Source of the DNA: Pristiophorus japonicus
Taxonomy: Eukaryota
NCBI RefSeq assembly: GCF_044704955.1
Contig: NC_091995.1
Location: 17,732,001 to 17,796,000 of the forward strand
Reading direction: 5' to 3'
Length of the DNA: 64,000 nt
The translations under genes were made by a program, and so were the position numbers. The notes beneath the pieces are model-generated. The model had not been told where the DNA came from. It did not search any database and saw nothing but the letters and a program-made list of their open reading frames with translations. Shown piece after piece: positions 1 through 64,000 of this stretch; within the stretch, counting starts at the first letter, position 1, and each line of letters opens with the position of its first letter.

Positions 1-400
1 ATTATTTTAAATGTTTCTATAAGATCACCCCTCATCCTTCTGAACTCCAACGAGTAATGACCCAGTCTACTCAATCTATCATCATAAGGTAACCCCCTCA
101 TCTCCGGAATCAGCCTAGTGAATCGTTTCTGTACCCTCTCCAAAGCTAGTATATCCTTCCTTAAGTAAGGTGACCAAAACTGCATGCAGTACTCCAGGTG
201 CGGCCTCACCAATACCCAATACAGTTGCAGAAGGACCTCCCTGCTTTTGTACTCCATCCCTCTCGCAATGAAGGCCAACATTCCATTCGTCTTGCTGATT
301 ACCTGTTGCACCTGCAGTATGTTGTAATTTCTCCCCATTCAAATAGTACTGCCTTTTACTGTTTTTTTTTCCGTAGGTGGATGATCTCACACTTTCTGAC
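1..400 (-). mobile_element. CR1-like LINE fragment (continues left of the window)
   Basis: Homologous to the CR1 RT C-terminal region (LVRPHLEYC, RFTRLIP). Confidence 0.8.
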
Positions 401-1154
401 ATTCCGAAATTTCCAAAATTACAAGTATTGTTTAGATTTAGCCAGGAGTGTGTTCCGCTGCTCTGCCAAATGACAATTTTCAGGATACATTGTTCAGATT
501 TATTTAGAAAAACGCGGATATTAATGCAGTATATGGCTGTATATGGTTTTGTTAGTTGGTGCGATAAAGCATGGCACGAAATTGAGTTAAAGTGCCTGTA
601 ACAAGAAAATGTCCCTCAGCCCATCAAAGATCAACTCTTCAAAGATCAACACTGACTCCCACCATGGCATTTCATTATATTCTGTGTATCCCCAATATTG
701 ACCTATATTGCTCACTGTATGAAACATGACGTTTTCAGACAAACACGTTATTCTTGATTTTAGTTTAAAATGTCCTTTTTCACTATTCTTCATTGATCGA
801 TCTGATTCTACTGTCATGGCTTCGAAGGAATAATTGGCATGCGATTTATCTGTACCATTGAACACGAATTTCTGCCCCAGCTCACGAACGACCTTATTTC
901 AAGACTGAAACACTCATGCGTCGCTTATCTTTTCTCATGTCTCATCTCTTTACACTTCGGAGAGGTTTTGTTGCTCGTCGAGGCACCCTTTCCAGTCCAG
1001 ATATATTTCTATGCCACAGTGAAAAGAGCTAAAATTAGGATTCTAAGAATAGTTGACTCGTGTATTTCGAGCCTTAGCACGGCGATCTGACGACATCATG
1101 GCTCTATATTCTAACACTTTGTTAGTGCTTAAAAAATTTGCTTCGTTACATCTA

Positions 1155-1177
1155 CATATATATATATATATATATAT
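1155..1177. repeat. (TA)n microsatellite; paralog (TA/CA) at ~6483-6510
   Basis: Direct reading. Confidence 0.9.
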
Positions 1178-1204
1178 AAATCGACTATTACTCATCATAT
1201 TATG

Positions 1205-1760
1205 AACAACAACAACTTGTATTACTATCGTGCTTTTAACGTAGTAAAACATCCCAAGGCGCTTCACAGGAGTATTATAAGACAAAACGATTGACACAAA
1301 GCCACATAAGGAGAAATTAGGGCAAGTGACCAAAAGATTATTCAAAGATATAGATTTTAAGGAGCGCTTAAAGGAGGAAAGGAATGTAGAGAGGTGGTGA
1401 CATTTAGGAAGGGAGCTCCAGAGCTTACGGCCTAGACAACAGAAGGCACAGCCACCAACGGTTGATCGATTATAATCGGGGATGCTCAAGAATGTGAGGA
1501 GTGCAGATATCTCATGGGGTTGTGGGGCTGGAGGAGATTTCAGAGAGAGGGAGGGTGAGATCATGGAGGGAATTGAAAACAAAGATAAGAATTTGGAAAT
1601 CATGGCGTTGCTTAACTGGGAGCCAATATAGGTCAGCGGGCACAGTGGCTGATTGGTGAGAGTTAGGATACAGGCAGCCGAGTTTCGGATCAGCTCTAGT
1701 TTACACAGGGTTACATATGGGAGGCCAGTCAGGGGTGTGTTGGAATAGCCAAGTCTAGAG
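1205..1760 (-). mobile_element. L2/CR1-group LINE 3' fragment with (GTT)n tail; duplicate at ~6535-7090
   Basis: ORF 1043..1603 contains GGCAFCCLGRKLWSSLP...SSFKRSLKS, resembling the L2 C-terminus; AAC repeats mark the tail. Confidence 0.65.
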
Positions 1761-1939
1761 GTCCCGTCAGAATTAAGGAATAGAGAGGAATAGGAAATGA
1801 TTTTAAGAAATTGTTCATATCTGTATTATTTTAAAATTTTGATTAATTCCTTGCAATTTGGTGCCACTCACTTGGAATAGGCTTCAAGCCTGATTTCCGA
1901 TAGGGCTTGCTAAACAATAAATGATCAGTGATCATTATG

Positions 1940-2535
1940 CCTGTCTGTATTTGAAATCGGCACATTTCAACAACTGTACAGGGCATTGGCAAGACAACAC
2001 CTGGAGTACTGCATACAGTTGGGATCTCCTTATTTAAGGAAGGATATACTTGCACCAGAGGCAGTTCAGTGAAGGTTGCTGAGATGAAGGGGTTGTCATA
2101 CGACACAGATTGAGCAGGCTGGGCCTATTCTCATTGAAGTTTAGAAGACGGAGAAGTAATCTTATTGAAACGTATAAGATTCTGAAGGGGCTTAACAAGG
2201 TAGATTCACAGTGGGTGTTTCCCCTCGTGGGGGAATCTACAACTAGGGTGCATAGTTTCAGAATATGGGATCGCCACATTTAAAACAGAAATGAGGAGCA
2301 ATTTCCTCTCTCAGAGGATCGTTAATCATTGAAATTCTCTACCTCAGAGAGCTGTGAAGACTGGGAAATTGAATGTATTTAAGGTGGAGATAAACAGATT
2401 TTTGAAACATAATGGAGTCAAGGGTTATGGGGAGCAGGCGGGAAATTGAGTTGAGTCCATGAAATTATTGAACAGCACAGCAGGCTCGAACGTCGAAATG
2501 GCTTACGCCTGTTCATATTTCTTATGTTCTTATCT
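1940..2535 (+). mobile_element. CR1-like 3' fragment; duplicate at ~7290-7862
   Basis: HLEYCIQ...RR..L.E.YKIL region and ttcttatgttcttat tail. Confidence 0.8.
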
Positions 2536-2588
2536 GTTTGTATGTTCTGTTGTATCAATCATTTCATGTTTGGAAAGCTATCCATTCT

Positions 2589-4492
2589 ACATAGAAACAT
2601 AGAAAATAGGTGCAGGAGTAGGCCATTCGGCCCTTCGAGCCTGCACCACCATTCAATGAGTTCATGGCTGAACATGCAACCTCAGTACCCCATTCCTGCT
2701 TTCTCGCCATACCCCTTCATCCCCCTAGTAGTAAGGACTATATCTAACTCCTTTTTGAATATATTTAGTGAATTGGCCTGAACAACTTTCTGTGGTAGAG
2801 AATGCCACAGGTTCACCACTCTTTGGGTAAAGACGTTTCTCCTCATCACAGTCCTAAATGGCTTACCCCTTATCCTAAGATCAGGACTTCCCCAACATTG
2901 GGAACATTCTTCCTGCATCTAACATGTCTAAACCCATCAGAATTTTCAACGTTTCTATGAGATCCCCTCTCATTCTTCTGAAATCCAGTGAATACAAGCC
3001 CAGTTGATCCAGTCTTTCTTGATATATCAGTCCCGCTATCCCGGGAATCAGTCTGGTGAACCTTCGCTGCACTCCCTCAATAGCAAGAATGTCCTTCCTC
3101 AAGTTAGGAGACCAAAATTGTACACAATACTCCAGGTGTGGTCTCACCAAGGCCCTGTACAACTGTAGCAATACCTCCCTGCCCCTGTACTCAAATCCCC
3201 TCGCTATGAAGGCCAACATGCCATTTGCTTTCTTAACCGCCTGCTGTAACTGCATGCCAACCTTCAATGACTGATGTACCATGACACCCAGGTCTCGTTG
3301 CACCTCCCCTTTTCCTAATCTGCCACTATTCACATAATAGTCTGTCTCTCTGTTTTTACCACCAAAGTGGATAACCTCACATTTATCCACATTATACTTC
3401 ATCTGCCATGCATTTGCCCACTCACCTAACCTATCCAAGTCACTCTGCAGCCTCATAGCATCCTCCTCGCAGCTGACACTGCCACCCAACTTAGTTTCAT
3501 TCCCAAATTTGGAGATACTCCATTTAATCCCCTCGTCCAAATCATTAATGTACAATGTAAACAGCTGGGGCCCCAGCACAGAACCTTGCGGTACCCCACT
3601 AGTCACTGCCTGCCATTCTGAAAAGTACCCATTTACTCCTACTCTTTGCTTCCTGTCTGACAACCAGTTCTCAATCCATGTCAGCACACTACCCCCAATC
3701 CCATGTGCTTTAACTTTGCACATTAATCTCTTGTGTGGGACCTTGTCGAAAGCCTTCTGAAAGTCCAAATATACCACATCAACTGGTTCTCCCTTGTCCA
3801 CTCTACTGGAAACATCCTCAAAAAATTCCAGAAGATTTGTCAAGCATGATTTCCCTTTCACAAATCCATGCTGACTTGGACCTATCATGTCACCTCTTTC
3901 CAAATGCGCTGCTATGACATCCTTAATAATTGATTCCATCATTTTACCTACTGCTGATGTCAGGCTGACTGATCCATAATTCTCTGTTTTCTCTCTCCCT
4001 CCTTTTTTAAAAAGTGGGGTTACATTGGCTACCCTCCACTCGATAGGAACTAATCCAGAGTCTATGGAATGATGGAAAATGACTGTCAATACATTTGCTA
4101 TTTTCAAGGCCACCTCCTTAAATACTTTCGGATGCAGACCATCAGGCCCTGGGGATTTATCGGCCTTCAATCCCATCAATTTCCCCAACACAATTTCCCG
4201 ACTAATAAGGATTTCCCTCAGTTCCTCCTTCTTACTAGACCCGCTGACCCCTTTTATATCCGGAAGGTTGTTTGTGTCCTCCTTAGTGAATACTGAACCA
4301 AAGTACTTGTTCAATTGGGCTGCCATTTCTTTGTTCCCATTATGACGTCCCCTGATTCTGACTGCAGAGGACCTACGTTTGTCTTTACTAACCATTTTCT
4401 CTTTACATAACTATAGAAACTTTTGCAGTCCGTCTTAATGTTCCCTGCAAGCTTCCTCTCGTACTCTATTTTCCCTGCCCTAAACAAACCCT
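2589..4492 (-). mobile_element. Young 5'-truncated CR1/HER1-like LINE with long RT ORF
   Basis: 504-aa ORF 2881..4395 (KSPGPDGLHP, YLDFQKAFDKVPH, SGVPQGSVLGP, LVRPHLEYC) and a (TTTCTATG)n tail. TTCT duplication at 2585-2588 and 4493-4496; the paralogous unit carries the empty site (ccattctgtacaattg, ~7911-7926). Confidence 0.93.
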
Positions 4493-4679
4493 TTCTGTGC
4501 AATTGATTTTTTAATGCCCGATTTGTTGATCCATATGCACATCATAAACATCTCAGAATAATTAAATCTGACAAACGAAACAATATAACATTGCCCTCCA
4601 ATAGTAGCTTCCTATATTTCCAATTTGTACTCTCATCTTGGGTTTGGAAACCAACATAACAGAAAATAACCGTCAATCA

Positions 4680-5192
4680 CACTGAAAGACAGGAAGTCCT
4701 TAGAGTGGGTGCAGGAAAGATTTAGAAGAATGCTTCCAGGGATCAGGGACTTCAGTTGCGTGGATGGACTGGAGAAGCTGTGGTTGTTCTCCTCAGAGCA
4801 GAGAAGGTTGAGAGGACATTTGAAAGAGGTTTTCAAGATCATGAGGGGTCTGGACAGAGTTGATTTAGAGAAACTGTTCCCATTGGCAGAAGGATCGAGA
4901 ACCAAAAGACACAGATTTATGATGATTGGCAGAAGAACCAAAGGCGACTTGAGGAAAAACGTTTTCACGCAGCCAGTGGTTAAGATCTGGAATGCACTGC
5001 CTGAAAGGGTGGTGGAGGCAGAGAACATTGTCGCTTCCAAAGAGCATTGGATGAGTACGTGAAGGAACATTTTTTTAAGGACGAATGGAAAGGGCGGGTG
5101 AGTGGAATTGGTGAAGTGTTCTTGTAGAGAGAGCTGCCACAGGCCATTTGGGCCGAATGGCGGCCTTCAATGCTGTAACTGTTCTATGATTC
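4680..5192 (+). mobile_element. CR1-like 3' fragment abutting the leader remnant; duplicate at ~8098-8620
   Basis: ORFs 4709..5062 and 8064..8474 (LFSLEQRRLRGDL, KNVFTQPVVKIWNALP); ttctatgattct tail. Confidence 0.85.
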
Positions 5193-5271
5193 TGGAATTG
5201 TTCACCTTAGAGGAGCTAAGGTTACACGTAAATAGAACATCTCGGCCATAAATGTTAAATAATAACCTTAC

Positions 5272-5613
5272 CAGTTTCCACGGTCAAAATTGTGCCGTTT
5301 CCATATGCAGCACCGATTCCCATGATATGCACTTCGCAAAAATAGAACGCTGTATCTCCTGGTTTCAGCTTGATTATTCGAATGGATGCGTTTTTCCTCT
5401 GGCGGAAATCCTCTTCACTTGCCCCGATCACCCTGCCTCTAAATTCCGCTGTACTGTTGGAAACTTCAATTCCCTGTTTGGAGCCTCGGTACCACCTGTA
5501 GCTGCCAATTCCCACGGGACCCTCATAGCTGCAAACCAGGTCTGCTGTCTGTCCCACGTTTTTGGTCAGAAATTGCGGGCTCTGAAATACTGTGATATCT
5601 CCAACAGTAATTG
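5272..5613 (-). CDS. NCR3: VJ-type Ig V-domain exon (copy B), NKp30/NCR3-like
   Basis: Bounded by tgtacag| and G|gtaagg; 342 nt, phase 1/1, open. Differs from copy A at 12 nt by manual count. Overlaps ORF-track 5255..5557. Confidence 0.88.
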
Positions 5614-8600
5614 CTGTACATGGGTGAAGTAAATGAAATACAAAATGGAGTGAGATATTTGCCCTTTGAAATTAATGCTTCCTATGTTAGGCATGAAGGC
5701 TCACAGTGTTTAAATTGGTCTTTAACCCTTTACATATTACAAGTATTGTTTTGTTTTAGGCGGGGGGTGGGGGGGGGGGGGTTGTTCCGCTACTCTGCCA
5801 AATGGTAATTTTCATGATACATTGTTCTAATATATTTAGAAAAACGTGGATATTAATGCAGTATATGGCTGTATATGGCCTGTTTTGTTACATAAAGCAT
5901 GGCACTAAATTGAGTTAAAAAGCCTGTAACAAGACAATGTCACTCAGCCCATCAAAGATCAAACCTTCAAAGGTCAACACTGACTCCCACCATGGCATTT
6001 CATTATATTCTGTGTATCCCCAATATTGACCTTTATTGCTCACTGTATGAATTATGACGTTTTCAGACAAACACGCTGTTCTTGATTTTAGTTTAAAATG
6101 TCCTTTTTCACTATTCTTCATTGATCGATCTGATTCTATTATCATGTCTTGAAAGGAATAATCGGTGTGCGATTTATCTGCACCATTTAACACGAATTTC
6201 TGCCCCAGCTCACTAACGACCTTATTTCAAGACTGAAACACTCATGTGTCGCTTATCTTTTCTCATGTCTCATCTCTTTACACTTCGGAGAGGTTTTGTT
6301 GCTCGTCTAGGCACCCTTTCCAGTCCAGATATATTTCTGTGCCACAGTGAAAAGAGCTGAAATTGGGATTCGAAGAATAGTTGACTCGAGTATTTAGAGG
6401 CTTAGCATGGCTATCTGATGAATCATGGCTCTATATTCTAACACTTTGTTAGTGCTTTAAAAAATTGCTTCGTAACATCTAAATATATATATATACATAC
6501 ATATATATATCGACTATTGCTCATCATATTATGAACAACAACAACTTGAATTTCTATCGTGCTTTTAACGTAGTAAAACATCCTAAGGCGCTTCACAAGA
6601 TATTATAAGACAAAACGATTGACACAAAGTCAAAGGAGAAATTAGGGCAAAGTGATCAAACGATTGTTCAAAGATATAGATTTTAGGGAGCGACTTAAAG
6701 GAGGAAAGGGATGTAGAGAGGTGGTGATATTTAGGGAGGGAGCTGCAGAGGTTAGGGCCAAGGTAACAGAAGGCACGGCCACCAATGGTTGATCAATTAT
6801 AATCGGGGATGCTCAAGAATGTGAGGAGTGCAGATATCTCATGGGGTTATGGGGCTGGAGGAGATTACAGGGAGAAGGAGGGTGAGATCATGGAGGGAAT
6901 TGAAAACAAAGATAAGAATTTGGAAATCATGGCGTTGCTTAACTGGGAGCCAATATAGGTCAGCGGGCACAGTGGCTGATTGGTGAGAGTTAGGACACAG
7001 GCAGCCGAGTTTTGGATCTGCTCTAGTTTACACAGGGTTGAATTTTGGAGACCAGTCAGGAGTGTGTTGGAATAGTCAAGTCTAGAGGTCCTGTCAGAAT
7101 TAAGGAATAGAAAGGAATAGGAAATGATTTAAAGAAATAATTCCTATCTGTATTATTTTAAAATGTTGATTAAATGCTTGCAATTTGGGGCCACTCACTT
7201 GGAATAGGCTTCATGCCTGATTTCCGATAGGGCTTGCTAAACAATAAATGATCAGTGATCATTATGCATGTCTGTATTTGAAATCGGCACATTTCAACAA
7301 CTGTACAGGGCATTGGCATGACCACACCTGGAGTACTGCATACAGTTGGGATCTCCTTATTTAAGGAAGGATATCCTTGCATCAGAGGCATTTCAGAGAA
7401 GGTCCGTGAGATGAAAGGCTTGTGATATGACAACGGGTGAGCAGGCTGGGTCTATTCTCATTGAAGTTTAAAAGACGTAGATGTAATCTTATTGAAACGT
7501 ATAAGATTCTGAGCGGGCTTGACAAGGTAGTTGCACAGTGGATGTTTCCCCTCGTGGGGGAAATCTACAACTAGGGGGGCAGAGTTTCAGAATATGGGGT
7601 CGCCACATTTAAAACAGAAATGAGGAGGAATTTCCTCTCTCAGAGGGTCGTTAATCATTGAAATTCTCTACCTCAGAGAGCTGTGAAGGCTGGGTAATTG
7701 AATGTATTTAAGGTGGAGATAAACAGATTTTTGAAACATATTGGAGTCAAGGGTTATGGGGAGCAGGCGGGAAATGGAGTTGAGTCCATGAAATTATTGA
7801 ATGGCACAGCAGGCTCGAACGTCTACATGGCTTACGCCTGTTCATGTTTCTTATGTTCTTATCTGTTCATATGTTCTGTTGTATCAATCATTTTATGTTT
7901 GGAAACTTATCCATTCTGTACAATTGCTTTTTTAATGCCCGATTTGTTTATCCATATGCACATAATAAACATCTCAGAATACTTAAATCTGACAAATGAA
8001 ACAATATAACAATGCACTACAAGAGTAGCTTGCTATATTTCCGATTTTACTGTCACCTTTCAATTGGAAACCGACATAACAGAAAATAACCGGCGATCAC
8101 ACTTTAGGAAAGACGTGAAGGCCTTAGAGTGGGTTCAGAAAAGATTTCGAAGAATGATTCCAGGGATGAGGGACTTCAGTTGCGTGGATGGACTGGAGAA
8201 GCTGGGTTTGTTCTCCTTAGAGCAGAGAATGTTGAGAGGAGATTTGAAAGAGATTTTCAAGGTCATGAGGGATCTGGAGATAGTTGATTTAGAGAAAGTG
8301 TTCCCATTGGCAGAAGGGTCGAGAACCAAAGGACACAGGTTTATGATGATTGGCAGAAGAACCAAAGGCGACATGAGGAAAAACGTTTTCACGCAGCCAG
8401 TGGTTAAGATCTGGAATGCACTGCCTGACAGGGTTGTGGAGGCAGAGAAAATTGTCGCTTTCAAAGGGAATTAGATAAGTACATGAAGGAACATTTTTTT
8501 AAGGACTACTGGAAAGGGCGGGTGAGTGGAACTAGGTGAAGTGTTCTTTACAGAGAGCCGCCACAGGCTCGTTTGGCCGAATGGCGCCCTTCTATGCTGT

Positions 8601-8708
8601 AACAGTTCTATGATTCTATGTTTTTAAGCTGGAATTATTCACCTTAGAGCAGCGAAGGTTACACGTAAATAGAACATCTCGGCCATAAATGTTAAATAAT
8701 AACCTTAC

Positions 8709-9050
8709 TAGTTTCCACTGTCAAAATTGTGCCATTTCCAAATGCAACACCGATTCCCATGATATGCACTTCGCAAAAATAGAACGCTGTATCTCCCGGT
8801 TTCAGCTTGATTATTCGAATAGACGCGTTTTTCCTCTGGCGGAAATCCTCTTCACTTGCCCTGATCACCCTGCCTCTAAATTCCGCTGTACTGTTGGAAA
8901 CTTCAATTCCCTGTTTGGAGCCTCGGTACCACCTGTAGCTGCCAATTACCACGGCACCCTCATAGCTGCAAACCAGGTCTGCTGTCTGTCCCACGGTTTT
9001 GGTCAGAAATTGCGGGCTCTGAAATACTGTGATATCTCCAACAGTAATTG
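8709..9050 (-). CDS. NCR3: VJ-type Ig V-domain exon (copy A), NKp30/NCR3-like
   Basis: Bounded by tgtacag| and |gtaagg; 342 nt, phase 1/1, open. Encodes ITVGDITVFQSPQFLTKTVGQTADLVCSYEGAVVIGSYRWYRGSKQGIEVSNSTAEFRGRVIRASEEDFRQRKNASIRIIKLKPGDTAFYFCEVHIMGIGVAFGNGTILTVET. Has canonical C, W, DxAxYxC and a germline J-like GNGTxLxV, and closely matches human NKp30 motifs IGSxxW, GxEVxNxTxEFRGR and C-x-V-x-x-(L/M)-G-x-G...GNGTxLxVE. Confidence 0.88.
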
Positions 9051-10134
9051 CTGTACATGGGTGAAGTAAATGAAATACAAAATGGAGTGAGATATTTGCC
9101 CTTTGAAATTAATGCTGCCTATGTTAGGTATGAGGGCTCACAGCTTTTAAACGAGTCTTTAACTGCTGACTCTCACCATGGCATTTCATTGTGTTCTGCG
9201 TATCCCCAATATTGACCTCTATTGCTCGCTGTATGAACTATGACAAGTTTTCAGATAAACACATTATTCTTGATTTTAGTTTAAAATATCCTTTTTCTCT
9301 ATTCTCCATTGCTCGTTCCGATTCTGCTTTCACGGCTTCGAATGAATAATCGGCATGCAATTTATTTGTGCCATTTAACACTAATTGCTCCCCCCGCTCA
9401 CTAACTACCTTATTTCAAGACCGAAACACTCATGCGTTGTTTATCCTTTCTCATGTCTCGTCTCTTTACACTTCGGAGGGGTTTCATTGCTCCTCAAGGC
9501 ACCCTTTCCAGTCCAGATGTATTTTCGTGTCACAGTGAGCAGGGCTGAAGATAGGATTTTAACAATAGTTGATTCATGTATTTAGAAGCTCAGCAAGGTT
9601 ATCTGACACTATCATGGCTCCATGTGCTAGCACTCTGTTAGCGCCTTTAAAAAAATATATTACGTTACATCTTTATACAGCAATTAACCATCTTACTCTC
9701 ACGTCAGAATATAGAAATAAGAGGATTGGGAATAAATTATATTAAGAAATTGTTCGTATCTATATTATTTTAAAATATTGTTTTAATTCCTTGTAGTATT
9801 GGCCATTGACAGAGGTAGGCTCCAGGTTTGACTTTCGATGGGGATTGCTAAACAATAATGGATCAGTGATCATTAGCTGTGTCTGTATTTTAAATGGACA
9901 CAGTTCTCAATTTTATCAACCACTTCAAGTTTGGCAAACTGGCCATTCGGTACCATTGATATTTTTAAATCTTTAACGCCCTATTTATTTATCCATATAT
10001 CCATCATCACGTCTAAGTGTACGTGAATTTGACAAATCAAACAGTATAATAACGCACTACAAGAGTAGGTTGCTATATGATTTGTACTCTCATTTTGAAA
10101 TTGGAAGCCGACATAACATAAAATAGTTCCTTAC

Positions 10135-10186
10135 CGGCGATCATGGTCGTTATCCAGATTGTTCCAATAACATTGCTAAGGTTCAT
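10135..10186 (-). CDS. NCR3: Leader (signal peptide) exon of NKp30/NCR3-like gene A
   Basis: Minus strand reads cagcATG AAC CTT...ATC GCC G|gtaagg = MNLSNVIGTIWITTMIA plus a phase-1 donor, with A at -3. It splices in frame to the V exon acceptor at 9050, giving MNLSNVIGTIWITTMIAAITVG-DITVFQSP. Confidence 0.85.
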
Positions 10187-10364
10187 GCTGTCGGTGCAGT
10201 TCTGGGCGTGAAGTCAGTTGTGGAACAATTTTGCAGGATCAGTGAAGAGAAGTAACAACCTAATTCTAACCGTAGGGGTGCGCATGATACAGTATGTGAC
10301 GTGACAGAAACAATTACCCGATTGAAATCAACTGTTTCTGTTTCTTCCCACCCTTGCAAATACA

Positions 10365-10575
10365 ATGTCAGCTGTGGCTCAATGCGTAGCACTCTGCCGC
10401 CTCTGAGTTAGAAGTTTGCAGGTGCAGCTCCCACTCCAGGGACCTGAGCACAACAAACTAGGTTGACACTCCAGTGTTGTTGCTGCATTGTCGCAAGTGC
10501 CATTTTTGGGATGAGACATTAACACTGAGCCTCTCAGGTGAACATAAAATACCCCACGGCACTATTTTGAAGATT
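10365..10575 (+). mobile_element. tRNA-derived Deu-domain SINE (SacSINE1-like), 5' part
   Basis: Head tggctcaatgcgtagcactc with a box-B-like segment, then gatgagacattaa and ccccacggcactattttgaaga. Same family at 14450-15060, 45960-46220 and 55790-56760. Confidence 0.7.
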
Positions 10576-11394
10576 CTCATTGGGGCCGACAGGATGATGG
10601 AAATCTATTTATTGCAAGTGTTTACACCAGAAGGCAGCAAGAATACAACATTTAATAGATAGAAGCTCCCGCAGGTCTGTTAATCTCACTTGTGAGTTTG
10701 TGAACCGTATTGTGATTATCTTAACACAACCATAGGAGCTCTTGGCAACTGACGTCCATTTCAATCAAATTGATTGTCCAAGCGTGGAGATTGTATGTCA
10801 TGCTACCGGTTGTATACCGAACAAATGCTTCCAAGAAGTAATGTGTCAGTATGTAAAGCAAAATTACACTGCTCAGTCGAATTTCACACGTCAATTTGCA
10901 ACCATAGAGCAGAGAGAACCTCCAAAGCTATAATGAGTGAGAAATGTTGATGACAAATTGTTAAACAATGAATTAGGCACGGCATCGTATCCATAGCATC
11001 CGCTCAAAGCTTGAGACCCGGGTTTGATTGTAGCACGCTATAACAGGATGGTAACCTTTCTTTTTTAAAATGGGTGAGTAAGGTTTTTAAAATACTCGCC
11101 TAAAATACCAAGCACTATTCAACATAATAGTTTTAATTGAAATTGTAGAGACTATTATGCTGTACCGCACACTTACAAATGCAAGATATTAGTAGTCGTA
11201 TAAAATACTAAATAATTCAACGTATGTATTAAAACTATTATAAACAAGCCGTTTGTAGGTTCCATCGATCTAAGCTGAAGTTACAGTGGAATTTCGGCTC
11301 CAATTATTAGAAATAGTGAATTAATATTTTTAACTCTTTGCAATTGACCTGAACATAATATAGCACATGTGCCTGCTATTTTCAATTTACTAGC

Positions 11395-11930
11395 AAGAAC
11401 ATAATAACTTAGGAAATAGGAGCAGGATTAGGCCATTCAGCCCCCTGAGCCTGTTCGAACATTCAATACGATCATGGCTGATCCTCTTCCTCAACTCCAC
11501 TTTCCCGCACTATCCCCATATCACTTGACTCCCTTAATATCAAAAAACCTATCGAGCTCCATCTTTGAATATATTCAACAGCTGTGCCTCCACATCGCTC
11601 TGGGATAAAGAATACGAGAGATTGACAACACTCTGAGTGAAGACATTTCTCCTCATCCTAAATCACCAGCCCCTTTCTCTGACACTGTGACTTCTGGTTC
11701 TGGACTCCCAAACCAGAGGAATCATCCTCCCTGCATCTACCCTGTCAAGCCCTGTAAGAATTTTGCATATTTCAATGAGATCACCCCTCATTCTTCTAAA
11801 CGCTAGGGATTATAGGCCTAGTCTACTCTATCTCTCCTCATAGCACTATCCCCGGATCACAGGAAGCAGACTGGTGAACCTTCGTTGCACGCCCTCTATG
11901 GCAAGTATATCCAGCGTTAGGTAAGGAGAC
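11395..11930 (-). mobile_element. CR1-like 3' fragment
   Basis: aggagcaggattaggccattcagccc 3' UTR plus RT C-terminus homology. Confidence 0.8.
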
Positions 11931-12669
11931 TTTGTTACAACTGGCCTACAGAAGAAAATATATGGGCTTAGGTTACAAATGGCTTGTGCTATAGATACGG
12001 GCTGGAGGGGAAATCATGTTCAACTGTATTGCAGTATGAGAAACACTGCAGCAAGGACATTTTAGCCTCTGGCTCTATGTGTCCTATTCGTCTGCCTCTG
12101 TGCTCTACATATGTATGAGCTATGTGTGAGTATTCACAAATCGTGGGTTTCTGTAACAAACAGAGTAATGCCTGGTAATTTCTATTCCCTTATGCCTTTT
12201 TATCTTGACAAGATCACTGCTGGAAGCACCATTGCAGTTGAAAACTTATCCTTCACTGTCGCAACTGAAGGACATACTCCAGCCTTTAGATCTCAGAGGA
12301 TGCAAATGGCGCGAATGCATTAACACTTAAGATTCAGGACATGGCGGATGGATCCTAAGTGAAGTACCGAGGAGTTAATCAGAAAGGTTGCAGATTCATT
12401 TAAAGTAACAGATGTTTACACTGTGGGATTCTAGGGCTGATGCCCGCAACGCAGAACTTTGAAAACATCTACAGACAACAAATTTTACCACAGGTGGATT
12501 TTATTTTAGTTCTGAGTGTACTATCACATAAGATTATTTAATAACTTTTATTTATATAGAGCCTTTAATGTAGTAAAACGTCCCAAGATGCTTCACAACA
12601 GTATTACAGACAAACAGATAAATTTGACAATTACAGTAAAGTTGGTCTCATTCTTACATAATACATATA

Positions 12670-13010
12670 TTCATAGAATGGTTACAGCACAGTAGGAGGC
12701 CATTCGTCCCGTCGAACCCCTGCTGGCTCTCTGCAAGAGCACTTAGGCTAGTCCCACTGCTGCACGCTTTCCCGTAGCAGTGCCATTTATTTTTCCTTCA
12801 AAACTTATCCAATTCCCTTTTACGATTGAGACTGTCTCCACCACCCTCTCAGGCAGAGCTTTTCAGATCCTAACTCACTGCGTGAAAAAAGTTTCCCTCA
12901 TGTCGCCTTTGGATCTTCTGCCAAGCACCTTAAATCTGTGTCCTCTGGTCCTTCAGCATTGTGGGAACCGTTTCTCTCTATCTATTCTATCCAGACCCCT
13001 CATGATATTG
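12670..13010 (-). mobile_element. CR1-like 3' fragment
   Basis: catagaat tail; homologous to 4680-5192 on the opposite strand. Confidence 0.75.
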
Positions 13011-13389
13011 AACATGTGGTACTGATATTCCAATAGAACAATAAAAAACAGAAAATTGAGTCGCGAATGTGATATTAATGAAATAGAGTTTCTACACTAA
13101 ATGGTAATATTGATCCAATTATGTGCATTTTTATTCTTGAATCTAAAGTGTGCTTTCTTGAGGTTTACTCATGCATGTGCAAATGAGTTACTCCTGCACC
13201 TGTGGCCAGCAAGCATGACGAACGACAATTGAATCCCAATGCTTTAATAATGTGAAAATAATGAGAGCTCCTGTCCAGGAAAGGGAATTAGCACTAAAAA
13301 ATAATATTTATGCATTCACCGATGTTTATTCGGAGCTAGCAGGCTAAGCTGATAATGTCAACAATGAGTGGTTATCAAGCCAAGCATTT

Positions 13390-14010
13390 GATTTGAGTTA
13401 CACTGCAGCAACTCGGCAAGGCTTCTTCGGTAGCACTTCTCAAAGCCGCGACCTCTACCACCTAGAAGAACAAGGTCAGCAGGAGCATGGGTACACCCCC
13501 ACCTCCAAGTTCCCTTCCAAGTCACACACCATCCTGACTTGGAAATATATTGGCCATTGCTTCAACATCGCTGGGTCAAAATCCTGGAACTCCCTCCCTA
13601 ACAGCACTGTGGGCGAACCATCATCTCACAGAATGCAGCGGCTCAAGAAAGTGGCAAACCATCGAAACATAGAAACATAGAAACATAGAAAATAGGTGCA
13701 GGAGTAGGCCATTCGGCCCTTCGAGCCTGTACCACCATTCAATGAGTTAATGGCTGAACATGCAACTTCAGTACCCCATTCTTGTTTTCTCGCCATACCT
13801 CTTGATCCCCCTAGTAGTAAGGACTACATCTAACTCCTTTTTGAATATATTTAGTGAATTGGCCTCAACAGAAGAGAATTCCACAGGTTCACCACTCTCT
13901 GGGTGAAGAAATTTCTCCTCATCTCGATGCTAAATGGCTTACCCCTTCTCACCACCGTCGCAAGGGAAATCAGGGATGGGCAATCAATGCTGGCCTTGCC
14001 AGTGATGTGC
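13390..14010 (+). mobile_element. LINE 3' fragment (CR1/L2 group) interrupted by a young minus-strand CR1 3' end (~13662-13950)
   Basis: GSKSWNSLPNS motif and agggatgggcaatcaatgctggcc end. The nested piece is near-identical to 2589-2880. Confidence 0.7.
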
Positions 14011-14449
14011 ACATTCCGTAATTGCGCATGGGTCTTTTGGAACTACTGGGCGCTGCAAATACAGCAACATCAGAAAGGTTATGGTTAGGGGCATCTGCTG
14101 CTCTTCGCCCAATTTGCCTGCATTGGCTGTGCCCAGGAGACTGAATAGTCCAGGCTTAGGAAAGAGGAAAGCCTGCCACTTAAAAGATTACCTGTTCACT
14201 TTCATTTCCGCCGAATCACTCAACTGGCTGATTTCTAGCCAAATAATTTTTTTTTTCTGTTTTATATGCCTTGTTCATTGTTAAACCATTCAATAATGCT
14301 TTGGATGCTTTTATACTGTAACAACTGCCTGAGAGCAGCAGCGACATAATAGGGATGCAGGCAGATGGAATCTTGTTTGGTTCCTAATCGAATTCTCCTA
14401 AACAAAAGAGAGCTCAGAACTGCATACTTATGGGCCCAGGTAACAGTCT

Positions 14450-15060
14450 AAAACATTTTAATTTATATAGCACCTTTCACGGTCAGTGGACATCCCACAG
14501 CATTTAATACGGCCTGTTAAGCGCATTTTTAACGTGCAGGCGCTGTTATGATAAAGGAAACACGGCAGCCAATTTGCCCACAGCAAGCTCCCACAAACAG
14601 CAATGTGATAATGACCGGATAACCTGTTTCAGTGATGATAATTGAGAAGTATATATAACACTTCAACCACCATCTACCCCACCTATGGCAGAATCTGTAG
14701 ATCCCGCATAGGTCACCTTAGAACCCATAATATTGGTATGGAAGCAAGTCATCCTCGACTCCGGTGGACTGCCTTTGAAGAAGATTGGCCAGAACAGCGG
14801 GGATAACGCAGACAGAAGGTACACGGAAACTCCCCGCTACTCTTCTTTGAAATAGTGCCATGGGTTATTTTACACCCACCTGAGAGGGAAGATGGGCCTT
14901 GGTTTAAAATCTCATTCGAAAGATGGCACCTCGGATATAACAGCACTCCTTCAGCGCTGCACTGGAGTGTCAGCACAGATTTTGTGCTCAAGTCTATGGA
15001 GTGGGAACTGAACCCACAGATTGACAGGCGAGGGTGCTACCCACTGAGGCACGATTGACA
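14450..15060 (-). mobile_element. SacSINE1-like SINE with a nested RTE 3' end (~14655-14785, + strand)
   Basis: Deu-domain strings in reverse. The insert ggaagcaagtcatcctcgactccggtggactgcc matches the RTE end at 49560-49595. Confidence 0.7.
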
Positions 15061-15547
15061 GGCAGCCGCCTACTGTCCTCGATATACTTTGAACCCGGAC
15101 CAAAGTAATCAGCAGTTGAATTTCTATGAGCATTCTCCCAGTCATTCTAAGTAACTTCCTCTTACATTCGCAGAAGAAACAGGAGTAGGAGTTGATCATT
15201 CGGGATAAAGGCACTAATGAACAACAGAATAGATTAGATTGAGTTTATAATGTGATATATTGATTTTTTCTAATAGTGTAAGAACCAACGTAATTATAAT
15301 TCTGAAGTACAAAGAAGGAGATGAGCAGCTGAGTGACTAAGGAATAGAATGTAACAAACTTGGGGATAGATCAGACTGTGGCACTATCACAGACGTGAAT
15401 TGAAATATGGCAAACTCCATTGAGCTCTGTCCATTGCGGTTAATTTCACATTGATTACCTGCCCCAGCATGACGTATCCCGAAAATGTGTTTATGATCTG
15501 TTACGAGTGGGCTGTATAGCTTTAAGATCTCGCTACATACGGACCTT

Positions 15548-16010
15548 CATAGAATCATAGAATCGGTACAGCACGGAAGAAGACCATTCGGCTCGTCAAG
15601 CCCGTGCTGACTGTCTGACAGTCCCACTCCCCCACCCTTTCGCTGCAGCCCTACAATTTTTTCCCCTTCAGATCATCATCTAACTCCCTTTTGTACGATA
15701 AGATAGAGTCTGCCTCCACCATCCTTTTAGGCAGTGCATTCCAGATCCGAACCACTCGCTGCGTAAAAAAGTTTTTCTTACGTCGCCTTTGGTTCTTTTG
15801 CCAATCACCTTAAATCTGTGTCCATTGGTTATCGAAATGTCTGCCAATGAGAAAAGTTTCTCTCGATCTACTCTCCTCAGTCCCCTCATGATTTTGAACA
15901 CCTCTATCAAATCTCCTCTCAATCACCTCTGCTCCAAGGAGAACAACACCAGCTTCTCTTGTCCATCAACGTACCTGATGTCGCTCATTCCTGGAATCAT
16001 TCTCATAAAT
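15548..16010 (-). mobile_element. CR1-like 3' fragment
   Basis: ORF 15680..15922 RGDLIEVFKIMRGL; (catagaat)n tail. Confidence 0.8.
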
Positions 16011-16279
16011 CCTGTAGGTTCTGTGAACTTTGAAACTTAATAAAGCGATAAATCAATCTATAACGCATTTAGATACCTTGAACATACTAGGTGAATACCC
16101 ACACCCAGGCCAGTGCTTACTGAGCCATCCTCTAAAGAAAGCAAGTGGCATTAGAGATGTGCAAAGTAACATGACACAAAACTTCCCCTGCCTTTTTATT
16201 TTAATTTTGTTTATCTCTGGTTCGCATGGCAGCTAGTAATTATTCCACCATTCACACCGTCTCTGAGAGGTGAACCTAT

Positions 16280-16662
16280 CGACATATATAAGATAATGAG
16301 GGGGCTCGACAAGGTGGATGCAGAGAGGATATTTCTACTCATAGGGAAATCTAAAACTTTGGGACATACTCTCATAATAAGGGGGCTCCCATTTAAAACT
16401 GAGATGATGAGGAATTTCTTCTCTCAGAAGGTTATAAATGTATGAAATTCTCTGCCCCATAGAGCTGTGGAGGCTGGGTCATTGAATATATTTAAGAAGG
16501 AGATAGACCGATTTTTGAGCGATAAGTGAATAAAGGGTTATTGGGAGCAGGCAGCTATGTGGAGCTGAGTCTATGATCGGATCAACCATGATCTTATTAA
16601 ATGGCAGAGCAAACTCGAGGGGCCAGGTGGCCTAATCCTGCTCCTATTTCTTATGTTCTTAT
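16280..16662 (+). mobile_element. CR1-like 3' fragment
   Basis: RT C-terminus homology; ttcttatgttcttatg tail. Confidence 0.8.
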
Positions 16663-16739
16663 GTTAGTATGTTTTGGACTCATCTTTTGTTTCCAAACTT
16701 GTGCCATTACCATTTCAATGCGACCAATCAACCCCTTTG

Positions 16740-17355
16740 ACCCTCAAATCTCTTCTGCTTTCCATCCTATCACAGACCTTCCCTTTTGTTCTTTGCACCT
16801 CTCCCACTTAATAATCTGTTACATTTCGAACCATTGCCAGTTCTGACGAAGGGTCAATAACCTTATATGTTAACTCTGTTTCTCTCTCCACATATGCTGC
16901 CTGACACGCTGAGATTCCCAACATTTTCGGCTTTTATTTCAGATTCCAGCACGCGCAGTATTTTGCTTTTGTTCACATGTAGAGGACCTGCGCAGCCTCC
17001 AGGAAAGTCAGTAATTCCCCTTCAAGAATTGGGCCTGTGACGTCAAAGTTCAGATTATCCAAACATAAATCCCGTAATAATAGGAAATATTAAACCATAA
17101 ATACACTGTATAATATCAAACTGCGACTGCAGTGGGAAAAAACACAAGCAAAGCACTGCTGATGTTGGAAATCCGAAACTAAAAATGAAAATGGTAGGAA
17201 AGCCTCAGCAGGTCAGGTAGAAAGAGAGATAATTAGAGTTAACGGTTCAGGTCGATTAACTTTCAGTAGACTGGGAGATTTTCGAGGTGAAATTCTTATA
17301 AGCATGTACAGAGCCAGGGAAATTTTTTAAAAAGATTAATGTCTGTGATAGGTGT
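16740..17355. mobile_element. Two oppositely oriented decayed Penelope-like/short-repeat ends (16740-16975 +, 17145-17355 -); relatives at ~18270-18400, 55060-55200 and 61770-62070
   Basis: Recurring ctgacgaagggtc...tgctgcctgac...ttttatttcagattccagca string typical of shark repeats. Family assignment from memory only. Confidence 0.4.
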
Positions 17356-17399
17356 GGCGGGCACTCATTGGAGGACTACTGTACTTGATTGGGACTTGT

Positions 17400-17890
17400 A
17401 AGAATCATGACAGTATACCAGAATGATACGAGAAATGCGAGGGTGTACCTATCAGTAAAGGATGAACAGGCTGGGTTTTTTTATCTCTTGAAAAAAGAAG
17501 ACTGGGGTGACCTAATAGAGGTCTTTAAAATTATGAAAGGTTTAGATAGAGTAGATACAGAGAGAATGTGTCTACTTGTGGGGAAGAAAGTAATTAGAGG
17601 CCATCAATATAAAATAGTCACTAAGAAATCCAATATGGAATTCAGAACAAACTTATTTATCCAGAGAGTGGTGAGAATGTGGAACTCGCTACCACAGGGA
17701 GTGGATGAGGCGATTAGTAGAGATGCCTTTAAGGGGCGGCTAGACATTCATATGAGGGAGAAGGGAATAGAGCATCATACTGATAGATTTAGATCAGAAA
17801 GACGGAGTGGAAAGTGAACGCCGGCATGGGCTGGTTGGGCCGAATGGCCTGTTTCTGTGCCGCCTATCCAAAGTAATCCTATGTAATACG
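17400..17890 (+). mobile_element. CR1-like 3' fragment
   Basis: ORF 17389..17817 GDLIEVFKIMKGLDRVD...QRVVRMWNSLP. Confidence 0.8.
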
Positions 17891-20074
17891 ATAGTCGATG
17901 ACATTCAATGCCAATATCGGCTTAGACATACTTTTTGTTGGAGCCTGGCCATGAGACATGTTACTGTTTACACCCCCGATGATGCTGTCTGATGGACTCC
18001 ATTGATACATGTTTGACTGTGTCACTATGTCTCCTTTATTTTGTTCCATGTTAGAATTAAATAATTAGCTTATTCGCAATGTGCTCTTTCGGATTAATGT
18101 AAGTTTCCTTACTTTGAACCTGCAATTATATCTCGCTCCTGGAAGGGAGAGAACGCTGCTTTAAATGCACTGCGTCTACCCTCCTATCGGAGATTCTAAA
18201 TAGGCATTTACAATAAGATTCAAAATTAAACGTGTATATTGAGGAAGACAACAGCAGCACTACATAAATAGAACGCGCACTTAATCTAAAAACAAAGTAG
18301 AGCATTCTGTCAGTAGACAGCAGGTTAGTCAGCACCTGTGGAGAGAAAATCTGGATAAACATTTTGGGCGGGACCGTTCTGTAGAACTGAAACAATGAGA
18401 GGGGTTGGATAAAGAGTTGCTAATACCTCAATAACAGGAGTTGAATAGATTGAACCTGCTCAAAACAAGAACAGAGCGATTATTAGATGATACAAAGCAT
18501 TGAAAAGTTAGGAGCACAAAAACATTGTCTCAAGAGGGGGGCGGGGGACACAGAAGAGGCCAGCATAAAAGACCCTGTTCTGCCGCCCCCCCCCCACCCC
18601 CCAGAGCTGTCTCCCGACTGCACTTCAACCCCCCACTGTAGAACTCTCACAGCAACATTAGCTTGCATCTATGTAGCGATTTCAATGTGAAATATAGCCC
18701 CACGGCACTTCACAATGGCACCAGGAAAGATCTACGCCAAGCCAACGGAGAAGATGTTACAAATCGATGAAAACTCGATGAAAGTGGCGGGTTTTAAGGT
18801 GGGCTTAAAAGGAAAAGAAGGGGAGAAGGGGTCGATGGGAAGAGGTTCCATAGAATGATGGGGATAGAGAGGGGGAACACAACATGGGACTCAGAGAAGC
18901 CGAGGTCGAGGCGTGGAAGCTTTGCACAGCTGGAGGCGGTGCGAGGCCATGCAGGATTAACATGTGTGTTTCCAATGTTCCGCTTTCCATCTGGCGGCTG
19001 TCTGTTTTTTTTAACTCCCTCCAATTTCTAATGATCTAATTGCCCATTGGCTTTTTCTTTCATAACTTCCTGACTAAGATGATCTTAAAATCCCCTGACG
19101 ATCTCCTGCTTTTCTATTCAGCAGGGTTTTTCATCCCAATAATTGCTGTGGAGCATCTGCTGTTTCCTTCTCTTCAATTTGGTGATTATGTTAAGATGAT
19201 TATTTATTCTCGATTCTACAGAAGAGCTCATTACGAAATCTTAACCTGTCTTTATTATGTTTACAGATGTTGACTCACCTGCTGTGTTCTTTCGGCATTG
19301 TCTGCCCTTGTTTTGCAACATCAACACTGCTCTGTAAGGAAGCGCAGCATTTAGAATCAAGTAAGAAATGATCAACTTGCAGCTCGATAAAAATCCATGT
19401 TCTTGTTATAATCGGAACCACCCCCACAGCCCCGCCCCCATCACAAATATAGAATCATAGATGTTTACGGTACAGAGAGGTTAATAAGCAGCCGGCATAG
19501 ATTTAAAGTAATTGATGGAAGGATTAGAGTGGAGTTACATAGGATTAGATAGGATTGCATAGGATATACGGCACAGAAACAGGCCATTCACCCCAACCAA
19601 TCCATGCCGGCGTTTATAATAGAATCATAGAAATTTACAGCACCGAAGGAAGCGTTTCGTCCCATTCTGTCCGCGCCAGTCGACAAAGAGCTATCCAGCC
19701 TAATTCCACTTTCAAGCTCTTGACCCATAGTCTCGTAAGATACAGCACTTCAACTGCATAACTAAATACTTTTTAAATGTGGCGAGGATTTCTGCCTCTA
19801 CCACCCTTTCAGGCAGTGAGTTCCAGAACCCCACATCCTCTGGGTGGAAAGAAAATCCCCATAAATCCCTGCTAAACCTCCGATCAACTGCTTTAAATCT
19901 ATGCCCCCTGGTTGTTCCCCCCTGTGCTAAGGGAAATAATGATTTCCCATCGACTCTAACTAGGCCCCTCATAACTTTATACACCTCAAATAGCTTTCCG
20001 CTCAGTTTCCTCTATTGCAAAGAAAACAACCCCTGTCTATCCAATTTATCCTAATAGCTAAAATTCTCCAGTTC

Positions 20075-21828
20075 AATCCCCTGGACCTGATGGCTTGCAT
20101 CCTAGGGTCTTAAAAGAAGTAGCGGAATGGATATTGGATGCATTGGTTGTAATTTACCAACATTCCCTTGATTCTGGGGAGGTTCCAGCAATTGGAAAAC
20201 TGCAAACACCTGTATTCAAAAAGGAGGCAGACAAAAAGCAGGAAACTATAGATCGGGTAGCCTAACATCTGTGGTTGGGGCAATGTTGGAGTCCATTATT
20301 AAAGAGGCAGTGGCAGGACATTTTGGAAAGCATAATTCAATCAGGCAGTGTCAGCATGGATTTATGAAAGGCAAGTCATGTTTGACAAATTTGCTGGAAT
20401 TCTTTGAGGATGTAACAAACAGGGTGGATAAAGGGGAACCAGAGGATATGGTGTATTTGGATTTCCAGAAGGCATTTGACAAGTTGCCACATAAACGATT
20501 ACTGCACAAGATAAAATTTCACGGGGTTGGGGATAAGACATTAGCATGGATAGAGGACCGACGAAATAACAGAAAATGGAGAGTCGGGATAAATGGTTGA
20601 ATCTCACGTTGTCAATCAGTAACTAGTGGGATGCCGCAGGATCATTGCTGGGAACCCAACTATTTACAACCTATATTAATGAGTTGGATGAATGGACCGA
20701 GTGTAATGTAACCAAAAGTGCTGATGATAGAAAGATGGGAGGAAAAGTAATGTGTGAGGAGGACACAAAAAACCTGCCAAAGGACATATACAGGCTAAGT
20801 GAGTGGGCACGAATTTGGCAGATGGAGTATAATGTTGGAAAGTGTGAGGCTTTGCACTTGGCAGAAATAAACCGAGAAACAAGTTATTATTTTTAAATGG
20901 AGTAGAATTGCAAAATGCTGCAGTACTGCAGGACCTGCGGGTCCTACTACACGAAACACAAACGGCTAGTGTGCAGGTACCGCAAGTGATCAGGAAGGCC
21001 AATGGAGTCTTGGCCTTTATTGCCAAGGGAATGGAGTATAACAGCAGGGAAGTCTTCCTACAATTATACAGGTTATTGGTGAGGCCATACCTGGAATACT
21101 GCGTGCAGTTCTGGTTTCCATGTTGAAAAAAGGATATTCTTGCTTTTGAGGCAGTTCAGAGAATGTTTGCTAGGTTGATTCCGGAGATGAGGAGGTTGCC
21201 TTATGAGGAAAGGTTGAGTAAGTTGGGCCTCTACTCATTGGAACTCAGAACAATGAGCTGATCTTATGGAAACTGTTAAGATTATGAGGGAGCCTGACAA
21301 GGTGGATGCAGAGAGGATGTTTCCACTGATAGGAGAGACTGGAACTAGTGGGTATAATCTTCAAATAAGGGACCACCAATTTAAAACTGGGATGGGGAGG
21401 AATTTCCTCTCTCAGAGGGTGGTAAATCTGTGGAATTCACTACCTCAGAGAGCTGTGGAAGCTGGGTCATTGATTAAATTTAAGACAGAGGTAGACAGAT
21501 AACAGATTGTCTAGTTCCAGTCTCCCCTATCAATGGAAACATCCTCTCTGCATCCACCTTGTCAGGCTCCCTCATAATATTAACAGTTTCCATAAGATCA
21601 CCTCATTCCTCTGAGTTCCAGTGAGTAGAGGCCCAACTTACTCAACCTATCCTCATAAGGCAACCCCCTCATCTCCGGAATCAACAGATAAGGGAATAAG
21701 GGGTTATGGGGAGCTGGCAGGGAAGTGGACCTGAGTCCATGATCGGATCAGCCATGATCGTATAAAATGGTGGAGCAGGCTCGAGGGGACCCTATTGCCT
21801 ACTCCTGTTCCTATTTCTTACGTTCTTA
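20075..21828 (+). mobile_element. Nested CR1-like LINE (RT to tail) containing an inverted duplication
   Basis: ORFs 20271..20600 (YLDFQKAFDK), 20645..20896, 20908..21126 and 21266..21502. Confidence 0.85.
21174..21685. repeat. 175-bp inverted repeat (21174-21348 / 21511-21685) with 162-bp spacer
   Basis: The second arm is the reverse complement of the first, with about a dozen mismatches. Confidence 0.9.
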
Positions 21829-23849
21829 ACATCCTCTTAAATCTCCTCCATACCCTCACTAATGCAATCGCAGCTTTCCTGTAATGTGGTGACCAGAAGT
21901 GCAATCAGTACTATAGATGTGATCTAACTACTGTTTTATATAGTTTAAGCAGAACCTACCAGCTCTTATATTCTCTTCTGGCTAATAAAGGCAAGTACCT
22001 CGTATGTCTTCTTAACCACCTTATCTACCTGTCCTGCTACCTTCAGGGATGTGTTGACATGCACTCCAAGGTCCCTCTTTTCCTCTGCACTTCTCAGTGT
22101 CCCACCATTTAATGTGCATTCCCTTGCCTTGTTCGTCCTTCCCAAATGCATTACCTCACACTTCACTGGATTGATTACCATTTGCCACTTTTCTGCCCAC
22201 TTAAACAGTTCATTGATATACTGCTGCAGTCTAGTTTCTTCTTCATTATCAAGCACACAGCCAATTTTTGTATCATCTGCAAACTTCTTAATCATACTCC
22301 CTACATTCTCAAAACCAATGATATATACCACACAAAGCAAGGGATATAGTACTCAGCCTTGCGGAACCCCACTGTAAACAGCCTTCCAGTCACAAAAACA
22401 CCAATCGACCATTACCCTTTGCTTCCTATCTCTGAGACAATTATGGATACAACATGCAACTTTGCCTTGGATCCCATGGGCTTTTACATTCGTGACCAGT
22501 CTGCCATGTAGGACCTTATTCAAATCCTTGCTAAAATCCACATAAACTACATGAACTGCACTACCCTCATTGACCCTCCTTGTTACCTCCTCAAAAAAAT
22601 CAACCAAGTTAGTCAGAAACGACCTTCCCTTACCAAATCCATGCTGACTGCTCTTGATTAATCTGTGCCTTTCTAAATGAAGATTTATCCTGTCCTTCAG
22701 ACTTTTTTCTAATAATTTTCTCACCACCGAGGTTAGGCTGACTGGCCTGTAATTACACGGTCTATCTGTGTCTCCCTTTTGAAACAATGGTGTAACGTTA
22801 GCAATCCTCCAGTCCTCCGGCAGCACCTCTGTAGCCTAAGTGGATTGGAACATGATGGTTCTGCTCTTTCCTCCCTTTCTTCTCTTAATAGCCGTGAATA
22901 CATTTCATCTGGGACTGGGAATTTATCTTCTTTCAAAGATACTAATTCCCTTAATACTTCCTCTCTCACTGTGTTTATTTAATCTAATAGTTCACAATCC
23001 TGCTCCCTGATTGCAATGTCTGCATCGCCCTCACTTTTGTGAAAACAGACGTAAGAACCATACCCACGTCTTCTGCCTCCACACACATATTGCATTTATG
23101 GTCTCTAATAGGCCCGACTCTTTCTTTAGTTATCCTATTGCTCTAAATGTATTCAGAAATCATCTTTGCTTGAATTTACTTGCCAAATTATTTTTGTGCT
23201 CTCTCTTTGCTTTCCAATTTCCTTTTTCATTGCACCCTTGCCCTTTCTATACTTCTCTAGAGTTTCTGCAGTACTGAGCTCTCGTTATCTGTAATAAGCC
23301 TTCCTTTTTAAAAATCCTACCCGGTATGCCCCTTGACATCTAGGGAACTCTACCTTTGTTATTGCCCCATTTTTTTTAAAGAGAACATACTTGCTCTGAA
23401 CCGTCACGATCTCCTCCTTGATTGCCTCCCTGCTCTGACACCGATTTACCTTTAAGTGGCTGGTTACATTCAACGTTGGCTAAACCACATCTCAGCTTAG
23501 TAAAATTGGCTTTTCCCTAATTGAGAACTTTTCCCGCTGGTCGATGTTTGTCCTATTCCATAATTACCATATATCTTACTGAATTATGATCACTAGCACC
23601 AAAATGCTCTCCCACTGATAATCCTTGCACTAGCCCAGATTCATTCCCTAAAACTAAGTCAAGAATGGTCCGCTCCCTTGTTGGGCTTACTACATACTGG
23701 CTAAAAAATTTCTCCTGAATGCATTGTAGGAACTCTACACTCTCTATAAGCTTGACACTAATTCTACACCAGTTAATAATTTGATAGTTGAATTCCCCTA
23801 CTATTACTGTCTTATAGTTTATGCTCCACTCGAGACTCCTCTCGTCTTT

Positions 23850-24390
23850 CCTCATCTAAATCTCTCAGGATAACTCTTCTCCGTCATTGGCTTGTCTAGC
23901 CTCCCCTTAAAAGCATCTATACTATTCACTTCAACCACACCCTGTGGTAGAGAGTTCCGCATTTTCACCACCCTCTGCATAAGTACATTTCTTTTTAATT
24001 CCTTATTTGATTTCTTGGTGGCTATCTTATATTGATGGCCTCTTGTTATGCTGCGCCCCACAAGTGGAAACCTTCTCTCCGAATCTGCTCTATCAAAAGC
24101 TTTCCTCATTTTAAAGGCATATATTAGGTCACACCTCAGCCTTCTTTGTTCAAGAGAAAAGAGACCTAGCCTGTTCGTGCTTTCATGATGATGTATACCC
24201 TTGTATTTCTGCTTCCATCCTTGTAAATCTTCTCTGCACAATCTCCAATGTCTCTATATCCTTTTAATAATATGGCGACCTGAACTGTACGCAGTACTCC
24301 AAGTGTGGTTTAATTAAGATCCGATACAGGTTCAGCATAACTTCCCTACTTTTCAATGCTATCCCTCTAGAAATAAACACTGGTGTCGGT
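23850..24390 (-). mobile_element. CR1-like fragment
   Basis: ORF 23852..24241 LGLFSLEQRRLR.DLI. Confidence 0.8.
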
Positions 24391-24559
24391 TTGCATTTTT
24401 TAAGTCAAGGGCAAAATTTTCACCCAGGGATTGGTGGGGAACTGAAATCATTGTCTGACAGGGTGGTGGAGGCAGAAACCATCATCTCATTTAAAAAACT
24501 ACTTCAGTATGCACTTGAAGTGCTATAACCTGCAAGGCTACGGACCAAGAGCTGGATCC

Positions 24560-25697
24560 CATGGGCTTTCGCGAAAGTAATACCCCAAGGTATTCAAGGA
24601 AATGTGGCAAGTTAAATCCATAATTAGTTCAGAGGCAGGAAGCAAAGTTTAATGGTCCGGGAGGTTTTTTTTAATGGAAGGCTTTTTCCAGTGGGGTTGC
24701 TCAGGGCTCAGTACAAGGTGCCTTGCTTTTTTGTGGTATATATCAATGACTTAGACTGGAATGTAGGGGCTTTGTTTAAGAAGTTTGGATATGATACAAA
24801 AATTGGCCATGTGGTTGGTAATGACGAAGAATGCTGTAGACTGCAGGAAGATATCAATGAACTGGTCAGGTGGGCAGACAGTGGCAAATGGAATTCAACT
24901 CAGAGAAGTGGGAGATATTGCATTCGTGGAGGGCTGAAAAGGCAAGGGAATACACAATAAATGGTACAATACTACGAAGTGTAGAGGAACAAAGGGACCT
25001 TAGTGTGCATGTCCACAGATCCCTGAAGGTAGCAGGAGAGGCAGATAAGATGGTAAGAAGGCATACAGAATACATGCCTTTATTAGCTGAGGCATAGAAT
25101 TCAAGAGCACGGATGTTATGCTTGCACTGTATAAAACACTACTTAGGCCACAGCGAGAGCAGTGCGTGCAGTTCCGGTCACCACATTACAGGAAAGATGT
25201 GATTGCACTAGAGCGGCTACAGAGGAGATTTATGAGGATGTTGCCTGGACTGGATAATTTCAACTATGATGAAATATTAGATAGGCTGCTGTTGTTTGCC
25301 TTGGAACAGAGGAGGCTCAGGGCTGACCTCATTCAGGTGTATGAAATTATGAGGGCCTGGATAGAGTGCATACGAAGGACCTGTTTCCCTTAGCTGAGAG
25401 GTTAGCATGCATGAGGCATAGATGTAAAGTAATTGGTAGCAGGTTTAGGGGAATTTGAGGGGAATGTTTTGCGCCTAGAGGGTTGTGGGATTCTGGAACT
25501 CACTGTTGAAAAGGTGATAGAGGCAGAAACTCTCACCACTGTGAAAAAGCTCTTAGATTTGCAATTGACATGCCGTTACCTACAAAGCTACGGACCAAGA
25601 GCTGGAAAATGGGACTAGGCTGGATAGATTTTTCTCCACCGGCACAGACACGGTGGCCCATTGCTCTCCTTCAATGCACTAAATTTCTATGATTCTA
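24560..25697 (+). mobile_element. CR1-like LINE (RT to tail) carrying an unoccupied Tx1 target site at ~25011-25023
   Basis: ORFs 24652..24960, 24870..25097 (DLSVHVHRSLKVAG) and 25118..25393; tttctatgattct tail. Confidence 0.85.
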
Positions 25698-26482
25698 AAA
25701 TAATGAAATACCCGCTCTATGTGATCAAATCCCCTTGCATGTTATTTTATTGGAGTCTTTAAAGTGCTTCTAAGTGAACAATTTAACATCTTCCTTAAAA
25801 TGACCTATACAATGATTACCTGTGAATGTGATAGGTTTCCTTGTGTTTTGTTATTTGTTCCCAAAACGTAAATTTAATGCCAAGGCATAATATCCGAATT
25901 TTAGGCAGTTGCTGTGGATTTTGGACTGTTGCTGTTGTTCTTCCACTTCATGACGCAAACGTCAAAGGAGGACCGACCTGACCACAGATTAGTAAGGAGA
26001 TCACTCACGCTTTCAGTTGCAATGTGCAGTATCGATTCAAGTTGATGAACGGTCCTTGTAGCTTAAGTTACGTGACTGCAAATTAAGAACCAGCACCATT
26101 CATCTTTGTGACTGAATAGCTTTCTAACTTCCAACACCTGGGACTCCAGTTACAGGTGTTGAACGCAGCTAGGTGTCTTTAATAGATGCGGCCTTTACCT
26201 CAAGTGCTTTTGCAGAATCTCATTGCTAGTGCACATCAGGCTGAAGGTATGGGGCTACGTGCAGATTAGCACACCCGACATGAACTTTAGTAACCTGTAG
26301 ATAAGCCTCATTCTGCAAAGAAAACACGTCAATGAAGAAATAGGGAAAAAAAACAGATAATTTCTTCTATAAATATTAAAAATTTTGAAAAGCAAACGCG
26401 ACCAACATTAAAAAAAAGATGATTTTGGACATTTCGATTAGATTGATGCTGGAAATTTCCAGGACATGAAAACTCTCAGGAA

Positions 26483-26785
26483 GATGTTTACGTAATTGAC
26501 CACCGACCATCCTGCTGAAGTAGCTGGTTCATGGTTTGACTGTTGTTCCACAGGTGGAGGGCTTCAGCTGCTCCAAAAGTGGCCATCTTCATCTCTGAGC
26601 CTGGACAACGATTGTTGGGGTGCTTTTCAACTTGGACCCCCCCCTGCCGAATATTATGTACCTATCAATATCAGCATATGACAGGTTGGGCCCAGTGTTT
26701 AATTCTGGCTCAAGTATTCCATTCCTTCGGCAGTACTTTGGTTCTGAACCTTTACTCCCATTTGTCACTGTGGACACATTTTGAC
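26483..26785 (-). pseudogene. Candidate decayed terminal cytoplasmic exon with ITIM-like motifs
   Basis: Acceptor cactttcaag|GT; the phase-1 frame is open for ~65 codons and includes LSYADI (26667-26684). A second motif, VNYVNI (26483-26500), lies in another frame beyond a G-run. Confidence 0.25.
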
Positions 26786-27579
26786 CTTGAAAGTGCTATA
26801 TTATTAAAAGTTTTTATTATTATTATTTGAAGCCACCACGTTACTTCTTGCAAGATAGAGGATGCTTACTGTATAATCATTCGCCAACTGGAAAGGGTGT
26901 TACCAGGCCCTCGCTTCAACAACAATGTAAGTCAAAAGAGCCTAATGGCGCCCACGTTAATATGTATTTGTATCTTTCTGTTTGGGTTGATAGTTCATAA
27001 CATCAGGCCGGAATTAATGCTGTTCGCCATAAACAAAATTGTTTGTGCTCTTGTTTGTGTTAATGCAAAGTGGAAGTCAACGCGTACGTGGCAATATAAC
27101 TCTAAAGTTTCCCAGGGCAATAACATCCTGATGTGTGAGACTCCATTTAGGCAGCCGTCTCTCGCTGCTTGGAGTTCTCAAAGAAGGCTTTACAAATTCA
27201 ACTTTAAGAAAGAAAGGTGGTGCATTTATATAGCGATTTCCAGGCTTCCTAAAATATCCTCATCCGTTGCTCTTGTCCAAATAGAGCGAAGGCACAAATT
27301 ATCTCTAGCTGAGAGGGTCGAAGTGGCTTTGTATAGCTATAGCAAAACATTCTTTCCTATCCTTTTAGATATAAAGGATAACATTTCGTTAGACTTTTTG
27401 ATTAATTTTTTACCTGGTCACTACATTTTAGTGATCTGTGTACATGGAGCCATAACTCTCTTTGGACCTCCACTTTTCCTAGCTTTTCACCGTTTAAAAA
27501 ATATTTTGTATCCTTCCTATATTGTTCCAAATTATAATTTAAATGGAGACAAATTGAAAAGTGATGCAGTACCGAGGGA

Positions 27580-28581
27580 TATAGAAACATAGAAATCTAC
27601 AGCGCAGAAGGAGGCCATTTCAGCCAATCCGCGCTGGTCGACAAAAAGCCACACGGCCCTCGATCAGTAGCGGTGAAGGTTACATATAAACCTATGAAAA
27701 ATGAACAATGGCAAAAATGTAAAGTGTATCCGGCCCAACCAGTTCACCCCACACAATTGTTCCACTCCTTGCACTGCAACATTCTACACTTCACACAACC
27801 GAAGCCATGCCATCTCCTGGGAGAGGAAGAAACAGCTAAAAACCTAGGCCAATTGGGGAAAATAAGCTTGGAAAAATTCCTCTCCGCCCCATCCTGGCGA
27901 TCGAAACTAGTTGACGAGATCACCCTGGCCGTATTCGATTCCCTGCAGTACTTACCATCGTATCTGCGCTAGCCAACAAGAGGTTATGCAGTCTAATCCC
28001 ACTTAGCAACTCTAGCTCCGTAACCCTGCAGGTTACGGCACATCAAGTGCCCAACCAAACACCTTTTAAATGTGGTGAGGGTTTCTGCATCCACCACCCT
28101 TCCAGGCATTGAGTTCCAAGCACCTATAACCCTGTGCGTGAAGAAGCTTCCCACAAATTCCCTCTGAACCTTCCACCAACCACAAAATTATCCCCCCTCA
28201 TAATTGACCCCTCCACCAAGGGAAATAGGCCCTTGCTATCTAATTTATCCAAGCCCCTCAAAATTTCAAACATTTCAACGAGGTCTCCTCTCAGCCTCCT
28301 CTGTTCCAATGAGAACAAACCCCACCTATCCAATATTTAATCATAGCTAAGATTCTCCATTCCAGGTAGCATCCTAATAAATCTCCTCTGCAGCCTTTCT
28401 CGTGCAGTCACGTCCTTCATATAATGAGGTGACCAGAACTGCATGCAGTACTCCAGGTGCAGCCTGACCACAGTATTATAAAAATTAAGCATAATCTCCC
28501 ATCTCTTGTATGCTATGCCTCCGTCAATAAAGGCAAGCATTCTTATCCACCTGGTTTGCTACTTTCAGGGATTCTGTGGAC
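27580..28581 (-). mobile_element. CR1/HER1-like LINE, 3' part of the element hosting the Tx1 pair
   Basis: ORF pieces LAFI..GI.YK....LNFYNTVVRLHLEYCMQFWSP and GLFSLEQRRLRGDL; tail near 27580. Colinear with 42951-44640 once the Tx1 pair is removed. Confidence 0.85.
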
Positions 28582-29543
28582 CAATGGTGGAGCTTTGGAG
28601 GCGTGGCCTATTCAGTTGGAGCTGTGCTGCTGTGAGAGAAGGAACTCCCTGCTTTGCTCCTGCCTGGAAGGCCTAGAGTGAACCCTGAGACCAGCCCAGG
28701 AAGAGGAGGAGGGGGCTGGCTTACTAAAATTCAACGTCCAGAGGGAGAGGAGGAGAGCAGAACATTTATCAACTACTTACTACTACAGAGAGTTGGAGAG
28801 AGGGGGAAAAGAACAACTTGAGAAAACACCATCCAGTGTGGAAGGAGGGAGAGCCATTTCTACAATTTTCGACAGGTGGGTGTGTTTTGGTGCATTCCCT
28901 GAAAGAATTTGTTGTATCAGTGGGGGGAGGAAAGAAGACCATTCGAGGGCCGAAACATCGTGGCGGGTGTGTGTGTGTGGAAGTGTGTGTGGGGGTCTTG
29001 CTTACTGCTAGGTCCCACACACCACTGAAGCACCCCTCCCCCATTGCCTAGCCTAGAATAGCTGAAGCTACCTGGCTCAAGTATTACTAATCACCCTATT
29101 TAACATCGTTGGGAGTGTGTGCCTGGGTGGCTCCAGCTACCCCAGGTAAAGACATCTTCTCCCCCCACCCGAAGACCATCGACAAGGACTGTGCCTTGAT
29201 TTTTTCCATCACCCTAGGAAAAACGCCCACCCATCGCTGTGAGGGGAGACCTGCCCTCGCAGCTTCCCTCTTTCCCACCCCCCCTCACTCTTTCTCACCC
29301 CACCTCTCTCTTTCTCTCTCTCTCTGTCTCTCCCCTCTCTCTCTGAGAGCCCTTTCCTCAAAATTTGGAAATAAGACAATTAAGACAACTGAGCAGAGGG
29401 AGCAAGGCCCCTCCCCATTCTTTAACTAGGGGAGAGGTGTGCCCCATTAAGAGATCCCTCTGTTCAAAACATCAACGAGGCCAATTAAAGACCATTAAGG
29501 CCTGTGACTTTGCGGTGAGTGTAGCCTTTAAAGGGACCCCGTG

Positions 29544-31621
29544 ATGGCGACCCCATCCAAGCCGGTGGCAGGGCCAGCTAAGACGTACGCGCAGGCGGCA
29601 TCCACATCCACGGCGCCTCCTGCTGCCCTGCCACCATTCAGACTCATAACAAAAAAACACGGGGTCAAGAGCTACACTCACCCCACAATGAGCATCGAGG
29701 AGTGCGTGCGGGCGATGGCTGGGATAGTCGGCCCCTCGGCCATTGTTGCGGCCTCCAAGATGTCTGGGAAGGCTGTATTCTTCCTGGGGTCGGAGCGGGC
29801 GGTGTCACTGGCCCTCGAAAAGGGGCTCACGGTAGGCGGGACGTTCCTGCCGGTGGACCCTCTCGAGGCCACCGCACAGAGGGTCATCCTTTCAAACGTC
29901 CCGTCCTTTGTTCCCGCTGAGCTCCTCCTCCCTCACCTACACCAACTGGGGGAGGTAAGGTTGGGTATCAACCCCATACCACTCGGCCTCAGGGAGAAAA
30001 GCCTGCGCCATGTGATCTCCTTCCGCCGCCAGCTCTTTGTCCGGCTGGCGCGGGAGGAGACGACGGAGGGCAATTTTAATGTGGTGCACGAGGGGACTGC
30101 CTACCGCGTCTTTTGGACGTCGGATGGTGTGCGGTGCCATGCCTACAGGGAGGTGGGGCACGTTCGCAAGAACTGCCCCCCCTCCAAGGCCACCAAACCA
30201 CCGAAGGCGGCCAAGGCTGGCACCGCCGCCACCCCTCCCCCTAGTAGCGTCCGCGTGCCGGGAGCCGTAGGTGCGCGGGCATCGTCGGGGGCCTTTGTTT
30301 TCACGGTCTCCGGCGGGGGGGAGGGAGAACGTCCGATCGGAAAGAAGGCGCAACATCTTGAGGCGGGTCACCTCAGTGCGCCAGAAAGTTTAACCACCGC
30401 GCTCAGCCCAACCCCGTCACCGGCGAGCGCGGGGCGCCCTGAGCCTGTGTCCGAGCCCTTGACCAATATCACAGAGGGGTTCGGGCGTGGGCAAGTTAAG
30501 AAAAAGGGGGGGGGGCGGAGCGGGAAGCCTCGGCAGACATGGAGGTCTCCCTGCCACCGTGCACCCCCAGGAACAAAAGGAGGCGCGCTCCAATGAGGCG
30601 GAGGGTGAGCAACATCCCTCCGCGGAGGAGTCGGTGCCCGCCGCATGTCCCGTGTCCCCCACCAGCGCCCCCAAACTGCGCCCTAGATGGGAGGAATCTG
30701 TCCCCGGGGAGGGAGGGGCAGTCGAGGCCGCCCAGCCTCTGCCTCCCGGGGATGGCGTGGAGGGTCTGCCTGTCATGGGGGGCGTGGGGCCAGCGGAGGA
30801 ACGCGTAGCCGCCGGGTCGAGCGTCCCGGGAACTGAGGCGGGCGGGGCCGAAAAGTCCGGACCTGAGCCCGCCCAGCCAATATCCAACTTCCCCCGGGAC
30901 ATGCTCGACTCGGCAGAAATACACAGTATTAACAATTTTAATGAATCTGTACACGCTGGGCCGGGGATTGGCGGTGGGGAGGGAGAAGAACACCAACCCT
31001 CACCCCCTACTTTGGAGCTGGGGTACTTGGAGGACCTGGAGAATTTCCTAAACCAGGTCTCTCCGAGCTCCCCGGTTCCTGGGGTGGAGGGGGAACCACT
31101 TCCGCTGTCTCTTCCTGACCCAGCACCGCTTTTAAAAGAGCCCAGTGGGGACTCCTCTGTCAACGATCCCGGGGGGTGGGATCGGGGCAGAGCCAGGGCC
31201 AGATGGAGCGGCCGGGCCATTTGCCGTACCTCGTGCGGTCGACGGGCCGGCTGCTGCCGGCGACCTCCTGGAGGGGGACGAGGACTCGGTGGGGGACTCG
31301 GGAGAAGATCTCGAGTCCATCGCCAGTGAGGCGGTGGATCTCCTCGTGCCCGCCGCTGAGTCCCCCCTCATTCCCGTCAAGGAGCTCCGCGACTTTTTAG
31401 CCCAGAGCCAGGGTCGCCGCAACTGAGCCCATCTGGCCCTGGAAAGATGGTCCGAGCCGGGGCTGCTCGTCGCGTCCATCCGCGCCGCCGCTAAAACCAT
31501 GGCCGCGGGTGAGCCCTTATCAAAGGCGCAAGGCCTTGAGCTGTGCCGGCTCAAAAGGTTCCTTGCTGGGCTGCTGAAGGAGTGGTGGTCAACAAACGAC
31601 TCCACTACCCCCCCACCATAG
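29544..31621 (+). pseudogene. Tx1 copy 1 ORF1 (gag-like zinc knuckle plus low-complexity acidic/Pro region), frameshifted
   Basis: MATPSKP...KKHGVKS...IVAASKMSGKAVFFL...VILSNVP...CHAYREVGHVRKNCP (knuckle intact as CHACREVGHVRKNC in copy 2). Frameshifts at G-runs near 30510 and 31175, stop near 31424. Confidence 0.85.
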
Positions 31622-31651
31622 GTTAGGTAGTGGCTGCACTATGCTTTTGTC

Positions 31652-34600
31652 ATGAAGATAACCATAGCCAGCCTCAACATCAACGGCGGCAGAGAGGCAC
31701 ACCGTAGATTTAACAATTTTTCGCTCCTGCGGGAGGGGAAATATCCGGTGTGCTTCCTGCAAGAAACCCACACCGTTCCGGGAGAAGAAGCCACGTGGCT
31801 CCTGGAATGGCAAGGAGATGTCCGCATGAGCCACCTCACTACCACTTCTTGTGGGGTGGCCATCTTGTTGGCCCCGCATTTTCAGCCAGAGATCTTGGGG
31901 GTCGAGGAGCCCGTGCCAGGCCGCTTGCTGCACGTCACAGTTTGCCTGGGGGACATGCAGCTCCATCTCGTGAGCGTATACGCCCCTCAGCCCGGCCCGC
32001 AGCAAACACGCTTCTTCGAAGAAGTGTCCGCTCTTCTTGGCTCTGTAGACGTCGGCGACTGCATTGTCCTCGGGGGGGATTTTAACTGCACCCTCGAGGC
32101 GAGGGACCGCTCCGGTGCCCCGCAGAGCATGACGGCGATGGAGAAGTTGAGGGACCTGGTCGGGTCCTTCGACTTGGTGGACGTCTGGCGAAATCTCCAT
32201 CCCGACTCCAGCGCCTTTACTTGGGTGAGGCCTGGAGTAGGATGGTCCAGAGTCGACCGCCTTTACGTGTCACGGGCGTACATTTCCTGCATCCCGGCGG
32301 CCTCCATGCGGCCGGTGCCATGTCCGGACCACCACCTGGTATGGGCGGAGCTCACTTCGCTCCGCCCGAGGACGGGGTCCACGTACTGGCATTTTAACAA
32401 CCAGCTGCTGGAGGACGTGCGGTTTCAGGACTCGTTCCGTCGTTTCTGGGCCGACTGGAGAAGGAAGCAAGGGGGCTTCCCCTCCTTGAGGCTATGGTGG
32501 GACGTGGGCAAGGCTCACGTCTGCGTCTTCTGTCAAGAGTACGCGAGGGGGTCGACCAAGATGCGGGCGGCCAGGGTCGGGCGCCTAGAAAAAGAGGTGC
32601 TCGAACTGGAGTCCCGTCTCGGTCAAGTCATCGAGGACCCGGCCCTGCGGACGGTGTATGAAGCGAAGAAGGCCGCGCTGAAGGACCTGCAGCTCGTCGG
32701 GTCCCGAGGCGCGTTCGTGAGGTCGCGGATCCAGTTCCTGCGGGATCTGGACCGCGGCTCTCCCATCTTCTACTCGCTGGAAAAAAGACAGAGTGTCCGT
32801 AAGCAGCTCTTGACGCTGCTGGCCGACGACGGCTCTCTCGTCTCGGATTCGGAGGGCATCAACAACAGGGCCCGTGAATATTACGGGGCCCTGTTCTCTC
32901 CGGAGCAGTCCATCGAGGTAGAGTTTTGTGTGAGGACCTGCCGAAGGTCGGCCCGGAGGGCACTGGAAATCTGGAAGCTCCGCTGAGCCTGGCGGAGCTG
33001 ACTGGCGCCCTCGCCCGGCTCTTGAGGGGAAAAGCCCCGGGGCTGGGCGGGCTGACCGTGGAGTTCCACAGGGCATTCTGGGATGTCCCGGGGAGCGACT
33101 ATGCGCGGGTCCTGGGGGAAAGTCTGGCGACCGGGGAGATGCCCCTCTCTTGTTGCAGGGCAGTCATCATCCTGCTGCCTAAGAAGGGCGATCTCCGCCT
33201 CCTTAAGAACTGGCGCCCGGTCTCCCTCCTCAGCATGGACTACAAAATCTTCGCCAGGGCGATGTCTGTTCGCCTTGGCGCCGTGCTGGACCACATTATC
33301 CACCACGACCAGTCCTACACAGTCCTGGACCGGACAATCCACGATAACATCCATCTGGTCCGGGACCTCATCCATCATTCCCAGGAGGCTGGTCTGTCGG
33401 TCGCCTTCCTATCTCTCGACCAAGAGAAGGCGTTCGACAGGGTGGATCACGACTATCTGTTCGGAACTCTGCACGCTTTCGGGTTCGGAACGCATTTTAT
33501 CGTCCGGATCCGACTTTTGTACGCCGCCGCGGAGTGTCTGTTAAAGGTTAACGGGTCCTTGACAGCGCCCCTTCGCTTTGGGAGAGGGGTGCGCCAGGGA
33601 TGCCCCATGTCCTGCCAGTTATATGCTATCTGCGTGGAGCCTTTCCTGCGCCTCCTGCAGACGAGGTTGACGGGACTGGCTCTGCAAGGGCCGGGCGTGG
33701 AGGTCGTCCTCTCGGCTTACGCCGATGACGTGCTCCTCACGATAGAGGATCCCGCTGACCTGCAGAGGATGCGTGAGTGCCAGGAGATTTACTTGGCCGC
33801 ATCCTCCGCCAGGATCAACTGGAAGAAATGTTACAGACTCCTGGTGGGTCAGTGGCGGGTGGACTCCCTGCCGGAGGAGCTCAGGCCTTTTGCCTGGAGC
33901 ACGACCCATCTCCTCTATCTGGGAGTCTACCTTAGCCCCGACGAGGAAGCCTGGCCGGCAAACTGGTAAGAGCTGGAGGCCAAGGTCGCCGCTCGCCTAG
34001 GGCGCTGGACAGGACTGCTCTGAGTGCTGTCCTACAGGGGTCGAGCACGAGTCATAAACCAGCTGCTGGCCGCCATGTTGTGGTACCGGCTGTTCACTTT
34101 GATCCCTCCCCCTGCGTTTGTCACCAAGATACAGAAGAAGCTGGTGGACTTCTTCTGGAACAACAGAAAGCACTGGGTCTCTGCCGCGGTCTTGAGTCTC
34201 GCGCTTGGGGAGGGCGGTCAGTCGTTGGTGTGCGTCAGCACCCAGCTCACGACTTTCCATCTTCAGACCCTGCAGAACCTTTACGTCGAGCCCCCTCCTA
34301 GGTGGCGTGCTCTGGCGACGTATTTCTTCAGCCTGCAGCACGGCCTGAACTACGACACGCAGCTCCTGTTTTTGAGCTTGGGGGGGCATCAGGACCACCT
34401 TCCAGGGGCTGCCTGTCTTTTACAAGGAACTCACCAGGGTCTGGAACAAAGTCTCCACCAAGCGCAGCTCTCCACCGGCTGGAGTGGCGGCTGTCCTGCA
34501 GGAGCCGCTGCTCGGGAATCCATACCTCCATGACCGAGGTTTTAGATGGCGGTCGGACGAGAGGGCTGTGGCTGGTGAGGTGACCAGGGTCAGGGACCTG

Positions 34601-35542
34601 CTCGATGGTGGAGGAGCGGGCTGGATGGCGCCAGACACGCTGGCGCGGCGCCTAAATTCCACCAATGTCCGCCGCGCGGCCGATGCCATCGAGTCGCTAA
34701 AAACAGCTCTGGGCCCTGACTCCGTTAGGTGCATCGAGGAGGCTCAAGCACGTGGGGAGATCCCGTCTGAACTTACCCCCGTCCGGATGGAATTCCTCAT
34801 CGGCGCCAAACCCCGGAACCTCCCTCGGGAGCCGGCGCCTCACAACTTGAGCCACCTCGAGGAAATCCCCTCCGTGCCTTTCAGTTCCGCGCGGAGGGGT
34901 TTCTTGTACTGGCTGCTCCTGCACACTCTCAACTTTGCCATCCTCGCCTGCCATCCGGACACGCCATGGCATACCATCTTGCCGTCCGGAGAAGTCGGGG
35001 GTCCCCGATGGAGGGCACTCTACCCGGGAGTCCTCCCAGTATTTATCGGGGACTTGGCCTGGAGGGTGGTGCACGGAGCAGTCCCGTGCAATAAATTTTT
35101 AAGCCGGTTCACGGGCTCCTAGGCCGCCTGCAATTTCTGCAGTCTGGAAGAGTCCGTGTTCCATGTTTTTATGGAATGCACGAGGTTGCAGCCCCTGTTT
35201 TATTATTTAAAGGGGCTGCTCCTGAAATTCTGGCTGCACTTCAGTCCCACACTCCTGATCTTTGGACACCCTGTGCGGAGGGGAGCGGGTAGGTCCGAGG
35301 GCCTCCACGTAGGACTGCTCCTGGGCACGGCCAAGGGTGCCATCAGCCGATCCAGGCAGCGGGCGGTCGAGAGGGTCGTTCAACCTGACTGCCTGCCTCT
35401 CTTCCGTGCGTACATCCGTGCCAGGGTGTCCTTGGAGTTGGAGCACGTGATGTCCACCGGTACGCTGGCGGCCTTCCGCGAGAGGTGGGCACCAGAGGGT
35501 CTGGAGTGCATCGTCACGCCCGGCAACCAAATTTTTATTTGA
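31652..35542 (+). pseudogene. Tx1 copy 1 ORF2 (APE endonuclease-RT-zinc finger), disrupted
   Basis: Motifs SLNING, FLQETH, GGDFN, RVDRLY, PDHH; RT motifs KNWRPVSLL, LDQEKAFDRV, GVRQGCPMS, AYADD, YLGV; then LSYRGR.LVINQL and CxxC...HVFMEC. Several frameshifts and stops. Confidence 0.93.
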
Positions 35543-36731
35543 TGTTATGTTTTAAAGTTTAATTTGTTTTAATTGCCGGTGTTTTTAGTGTCCCCTCCAC
35601 TTTTATAGGGTGCACTTGGAAAAAAAAAGATTTTAATGCCCCCAAAAAAACTTTAAAAAACCCCAAAAAAACAAAAACAAAAATAAAAGGGCCTTGGAAA
35701 TGTTTGGTGCGCCCCCCCAGATCGATTTTATGATTTAATGTTTTAATTTTCTCACAAAAAGAGTTCTGTGGACCAATGGTGGAGCTTTGGAGGCGTGGCC
35801 TATTCAGTTGGAGCTGTGCTGCTGTGAGAGAAGGAACTCCCGGCTTTGCTCCTGCCTGGAAGGCCTAGAGTGAACCCTGAGACCAGCGCAGGAAGAGGAG
35901 GAGGGGGCTGGCTTACTACAATTCAACGACCAGAGGGAGAGGAGGAGAGCAGAACATTTATCAACTACTTACTACTACAGAGAGTTGGAGAGAGGGGGAA
36001 AAGAACAACTTGAGAAAACACCATCCAGTGTGGAAGGAGGGAGAGCCATTTCTACAATCTTCGACAGATGGGTGTGTTTTGGTGCATTCCCCGAAAGACT
36101 TTGTTGTATCGGTGCGGGGAGGAAAGAAGACCATTCGAGGGCCGGAACATCGCGGCGGATGTGTGTGTGTGGAAGTGTGTGTGGGGGTCTTGCTTACAGC
36201 TAGGCCCCATACACCACTGAAGCACCCCTCCCCCATTGCCTAGCCTGGGATAGCTGGAGCTACCTGGCTGAAGATTTACTAATCACCCTATTAAACATCG
36301 TTGGGAGTGTGTGCCTGGGTGGCTCCAGCTGTCCCAGGTGAAGACATCTTCTCCTCCCACCCGAAGACCATCCCATAAGACTGTGCCTTGCTTTGTTTTC
36401 CATCATCTAGGGAGTGCGCCCCTGAAAAATACCCACCCATCGCTTTGAGGGGAGACCTGCCCTCACAGCTTCCCTCTTTCCCACCCCCCCCCTTTCTCTC
36501 TCGCTGTCACTTTCTCTGTCTCTCCCCTCTCTCTGAGAGCTCCTTTCCTCCTTAATTGGAAAAGCAATTAAGACAATTCAGCAGAGGGAGCAAGGCCCCT
36601 CCCCAATTGTCAACTAAGGGAGAGGTGTACCTCATTGAGAGCTCCTCTGCTCATAAATTCAAACGAGGCCAATTTAAGAACATTAAGGCCTGTGACTCTG
36701 GGGTGGGTGTACCCCTTAAAGGGACCCCGTG

Positions 36732-38827
36732 ATGGCGACTCCATCCACGCCGCTGGCAGGGCCAGCTAAGACTTATGCGCAGGCGGTGTCTGCATCCACG
36801 GCTCCTCCTGCGTCAACTGCTGCCCTGCCACCGTTCAGACTAATTGCTAAGAAAAACGGGGTCAAGAGCTACACTCACCCCACAATGAGCATCAAGGAGT
36901 GCGTGCGGGCGATGGCTGGGGTAGTCGGCTCCTCGGCCATTGTCGCAGCCTCCAAGTTGTCTGGGAAGGCTGTATTCTTCTTGGGGTTGGAGCGGGCGGT
37001 GACCCTGGCCCTTGAAAAGGGGCTCACGGTGGGCTGAACGTTCCTGCCGGTGGACCCTCTCGAGGCCACCGCGCAGAGGGTCATCCTTTCAAACGTCCCG
37101 CCCTTTGTTCCCGCTGAGCTCCTCCTCCCTCACCTACACCAACTGGGGGAGGTAAGGTCAGGGATCAACCCCATACCGCTCGGCCTCAGTGAGAGCAGCC
37201 TGCGCCATGTGTTCACCATCCGCCGCCAGCTCTTTGTCCGGCTGGCGTGGGAGGAGACAACAGAGGGATCATTTAATCTGGTGCACGAGGGGACTGCCTA
37301 CCGCATCTTCTGGACGTCGGACGGCGTGCGGTGCCATGCCTGTAGGGAGGTGGGGCACGTTCGCAAGAACTGCCCCGCCTCCAAGGCTGCCAAACCACCG
37401 AAGGTGGCCAAGGCTGCGCCGCTGCCACCCCTCCCCCTAGTAGCGTCCGTGTGCCGGGAGCCGTAGGTGCGCGGGCATCGTCAGGGGCCTTTGTTTTCAC
37501 GGCCTCTGGCGGTGGGGAGGGAGAGCGTCCGATCGGAAAGAAGGCGCGGAGGAAGGCAAAACATCTCGAGGCGGGTCCCCTCAGTGCGCCAGAAAGTTTG
37601 ACCACCGCGCTCAGCCCAACCCAGTCATCGGCGAGCGTGGGGTGCCCTGAGCCCGTGCCCAAGCCCTTGATCAATACGGCAGAGGGGCTCGGGCGCGGGC
37701 CAGATAAGATAACGGGGGAGGCGGAGCGGGAGGCCTCGGCAGACATGGAGGTCTCCCTGCATCCACGCCCCCCCAGGAACAAAAGGAGGCGCCACTCCAA
37801 TGAGACGGAGGGGGAATAACATCCCTCCGCGGAGGAGTCGGTGCCTGCTGCGTGTCCCGCGTCCCCCACCAGTGCCCCCAAACTGCGCCCTAGATGGGAG
37901 GAATCTGTGCCCGTGGAGGGAGGGGCAGTCGAGGCTGCCCAGCCTCTGCCTCCCGGGGATGGCGTGGGGGATCTGCCTGTCATGTGGGGCGTGGAGCCAG
38001 CGGAGGAATACGATGCTGCCGGGTCGAGCGTCCCGGGGACTGAGGCGGGCTGGGCCGAAAAGGCCGAACCTGAGCCCGCCCAGAAAATATCCAACCTCCC
38101 CCGGCACTTGCTCGACTCAGCAGAAATACACAGTATTAACAATTTTAATGAATCTGTACACGCTGGGCCGGGGGGTGGCGGCGGGGAGGGAAAGAACACC
38201 AAACTTCGCCCCCTACTTTGGAGCTGGGGTACTTGGAGGACCTGGAGAATTTCCTAAACCTATTCTCTCCGAGTTCCCTGGTTCATGGGGCGGAGTAGGA
38301 ACCCCTTCCGCTGTCAATTCCTGATCCAGCACCGCTTTTAAAAGAGCCCAGTGGGGACTCCTCTGTCGATGATCCTGGGGGTGGGATCGGGGCAGAGCCA
38401 GGGCCAGATGGAGCGGTCGGGCCGTTTGCCATACCTCGTCTGGTTGACGGGCCGGCTGCTGGCGGCGACCTCCCGGAAGGTGACGGGGACTCGGTTGGGG
38501 ACTCGGGAGAAGATCTCGAGTCCATCGCCAGTGAGGCAGTGGATCTCCTCGTGCCCGCCGCTGAGTCCCCCCCTCATTCCTGTAGAGGAGCTCCGGGACT
38601 TTTTGGCCCAGAGCCAGGGTCGCCGCAACCGAGCACATCTGGCCGTGGAAAGATGGTCCGAGCCAGGGCTGCTCATCGCGTCCGTCCACGCCGCCGCTAA
38701 AACTATGGCCGTGGGTGGGCCCTTATCAAAGGCGCAAGGCCTTGAGCTGCGCCGGCTCAATAGGTTTCTCGCTGGGCTGCTGAAGGAGTGGAGGTCAACA
38801 AACGACTCCACTCTCCCCCCACAATAG
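36732..38827 (+). pseudogene. Tx1 copy 2 ORF1, disrupted
   Basis: ORF-track pieces 36729..37037, 37050..37466 (CHACREVGHVRKNCP), 37451..37819, 37841..38257 and 38351..38827. Confidence 0.85.
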
Positions 38828-38857
38828 GTTAGGTAGAGGTTGCACTATGCTTTTGTC

Positions 38858-41800
38858 ATGAAGATTACCATAGCCAGCCTCAACATCAACGGCGGCAGAG
38901 AGGCACACCGTAGATTTAACAATTTTTCACTCCTGCGGGAGGGGAAATATCCGGTGTGCTTCCTGCAAGAAACCCACACCGTTCCGGGAGACGAACCCAC
39001 GTGGCTCCTGGGATGGCAAGGAGATGTCCGCATGAGCCACCTCACTATCACTTCTTGTGGGGTGGCCATCTTGTTGGCCCCGCATTTTCAGCCGGAGATC
39101 TTGGGGGTCGAGGAGCCCGTGCCAGGCCGCTTGCTGCACGTCACAGTTCGCCTGGGGGACGTGCTGCTCCATCTCGTGAGCGTGTACGCCCCTCAGCCCG
39201 GACCGCAGCAAACGCGCTTCTTCGAAGAAGTGTCCGCTCTTCTTGGCTCCGTCAACGTCGGCGACTGCATTGTCCTCGGGGGGGATTTTAACTGCACCCT
39301 CAAGGCGAGGGACCGCTCCGGTGCCCCGCAGAGCATGACGGCGATGGAGAAGTTGAGGGACCTGGTCGGGTCCTTCGACTTGGTGGACGTCTGGCGAAAT
39401 CTCCATCCCGACTCCAGCGCCTTTACTTGGGTGAGGCCTGGAGTAGGATGGTCCAGAGTCGACCGCCATTACGTGTCTCGGGCATACGTTTCCTGCATTC
39501 CGGCGGCCTCCATGTGGCCGGTGCCGTGTTCGGACCACCACCTGGTGGGGCGGAGCTCGCTTCGCTCCGTGCGAGGACGGGGTCCACGTACTGGCATTTT
39601 AACAACCAGCTGCTGGAGGACGTGCGGTTCCAGGACTCGTTCCGTCGATTCTGGGCCGACTGGAGAAGGAAGCAGGGAGACTTCCCCTCATTGAGGCTAT
39701 GGTGGGACGTGGGCAAGGCTTCTGTCAAGAGTACGCGAGGGGGTCGACCAAGAGGTGGGCGGCCGGGGTCGGGCGCCTAGAAAAATAGGTGCTCGACCTG
39801 GAGTCCTGTCTCGGTCAAGTCGTCGAGGACCCGGCCCTGCGGATGGTGTACGAAGCGAAGAAGGCCGCGCTGAAGGACCTGCAGCTCGTCAGGTCCCGAG
39901 GCGCATTCGTGAGGTCGCGGATCCGGTTCCTGCAGGATCTGGACCACGGCTCCCCCTTCTTCTACTCGCTGGAAAAAGGACAGAGTGTCCGTAAGCAGCT
40001 CTTGACGCTGCTGGCCGACGACGGGACATATATTACGGGGCTCTGTTCTCTCCGGAGCCGTCCAGCGAGGAAGCGCGTAGAGTTTTGTGGGAGGACCTGC
40101 TGAAGGTCGGCCCGGAGGGCGCCGAAAATCTGGAAGCTCCGCTAAGCCTGGCGGAGCTGACCGGCGCCCTCGCCCGGCTCTCGAGCGGAAAAGCCCCGGG
40201 GCTGGACGGGCTGACCGTGCAGTTCCACAAGGTGTCCTGGGATGTGCTGGGGGGCGACTACGCGTGGGTCCTGGGGGAAAGTCTGGCGACTGGGGAGATG
40301 CCCCTCTCTTGGCGCAGGGCAGTCATCGGCCTGCTGCCTAAGAAAGGCGGTCTCCGCCTCCTTAAGAACTGGCGCCCGGTCTCCCTCCTCAGCACGGACT
40401 ACAAAATCTTCGCCAGGGCAATGTCTGCTCGCATTGGCGCCATGCTGGACCACATGATCCTCCACGACCAGTCCTACACGGTCCCGGGCCAGACAATCCA
40501 CGATAACATCCATCTGGTCCGGAACCTCATCCATCATTCCCAGGAGGCTGGTCTGTCGGTCGCCTTCCTATCACCCGACCAAGAGAAGGCGTTCGACAGG
40601 GTGGATCACGACTATCTGTTCGGAACTCTGCGCGCTTTTGGGTTTGGGACACATTTCGTTGCCCAGATCCGACTTTTGTACGCCGCCGCAGAGTGTCTGA
40701 TCAAGCTTAACGGGTCCTTGACGGCGTCCCTTCGCTTTGGGAGAGGGATGCGCCAGGGATGCCCCATGTCCGGCCAGTTATATGCCATCTGCGTGGAGCC
40801 TTTCCTGCGCCTCCTGCAGACGAGATTGATGGGACTGGCTCTGCAAGGGCCGGGCGTGGAGGTCGTCCTCTTGGCTTACGCCGATGACGTGCTCCTCGCG
40901 GTAGAGGATCCCGCTGACCTGCGGAGGATGCTTGAGTGCCAGGAGATTTACTCGGCCGCATCCTCTGCCAGGATCAACTGGGAGAAATGTTCCGGACTCC
41001 TGGTGGGTCAGTGGCGGGTGGACTCCGTGCCGGAGGAGCTCAGGCCTTTTACCTGGAGCACGACCCATCTCCTCTATCTGGGAGTCTACCTTAGCCCCAA
41101 CGAGGAAGCCTGGCCAGCGAACTGGCAAGAGCTGAAGGCCAAGGTCGCCGCTCGCCTAGGGCGCTGGACAGGACTGCTCTGAGTGCTGTCCTACAGGGGT
41201 CGAGCGCTAGTCATAAACCAGCTGGTGGCCGCCATGTTGTGGTACCGGCTGTTCACTTTGACCCCTCCCCCTGCGTTTGTCACCAAGATACAGAAGAAGC
41301 TGGTGGACTTCTTCTGGAACAATAGGAAGCATTGGGTCTCTGCCGTGGTCTTGAGTCTCCCGATTGGGGAGGGCGGTCAGTCGTTGATGTGCATCAGCAC
41401 CCAGCTCACGACTTTCCGTCTTCAGACCCTGCAGTGATACCTTTATGTCGAGCCGCCTCCTAGGTGGCATGCTCTGGCGACGTATTTCTTCCGCCAGCAG
41501 CACGGCCTCAAGTATGACACGCAGCTCCTGTTTGTGAGCTTGGGGGGCGTCAGGACCGCCTTCCAGGAGATGCCTGTCTTTTACATGGAACTCACCAGGG
41601 TCTGGAACAAAGTCTCCACCAAGCGCAGCTCTCCACCGGCTGGAGTGGCGGCTGTCCTGCAGGAGCTGCTGCTCGGGAATCCGTACCTCCACGACCGAGG
41701 TTTTAGGTGGCGGTCGGACGAGAGGGCTGCGGCTGGTGAGGTGACCAGGGTCAGGGACCTGCTCGATGGCGGAGGAGCGGGCTGGATGGCGCCAGACATG

Positions 41801-42703
41801 CTGGCGCAGTGCTTAACTTCCGCCAATGTCCGCCGCGTGGCCGATGCCATCGAGTCACTAAAAATAGCTCTGGGCTCTGACTCCGTTAGGTGCATCGTTG
41901 AGGCTCAAGCACGTGGGGAAATCCCGTCCGAACTGACCTCCGTTCGGTCGTAATTTCTCATCGGCGCCAAACCCTGGAACCTCCCTCGGGAGCCGGCGCC
42001 TCACAACTTGAGCCGCCTCGAGGAAATCCCCTCCGTGCCTTTCAGTTCCGCACGGAGGGGTTTCCTGTACGGGCTGCTCCTGCACACTCTCAACTTTGCC
42101 ATCCTCGCCTGCCGTCCGGACACGCCATGGCGTATCATCTTGCTGTCCGGAGGAGGCGGGGGTCCCCGATGGAGGGCACTCTACGCAGGAGTCCTCCCAC
42201 TATTCATCGGGGACTTGGCCTGGAGGGTGGTGCACGGAGCAGTGCCGTGCAATAAATTTTTAAGCCGGTTCACGGGCCCCCAGGCCGCCTGAAATTTCTG
42301 CCATCTGGAAGAATCCATGTTCCATGTTTTTATTGAATGCACGAGGTTGCAGCCCCTGTTTTATTATTTAAAGGTGCTGCTCCTGAAATTCTGGCTGCAC
42401 TTCAGTCCCACACTCCTGATCTTTGGGCACCCTGTGAGGAGGGGAGCGGGTAGGTCCGAGGGCCTCCTCGTAGGACTGCTCCTGGGCACGGCCAAGGGTG
42501 CCATCAGCCGGTCCAGGCAGCGGGCGGTCGAGGGGGTCGTTCAACCTGACTGCCTGCCTCTCTTCCACGCGTACATCCATGCCAGGATGTCCTTGGAGAT
42601 GGAGCACGCGGTGTCCACCGGTACGCTCGCGGCCTGCCGCGAGAGGTGTGCACCAGAGGGACTGGATTGCATCATCACGCCCGGCAATCAAATTTTAAAT
42701 TGA
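38858..42703 (+). pseudogene. Tx1 copy 2 ORF2 (EN-RT-ZnF), disrupted
   Basis: Starts MKITIASLNING; RT piece 40085..41182 with AYADD; C-terminal piece 42317..42703. Multiple stops and frameshifts. Confidence 0.93.
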
Positions 42704-42950
42704 TTTTATGTTTTAAAGTTTAATTTGTTTTAATTGCCGGTGTTTTAGTATCCCCCTCCCCTTTTATAGGGGGCACTTGGAGGAAAAAAAATATATGATT
42801 TTAGTGCCCAAAAAAACTTTAAAAAAAACAAAAACACAAAAAAAATTTCAAAACAAATACACAAAAAAAGGGCCTTGTAAATGTATGGTGTGCCCCTCAG
42901 ATCAGGGGACACGATTTAAGAATTAATGTTTTAGTTTCCTCCCAAAAGAG

Positions 42951-44640
42951 TTCTGTGGACAAGCACTCCAAGATCCCTTTTTTTACCGACACTTCTTAGT
43001 GGCCTACCATTTAATGTGTATACCCTTTCCTTATTAGCTCTCCCCAAATACATTGCCTCAAACTTCTGCGAACACAATTCCATTTGTCACTGTTCTTCCC
43101 ACATGACCAGTACATTGATATCCTCTTGCAGTCCATGGCATTCCTCTTCATTATCAACCACACAACCAATTTTAGAGTCCTTTGAAAACTTCTTAATCAT
43201 GATCCTTATATTCAAATCTATCATTGTTGTATACCAAAAAAGCAAGAGAACCAAGACTGAGCCCTGCAGAGCCCCACTGGAAGTCACAAAATTATCCATG
43301 AAACATTACACTTTGCTTCTTACCTCTAAGCCAATTTTAGATCCAACTTGCCACATTTCTGTGGATCCCATGGGCTTTAACCTTCTTGACCAATTTACCT
43401 TGTGGGACCTTATTAAAAGCTTTGCTAAAGTCCAGATACACTACATCATATGCACTATCCTCGTCGAGTCTCCAGGTTACCTCCTCAAAAAATTCAATCA
43501 GGTTAGCCAAGCACCATCTAACCTTTATATATACGTGTTGACTGTCCCTCATAAAACCTGGTATTTTAAATGTAGTTTTATGCTGTCGTTCAGGCTTTTT
43601 TCCAATAATGTTCCCACCACTGAGGTTAGTCTGACAGGCCTGTAATTACTCGTCCTATCCCCTTTTCTCTTCTTAAACAAGGGTACCATGTTAGCAGCCC
43701 GCCAGTCCTCTGGCATCAAACCCAAATACAAAACGGACTGGAAAATAATGGTCAACGCCTCTGCTCTTTCCTGTTTTGCCTCGTTCCTAGGATGCATTTC
43801 ATCCAGGCCTGGGGACTTATCTACTTTCAAAGTTGCTAAATCCATTTGTATCTCCTCTCTCACTATGTTTATTTCAGCCAGAATTTCACACTCCTCCTCG
43901 ATAGCAGTATCGGCATTGCCCCTTTCCTTTGTGAAAACAGATGCAAAGTATTAATTAAGAACCATACCAACTTCATCTGCCTCAATACAAAGATTACCCT
44001 CATGGTCTCTAATAGGCCCTACTCTTACTTTAGTTATCCCCTTGCTCTTAATACATTTATAGAACATCTTTGTTCCCCTTAATTTTACTGACCGAGAATT
44101 TTTCATGCTCTCTGAGCATTCCTCACATCCTTTCTAATTTTAGCTCTGAACTTTCTATATTCTGCCAAATAGAGTTTTTAGTCGTCGGTGTATGACATAA
44201 GCTTACCTTTTTTTCTTTACCCTCCCCTGTAAGTCTCTGGACATCCAGGGGACGCTAGAATTGTTATTCCCACCCTTTTTTCTTTAAGGAAAAATGTTTG
44301 GCCTGAGCCCTCCGGATCTCCTCCTTGAATGCCTCCCACTCTTCCAACACTGATTTCCATACAAGTAGCTGTTTCCAGTCCAATGCGCCAAATCACTTCT
44401 CAACTTAGCAAAATTAGCTTTTCCCCAATTTGGGACTTTTATTCCTGGTCTATAATCTTCCTTATCCATTATTACTTGAATCTGACTGAATTATAGTTGC
44501 TGGCAACTAAGTGCTCTCCAGCTGATTCTCCTTCTACCTGTCCAGCTTCATCCCCCCAAACAAAATCTAAAACCGCCCCCTCTTGTGTTGGACTTCTTAA
44601 GTACTGAGTAAAAATGTTCCCTTGAATGCATTTTAAGAAT
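42951..44640 (-). mobile_element. CR1/HER1-like LINE, 5' continuation of the Tx1 host element
   Basis: Motifs DKSPGLDEMHPR, NYRPVRLTSVVG, YLDFSKAFNKVP, FSKDSKIG; resumes exactly after the TSD. Confidence 0.85.
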
Positions 44641-45360
44641 CCCCCATTTTAAGAAGTCCTTGTACATGAAACACAGAAAGTTGGTATGCAGGTACAGCAA
44701 GTAATCAGGGAGGCAAATGGAATGTTGATCTTTATTACAAGGGGGATAGAGTATAAAAGCAGATGCGTCCTGCAACAACTGTACAGGGTTATTGGTGAGG
44801 TCACACCTGGAGTACTGCGTACAATTTTGGTCTCCATATTTAAGGAAGGATCTGCTTGCATTGCAGGCTGTTCAAAGGAGGTTCACAGGTTGATTCCAGA
44901 GATTAGGGGGTTGACTTAATGAAGATAGATTGAGTAGATTGAGCCTCTGCTCAATGTCATTCAGAAGAATGAGAGGTGCTCTTATCGAAACATATAAGAT
45001 AATGTGGGGGATTTACAAGGTGGATGCAGAGAGGAGATTTCCACATAGGGGAAATTAAAATGAAGGCACATAGCCTCAGAATAAGAGGTCATCCATTTAA
45101 AACTGAGATGAGGTGGAAATCCTTCTCTCAGAGGGTTGTAAATCTATGGAATTCTCTGTCCCAGTTAGCTGTGGAGGCTGGGCCATTGAATATATTTAAG
45201 GAGTAGATAGATAGACATTTGAGCTATAAGGGAATAAAGAGTTATGGCAGCGGGCAGGGAAGTGGAACTGAGTCCGTGATCAGGCATGATCTTATTAAAT
45301 GGCGGAGCAGGCTCGTGGGGCCGGGGGGCCTACTTCTACTCCTATTTCTTATGTTCTTAT
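44640..45360 (+). mobile_element. CR1-like 3' fragment
   Basis: ORFs 44686..44919 and 45024..45206; ttcttatgttcttat tail. Confidence 0.8.
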
Positions 45361-45369
45361 ATTATTAAA

Positions 45370-45945
45370 ATGAATGACCTCCCATTTACATGTGTTGAAA
45401 TCTAACAGCCAATGCTTTGCCCAATCTATTAATATCTCTTTATAATTTTATGTTCTCATCTACACAATATTTTTGTCACCTATCGTTACATTTTTAGTAA
45501 ACTTGGATATAGGACTGTCTATTGTGGTATCTAATTCATTGACACATATAGTGAATAATAGAGGCCCCAGCACAGATCCTTGTGGGACATCACCAATTAA
45601 TTCCTTCAAATTCGAGTACATACCCATTATCCCTACTCTGTGTCTGCCATTGCCTAAACCGATCATTGAACCACGTCAATAATTTGCCTTCATTTGCATG
45701 AGCTTTATTTTCAGCCAACTGTCTCTTATGTGGAACTTTATTGAATGCTTTCTTGTAATCCATATAAACTACATCCATAGACATTCCTCTGCCTACTATA
45801 TTCGTCACTTCCACAAAAAATGCATAGTTAGGCATGATCTATTCTTTACAATTTCACGTTGGCTCTCTCCAATCAACTCAAATTTCTCCAACTGCTCAAG
45901 CACTCTGTCCTTAATTATAAATTCTAATAACATCCCCACAACTTG
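45370..45945 (-). mobile_element. CR1-like RT fragment
   Basis: YMDYKKAFNKVPH and VPQGSVLGPLLF. Confidence 0.8.
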
Positions 45946-45959
45946 ATTTTTCTATGGTG

Positions 45960-46220
45960 TTGGCTGTGGTTCAGTTGTTAGCACTCATGCCTCTAAGTCA
46001 GAAGCTTGTGGAGCACAAAAAAAATGTAGCCTGACACCCCAGTGCAGCACTGAGGGAGTACTACACTGTTGGATGTGCCATCTTTCAGATGAGACATTAA
46101 ACCGAAGTCCAATCTGCTCGCTCAAGTGGACGTAAAAGAGTCAATAGCAGTATATCGAAGAAGAGCAGGGGAGATCTCCTCAGTGCCTTGGCCAATATTT
46201 ATACCTCAATCAACTTCACG
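45960..46220 (+). mobile_element. SacSINE1-like SINE, 5' and Deu part
   Basis: tggttcagttgttagcactc head; gatgagacattaaaccga; gaagaagagcagggg. Confidence 0.7.
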
Positions 46221-47395
46221 AGAGCGGAGCAGGTGCGGGACTATAAAGGGCGGCGGCAGCTTGGAGCAGTGGCAGTCGGGAGGAGGCCAGCATCGCGAGA
46301 GCGGAGTGGGCACAGGACTACAAACGGTGGCGGCAACTTGGAGCAGAGGCAGTCGACAGGAGGCCAGCTGCAGCAGATGCAGAAAGTTATCATGAAGTAA
46401 AAATAAATCGATGTGTGACGTCATAACCAAGCGGGTAAGTCATTGGCTGGTGGATTGGTGAATATTTTATCTTTTTCTTTTTCTTTTCTTATCAGTAGGT
46501 AACCTTTGGCATTTTTGCCATATTAAGTTATTTTAAGGGTTAAGTCATGGCAGGAGAGCCCAGACCCGTGTCATGTTCCTCCTGTGCTATGTGGGAAATC
46601 AGGGACCCTTCCACTGTCCCTGACTACTATGTGTGCGGGAGGTGTGTCCAGTTGCAGTTCCTGTCAGACCGCATTGTGGCACTGGAGCTGCGCATGGATT
46701 CACTCCAGGGCATCCACGAGGCTGAGGATGTCATGAATCGCACGTTTAGTGAATTGGTCATACCGCAGGTAAAGGTTACAAAGGCAGATACGGAATGTGT
46801 GACCGTCAGGCAGAGCAGGAGTAGGAAGGTAGTGCAGGGGTCCTCTGTGGTCATCTCCCTCCATAACATATATTCCACTTTAGATACTGATGGGGGAGAT
46901 GACATATCAGGTGATGGCAACAGCAGCCATGTTCATGGCAGCATGGGTGGCTCTGCTGCACAGGAGGGCAGGAAAAAGAGTGGGAGAGCTATAGCGATAA
47001 GAGAATTCTATTGTAAAGGAAATTGATAGCCATTTCTGCGGTCGCAATCGAGACTCCACGATGGTATGCTGCCTCCCTGGTGCAAGGGTCAAGGGTGTCT
47101 CGGAGTGGCTGCAGGGCATTTTTGAGGGGGAGGTTGAACAGCCAGTTGTCGTGGTGCTTATTGGTACCAAACATATAGGTAAAAAAACGGATGAGGTCCT
47201 ACAAGCTGAATTTAGGGAGCTAGGTGTTAAATTAAAAAGTAGGACCTCAAAGGTAGTAATCTCAGAATTGCTACCAGTGCCACGTGCCAGTCAGATTAGA
47301 AATAGCAGGATAGTTAAGGTGAATACGTCGCTTGAGGAATGGTGCAAGAGGGAGGGATTCAAATTACTGGTCTATTGGAACCAGTTCTGGGGGAC
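46221..47395 (+). mobile_element. CR1 LINE 5' end: 5' UTR plus ORF1 (zinc finger/leucine zipper and SGNH esterase domain)
   Basis: ORF 46547: CSSCAMWE...CGRCVQLQFLSDRIVALELRMDSL. After a frameshift, VCCLPGARV..V...PVVVVLIGTKHIG...VVISELLPVP, the typical CR1 ORF1 esterase. Confidence 0.82.
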
Positions 47396-47449
47396 GTATC
47401 TCACCCCATTTTGTATTTCATTTACTTCATCAATGCACAACATCGCCCA

Positions 47450-49600
47450 CCTACTGTAGCTCGACCACAGAGCTTGGGGTGGTTTTGGACATGGCCTGGA
47501 GATGGCGAAAGTTGAACAGCTACCCACTGATTCTGTAGTTTATTTCCACTCCAGCGGGGAGCTTGTTGACTGTGAGGTGGAGCATGGCAGCAAGGAAGAT
47601 TGAGAAGAGGTTTGATATGATGATGCAGCCATGTTTGACCCCGGTCCGGATGTGGATTGGGTCTGTAATGGATCCGTTGGTAAGGATCACAGCCTGCATG
47701 TCATCGTGCAGCAGGCGGAGGATGTTGACGAACTTTTGGGGGCATCTGAAATGGAGAAGGACGCTACATTGACCCTCATGGTTGACATTATCAAATGCAT
47801 TTGAATGTTCGAAGAAGGCCATGTATAAGGGCTGGCGCTGTTCCCTGCATTTACCTGCAGCTGTCGCGCTGCAAAAATCATGCCTGTTGTGTCCCATAGG
47901 AGACAAAATCTGCACTGCGACTCCGGGAGGAGCTCCTCGACCACAGGGAGAAGACGGTTGTGGAGGACTCTAGCAACAACTTTCCCAGTGGCTGATAGTA
48001 GGGAGATTCCTCTCTAGTTGCCGCAGTCGGAATTGTCCCCTTTTTTAAAGATGTTCACGATCGCTGCATCTCTGAGATCTGCCGGCATGCTCTCCTCCCT
48101 CCAGATGAGAGAGAAGAGGTCATGTATCCACGCCAACAGTGCCTCTCCACCATATTTCAGTGCCTCAGCAGGGATTCCATCCGCTCCCATAGCCTTGTTG
48201 TTCTTAAGCTGTCTTATGGCTTTTTCTACCTCGTGCAGTGTTGGGGTTTTACTGAGGTGGTAGCGGGTCGCATACTGCGGGATGGAGTCGAGAACACTCG
48301 AGTCAAAGGCAGAGTCTCGATTGAAGAGATCTTCGAACTGCTCCTTCCACGGGCACTGACTGCCTCGGTGTCCTTGATGAGTGTGACCCCGTTCTTGGCC
48401 AGGAGTGGGGTGGAGCCTCAGGAGTTTTGACCGTAGGTGGCCAAGACTTCGATGAAAAATCCTCACCCGTCATGGCTGTCAGCCAGCTGCGCTATCCCCT
48501 GTGCTTTCTCCATCCACCACCTGTTCTTTAGGTCCCCGGGTTTTTTGTTGGACCTCAGCATTGAGCCACCTGTAATGCTGCTTTGCTGCTCCCGAATTGG
48601 GTTGTTGCTTAAGGCTCAGAAATACTCTGTGCTTGCGATCAATTATCTCTTGGATCTCCTATGCATTCTCATCAAACCAGTCCTGGTGTTTACTGATTGC
48701 CTGCAAAGAGATGCTCGGTCACTCAATGGTTATGGTGGCCTGGAGGGCAGACCAAGCGCTGTGGGCATTCTACATTTCAGGGTCGTCAAGGCACGCCAGG
48801 TTAGCTGTGAGGCGCTGACTGTATTAGCTCCTATACTTCAGGAGCCTCTCATCACCAAGAGCAGATAACGAGATTCAACACCGCCTCCAGTGCACCAGTG
48901 CAGCCTTCAGCCACCTGAGGAAAAGAGTGCTCGAAGACCAGTTCCTCAAACCTACCACCAAGCTCATGGTCTACAGGGCTGTAATAATACCCACCCCCTG
49001 TATGGCTCACAGACATGAATCATGTACAGTAGACACCTCAAGTCACTGGAGAAATGATGTCTCAGCAACATGCTACAAATCCCCTGGGTGGCAGATGCAC
49101 CAACATTAGCGTCCTCGACCAAGCCAACATCCCGAGCATTGAAGCACTGACCACACTTGATTAGCTCCGCTGGGCAGGCCACATTGTCTGCGTGCCAGAC
49201 ACGAGACTCCCAAAGCTAGTGCATCTACTCAGAACTCGCGGCAAACGAGCCAAAGGTGGGCAGAGGAAACGTTACAAGGACACCCTGAAAACCTGCCTGA
49301 TAAAGTACAACATTCCCACTGACACCTGGGAGTCCCTGGCAAAAGACCACCTAAGTGGAGGAAGTGCTTCAAGGAGGGCGCTATGCACCTCGAGTCTCAA
49401 TGCTGAGAGCATTCAGAAATCAAACACAGTCAGCGGAAAGAGAGTGCGGCAAAACAGTCCCACCCTCCCTTACCCTCAATAACTATCTGTCTAAACTGTG
49501 ACAGGGACTGTGGCTCTCATATTAGACTGATCAGCCACCTAAGGACTCACTTTAGGAATGGAAGCAAGTCTTCCTCGATTCCGAGGGACTGTCTATGACA
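47450..49600. mobile_element. RTE-clade LINE with 5' inversion (47450-48830 minus, 48830-49600 plus)
   Basis: Minus part: LKNNKAMGADGIPAE, KCREQRQPLYMAF, TGVKHGCI, VELQ. Plus part: EIQHRLQ..SAAF..LRKRV, TKLMVYRAV, RWAGH..MPDTRLPK, GGQRKRYKDTLK and a terminal CxxC...H. Confidence 0.85.
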
Positions 49601-49604
49601 ATGG

Positions 49605-51400
49605 TGAGGGCAAGTATATCCTTCCATCGATAAGTAGAACGAAACTGTACACAATACTCGAGCTGTGGTCTCACCAGGGTTCTATATAATTGCAGTACGT
49701 CGTCTTTACTCTTATACTCAAATCCTCTTGTATTAAAGACTGGCATACCATTTGCTCTCTTAATTACTTGCTATATATGCATGTTAACCATCTGTGATTC
49801 CTGTACAGGTCCAGTTGAACAGCAACATTTCCCAATTATGCACCATTTAGAAAGTACTCTGATTTTCTATTTTTCTTACCAAAGTTGATACTTTCACATT
49901 TCTCCACATTATAATCTATTTGTCATGTTCTTGCCCACTCATTCAGCCTGTCTATATCCCCTTGAAGCCTCTTTGCATCCTCCTCGCAAATTACATTCCC
50001 ACCTAGCTTTGGATCATGAGCAAACCTGGATTAATTACATTTGGTTCCCTTATCAAAATCATTGATATAAATTGTGAATATTTGAGCCTTAAGCACCGAT
50101 CCTAGCAGAACTTCACTAGTTACAGCCTGCCACCAGAAAATGACCCGGTTATTCCTATTCTCTATTTTCTGTCCGTTAAACAATCCTCATTCCATGCTAA
50201 TATATTAACCCAATCCTATAGGCCATAATTTTGATTAATAAGCTCATTGGTGGCACCTTATAGATTGCCTTTTGAAAATCCAAATACACCACATCCACTC
50301 GTTTCCCTCTTATCTATTTTGCTAGTTAAAACCTCAAGATACTCTAACAGATTTGTCAACGTGATTATCCTTTCATAAATTCGTGTTGACTGTGCCCAAT
50401 CTTCTTATTATGTTCTAAGTGCCCTGTTACAACATCATTACTAATAGATTCCAAAGTTTTCCCTGCGACTGATGTCAGGCTTACTCTTTTATACTTACCC
50501 GTTTTCTCTCCCCCTCCTTTCTTAAATAGTGAGGTTACATTTGCCACCTTACAATCCGAAGGAACCATTCTAGAAGCTTTGGAATTTTGGAAGATGACAA
50601 CCAATGAATGCTGTATTTCTATAGCCACCTCTTTCAAAGCCCTAGGAAATAATCCATCAGATCCAGGGGATTTATCGGTTTTCCATCCCATTAATTAATC
50701 CAGTGCCATTTTTTTACTAATCCTAATTCATTTTAGTGAGAATCTTCATCCTTACCAGACCTTTGGTTCTCCAATCTTTCCAGCAAATATTTTGTGTCTT
50801 CTTCCGTGAAGACAGAAACAAAGCATTTTTCTGCCATTTCCTTATTCACCATTATAATTTCTCCGTTGTCTCAGCCTGTAAGGAACCCACATTTACTTTC
50901 ACTAATCTCTGCCTTTTTACATACCTACAGCAGCTTTTATATTCTGAAAATTTGTCTTGACCAGTCTATATGTAGATTAAAGTCCCCCATGATTACTGTA
51001 TCTCCCTTATTACATGCATTTCTAATTTCCCGAATTATGCACAGCCTTAAAATGTAACTATTGGTTGAGGTCTATATACAGCACCCACTAATCTTTTCTG
51101 CCGTTTGCTGTTTCTTAGCTCTACCCATATTGATTCTACTTCTTGTTTTTTCGAGCTAAGTTCTCTACTGTCTTTACCCTATCCTTTATTATCAGGGCTA
51201 CACCTCCTCCTTTTCCATTTTGCCTACCTATTGTAAAAGTAAAGTATCTTGGAACAATTGGTTCCCCACTTTGCTATTTGGCAACCACATCTCCGCAATG
51301 GCTATTAGATCAAACCTATTAATTTCTATCTGCACTATTAATTCTTCTATTTTGTTGTGAATGCTTAGCACATTCAGATATAATGTATTTAGCTTTTACA
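49605..51400 (-). mobile_element. Decayed CR1-like LINE (EN-RT)
   Basis: ORFs 50365..50691 (DKSPGSDGLFPR) and 49552..49746 (LVRPQLEYC). Confidence 0.8.
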
Positions 51401-51696
51401 TTTTTATATTCTGCACTGATGTCACCTTAGTCACCGATGCATTCTTACCTTTTTGTACTTTATCTGACCCGTCAAGAGTCACTCTGCTTATTTTTACCCA
51501 AATCTCCACTCTGATCTAGAGCCTTGAAAGATAGCACCTCTGACAGTACAGCGCTCCCTTAGCAGCTAGCACCAGATATCCTATGCGACTGTGACCATTA
51601 TCTCACATATCATCTCCTTCGTTTTGCACAGTTACCCCCTGAATGTTCGGGGCACGTGAACAGTCAAGAAGGAGGACCATAGCATGGTGCACTTAC

Positions 51697-51782
51697 TTCC
51701 CGGTGGAGGTCGAACAGGGTGGGTTCAATCTTGCTGCTGCTGCCTTACAGAGGGTCTTGGGGCATCCAGTAACTAGATATAT
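51697..51782 (-). pseudogene. Candidate decayed cytoplasmic exon
   Basis: Bounded by gctgtcag| and GGAA|gtaagt in non-repeat sequence; 86 nt. The phase-2 frame is Pro/Gln-rich (LLDAPRPSVRQQQQD*THPVRPPPG) with two stops. Confidence 0.25.
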
Positions 51783-52709
51783 CTGACAGCATTAGAACGC
51801 CACGAAATGTGGGTAAATAAACTTGGGTCTCATCAGAATGCATGTGAAAGTTGGCTGTAGGTTTGTTGATGATGTCATGGAATATTAGTATGCTGTTGAG
51901 GACAAGAAGCCAATCACGTAAGAGCCATTGCCAAATTTGCCACTCGCTGAGGTGACCATAGGGAAACAGGACGAAAAGGCAACCTGTACCGTTGTCTTGG
52001 AAGTGTTAATAAGCTACGCAGTGCCACAGGGATGAATCACAGTGAAGCAGTGTGCGAATTATGGATCAACTGTGTTGATAGCTGCAGGATGATGAAGGAT
52101 AATACACCAAGACTACAAACACAATGGCATATTACTGGTGACCTGAACAAGGGTAGTCTGGGTGGTGTGGACCGAAATAGGGGTGGTTACAGAGTTAGGT
52201 GTTCAGATGCATCTAGGTACCCTAGATAAGTTGAGAACTTTAGAGATTGATGCGTAGCTGAAGAGGATAGAGACATCGAAGGTTGGCTTTTTGTGAAAGA
52301 GGATAATGGGGACAGAGGGGTACAATGCCTGAGGAGGGGCAGGGCTGCACTGAAAGGAGGCAGTTGAGTTGCTTTTAGCGGGACTCTGAGCCCTAGATGG
52401 TAACTTTCATGGAGGTCGTCAGTCTGATAAGAACATAGTGGGTAAAGTTAGAGCGTTGTGGAGCAGGAACTGAAGTGTGTTGGGTTTGAGAACATCTGCG
52501 AGATAAAGAGGAAGCAGAAAACAAAGGTGGCCAAAAGGATAAATGTAACGGAAGTTGTATTCCAACACAGTGGCTGCTGCCAATTTGGCGAAATATTTAT
52601 ATTCACTTTTAATTTGCTGATCTACATCTTAAAACATGATGCGCGAGACAAGTGTGAAAAAGTGGGATATGCAGTGAAGAAAGCTTAGCGATTTGATGAG
52701 AATCAATAA

Positions 52710-53170
52710 TCATAGAAACATAGAAACATCGAAATATAGAAAATAGGTGCAGGAGTAGGCCATTTAGCCCTTCTAGCCTGCACCGCCATTCAATGAGTTC
52801 ATGGCTGAACATGCAACTTCAGTACCCCATTCCTGCTTTCTCGCCATACCCCTTGATCCCCCTAGTAGTAAGGACTTCATCTAACTCATTTTTGAATATA
52901 TTTAGTGAATTGGCCTCAACAACTTTTTGTGGTAGAGAATTCCACAGGTTCACCACTCTCTGGGTGAAGAAGTTTCTCCTCATCTCGGTCCTAAATGGTT
53001 TACCCCTTATCCTTAGACTGTGATCCTTGGTTCTGGACTTCCCCAACATTGGGAACATTCTTCCTGCATCTAACCTGTCTAAACCCATCAGAATTTTAAA
53101 CGTTTCTATGAGGTCCCCTCTCATTCTTCTGAACCAGTGAATACAAGCCCAGTTGATCCAGTCTTTCTTA
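52710..53170 (-). mobile_element. Young CR1 3' fragment, same subfamily as 2589-4492
   Basis: Near-identical 3' UTR and (TTTCTATG)n tail. Confidence 0.88.
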
Positions 53171-55565
53171 ATAGGTCGAATTTCTTGATAGGCAGAATGG
53201 TTAAAGCACAGAAAGAGGTCATTCAGCTCATCGGTCCATGTCAGCTCTCTGCAAAAGCACTTCAGCTGAGCCTTGGTGAGTTGCTGCAGGACATCGTGTA
53301 GATGGTATACACTGCAGCTACGGTGTGCCCATGTTGCAGGAAATAAATGTTGAAGATGGTGGATGGGGTAAAACATTATGGATGCAGGTAACGTGGATGT
53401 ACAAACTACCATGGCACTATAGGAAGAAGAGCCAGGAGTTTTCCAGTGCTTCCCTCAAACAATCCACCCCTCCCCTCAAAAAAATGATCATCTGATCCTT
53501 ACCTCATTTGCTGTCTGAGGAACTTTGTGTGGCGCAAGGCTGTTGCTGTGTTTAACTGCAAAGAAATTGTTACTGTCGGGTGTAATTTTACCTTTACCGC
53601 CTAGGTGTTAAGCCTAGGAAAAGCAAAGTGGAACGGTTGGTTATGATTCTTGCACTGAAGTAACAGAAGGTGCTGGATTTTCCTTTCATCAAAATCAATG
53701 GAAAGACATTCCATCGGATTCTTTTGGAAGCTTTGGTACCTACCCATGATAGTTTGTTCCATGATTGTCTCTGCGATGCTTAACGCCTAAACATTGAACA
53801 CAAGAGTCTACCTATATATTTCGAAACGTAGTTAGGTGGGCAGTGCTTTGAGCCGTCTGCAAACTCATAATTTCCTGGGGGAGGTGGTTCTCCCGGTCTC
53901 CACTCGTGACTTGGCTGGAAGTTCTGCAGTACCCCGCTGCAGCTAATACCCGTTTCTTCTGAGTTCCACCGATCTCCCGCCGTCTTTACCGCAGGAGATC
54001 GGGAGAATCCCGCAGATGTTATCTCCTCTCTTCAGTTTAACTTAAAGCTTTCATTTCAATAAGAGGTACAACGGAAAATCAACAGAGCAACCTGAATTGG
54101 GTCAACTGAGTCGAACTTTTATTACGAAAATATCACATACTATAGAGGATTATGATGAAATGTAATTAGTTGTGTGATGAAACTAGTTTGATTGCACAGT
54201 AATCAGTATGAACATACATGCCAGTATCCATTTTAACAGATGCATGAATCTGTTTATTTTCTCGTTTAGAACGCCCATAAGAATAGGGGCTAATACTTTT
54301 CATACAAATGTGATAAATGAACTCAATTAATACTAAAGAGCCTTATGTTAAAGCATTGGAGATTTCAAGTCCTTGCTATTGAATCATATCCATGTAAGGT
54401 TCTCCTATCATCCGCCGCTGAAAATCCCAGATGACACCGTGTTTCCGCCGAGGTTATGGTGGGAGAGCGGAACAACTCTGCAAAAATTGCGCCCCTTGTC
54501 CATCGGGTGCATCTTATCTTTGGGACAGATTGTGACGCTCCACTTACTTTGCTGAAACGTACAGCACCTCATCTGCATTCACGTCGCGTTCTGTTTCATT
54601 GCTCTCCTGCAAACTCAGCATGGCGTATTGCAAAGTGTCATTGCCCTCTTTCTATTGAGATGAAAGTGAGTCAGTGTTGAATATTGGAAATTGAATGGAG
54701 TGTTTGGCATCAAGCACAGTGTAATGTTTAAAACCGAGATGTTGTGCAGTTTCAATTGAATAGAATTCACCCCAGTGAATATTCTACATATAATTTAAAT
54801 ATGACTCCATCTCTCAAATATTTTAACAGGATAGAACACACCATCCTAAATATTACTGTTCTTTTGAATATATTTCAGCGTGCCAAAGATTGCACAATAA
54901 AAATAAAGAAACAAGGGAAAATAATCAACCTAAATAGTGTATAATAACAAGTATATTGTTGAAATCAATGCATTTGGAAGCAATTCACAATTCACGCTTA
55001 ATTAATTCGCGAACAGTGAGCTTCTGGGAAAGACAGATTGACATTTGCGAACTGTTGAGGAGAACTTTCCATTCGACTGAAGACTCACAGCTCACCGCTT
55101 ACCCTGTGTTTTCTCCTTCAGTTGCTGAACTACTTTGCATATCCTGCATTTTCTGTTTTGACTTCAGATTTCCAGCATTTGCTGGCTTCCTTCTTTTTTT
55201 CACTGATCATATGATGTGTATTTTTGTATGTGTGCGTGTGTTTGTGTAGTATCCTGAGTGCCCCTATTTTGGCGTCCATGTCGTGCATATACTCGTGTAT
55301 GTGCATACACCTGCCTGTTGGTGTGTGCCTATTAATATTCGTGAGAGTCTGTGTGAGTGTGCCTTTTTCTGTCTGGGTGGGCGTTTGAATCCTCAGACTC
55401 TCAGATTTAATTTCCTGGTTGGCTCTCTGTCGAATTATAACTAATATTTTAGTCCCCGTCTCCATTGGAATTTATTTTTCAACTTGACGTGCCTGTGCGT
55501 AAAACTGGGGATTGGGATGTGCCGTAATGCTACCTTTATGCCTATTTGGAAAGTTGAGAATCTAC

Positions 55566-55661
55566 CTCACATTTTCAACCCAATAGGTTGAGGCCGTCGA
55601 ACCTGGTTTCCTTTTTAGATTGTTACACCCCACGGAGAGAATTCTTTGTATTATAATCTAC
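55566..55661 (-). pseudogene. Candidate decayed cytoplasmic exon
   Basis: Strong acceptor (ctcttgtttacttttccag|G) and donor (GAG|gtag); 96 nt. In the frame set by the TM exon it begins with TAG, then IIIQRILSVGCNNLKRKPGSTASTYWVENV. Confidence 0.3.
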
Positions 55662-55789
55662 CTGGAAAAGTAAACAAGAGGTCAGTAGTTTTAAAAATAA
55701 AATAAAATTTGCTGTATAGCAGATTTGGTCTTCTGCACTCAGAGCTGTCATTATCCCCTCTATAAAGCATAGAAAAGAAACATATTTAT

Positions 55790-56760
55790 TTATATGAATT
55801 TATACAGTGCCATTCATGATCACTGGACGTCACAAAGCAGGATAAAGCGAATAAAGTCCTTTTCTGAAGTATTTTTTGAAGTTAGTTAGTATTGTAATGT
55901 AGGAAATGCAGAAGCGATTTTGCGCACAGTAAGCTTGCACAAACAACAACGCAATAGTAACCAAATAATCTGTTTTTTACGTTGATTGCGGGATAATTAT
56001 TGGCCAGTAGGGTATAACTCCACTGCTCTTCTTGGAAATAGTGCCTTGCTAGGTTTTACGTCAACATGAGATTGCAGACAAGGATTGCTTGCATTGGACA
56101 GGGTGCAGAGGAGATTTACAGGATTGTTGACTGGACTGGAGAATTTGGGCTATAAGGAAAATTTGGAAATGCTGCGTCTGTTTTCTTTGGAACAGAGGAG
56201 GCTAATGATCGTGGTGTATAAAATTATGATGGGCCTGGATAAAGTGGTTAGGTAGGACCTGCTTCCCTTGCAGAGAGGTCAACACACAGGGGACACAGAT
56301 TTAAAGTAATTGGGGGTAGTTTAGAGGAGGTATGAGGGGAAATTTCTTCACCCAGAGGTTGGTGCGGATCTGGAACTCATTGCCGGAAAGGGTGGTAGAG
56401 ACAGCAACCTCACCACATTTAAAAGATGCTTTGATGTGCAATTAAAGCACTGTAAACCTCAGAGCTTCGGACAAAGAGCTGGAAAGTGTGATTATTTTGG
56501 ATAGCTCTTGGTCGGCTTGCGCATATATGATGGGCTGAAATAGCCTCGTTTCATGCTGTGAATTTCAATGACTCTATGATTCTACTTAACGTCTCATCTG
56601 AAAGACGGCACCCCCCCAACCCACAGTGCAGTGCTCCGTCAGTGCTTCACTGGGGTGTAAGCCCAGATTTTTGGGCTACAAGTCCCTGGAGTGGGACACA
56701 AACCTACAACCTTCCGACTCAGAGGCGAGTGTGCTACCAAGTGAGCCACGGGAAATGACC
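55790..56760 (-). mobile_element. SacSINE1-like SINE split by a + strand CR1 3' fragment (~56080-56585)
   Basis: SINE head at ~56760 and tail at ~55790; the CR1 piece ends actctatgattct. Confidence 0.65.
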
Positions 56761-57740
56761 CTGTATAATTTAATTTTATTGAACAGTGTATACAATACAA
56801 TACAACATGCAGTGCCATGAATATATCGCTGTCATGCACTGTGTTATAATTTAATTGGATACAATAAACATGGGAGAAAGCAGAAGAACGCAATTAAATA
56901 AAATACAGTAGGATGCACCGCATTGCACAACAATAAAATGATACAATTAGTATGGTCCAACATATAATACTCTACCACACAATATAAAACAGCAGAAGAT
57001 TTTTCTGTTCAACTATTTACTTTAAACAACTAAGCAAGCAATTTGATATGAGTGTGCCAAACATTCATACGAAATAGAGTGATGTCCAGGCTAATCTTTT
57101 ATAATATATGATATATCATTGAAACGTACATTACAATATCATGTAATAATGTCTCACAAAAAATCAGCGTGTGGGAAGAAAATCTTTTAAAATATTATGT
57201 TAATCATAAACTTAACCCCTCAAATTGACATTGTGACCAAGACAACTAACATCTGTCACTCAATAGCCATTCTAGAAGAATGAGTTATTGAAACATAGAA
57301 TCATACAGTACAGACGGAGGCCATTGGGCGCAACCTGCCTGTGCTGGCTCTCTGAAAGAGCTACTAATTAGTCCTGCTCTTCCCCATAGTCCTGAAAAAT
57401 GTCCCCTTTTTAAAGTTACTGCTGGATCTGCTTCCACCAACCTATCTGGCAGTGCAGTCCAGCTCATGACCGCTCACTGAGGAATAAAACATCCTCATCT
57501 CCTCACTTGGCTCACATATGCCAGTTTTCTTTTATCGGTATCCTCTGCTTACCAGACAGGGTAATGACATAATATAATTTTTTATTCGTTCACGGGATGT
57601 GGGCTTTTCTAACAAGGCCAGTATTTCTTGCCCATCCCTAATTGCCCTTGAGAAGGTGGAGAGCAATCTTGAGCGCATGTAAACCCAGCGTTCCACCCAA
57701 TCCAGTTTGTTTCACACGCAGTGACTTAGGATGAATTTAC

Positions 57741-57885
57741 CACAGAATTTGCCAATCAGTAGAGTTACAGTTCATGCTCTTAACTCTCTTACGACGCCGG
57801 CTGATAACAACTACAATGACTATACCAATGATCAGGAGAGGCAAGGCTCCTGCTGCAAAGACGCCATTGCTCCTCTCTCCACCAT
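57741..57885 (-). pseudogene. Stalk/transmembrane exon of the NKp30-like paralog
   Basis: Bounded by ttacatttacacacag| and |gtaaat; phase-1 entry matches the V exon. Encodes DGGERSNGVFAAGALPLLIIGIVIVVVISRRRKRVKSMNCNSTDWQIL: a ~21-aa hydrophobic stretch followed by a basic stop-transfer motif. Confidence 0.72.
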
Positions 57886-58384
57886 CTGTGTGTAAATGTA
57901 AACGTCTCTTGTGAGACAGAGCAGCCACAGCAGGATAATGTTCACATTGAGATTGAGGATCAACAAATTTGACACACATTCCAATCCCCTTTGACATGCT
58001 GGGCTAAATTCATATTTAACACTGGCTTACATCAAACGATGCCACCGATGAAAGTTCAAATTGTCACCGATGGTCAACTGGAGAGAATCCGACCCTTGAT
58101 CGAACACTGGAAGAATTTTCATGTCGGGACGCTTAATGTAGGGTGCCAATTTTCTTTCTTTAAATGGGATGGGGTGGTGTTTGTGTGTGTGTTTGTGGGG
58201 GGGGGAGGGGGGAGTGCGGCCATGTGAGTTCCGTTACCATAGAAACAGGAAGAGACCATTTTGCCCCTCAAGCCTGCTCAGGCATTAAATAAGATCATGG
58301 CCGATTTGCAAACTAACTCCATATCCGTTTATACCTTTGTTTAACAAAGTGCTATCAATCACCGATTTCAAATGTATAATTAGG

Positions 58385-60430
58385 AACATAAGAACATAAG
58401 AAATAGGAGGAGGAGTAGGCCATGTGGCCCCTCGAGCGTGCTCCCCCATTCTAAAAGTTCATGGCGGGTTATCAACTTCAACTCCACTTTCCTGCCCATA
58501 TCCATACCCCTTGATTCCCCTAGACTTCACAAATCTATCTATCTCAGCCTTGAATATATTCAGAGACTGATCATTTACAACCCTCTGAGGCAGAGAATTC
58601 CAAAGATTCACAACCCCCTTGAGTGAAAATAAATCTTCTTCATCTCTGTGTAAGAGAAGGGCAGAATTCGTGGGAACCCCCCCACCCCCCCACCCCAGTG
58701 TTTGGACTTATTGGAAAGGAAATTTAGTTTGGAACTATCTACCTGAAAGTTTGAAGTCCTAAAATGCTCATGGAAGAAACTACGAACTTTAATCGAATTT
58801 GGGATTCTACAAGACAAATTAAGTCTGTGGGCAGGTCTAGAGAACTAAAGAAGCCAGTTTGATTAGTGAAACATTCTGGGGCATTGAGACCAAAGTAAAT
58901 TGTATGTAAAATGGATACTCGAAAGCCTTCTCCATAAGAGACATTAATATTGCAACAATTATCTCAGAGATGGCCAGCCATCAACCTGAACCTGCAAAGC
59001 CATTTTCAGCCTATGCATAAAAACAACAGGCCCACTCCAGCCTGCATGCAAATACAAGCACAAAAACATTGCAATTATCAAGCTAATATTTCCATCAAGA
59101 AACAGATTTAGAAGATCAACCCAGCGAGAAATATTAATTGTTAACGAGCCCGCCAAAATATTACAAAGAAATGCCAAGCCCGCCAAAATTAAACAAATAA
59201 TTTTGGTCTGATTTGGCGTGAAGATTAGGATAGCTCCTACAGTATAACTGGCCCCTGTTTTAACGAAGGATATGCTATACTACGCCTATGCCATCAAGAA
59301 GGGAGAGAAACCAACGCGACAGTTGTAAACTAACTTCTCCAGCCTCGACATCCTGAAATCAAAATGGAAGGAAGAATATCACCATCGCGACAGCAACTGA
59401 CCACAGCCAACGTGGTACCACTAAGCACCACCGCGATCGACCAACCTCCAAACAAAACTTCACAAGGAAGAAACCAAAGAATCAAAAGTTTCCACTCTAC
59501 AATCTAAGTCCTGACTACCAACAGGTGAAAACATTACTTAAAGAGACCTTGAGCCTATTTTTAATGAAGGAAAGCGGGTACTTACCCCATAGATCCAAAA
59601 CGCGCCCTACCGCATCAGTGGACACCACCCAACTGAGGACTACACTGCGAGAAGTCCTCTACGATGTTCGAGGTATGACAAGCAGACCCGAGAGAATACA
59701 GCGAACCCCGAAATCATGAAGCACCACTAACTAACAGTAAAGGATTGGTAAGCATAATCCCTGCCTGCCCTGGAGTCTAATCTAGTTAGTCTTAGGTATT
59801 GGGAGGTGGAAGGTGTAATTTTCATTGCAACCCCTTTGAATGTGTGATGTACTGTTCTTTATTAGTGTAATTATAGGTGTGACATTGTATTTTCTTATCC
59901 TTAATAAAAATCAAAGTTATTTTGCACCAAACCAGTGGTCTTTTGCACTTCATCACATCCCCCAAATAAATTCAGAGTCTAGAACCCAAGAGAGTGTGAG
60001 CGATTCGAACCGCTCAAATAGGTCAGAGGTGAACCTGACCCCCGGGACCACCCCTTACATCTGCCTTAAATGGCCCAACACATATCCTGAGACTTTAGCC
60101 CCTAGTTCTGGACAGTCCAGCCAGGAGAAGCTGCCTCTCAGCATCTACCCTGTCAATTCACTTCAGAATCATGGATTTTTCAATCAGATCACCTCTCATT
60201 CTTCTAAACTCCAGAGAGTATAGGCCCATTCAATTGCCCCAGCATCAATTGCCATTTGCCGAAGAGAATGCCAAACTTCTACCACCCTTTGTGTGTAGAA
60301 ATGTTTCCTAATTTCACTCCCTAAAAGTCTGGCTCTAATTTTTAGATTACGCCGCCTGGCCCTAGAATCCCCAACCAGTTAAAATAGTTTCCCTCTATCT
60401 ACCTATCTGTTCCGATTAATATCTTGAGAG
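58385..60430 (-). mobile_element. CR1-like 3' fragment(s) hosting the solo LTR
   Basis: (cataagaa)n tail at ~58385. The sequence catctctg|ccttaaatgg is restored on removing the LTR. Confidence 0.75.
58649..60059 (+). mobile_element. Solo LTR (1411 bp) of an LTR retrotransposon or endogenous retrovirus
   Basis: TGTAAG...CTTACA inverted termini; 4-bp TSD TCTG (58645-58648, 60060-60063); interrupts a colinear CR1 3' fragment; AATAAA at 59903-59908 sets orientation; no coding capacity. Confidence 0.82.
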
Positions 60431-61304
60431 TTTCGCTCTTCCTGACGAGCGTTCCTGGATTCATTAGACCCTGGAGGTGCACGCAGCCCCAGCACTAACG
60501 AGAAAATTGTCCCTTCATATTTACGGGATGCATAAAACAAAAGAAGTTCTGGATATTCGACTTGCCGTAAATGGGTGGTCAACAAAGTTCTTTCGTGGAC
60601 CCTTCTTCGCATTTTGATGGAGCGCAATGTGCTAATTTCTATTCACATACACAACTATATCTGCCTCTACCTCCAGTTACAAGATGGCAATGCAGTCTAA
60701 CTTGTCATAGACGTGTTAACCTGTTTATTCCTAATATTGGCACGCTGCAAATTCAAGGCTCACGTGTTGCTCTCGTTCAGGGGCTGCAGTCTTCACCTTA
60801 CATCTTGTAACTGGGTTGACTACTTTTCTATAGTCCTACCTAAAATGATACATAACTGAATTTTACGAATAGCTTCCTTCTATTTATTCTAAAGAAAAAT
60901 CATTCTCAGGATACGGGTGTCGCTGGGGAGACCTGCATTTATTGCCCATCCTTAATTTCCATTGCGAAGGTGCAGTAGCACTTCTTCTTGAACGCTGCAG
61001 TCATGAGGTGAAGGTGTTCCTACTGCACTGTTAGGAAGGGAGTGCCAGGGATTTGAAAGGAACAGCGATAAAAGTTCAAGTCAGGCTGGTGTGTGACTTG
61101 GAGAGGAAATTGGAGGTGCTGATCCTCCCATGCACCTGCTGCCCTTATCCTTCGAGCTGATGGAGGTCGTGGGTTTGGGAGTTCCAATTGATCAAGTGGA
61201 TAATGTATCTATAAGGCCAATAGTACTCCCGAGAAAAAATCCATATGATTCTTTTAATTCCATTGGTAAGAATATCTCCCCCTATTCAAACTTATGTCCT
61301 TCAC

Positions 61305-61630
61305 CACGTTTCACGACCTGTGTTGTGCCGGTTCCATATGCAGTACTGATTCTCACGAGCTCCACTTTGCAAATATAGAAACCTGTATCTCCCGGGTCCA
61401 GTTGGATTATTCTAATGGACGCTTTTCCCCTCTGACGGAAGTCCTCTTCATCTCTGCCTCTGTATTCGTCTGTGCTGTTGGAAACTTCAATTCAATGTTT
61501 GGAGCTCGGTGACATTGGTAGCCGCCGATCGCTGTGGGACCTTCATATGTGCAGACCATATCCGCTGTCTGTCCCACCATTTTGGTGAGAGATTGCGGGC
61601 TCTGAGATACTTTGATGTTTCCAGCAGTAA
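61305..61630 (-). pseudogene. Disabled NKp30-like V exon
   Basis: Homologous to exons A/B (VSQSPQSLTKMVGQTADMVCTYEGPTAIGGY...EVSNSTDEYRGR..EEDFRQRGKASIRIIQLDPGDTGFYICKVELVRISTAYGTGTTQVVK). Lesions: core Trp changed to Cys (TGT), a 1-nt deletion just after it, an in-frame GGA->TGA, a 12-nt deletion in the D-strand region, and a weak donor (gtgaag). Confidence 0.85.
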
Positions 61631-62244
61631 CTTTGCAAGTGGGTAAAACGGACCCTTTATAAATAGACAGTGCACATCTTTGAGTTAAAACATGCCGCGG
61701 AAGGGCTGGTTTTAATCAAATATTGTTCTGAGGATGTTTGATAAGGTATGAATGATCTTTAATTGGGGATATAATAAACAGAAAATGCTGGATATATTCA
61801 GCAGCTCTGGAAGCATGTGTGGACAGAGAGCAACAAATTTAACATTCCAGGTGGATGACCTTTTGCCAGACCTGGAAAAAGGTAGCGATGTGTCAGGTTT
61901 TAAGCAAGTGCGGAGTGTAGCGAAAGAATGGAGGAGAGGAAAGAACAACATGTAAAGTCTGTGATAGGGTGGAAGGCAGGATAGATTAATTCACAAAAGG
62001 AATGATGGTGCAAGGCATAAAGAGAAGGTAATGGGACAAGAAAAGAAACGAAAGGTGTCTAGAAGAGGTGTAACTGGTTAACTTGAGAGATATTGGAACT
62101 AGAAATGGAGCGTCTTTTTATTTTGGGTGCATTCTTAGGTCAAGCACAGAATGGATCTTTTAAAAAGTAACTCTGCCCTTTTCCAAATAATAAGCATTAA
62201 CTTTAATTTCAGTACTCCTGATTGCGCCGGCGTGATACATATAT

Positions 62245-62800
62245 AAGAACATTAGAATATAAGAATTAGCAGGAGTAGGCAATTTGGCCCGTCGTGCCTG
62301 CTCCACCATTCAATAAGATCATCACTGATCATCGACCGCAATTAAACTTCGCAACCCCATCTCCATTTGCCTTGATTCCTCATGACTTCAAAAATCTATC
62401 TATCTCATTCTTGAATATATTCAGATACTGACCATCCACAGCTCTCTGGGGTAGATAAGTCAAAAGATTCTTGACCCTCTGAGAAATATAGAAACATAGA
62501 AACATAGAAAATAGGTGCAGGAGTAGGCCATTCGCCCCTTCGAGCCTGCACCGCCTTTCAATGAGTTCATGGCTGAACATGCAACTTCAGTACCCCATTC
62601 CTGCTTTCTCGCCATCCCCTTGATCCCCCTAGTAGTAAGGACTACATCTAACTCTACCTATCTCATTCTTGAATATATTCAGAACTGAGCATCCACAGCT
62701 CTTGGGGTAGAGAATTCCAAAGATTCACGACCCTCTGAGAGAAGAAATTCTTCCATTTCGCCGTCTTAAATGGGCGACTCCTTATTCTGAAACAATGCAC
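62245..62800 (-). mobile_element. CR1 3' fragments with a nested young CR1 end (~62487-62655)
   Basis: Two tails; the inner piece is near-identical to 2589-2750. Confidence 0.75.
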
Positions 62801-63749
62801 TGATTTCAAAATTACCCCGTGTGAGTTAGTCCCATTCCTTTTCCACATATCTTTGCAATATTTTCCTTCAAGTATTTGTCCACCTTCCCTTTTCAAAGCT
62901 GCTATTGAATCTGTATCCACCACCCTATCAGGTAGACTACTGTGGCAATACATACTTTAGGAAGAACATATATTGTGCTTTCCTGGACCAGACCCAATAA
63001 TCCTAGTTACCTGGGAGCTGATCAGTCTGTAATATCTCTCTATCTCTTTCAGTCTCACTTTCTCTCACACAGAGATACGCACCCGTACGATTGGAACTCA
63101 TTTCTCTATTTATGCATAATGCTCTCCTCAACTCCCTTTCACATTCCAAACCATCACTTCTTGATTTATCTTGTCTCATCTCCTACTATTCCCAGCCTTG
63201 ATGTTGTCCCGCGCCATGGCCCATTGGCCTTTCACCTAAATAGCTCAATGAAAATATGCAATCTCAAAAGCATCAGCTTCTCTATGCTGAGCTCCCACTT
63301 AACTGCGGGACTGATTATATTACCGGGATATGATTCATTACCAAGACGCTGATATTTTAAGATGGCTAATCTCGTGTCTATGAGAATGTCCGCACAAACC
63401 AGATGTTTCTTTTAATTGCAGGTGAGCTGATCATGAATATAAAATTGGTTGAATCTACAATCCGTTATTGAGAAACGCAAAGATTAAGATTGGACCAGGT
63501 TGGCAGATCACTTATTGTATACATATATACGAAACAAAAGGGAGGACATCGCTGTGGGTAATTAATAACGTGTTAAGTCATGCAATATTTCATTCAAGTC
63601 ATTATGAAATCCATGGAAATGATACTCAATCCCTTTCAATAACAGGTGGCCACATCGCAGCTCCTGTTTTACGCCTAGGCGGCAAATTGACAAACTCCCC
63701 TATATGATGGACCTGGTGTGTCAGAAAATGATATTAAAACGCTGCTTAC

Positions 63750-63792
63750 CGGAGAACATAGTGCTTTCCCAGGAAACTGCAGCCCAATTCAT
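63750..63792 (-). pseudogene. Leader exon of NKp30-like pseudogene paralog
   Basis: gataATG AAT TGG GCT GCA GTT TCC TGG GAA AGC ACT ATG TTC TCC G|gtaagc = MNWAAVSWESTMFS. The W-x-x-T-M-x-x-G|gtaag ending parallels the leader at 10135-10186, and phase 1 fits the V exon at 61630. Confidence 0.65.
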
Positions 63793-64000
63793 TATCCCTG
63801 TGGACTGTGGAATAATTTCAGAAAATAAATTCAGGTATTGCAGAGAGAGGAATATTTGAGTAACGTGCAGTGCGAGAGTACAGCCGAGTTAGTGTCCAGA
63901 TGTGTGGTAATATTGCCGTTCCTTCATGGTCGCTGGGTCAAAATACTGGAACTACCTATTTAACAGCATTGTAGGAGTACATTCACCAGATGGACTACAG

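What the first reader, a model, noticed from the sequence alone, without database searches (positions are those of the whole stretch)
5272..10186. One leader serving a tandem series of NKp30-like V exons: multi-domain receptor or alternative V-exon choice
Seen: a single intact leader precedes two intact phase-1/1 V exons 3437 bp apart, and I find no TM exon or intact leader between them. All joins (L-VA, L-VB, VA-VB) stay in frame. Established: mammalian NKp30 has one V domain; NKp30 and its ligand B7-H6 occur in sharks and Xenopus, where the families can expand as whole genes. Inference: here expansion is intragenic, giving either a 2-3 V-domain NKp30-like receptor or splice-based selection among variant V domains, a non-rearranging way to diversify an antigen-receptor-like VJ domain.
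Basis: partly seen in the sequence, partly recalled or inferred. Interest (0 to 1): 0.8.

Follow-up and report, generated by a model that had tools for sequence, protein, structure and literature searches.

The report
Shark NKp30-like gene, tandem V exons
A shark immune-receptor gene of the NKp30 family has had the exon for its sensing domain copied in tandem behind a single start exon, so it probably encodes a receptor with two or more sensing domains, a design already predicted for related genes in sharks and frogs; no transcript could be checked.

Summary
On the minus strand, one intact leader exon (10186-10135) is followed by two intact 342-nt phase-1/1 V exons (9050-8709 and 5613-5272). 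Their splice signals are identical and they differ at 12 nt. I found no other leader and no TM exon between them.

The domain belongs to the NKp30/NCR3 family. Human NKp30 is the best solved match by both sequence and fold, and the exons sit in a strongly supported clade with shark NCR3 genes.

The array comes from nested tandem duplications of a ~3.4-kb unit. A third unit runs off the window's left edge. The exons are significantly better conserved than their flanks (3.5% vs 8.6%, p 0.0013; dN/dS 0.35).

Multi-V NKp30-like receptors are not new as a design. Public gene models with 2-5 adjoining V domains plus one TM exist in horn shark, catshark, bamboo shark, devil ray, Japanese sawshark, frogs, newts and geckos. 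This gene's nearest relatives, however, have a single V.

Nothing supports Dscam-like exon choice.

The scan has noted this genome's NKp30 clusters before, including an unchecked two-V note 22 kb away.

Verdict: a real, recent intragenic V-exon duplication and a new member of a known kind.

The parts
10135..10186 (-). Leader (signal-peptide) exon, phase 1 at its 3' end, donor GTAAGG
   Evidence: It is homologous to the leader of Chiloscyllium punctatum NCR3 model GCC38509 (tblastn). It is the only convincing leader in 10400-1.
9051..10134 (-). Intron A. Parts of it are 75-84% identical to the introns of units B and C.
   Evidence: Self-BLAST: 9166-9672 matches 5980-6464 (83.6%) and 652-1153 (84.3%); 9972-10125 matches 7931-8088 and 4510-4668.
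8709..9050 (-). V exon A (VA): a single-exon VJ-type V-set domain, phase 1/1
   Evidence: Pfam V-set E 1.9e-12. Best PDB sequence match is human NKp30, E 5.9e-16. AF2 pLDDT 92.5, and the top 4 Foldseek hits are all NKp30.
8120..8650 (+). LINE 3' fragment, antisense to the gene, downstream of VA (approximate limits)
   Evidence: It matches other copies at 16003-15709 and 12949-12660. The equivalent copy below VB carries an RT-tail-like ORF on the + strand at 4709-5062.
8089..8098 (-). Leader remnant of unit B: the last ~8 nt of the leader plus GT. The donor context lacks 7 nt and there is no ATG.
5614..8088 (-). Unit B intron, which would serve as the VA-VB intron together with 8089-8708. It is 92.4% identical to the unit C intron.
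   Evidence: 5783-7917 matches 451-2588.
5272..5613 (-). V exon B (VB): intact, phase 1/1, 96.5% identical to VA
4669..4678 (-). Leader remnant of unit C (degenerate)
2589..4489 (-). LINE insertion specific to unit C. It contains a 504-aa reverse-transcriptase ORF at 2881-4395.
451..2588 (-). Unit C intron. It predicts a third V exon to the left, beyond a further LINE fragment (1-450) and the window edge.

Best explanation
This is a shark NKp30 (NCR3)-family receptor gene whose V-exon unit has been duplicated in tandem inside the gene.

Shown:
- The gene has one functional leader exon.
- Two intact, near-identical VJ-type V exons follow it, each with the same strong splice sites and the same phase.
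- The duplicated units carry only dead stubs of the leader and no TM exon.
- The duplications are nested. An older one left introns ~84% identical, and a younger one of 3437 bp left units ~91-92% identical.
- A third unit runs off the left edge of the window.
- The exons are better conserved than their flanks.

Inferred:
- The primary transcript starts at the single leader and runs leftwards.
- Because every join is in frame and both exons have equal splice signals, the default product joins L-VA-VB, perhaps with a further V, to TM and tail exons left of the window.
- This would give a receptor with two or three tandem V domains, like the multi-V NKp30-like models annotated in other sharks, a ray, amphibians and geckos.
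- Occasional skipping of one V exon is possible, but it is not a programmed choice.
For: Anatomy and frames.

Duplication map: (7911-9163 matches 4490-5726 at 91.4%; 5783-7917 matches 451-2588 at 92.4%; intron A matches B and C at ~84%).

Dead leader stubs. No other leader or TM exon.

Family assignment:
- Pfam V-set.
- NKp30 is the best PDB sequence match, E 5.9e-16, against 2.9e-10 for the best TCR.
- AF2 pLDDT is 92.5, and Foldseek ranks 1-4 are all NKp30 with TM 0.80-0.83.
- C27, W40, D86, Y90, C92 and the G-x-G-T motif are all present.
- VA and VB are sisters (100/100) inside a 7-row clade (100/99) with nurse shark NCR3 QTT61898 and horn shark, catshark and bamboo shark genes.

Constraint:
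- The exon has 12/342 substitutions and 0 indels; the flanks have 77/893 and 5 indels (Fisher p 0.0013).
- dN is 0.023 and dS 0.067.
- At the flank rates, the chance of no stop is ~0.32 and of no indel ~0.15.
- Of 9 polarisable differences, VB carries 2, both synonymous. VB's branch length in the tree is 0.

Precedent:
- 23 of the 36 best library hits have 2 or more full V domains.
- Models with adjoining V domains and one TM include Heterodontus XP_067865773 (3 V), C. plagiosum XP_043533794 (2 V), Mobula XP_062903900 (2 V), Pristiophorus japonicus UPI00398F42BF (2 V), Bombina XP_053577099 (3 V) and others.
- Horn shark V1 and V3 pair with catshark V1 and V2, so a multi-V gene has been kept across shark orders.
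- The linker spacing at the predicted VA-VB join equals that in these models.
Against: - No transcript was seen.
- The TM and tail exons and the third V are outside the window, so the gene may be truncated or dead. Its neighbour in the window has a broken V exon.
- All five other rows of its clade come from genes with one V per leader. A two-V form would therefore be a lineage-specific novelty with no orthologue to vouch for it.
- The 1.84-billion-protein library holds no representative with more than 64% identity to VA. Word searches found no same-species model.
- dN/dS below 1 is not significant on its own (Fisher p 0.14).
- The low-divergence tract runs about 60 nt beyond each exon end (9117-8654). 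Gene conversion could explain this as well as selection does.
- Public multi-V models are largely automatic predictions, and I could not inspect their loci.
Confidence: 0.55

Rival explanations
1. Only one V exon reaches the mature mRNA, or the whole gene is a decaying relic. The extra unit is a recent by-product of tandem duplication that is skipped or unused. It looks intact only because it is young or has been homogenised by gene conversion.
For: - The other members of the clade have one V per leader.
- The neighbouring paralogue is broken.
- No model of this gene was found in the protein collections.
- dN/dS below 1 is not significant (p 0.14).
- The conserved tract overshoots the exon by ~60 nt on each side, as a conversion tract would.
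- The chance of staying intact at the flank rates is not negligible, about 0.05.
Against: - The exon is significantly less diverged than its flanks (p 0.0013), with 0 indels against 5.
- Both exons keep identical acceptor and donor contexts.
- VB, the copy without a leader, shows no amino-acid change that can be assigned to it.
- Nothing in the sequence would make the spliceosome skip one of two equal exons.
Confidence: 0.3
2. Alternative, mutually exclusive use of VA, VB and perhaps VC from one leader. This would be splice-based selection among variant VJ domains.
For: - L-VA and L-VB joins are both in frame with equal splice sites.
- 6 amino-acid differences exist. Five of them lie in or next to the BC-loop, alpha2 and FG-loop regions that flank the human NKp30 contact residues.
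Against: - Nothing enforces exclusivity. VA-VB is also in frame and the intron is 3095 nt.
- There is no long-range docking/selector complementarity. Only a 17-nt, 82% intra-exon match was found.
- 0 of the 6 differences fall on positions equivalent to the 11 human contact residues named in Table II as shown.
- Two or three near-identical exons are a poor repertoire.
- Every isoform set seen for multi-V relatives keeps all V domains: horn shark 3 isoforms, sawshark 2, Mixophyes 3, Pleurodeles 2, Pelobates 2, and Xenopus 2 plus a fragment. Isoforms that lack a V might not have clustered with these.
Confidence: 0.08
3. Assembly artefact: two haplotypes or a collapsed and re-expanded repeat written as a tandem duplicate.
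For: - Tandem near-copies in a repeat-rich immune cluster are a classic trouble spot.
- No reads could be laid on the region.
Against: - The units differ by 8.6% in non-coding sequence, with 5 indels.
- They differ by a 1.9-kb LINE insertion present only in unit C.
- They show a nested history of 84% and 92% identity.
- This is far more divergence than alleles would show.
Confidence: 0.04

Closest known systems
Shark NCR3 (NKp30) family genes: nurse shark QTT61898 (MT914154-61 series, Kinlein et al. 2021) and the horn shark, catshark and bamboo shark models
   Same: - A single-exon VJ-type V domain, 55-64% identical to VA.
- The same clade, with 100/99 support.
- A homologous leader.
- The same motifs: the EFRGR-type C'' segment and the Y/F-G-x-G-T G strand.
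   Different: - Those genes have one V per leader, while this gene carries at least two V exons behind one leader.
- The TM and tail of this gene were not seen.
- The Kinlein paper is not held. What I say of it is recalled from its abstract, and I could not check whether it describes multi-V forms.
Annotated multi-V NKp30-like receptors: Heterodontus XP_067865773 (3 V + TM), Scyliorhinus XP_038671255 (2 V), Chiloscyllium plagiosum XP_043533794 (2 V + TM), Mobula XP_062903898/900 (5 and 2 V), Pristiophorus japonicus UPI00398F42BF (2 V + TM), Xenopus tropicalis A0A803JGU9 (2 V), Bombina XP_053577099 (3 V + TM)
   Same: - Adjoining NKp30-type VJ domains with the same inter-domain spacing.
- One leader and one TM.
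- In most of them, the V domains of one protein are each other's nearest relatives, which points to intragenic duplication as here.
   Different: - They are only 36-42% identical to VA and lie in other clades.
- Their V domains are mostly older duplicates.
- Their sources name them pIgR-like, turtle-like or SIRP-beta-like.
Human NKp30 (NCR3), structures 3NOI and 3PV6
   Same: - It is the best sequence and fold match, with TM 0.80-0.83 and rmsd 2.1-2.4 Å.
- The model has the alpha2 helix at residues 66-72, where F85 and L86 sit in the human protein.
- The glycosylation site within the G-strand G-N-G-T motif is kept.
   Different: - Identity is only 35-36%.
- The human gene has a single V.
- Ligand binding and adaptor use are unknown for the shark gene.
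Tandem mutually exclusive exon arrays (insect Dscam1 type; recalled, not tested by any search)
   Same: Tandemly duplicated, same-phase exons for an Ig-type domain, placed behind a common upstream exon.
   Different: - No docking/selector pairing was found.
- There are only 2-3 near-identical copies.
- Joint inclusion stays in frame.

Membership tests
NKp30 / NCR3 family | V-set Ig domain encoded by one exon with a germline-joined J-like G strand (G-x-G-T) | tested here: met
   Each V is one 342-nt exon. Pfam V-set E 1.9e-12 for VA and 9.2e-12 for VB. G104, G106 and T107 are invariant across 19 family sequences.
NKp30 / NCR3 family | Closer to NKp30 than to TCR, Ig, SIRP or other V domains | tested here: met
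   PDB sequence search: four NKp30 chains at E 6e-16 to 1.4e-15, and the next hit is a TCR at 2.9e-10. Foldseek ranks 1-4 are NKp30, followed by SIRP-alpha.
NKp30 / NCR3 family | Groups with published shark NCR3 genes in a tree | tested here: met
   VA and VB fall in a 7-row clade (100/99) with nurse shark QTT61898. The tree has 54 rows from 28 named proteins; unnamed hits were left out.
NKp30 / NCR3 family | Stalk, TM (charged residue in activating forms) and signalling tail after the V | not testable with these tools
   No TM or tail exon of this gene lies in 1-10400. It must lie left of the window, if it exists.
NKp30 / NCR3 family | MHC linkage and B7-H6-type ligand | not tested
Ligand binding needs an experiment.
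Multi-V NKp30-like receptors (as annotated in other species) | Two or more V exons spliced together between one leader and one TM in the mRNA | tested here: inconclusive
   The genomic layout, phases and linker spacing fit.
Mutually exclusive tandem exon array (Dscam type) | A mechanism that enforces one exon per transcript (competing RNA pairing, frame or steric block) | tested here: not met
   VA-VB is in frame and the intron is 3095 nt. No docking/selector inverted repeats of 16 nt or more were found, apart from a weak intra-exon one.

The most novel reading that the evidence does not exclude
The array is used as a small splice-selected repertoire. Transcripts from the single leader would carry VA alone, VB alone, a third V alone, or combinations. 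This would give one gene several NKp30-type binding modules whose differences cluster beside the ligand-contact loops. It would be a non-rearranging, Dscam-like way of varying an antigen-receptor-like VJ domain in the oldest jawed vertebrates.

A milder version is that repeated, independent intragenic V-exon duplication is a family-wide way of tuning avidity in NKp30-like receptors from sharks to geckos.
Probability: 0.08. Interest if true: 0.75.

Novelty: new member of a known kind. Interest (0 to 1): 0.35.

Why it matters
NKp30 carries the best-known non-rearranging VJ domain and is used as a stand-in for the ancestor of antigen-receptor V genes. This locus catches a young intragenic duplication of that exon in a clade that otherwise has one V per gene.

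The library survey shows that multi-V NKp30-like receptors are common and recurrent across sharks, rays, bichir, amphibians and geckos. They are filed under misleading automatic names. In the papers I could search, I found no description of them.

If both exons are spliced in, the gene is a natural experiment in turning a one-domain NK receptor into a multivalent one. If not, it is an ordinary duplication relic.

Tried and rejected
- RNA evidence. The look-up of sequencing runs on the whole 4915-nt interval listed no run. In hindsight the single exon would have been the better query.
- Same-species gene model. A library search with VA gave no representative above 64% identity. A word search with the longer horn shark homologue P0007, chosen so that proteins of 147-469 aa would be candidates, gave 3 hits, none from sawshark. 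A word search with VA itself (62-198 aa candidates) gave none. Neither blank proves absence.
- Literature. Kinlein 2021, Flajnik 2012 and Ohta & Flajnik 2015 are not held. I ran four full-text searches: NKp30/shark/NCR3, the Kinlein title phrase, NKp30/Xenopus/B7H6, and NKp30 with five phrasings of 'two/tandem/multiple V domains'. From their listings, and from passages read in five papers, no paper describing multi-V NKp30 receptors turned up. The three unheld papers and closed supplements may well contain such a description.
- A LINE-derived TM exon. The only hydrophobic stretches between and below the V exons (~8380 and ~4956) are antisense LINE sequence. Other copies of that LINE lie elsewhere in the window, and this stretch has diverged at the flank rate. 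I rejected them as exons.
- Dscam-like pairing: rejected.
- Species. Earlier notes of this scan call the genome Japanese sawshark. I did not verify this; the sawshark protein I saw (P0012/P0155) is not encoded in this window.
Only single exons were used.


Full report
THE OBSERVATION

The gene lies on the minus strand. A 52-nt leader exon (10186-10135) starts at an ATG, encodes a 17-residue hydrophobic signal-like peptide and ends in phase 1 at G|GTAAGG. Two 342-nt exons follow at 9050-8709 (VA) and 5613-5272 (VB).

Both exons sit between the same 20 nt ending in AG and the same 20 nt beginning with GTAAGG. Both are open in phase 1/1, and their starts are 3437 nt apart. They differ at 12 of 342 nt: 5 synonymous changes, 6 amino-acid changes and the split last codon. 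L-VA, L-VB and L-VA-VB all read through without a stop.

A tblastn of VA against all 64 kb finds only VA, VB and one broken paralogue at 61.3-61.6 kb.

IS ANYTHING HIDDEN BETWEEN THE EXONS?

I scanned the minus strand from 10400 to 1 for ATG-started, hydrophobic, phase-1 mini-exons with a donor. The scan returned 15 rows. Only the known leader has a consensus donor, and only it is homologous to the leader of a relative, the C. punctatum model GCC38509.

At the leader positions of the second and third units, only the last ~8 leader nt plus GT survive (8098-8089 and 4678-4669). Seven nt of the donor context are missing, and LINE sequence lies directly upstream. The pattern occurs 3 times in the window, against 0.22 expected by chance.

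A hydrophobicity scan of 8708-1 gave two windows, both in the antisense of a LINE 3' fragment that sits below each V exon. Other copies of that LINE lie at 12.7-12.9 and 15.7-16.0 kb. The paralogue's genuine TM exon scored far higher as a positive control. tblastn with 14 family proteins found no stalk, TM or tail exon in 1-10400.

WHAT THE DOMAIN IS

- Pfam gives V-set for both exons, with E 1.9e-12 and 9.2e-12.
- Against all PDB sequences, the four best matches are human NKp30 chains (E 5.9e-16 to 1.4e-15). The next is a TCR at 2.9e-10.
- An AlphaFold model built on a 19-row alignment has mean pLDDT 92.5. Its four best Foldseek matches are again NKp30 (TM 0.80-0.83, rmsd 2.1-2.4 Å), ahead of SIRP-alpha and shark VNAR.
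- The model has a helix at residues 66-72. Human NKp30 has its characteristic alpha2 helix with F85/L86 at the aligned positions.
- The V-domain hallmarks C27, W40, D86, Y90 and C92 and the J-like G104-x-G106-T107 are present in both exons.

THE DUPLICATION

Self-BLAST shows three results:

- 7911-9163 (VA, its downstream LINE fragment and the leader stub) matches 4490-5726 at 91.4%.
- 5783-7917 (intron B) matches 451-2588 (intron C) at 92.4%.
- Intron A matches introns B and C at only ~84%.

The history is therefore nested. An older duplication made a second leaderless unit. A younger 3437-bp duplication, with breakpoints ~110-170 nt upstream of a V exon, then copied V plus downstream sequence plus leader stub plus intron.

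Unit C carries a 1.9-kb LINE insertion with a 504-aa RT ORF (2881-4395) that unit B lacks. The place where a third V exon is expected is occupied by another LINE fragment (1-450) and the window edge. So a third V can be neither confirmed nor excluded.

These differences (8.6% substitutions, 5 indels, a private LINE insertion) are far beyond allelic differences and argue against an assembly artefact. No reads could be laid to prove it.

CONSTRAINT

- In the VA/VB unit alignment, the exon has 12/342 substitutions and no indel. The flanks have 77/893 substitutions and 5 gap openings (Fisher p 0.0013).
- dN is 0.023 and dS is 0.067, close to the flank divergence, giving a ratio of 0.35. The dN-versus-dS contrast alone is not significant (p 0.14).
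- At the flank rates, the chance that neither copy acquired a stop is ~0.32, and that neither acquired an indel ~0.15.
- The low-divergence tract runs from 9117 to 8654, about 60 nt beyond each exon end. This fits conserved splice signals, and it fits a gene-conversion tract equally well.
- With the broken paralogue as outgroup, 9 of the 12 differences can be polarised. Seven fall on VA (3 amino-acid changes, the split codon and 3 synonymous). Two fall on VB, both synonymous.
- The protein tree gives VB a branch length of 0 and VA 0.045. VB, the copy that depends entirely on the upstream leader, is therefore not the one drifting. The numbers are small.

RELATIVES, AND THE KEY COMPARISON

A search of 1.84 billion representative proteins with VA gave 296 hits at E <= 1e-3.

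The most similar proteins have one V per leader. They are horn shark XP_067865395 (64%), nurse shark NCR3 QTT61898 (63%), and C. punctatum GCC38504 and GCC38509 (59% and 55%). The catshark model XP_038671257 (51%) has two V domains separated by a TM and a tail, and looks like two merged genes.

However, 23 of the 36 best hits have two or more full V domains. Whole-protein scores add up over domains, which lifts such proteins in the ranking. At least two of the 23 are not clearly NKp30-like: a yak SIRP-beta-like protein and a paddlefish hemicentin-like protein.

Models with adjoining V domains, one leader and one TM include:

- horn shark XP_067865773 (3 V)
- C. plagiosum XP_043533794 (2 V)
- Mobula XP_062903900 (2 V)
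- Pristiophorus japonicus UPI00398F42BF (2 V plus a TM containing a lysine)
- Bombina XP_053577099 (3 V)
- Hyperolius, Mixophyes, Heteronotia and Pleurodeles models (2 V each)

I built a tree of 54 V domains from VA, VB and 28 named proteins; unnamed hits were left out. Its main results are:

- VA and VB are sisters (100/100) inside a 100/99 clade. The other five rows are the four single-V proteins above and the first V of the merged-looking catshark model.
- In most multi-V proteins, the V domains of one protein are each other's closest relatives. This holds for Polypterus, Leptodactylus, Mixophyes, Hyperolius, Xenopus, Pelobates, Bombina, Pleurodeles, the sawshark protein P0012, C. plagiosum and Mobula V2-V5. 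It implies repeated intragenic duplication or concerted evolution.
- Horn shark V1 and V3 pair with catshark V1 and V2 (100/77 and 99/97). At least one multi-V gene is therefore old and has been kept across shark orders.

At the predicted VA-VB join, the spacing between the J-like motif and the next domain's first strand matches that in these models. All isoforms I could see of multi-V relatives keep every V. Isoforms that lack a V might not have clustered with them.

ALTERNATIVE EXON CHOICE

Nothing supports alternative exon choice. Joint inclusion is in frame, the inter-V intron is 3095 nt, and there is no long-range complementarity of the docking/selector kind. Only a 17-nt, 82% match inside the exons was found.

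I mapped the six amino-acid differences onto human NKp30 through the alignment, using the contact list in Li et al. 2011. I read passages of that paper, including Table II. None of the differences falls on a position equivalent to the 11 contact residues named there (I50, G51, S52, V53, L80, S82, F85, L86, E111, L113, G114). Those positions are identical in VA and VB.

Three differences lie 1-3 residues from contact-equivalent positions, two lie in the FG loop/G strand, and one is remote. The two domains look like near-copies with some change beside the binding site, not a repertoire.

WHAT COULD NOT BE DONE

- Word searches found no same-species model of this gene.
- The three papers most likely to describe domain architectures in shark and frog NKp30 families are not held. 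What I say of them is recalled.
- The species name (Japanese sawshark) comes from earlier notes of this scan and was not verified here.

VERDICT

The feature is real. It is a young, nested, intragenic tandem duplication of the V-exon unit in a shark NCR3-family gene.

- The most likely product is a receptor with two or more tandem V domains (about 0.55).
- The main rival is that one copy is not used or that the gene is a relic (about 0.3).
- Programmed V-exon choice is unlikely (about 0.08).
- Assembly artefact is unlikely (about 0.04).

The multi-V design is already present in public annotation for many species, including, by its source label, the Japanese sawshark, the species that earlier notes give for this genome. 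This is therefore a new member of a known kind, of moderate interest to comparative immunologists.

Noticed in passing
window 63792-63750 (leader), 61630-61305 (V), 57885-57741 (TM), 54651-54547 (tail), all on the minus strand: This is a second NKp30-family gene of inhibitory type. Its tail exon carries two tyrosine motifs like the ITIM-type tails of the horn shark and catshark relatives. Its V exon is broken: a 1-nt deletion, a TGA in the downstream frame, a 12-nt deletion, and the invariant Trp replaced by Cys.
   Followed up: partly
proteins P0001-P0036 (public models, not in the window): Multi-V NKp30-like receptor models are widespread in sharks, a ray, bichir, frogs, newts and geckos. 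They are filed under misleading automatic names (pIgR-like, turtle homolog-like, SIRP-beta-like, hemicentin-like). In most, the V domains of one protein are each other's nearest relatives, which suggests recurrent intragenic duplication or concerted evolution.
   Followed up: partly
window 2881-4395 (-), within 2589-4489: A LINE insertion with an open 504-aa reverse-transcriptase ORF is present in the third duplication unit only, so it is younger than the last duplication.
   Followed up: no
window ~8380 and ~4956 (-): The antisense strand of the LINE 3' fragment below each V exon encodes a strongly hydrophobic 19-residue stretch in an open frame. I judged it a property of the repeat and not a TM exon.
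   Followed up: partly
window 28000-42000: This is a block of ~60% G+C in a ~42% G+C background, with many long ORFs on both strands.
   Followed up: no
window 8709 vs 5272 and 8747/8741 vs 5310/5304: VA has F-G-N-G-T where VB and most relatives have Y-G-x-G-T. By outgroup, the upstream copy VA carries most of the polarisable changes (7 of 9) and VB carries 2. The asymmetry is not significant.
   Followed up: partly

What the first reader, a model, noticed from the sequence alone, without database searches (positions are those of the whole stretch)
28572..42960. Two full-length Tx1 retrotransposons stacked at one nucleotide inside a CR1 LINE: candidate LINE-targeting, sequence-specific retrotransposon
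Seen: the structure is TSD-element-TSD-element-TSD, with the identical 10-mer TTCTGTGGAC at 28572, 35764 and 42951. Removing the pair restores a colinear minus-strand CR1 (ctactttcaggga-ttctgtggac-aagcactccaagatccc), matching uninterrupted CR1 copies in this window at ~22035-22075 and ~24995-25035. The site is antisense to the conserved RT peptide DLGVHVHRSLKV. Established: Tx1-clade APE endonucleases are often sequence-specific (Xenopus Tx1L/Tx2L insert into Tx1D/Tx2D DNA transposons; Keno, Mutsu, Dewa, Kibi and Koshi target U2 snRNA, 5S rDNA, tRNA arrays and microsatellites), and specific elements form tandem arrays because the TSD regenerates the target. Inference: this family uses an abundant shark CR1 subfamily as a safe-harbour target, destroying its RT frame, i.e. 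a retrotransposon parasitising another retrotransposon. I do not know of a described CR1-targeting Tx1, but cannot search to confirm novelty.
Basis: partly seen in the sequence, partly recalled or inferred. Interest (0 to 1): 0.88.

Follow-up and report, generated by a model that had tools for sequence, protein, structure and literature searches.

The report
LINE that lands in one CR1 site
Two copies of an L1/Tx1-type jumping gene inserted separately at exactly the same ten letters inside another jumping gene (CR1), so this family aims at a fixed site; this gives a known habit of Tx1-type elements a new kind of target.

Summary
TTCTGTGGAC occurs only three times in the window, at 28572, 35764 and 42951. 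It brackets two 7.2-kb elements, e1 (28582-35763) and e2 (35774-42950), which begin and end at the same letters. Removing both restores a colinear CR1-like LINE on the minus strand.

The cut site lies antisense to the codons for VHR in the reverse-transcriptase motif DLGVHVHRSLKV. Two other CR1 copies in the window carry the site unoccupied.

The main new result is that e1 and e2 are not local duplicates.
- In the true reading frames their differences give pN/pS 0.51 (Fisher p 3e-10). In both control frames the ratio is 1.05-1.06.
- ORF1 has diverged more than ORF2.
- Of 20 copy-private letters checked against the family's contigs, only one is shared, and it sits at a CpG.
- The copies carry alternative common family alleles at three non-CpG sites.

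So two related but distinct source elements inserted independently at one nucleotide, which requires target specificity.

The elements have L1-like APE and RT domains and an ORF1 with a CCHC knuckle. This fits the Tx1 clade, but I could not run a reference phylogeny.

The scan has noted this same pattern on at least ten other pieces of this genome, and two follow-ups reached the same verdict. This is a new target for a known habit.

The parts
27955..28571 (-). Host CR1-like LINE, 3'-ward part: the region after the RT domain to about the 3' end. The CR1 sense strand is the minus strand.
   Evidence: Similarity to other CR1-like copies in the window starts here. Minus-strand translation gives LEYCMQFWSPHY...LFSLEQRRLRGDL.
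28572..28581 (+). Target-site duplication, copy 1 (TTCTGTGGAC).
   Evidence: The sequence is CR1-derived, because unoccupied CR1 copies hold it once.
28582..35763 (+). Element e1, full length, 7182 bp. 5' UTR 28582-29543. ORF1 from the ATG at 29544 to about 31329 (one frameshift; CCHC knuckle spoiled by C>Y). ORF2 31652 to about 35542 (APE, RT, C-terminal CX2C..H..C; several frame breaks). 3' UTR 35543-35763, A-rich, ending ...AAAAAGAG with no terminal poly(A).
35764..35773 (+). Target-site duplication, copy 2, between the two elements.
35774..42950 (+). Element e2, full length, 7177 bp, with the same ends as e1. It is more fragmented. Its ORF1 CCHC knuckle is intact at 37332.
   Evidence: zf-CCHC E 7e-4, 19.9 bits, just under the 20.8 cut-off.
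42951..42960 (+). Target-site duplication, copy 3.
42961..44639 (-). Host CR1-like LINE, 5'-ward part (RT domain). It reads ...YLDFSKAFNKVP... and ...KKRDLGVL up to the junction.
   Evidence: The colinear match to the copy at 21827-23732 runs up to query position 4260, which is window 44639.
22044..22064 (+). Unoccupied copy of the target site in another CR1-like element (CR1 sense on the minus strand); 2 mismatches.
   Evidence: RVT_1 ends about 10 residues before DLGVHV.
25005..25025 (-). Unoccupied copy of the target site in a third CR1-like element, with an exact match to CAGGGATCTGTGGACATGCAC.

Best explanation
A family of L1-group, Tx1-like LINEs (APE endonuclease, reverse transcriptase, ORF1 with a CCHC knuckle) integrates sequence-specifically at one site of a CR1-like LINE, in antisense orientation. 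The site codes for VHR(S) in the RT-terminal motif DLGVHVHRSLKV.

Shown here: two related but distinct source elements each inserted a full-length copy at the same nucleotide, each with the same 10-bp target duplication.

Inferred from the junctions and from the established target-primed reverse transcription model:
- The endonuclease nicks the bottom strand at 5'-GTCCACAGAA^TCCC-3'.
- That 3'-OH primes reverse transcription at the RNA's ...AAAAGAG end. Annealing may be helped by a read-through tail that carries the donor's own downstream target copy.
- The top strand is cut 10 bp further on.

Because the duplication rebuilds half of the site next to each junction, a second element can enter beside the first. 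This gives TSD-element-TSD-element-TSD.
For: 1. Same nucleotide, same TSD, same termini, and an empty-site match in other CR1 copies.

2. Independent origin of e1 and e2:
- pN/pS between them is 0.51 over all ORF pieces in frame (Fisher p 3.2e-10). It is 1.05 and 1.06 in the two control frames.
- The ORF1 N-terminal piece gives 0.39 and the APE piece 0.26, each with p about 1e-5 to 1e-4.
- Non-CpG divergence is uneven: ORF1 5.6% against ORF2 3.6%, and the 5' UTR end plus ORF1 start 11-13%.
- Codon positions in the ORF1 piece are 31/20/46.

3. Comparison with about 42,000 family contigs of the same organism:
- At 12 of 14 places where e1 departs from a near-fixed family letter, e2 has the family letter.
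- The same holds for 6 of 6 in the reverse direction.
- The one shared departure is at a CpG.
- The copies carry alternative common alleles at the non-CpG sites 35044, 35083 and 35173.

4. ORF2 is colinear with human L1 ORF2p: APE E 3e-27, RT E 5e-34.

5. Tx1-clade elements are known to aim at repeats (PMC4494074).

Leads only: at least ten other first-reader notes and two follow-ups on other pieces of this genome describe the same site.
Against: - Only two copies could be examined directly. The share of all genomic copies that sit in this site was not measured here.
- CpG decay is about equal in the two copies (87 against 72, p 0.27). Their ages do not differ, which a duplication would also predict.
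- The three TSD copies are identical.
- The nick positions and the read-through annealing step are inferred, not observed.
- The Tx1-versus-L1 clade assignment lacks an RT tree with named references.
- One unoccupied CR1 copy has a perfect site (25005-25025), so occupancy is far from complete. That is expected, but it is uninformative.
Confidence: 0.85

Rival explanations
1. One insertion was followed by a local tandem duplication, through unequal exchange or slippage between the two 10-bp TSD copies. The 8% divergence is then decay since the duplication.
For: - The structure TSD-e-TSD-e-TSD is what such an exchange would give.
- The two copies are of similar age by CpG decay.
- They agree at 14 of 19 sites that are polymorphic in the family.
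Against: - Post-duplication decay is neutral, yet differences in the real frames show pN/pS 0.51 (p 3e-10) while control frames give about 1.05.
- ORF1 has diverged more than ORF2, and the 5' UTR end most of all.
- Almost no private lesions are shared, and three non-CpG common alleles differ.
- 10 bp is very short for homologous exchange.
- According to the scan's unchecked notes, the pattern recurs at many loci.
Confidence: 0.06
2. The insertions are independent, but the specificity comes mainly from the RNA and not from the endonuclease. Read-through transcripts that carry the donor's downstream target would anneal to a nick or break in CR1 DNA (homing by homology). The APE itself would be only weakly selective.
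For: - The element's own 3' end (...AAAAGAG) has no complementarity to the primer strand, whereas a read-through tail (TSD plus CR1) would pair perfectly. This is read from the sequence.
- Co-transcribed target sequence is known to sharpen the integration of other site-specific LINEs, as cited in PMC4494074.
Against: - Exact and identical junctions and a fixed 10-bp stagger point to defined nicks on both strands.
- Tx1L and R1Bm endonucleases have their own sequence-specific target sites (described in PMC1950540).
- No transcript data are available here.
Confidence: 0.07
3. Assembly artefact or coincidence: the tandem is a mis-assembly, or two untargeted insertions met by chance.
For: No evidence specifically supports this. 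Repeats are in general prone to mis-assembly.
Against: - The copies differ at 545 aligned positions and by 26 indels, so they are not one copy assembled twice.
- Two untargeted hits on one nucleotide of a vertebrate genome are vanishingly improbable.
- The 10-mer is found three times against 0.11 expected.
Confidence: 0.01

Closest known systems
Tx1L / Tx2L of Xenopus laevis (Tx1 clade), which insert into the DNA transposons Tx1D / Tx2D
   Same: - An APE-type LINE of the L1 group.
- Aims at one site inside another mobile element.
- Precise ends and a target duplication.
- An ORF1 of the RRM/CCHC kind rather than Transposase_22 (PMC4494074; PMC5203782).
   Different: The target here is the RT-coding part of a non-LTR retrotransposon (CR1-like), hit in antisense, not a piggyBac-type DNA transposon. 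The kinship of this family to Tx1L was not tested by a tree.
Crocodilian Tx1 families of Kojima 2015: Tx1-Mar (Mariner-N4_AMi), Tx1-9_AMi (Harbinger), and Tx1-8_Crp / Tx1-4_AMi (LTR retrotransposons)
   Same: Tx1-type LINEs whose preferred target is a specific family of interspersed repeats. This shows that the clade changes targets freely among transposons (PMC4494074).
   Different: None of those targets is a LINE. No CR1 or other non-LTR target turned up in the papers searched. Repbase and Dfam entries could not be consulted.
Keno, Mutsu, Dewa, Kibi and Koshi (Tx1 clade of fishes), and R1/R2 of rDNA
   Same: Site-specific integration into a multicopy, conserved sequence, regarded as a low-cost niche. 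Stacking or tandem occupation of target arrays.
   Different: Their targets are host RNA genes or microsatellites, kept constant by host selection. Here the target is kept constant only by the CR1 element's own need for its RT motif.
Human L1 ORF2p (PDB 8sxt, 8uw3, 8c8j; L1-EN 1vyb)
   Same: The closest solved proteins. APE and RT are colinear over residues 8-421 and 438-776.
   Different: L1 nicks loosely at TTTT/A, needs a poly(A) tail and has a Transposase_22 ORF1. This element has no terminal poly(A), has a CCHC ORF1, and uses a fixed target. Its beta-hairpin loop (TWVRPGVGWS) aligns slightly better with the grafted Tx1L loop of 2v0r than with the L1 loop. The difference is 2 bits, which is a weak hint.

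Membership tests
Site-specific non-LTR retrotransposon | Independent insertions at the same nucleotide of the same target sequence | tested here: met
   Same site and same TSD. Independence is shown by pN/pS 0.51 in frame against about 1.05 out of frame, by unshared private lesions, and by differing common alleles.
Site-specific non-LTR retrotransposon | A large share of all genomic copies flanked by the same sequence (Kojima 2015 criterion: more than 20% of flanks) | not testable with these tools
The Logan contigs of about 130 bp, together with the skipped A-rich stretch, did not bridge junctions. The scan's notes on other windows are leads only.
Site-specific non-LTR retrotransposon | Constant termini and a constant target duplication | tested here: met
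   Both copies start CAATGGTGGAGC and end ...AAAAGAG. The TSD is 10 bp and identical three times.
L1 group (L1 + Tx1 clades) | ORF2 with an N-terminal APE endonuclease, then RT, then a C-terminal Cys/His motif, closest to L1-type ORF2 proteins | tested here: met
   Pfam Exo_endo_phos E 1e-10 and RVT_1 E 2.5e-38. Best solved relatives are human L1 ORF2p at E 3e-27 and 5e-34, ahead of R2 at 1e-21. CX2C..H..C motif at 35129.
Tx1 clade | RT phylogeny (RTclass1-type) places the element with Tx1 rather than L1 proper | not testable with these tools
   No named Tx1 reference sequences were at hand. Atlas cluster names, the library of representatives and cluster names gave no clade labels.
Tx1 clade | ORF1 of the RRM/zf-CCHC kind (Type I variant) rather than Transposase_22 (PMC5203782) | tested here: inconclusive
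   e2 has CHACREVGHVRKNC. Pfam zf-CCHC scores E 7e-4 at 19.9 bits, under the 20.8 cut-off. There is no Transposase_22 hit. The RRM was not demonstrated.
CR1 clade (the target element) | RT phylogeny and a CR1-type 3' end (hairpin plus short 8-bp repeats) | not tested
   Only motif-level evidence: RVT_1 hits on better-preserved copies, and YLDFSKAF, DLGVHV and LEYC..WSP...RRLRGDL blocks. From memory these recall CR1 ORF2. 'CR1-like' is therefore a working label.

The most novel reading that the evidence does not exclude
The family is a hyperparasite of an active LINE lineage. It recognises, on the antisense strand, the DNA that encodes a reverse-transcriptase motif which CR1 cannot change without losing function. 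Every new CR1 copy would then create a new landing pad, and CR1 could not escape by mutation.

The association would be old. The element's 3' part is 94% identical in a second species, and its nearest protein relatives, at 60% identity, are in sea turtles, which are also rich in CR1.

Its endonuclease would be a natural nickase with a recognition site of roughly 10-16 bp.
Probability: 0.3. Interest if true: 0.7.

Novelty: new member of a known kind. Interest (0 to 1): 0.5.

Why it matters
Target-specific LINEs are the natural models for RNA-templated, site-directed DNA insertion. Each new specificity adds a natural endonuclease/target pair that can be compared with Tx1L, R1 and R2.

A LINE whose niche is the coding sequence of another LINE would be a case of a transposon living inside another transposon. 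The target would be conserved by the other transposon's own selection and not by the host's.

For annotation of this genome, it explains recurrent 7-kb head-to-tail arrays inside CR1 copies. It also warns against reading them as segmental duplications.

Tried and rejected
Neither other copies nor the turtle relatives' loci could be fetched, so the target of the 60%-identical turtle elements stays unknown.
- **Read laying** on the middle junction. The family is very abundant, but the contigs are about 130 bp and the A-rich stretch 35638-35693 was skipped. No junction-bridging pieces or informative loose ends were listed. Only the table of other letters was usable.
- **Protein scan of metagenome contigs** found nothing. 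I ran no further search on a junction pattern, because chance hits would have swamped a short pattern.
- **Protein search**. The genome's own proteins are not in the collection.
- **Clade names** were sought through the Atlas, the library of representatives and cluster names. None was informative.
- **CpG-polarity relative-age test**. 87 against 72 is not significant, so it does not separate the models.
- **Simple codon-position counts in ORF2** are uniform. The signal appears only when synonymous and non-synonymous sites are counted.
- **Multiple-of-three indels as evidence.** I rejected this because most of them lie in the 5' UTR.
- **Whole-element heterogeneity chi-square** (p 2e-18). It is inflated by low-complexity misalignment. 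After optimal realignment the excess is moderate. The ORF1-versus-ORF2 contrast, about p 7e-4, was worked out by hand from the counts.
- **Handling of broken frames.** ORF pieces were searched apart, because read-through of stops by reference is not accepted. 
Full report
**1. The observation**

TTCTGTGGAC occurs three times in the window, at 28572, 35764 and 42951, and nowhere else on either strand. Shuffles expect 0.11.

The three junctions read:
- CAGGGA-TSD-CAATGGTGG at the left end;
- AAAAAGAG-TSD-CAATGGTGG in the middle;
- AAAAGAG-TSD-AAGCACTCC at the right end.

The two intervening stretches are e1 (28582-35763, 7182 bp) and e2 (35774-42950, 7177 bp). They align over their whole length at 91-92% identity, and the family has no other copy in the window.

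Joining the two outer flanks inside a script gives a sequence that aligns straight across the junction with two other repeats of the window, at 21827-23732 and 25626-24573. Those copies hold the site once and unoccupied, at 22044-22064 (2 mismatches) and 25005-25025 (exact match to CAGGGATCTGTGGACATGCAC). The 10-mer is therefore target DNA that was duplicated, not part of the element.

The host copy differs slightly from the other two. It has one extra T, and AAGCAC where they have ATGCAC.

**2. What the elements are**

Each copy has four parts:
- a 5' UTR of about 960 bp;
- ORF1, starting at the ATG at 29544 in e1;
- ORF2, from 31652 to about 35542;
- an A-rich 3' UTR of about 220 bp that ends ...AAAAGAG without a terminal poly(A).

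ORF2 pieces hit Pfam Exo_endo_phos (E 1e-10) and RVT_1 (E 2.5e-38). Among solved structures they are colinear with human L1 ORF2p, with the APE at E 3e-27 and the RT at E 5e-34, ahead of R2. A CX2C..H..C motif follows at 35129.

ORF1 has no Transposase_22 hit. It carries a CCHC knuckle that is intact in e2 (CHACREVGHVRKNC at 37332; zf-CCHC E 7e-4, just under the cut-off) and spoiled by C>Y in e1. Ivancevic et al. 2016 (PMC5203782) describe RRM/zf-CCHC ORF1 variants in non-mammalian animals as consistent with the Tx1 clade.

The endonuclease's beta-hairpin loop aligns marginally better with the Tx1L loop grafted into 2v0r than with the L1 loop. This is only a hint.

I could not place the RT in a tree with named references. 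Cluster and Atlas names were uninformative. I therefore call the family L1-group, Tx1-like. Both copies are dead, with several frame breaks each.

**3. What the target is**

The host repeat is read on the minus strand. It gives RT blocks (YLDFSKAFNKVP) and, up to the junction, KKRDLGVL|VHRI. Beyond it come LEYCMQFWSPHY and LFSLEQRRLRGDL.

In a better-preserved copy (ORF 21966-22340, minus strand), Pfam RVT_1 ends about ten residues before RDLGVHVNTSLKV. The site thus lies at the last conserved block of the RT, and the Tx1-like elements sit antisense to it.

From memory, these blocks are those of CR1 ORF2. I did not test CR1-clade membership by tree or by 3'-end structure, so 'CR1-like' is a working label.

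**4. Duplication or two insertions?**

This question decides whether the finding means anything, and it is where I can add evidence. A single insertion followed by unequal exchange between the TSDs would give the same picture. Four tests bear on it.

(a) *Selection signature.* A copy that is duplicated in place decays neutrally, so differences between duplicates should give pN/pS near 1. Between e1 and e2, summed over the seven ORF pieces in their real frames:
- pS is 0.111 and pN is 0.057, a ratio of 0.51 (Fisher p 3.2e-10);
- the same columns read in the two wrong frames give 1.05 and 1.06 (p 0.7);
- the ORF1 N-terminal piece gives 0.39 (p 2e-5) and the endonuclease 0.26 (p 7e-5), again with control frames near or above 1.

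Much of the divergence, which I estimate at roughly half of the synonymous divergence, therefore arose in lineages whose proteins were under purifying selection. That means before each copy was inserted.

(b) *Uneven divergence.* This lead came from the scan's note s1-874920, and I tested it here.
- Non-CpG divergence is 5.6% in ORF1 against 3.6% in ORF2. By hand from the counts, this gives about p 7e-4.
- It is 11-13% in 29345-29760 (the end of the 5' UTR and the start of ORF1) after optimal realignment.
- It is 4.5% in the first 580 bp.
- The ORF1 piece shows a codon-position pattern of 31/20/46 (p 0.005).

(c) *Private lesions.* The one reads call laid about 42,000 contigs of the same organism on 35014-36523.
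- At 14 places nearly all family contigs differ from e1. At 12 of these e2 has the family letter, at one it has a third letter, and at one (a CpG) it shares e1's letter.
- Seven places are listed where e2 departs from the family. Six have a counterpart in e1, and at all six e1 has the family letter.
- There is thus no shared post-insertion history.

(d) *Common alleles.* At 19 places the family is split 15-85%. The two copies carry opposite alleles at five of them. Three of the five are non-CpG (35044, 35083, 35173), and two of those are transversions. Under duplication I expect about 0.3 such coincidences, which gives p of about 0.004 by my own Poisson estimate.

One test did not discriminate. 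CpG decay is similar in both copies (87 against 72, p 0.27), so the two insertions are of similar age.

Taken together, e1 and e2 come from two related but distinct source elements. Two independent hits on one nucleotide cannot be chance, so the family is target-specific.

**5. Mechanism**

Shown:
- the same site, the same stagger and the same termini, twice;
- the TSD lies between the elements, which excludes a template switch from one RNA to another during a single integration.

Inferred from the junctions and the established target-primed reverse transcription model:
- The first nick is on the bottom strand at 5'-GTCCACAGAA^TCCC-3'.
- The second nick is on the top strand 10 bp further on, after GGAC.
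- The element's own 3' end has no complementarity to the primer, but a read-through transcript from a donor sitting in the same site would carry UUCUGUGGAC plus CR1 sequence and would pair with it perfectly. This kind of help is reported for other site-specific LINEs (discussed in PMC4494074).
- After one insertion, each junction keeps the TSD plus one original flank. Stacking therefore shows that one half-site plus the TSD is enough for recognition. Which half, and hence which copy came second, cannot be told here.

**6. Comparison with what is known, and novelty**

Kojima 2015 (PMC4494074) lists these Tx1-clade targets:
- the piggyBac-type Tx1D;
- Mariner-N4_AMi;
- Harbinger transposons;
- particular LTR retrotransposons;
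- U2, U5 and 5S genes;
- satellites and microsatellites.

The paper sets a working criterion of more than 20% of flanks sharing the same sequence.

Five full-text searches turned up no Tx1 family aimed at CR1 or at any other non-LTR element. Repbase Reports and Dfam could not be consulted, so an existing database entry cannot be excluded. I rate this as a new member of a known kind, meaning a new target class for a known habit.

This scan has already noted the same pattern on at least ten other pieces of this genome. Two follow-up agents (s1-874699 and s1-874695) reached the same reading. I treat those notes as leads, not evidence.

**7. Limits**

- The contigs did not bridge the junctions.
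- The claim that the element harms CR1 is not supported by anything seen here.

Noticed in passing
window 35014-35625 against 35779-36523: In the contigs of organism A, the ORF2 C-terminal part of the element draws 10-50 times more summed contig depth than the 5' UTR. This fits heavy 5' truncation or a short non-autonomous partner that shares this part. No such short copy lies in this window.
   Followed up: partly
window 35014-35595: A second species (organism B, runs X5 and X6) holds contigs about 94% identical to the element's 3' coding part (36 differences in 582 letters). The family is therefore not confined to one species.
   Followed up: no
window 32926-33969 (RT piece): The nearest proteins in the public collection are 'unnamed protein products' of sea turtles (Natator, Caretta, Lepidochelys) at about 60% identity, well ahead of teleost hits at about 47%. 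Whether those turtle elements also sit in CR1 could not be checked.
   Followed up: partly
window 42931-43083, minus strand: A 50-aa ORF reads from the CR1 RT frame (…KKRDLGVL) through the TSD (VHR) into the antisense 3' end of e2 (TLLGGN, then a stop). The chimeric frame ends six codons past the TSD.
   Followed up: yes
window 28582-29160 and 35774-36352: The first 580 bp of the two copies differ by only 4.5%, against 7.7% overall. This could reflect a conserved promoter region in the sources, a low CpG content, or local gene conversion between the tandem copies.
   Followed up: partly
window 35770 (run X2): Three contigs join GGACCAATGG... to a different upstream sequence (TTTCATGCACAA) instead of the TSD. 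This may be a diverged subfamily with another 5' junction, or a 5' extension.
   Followed up: no
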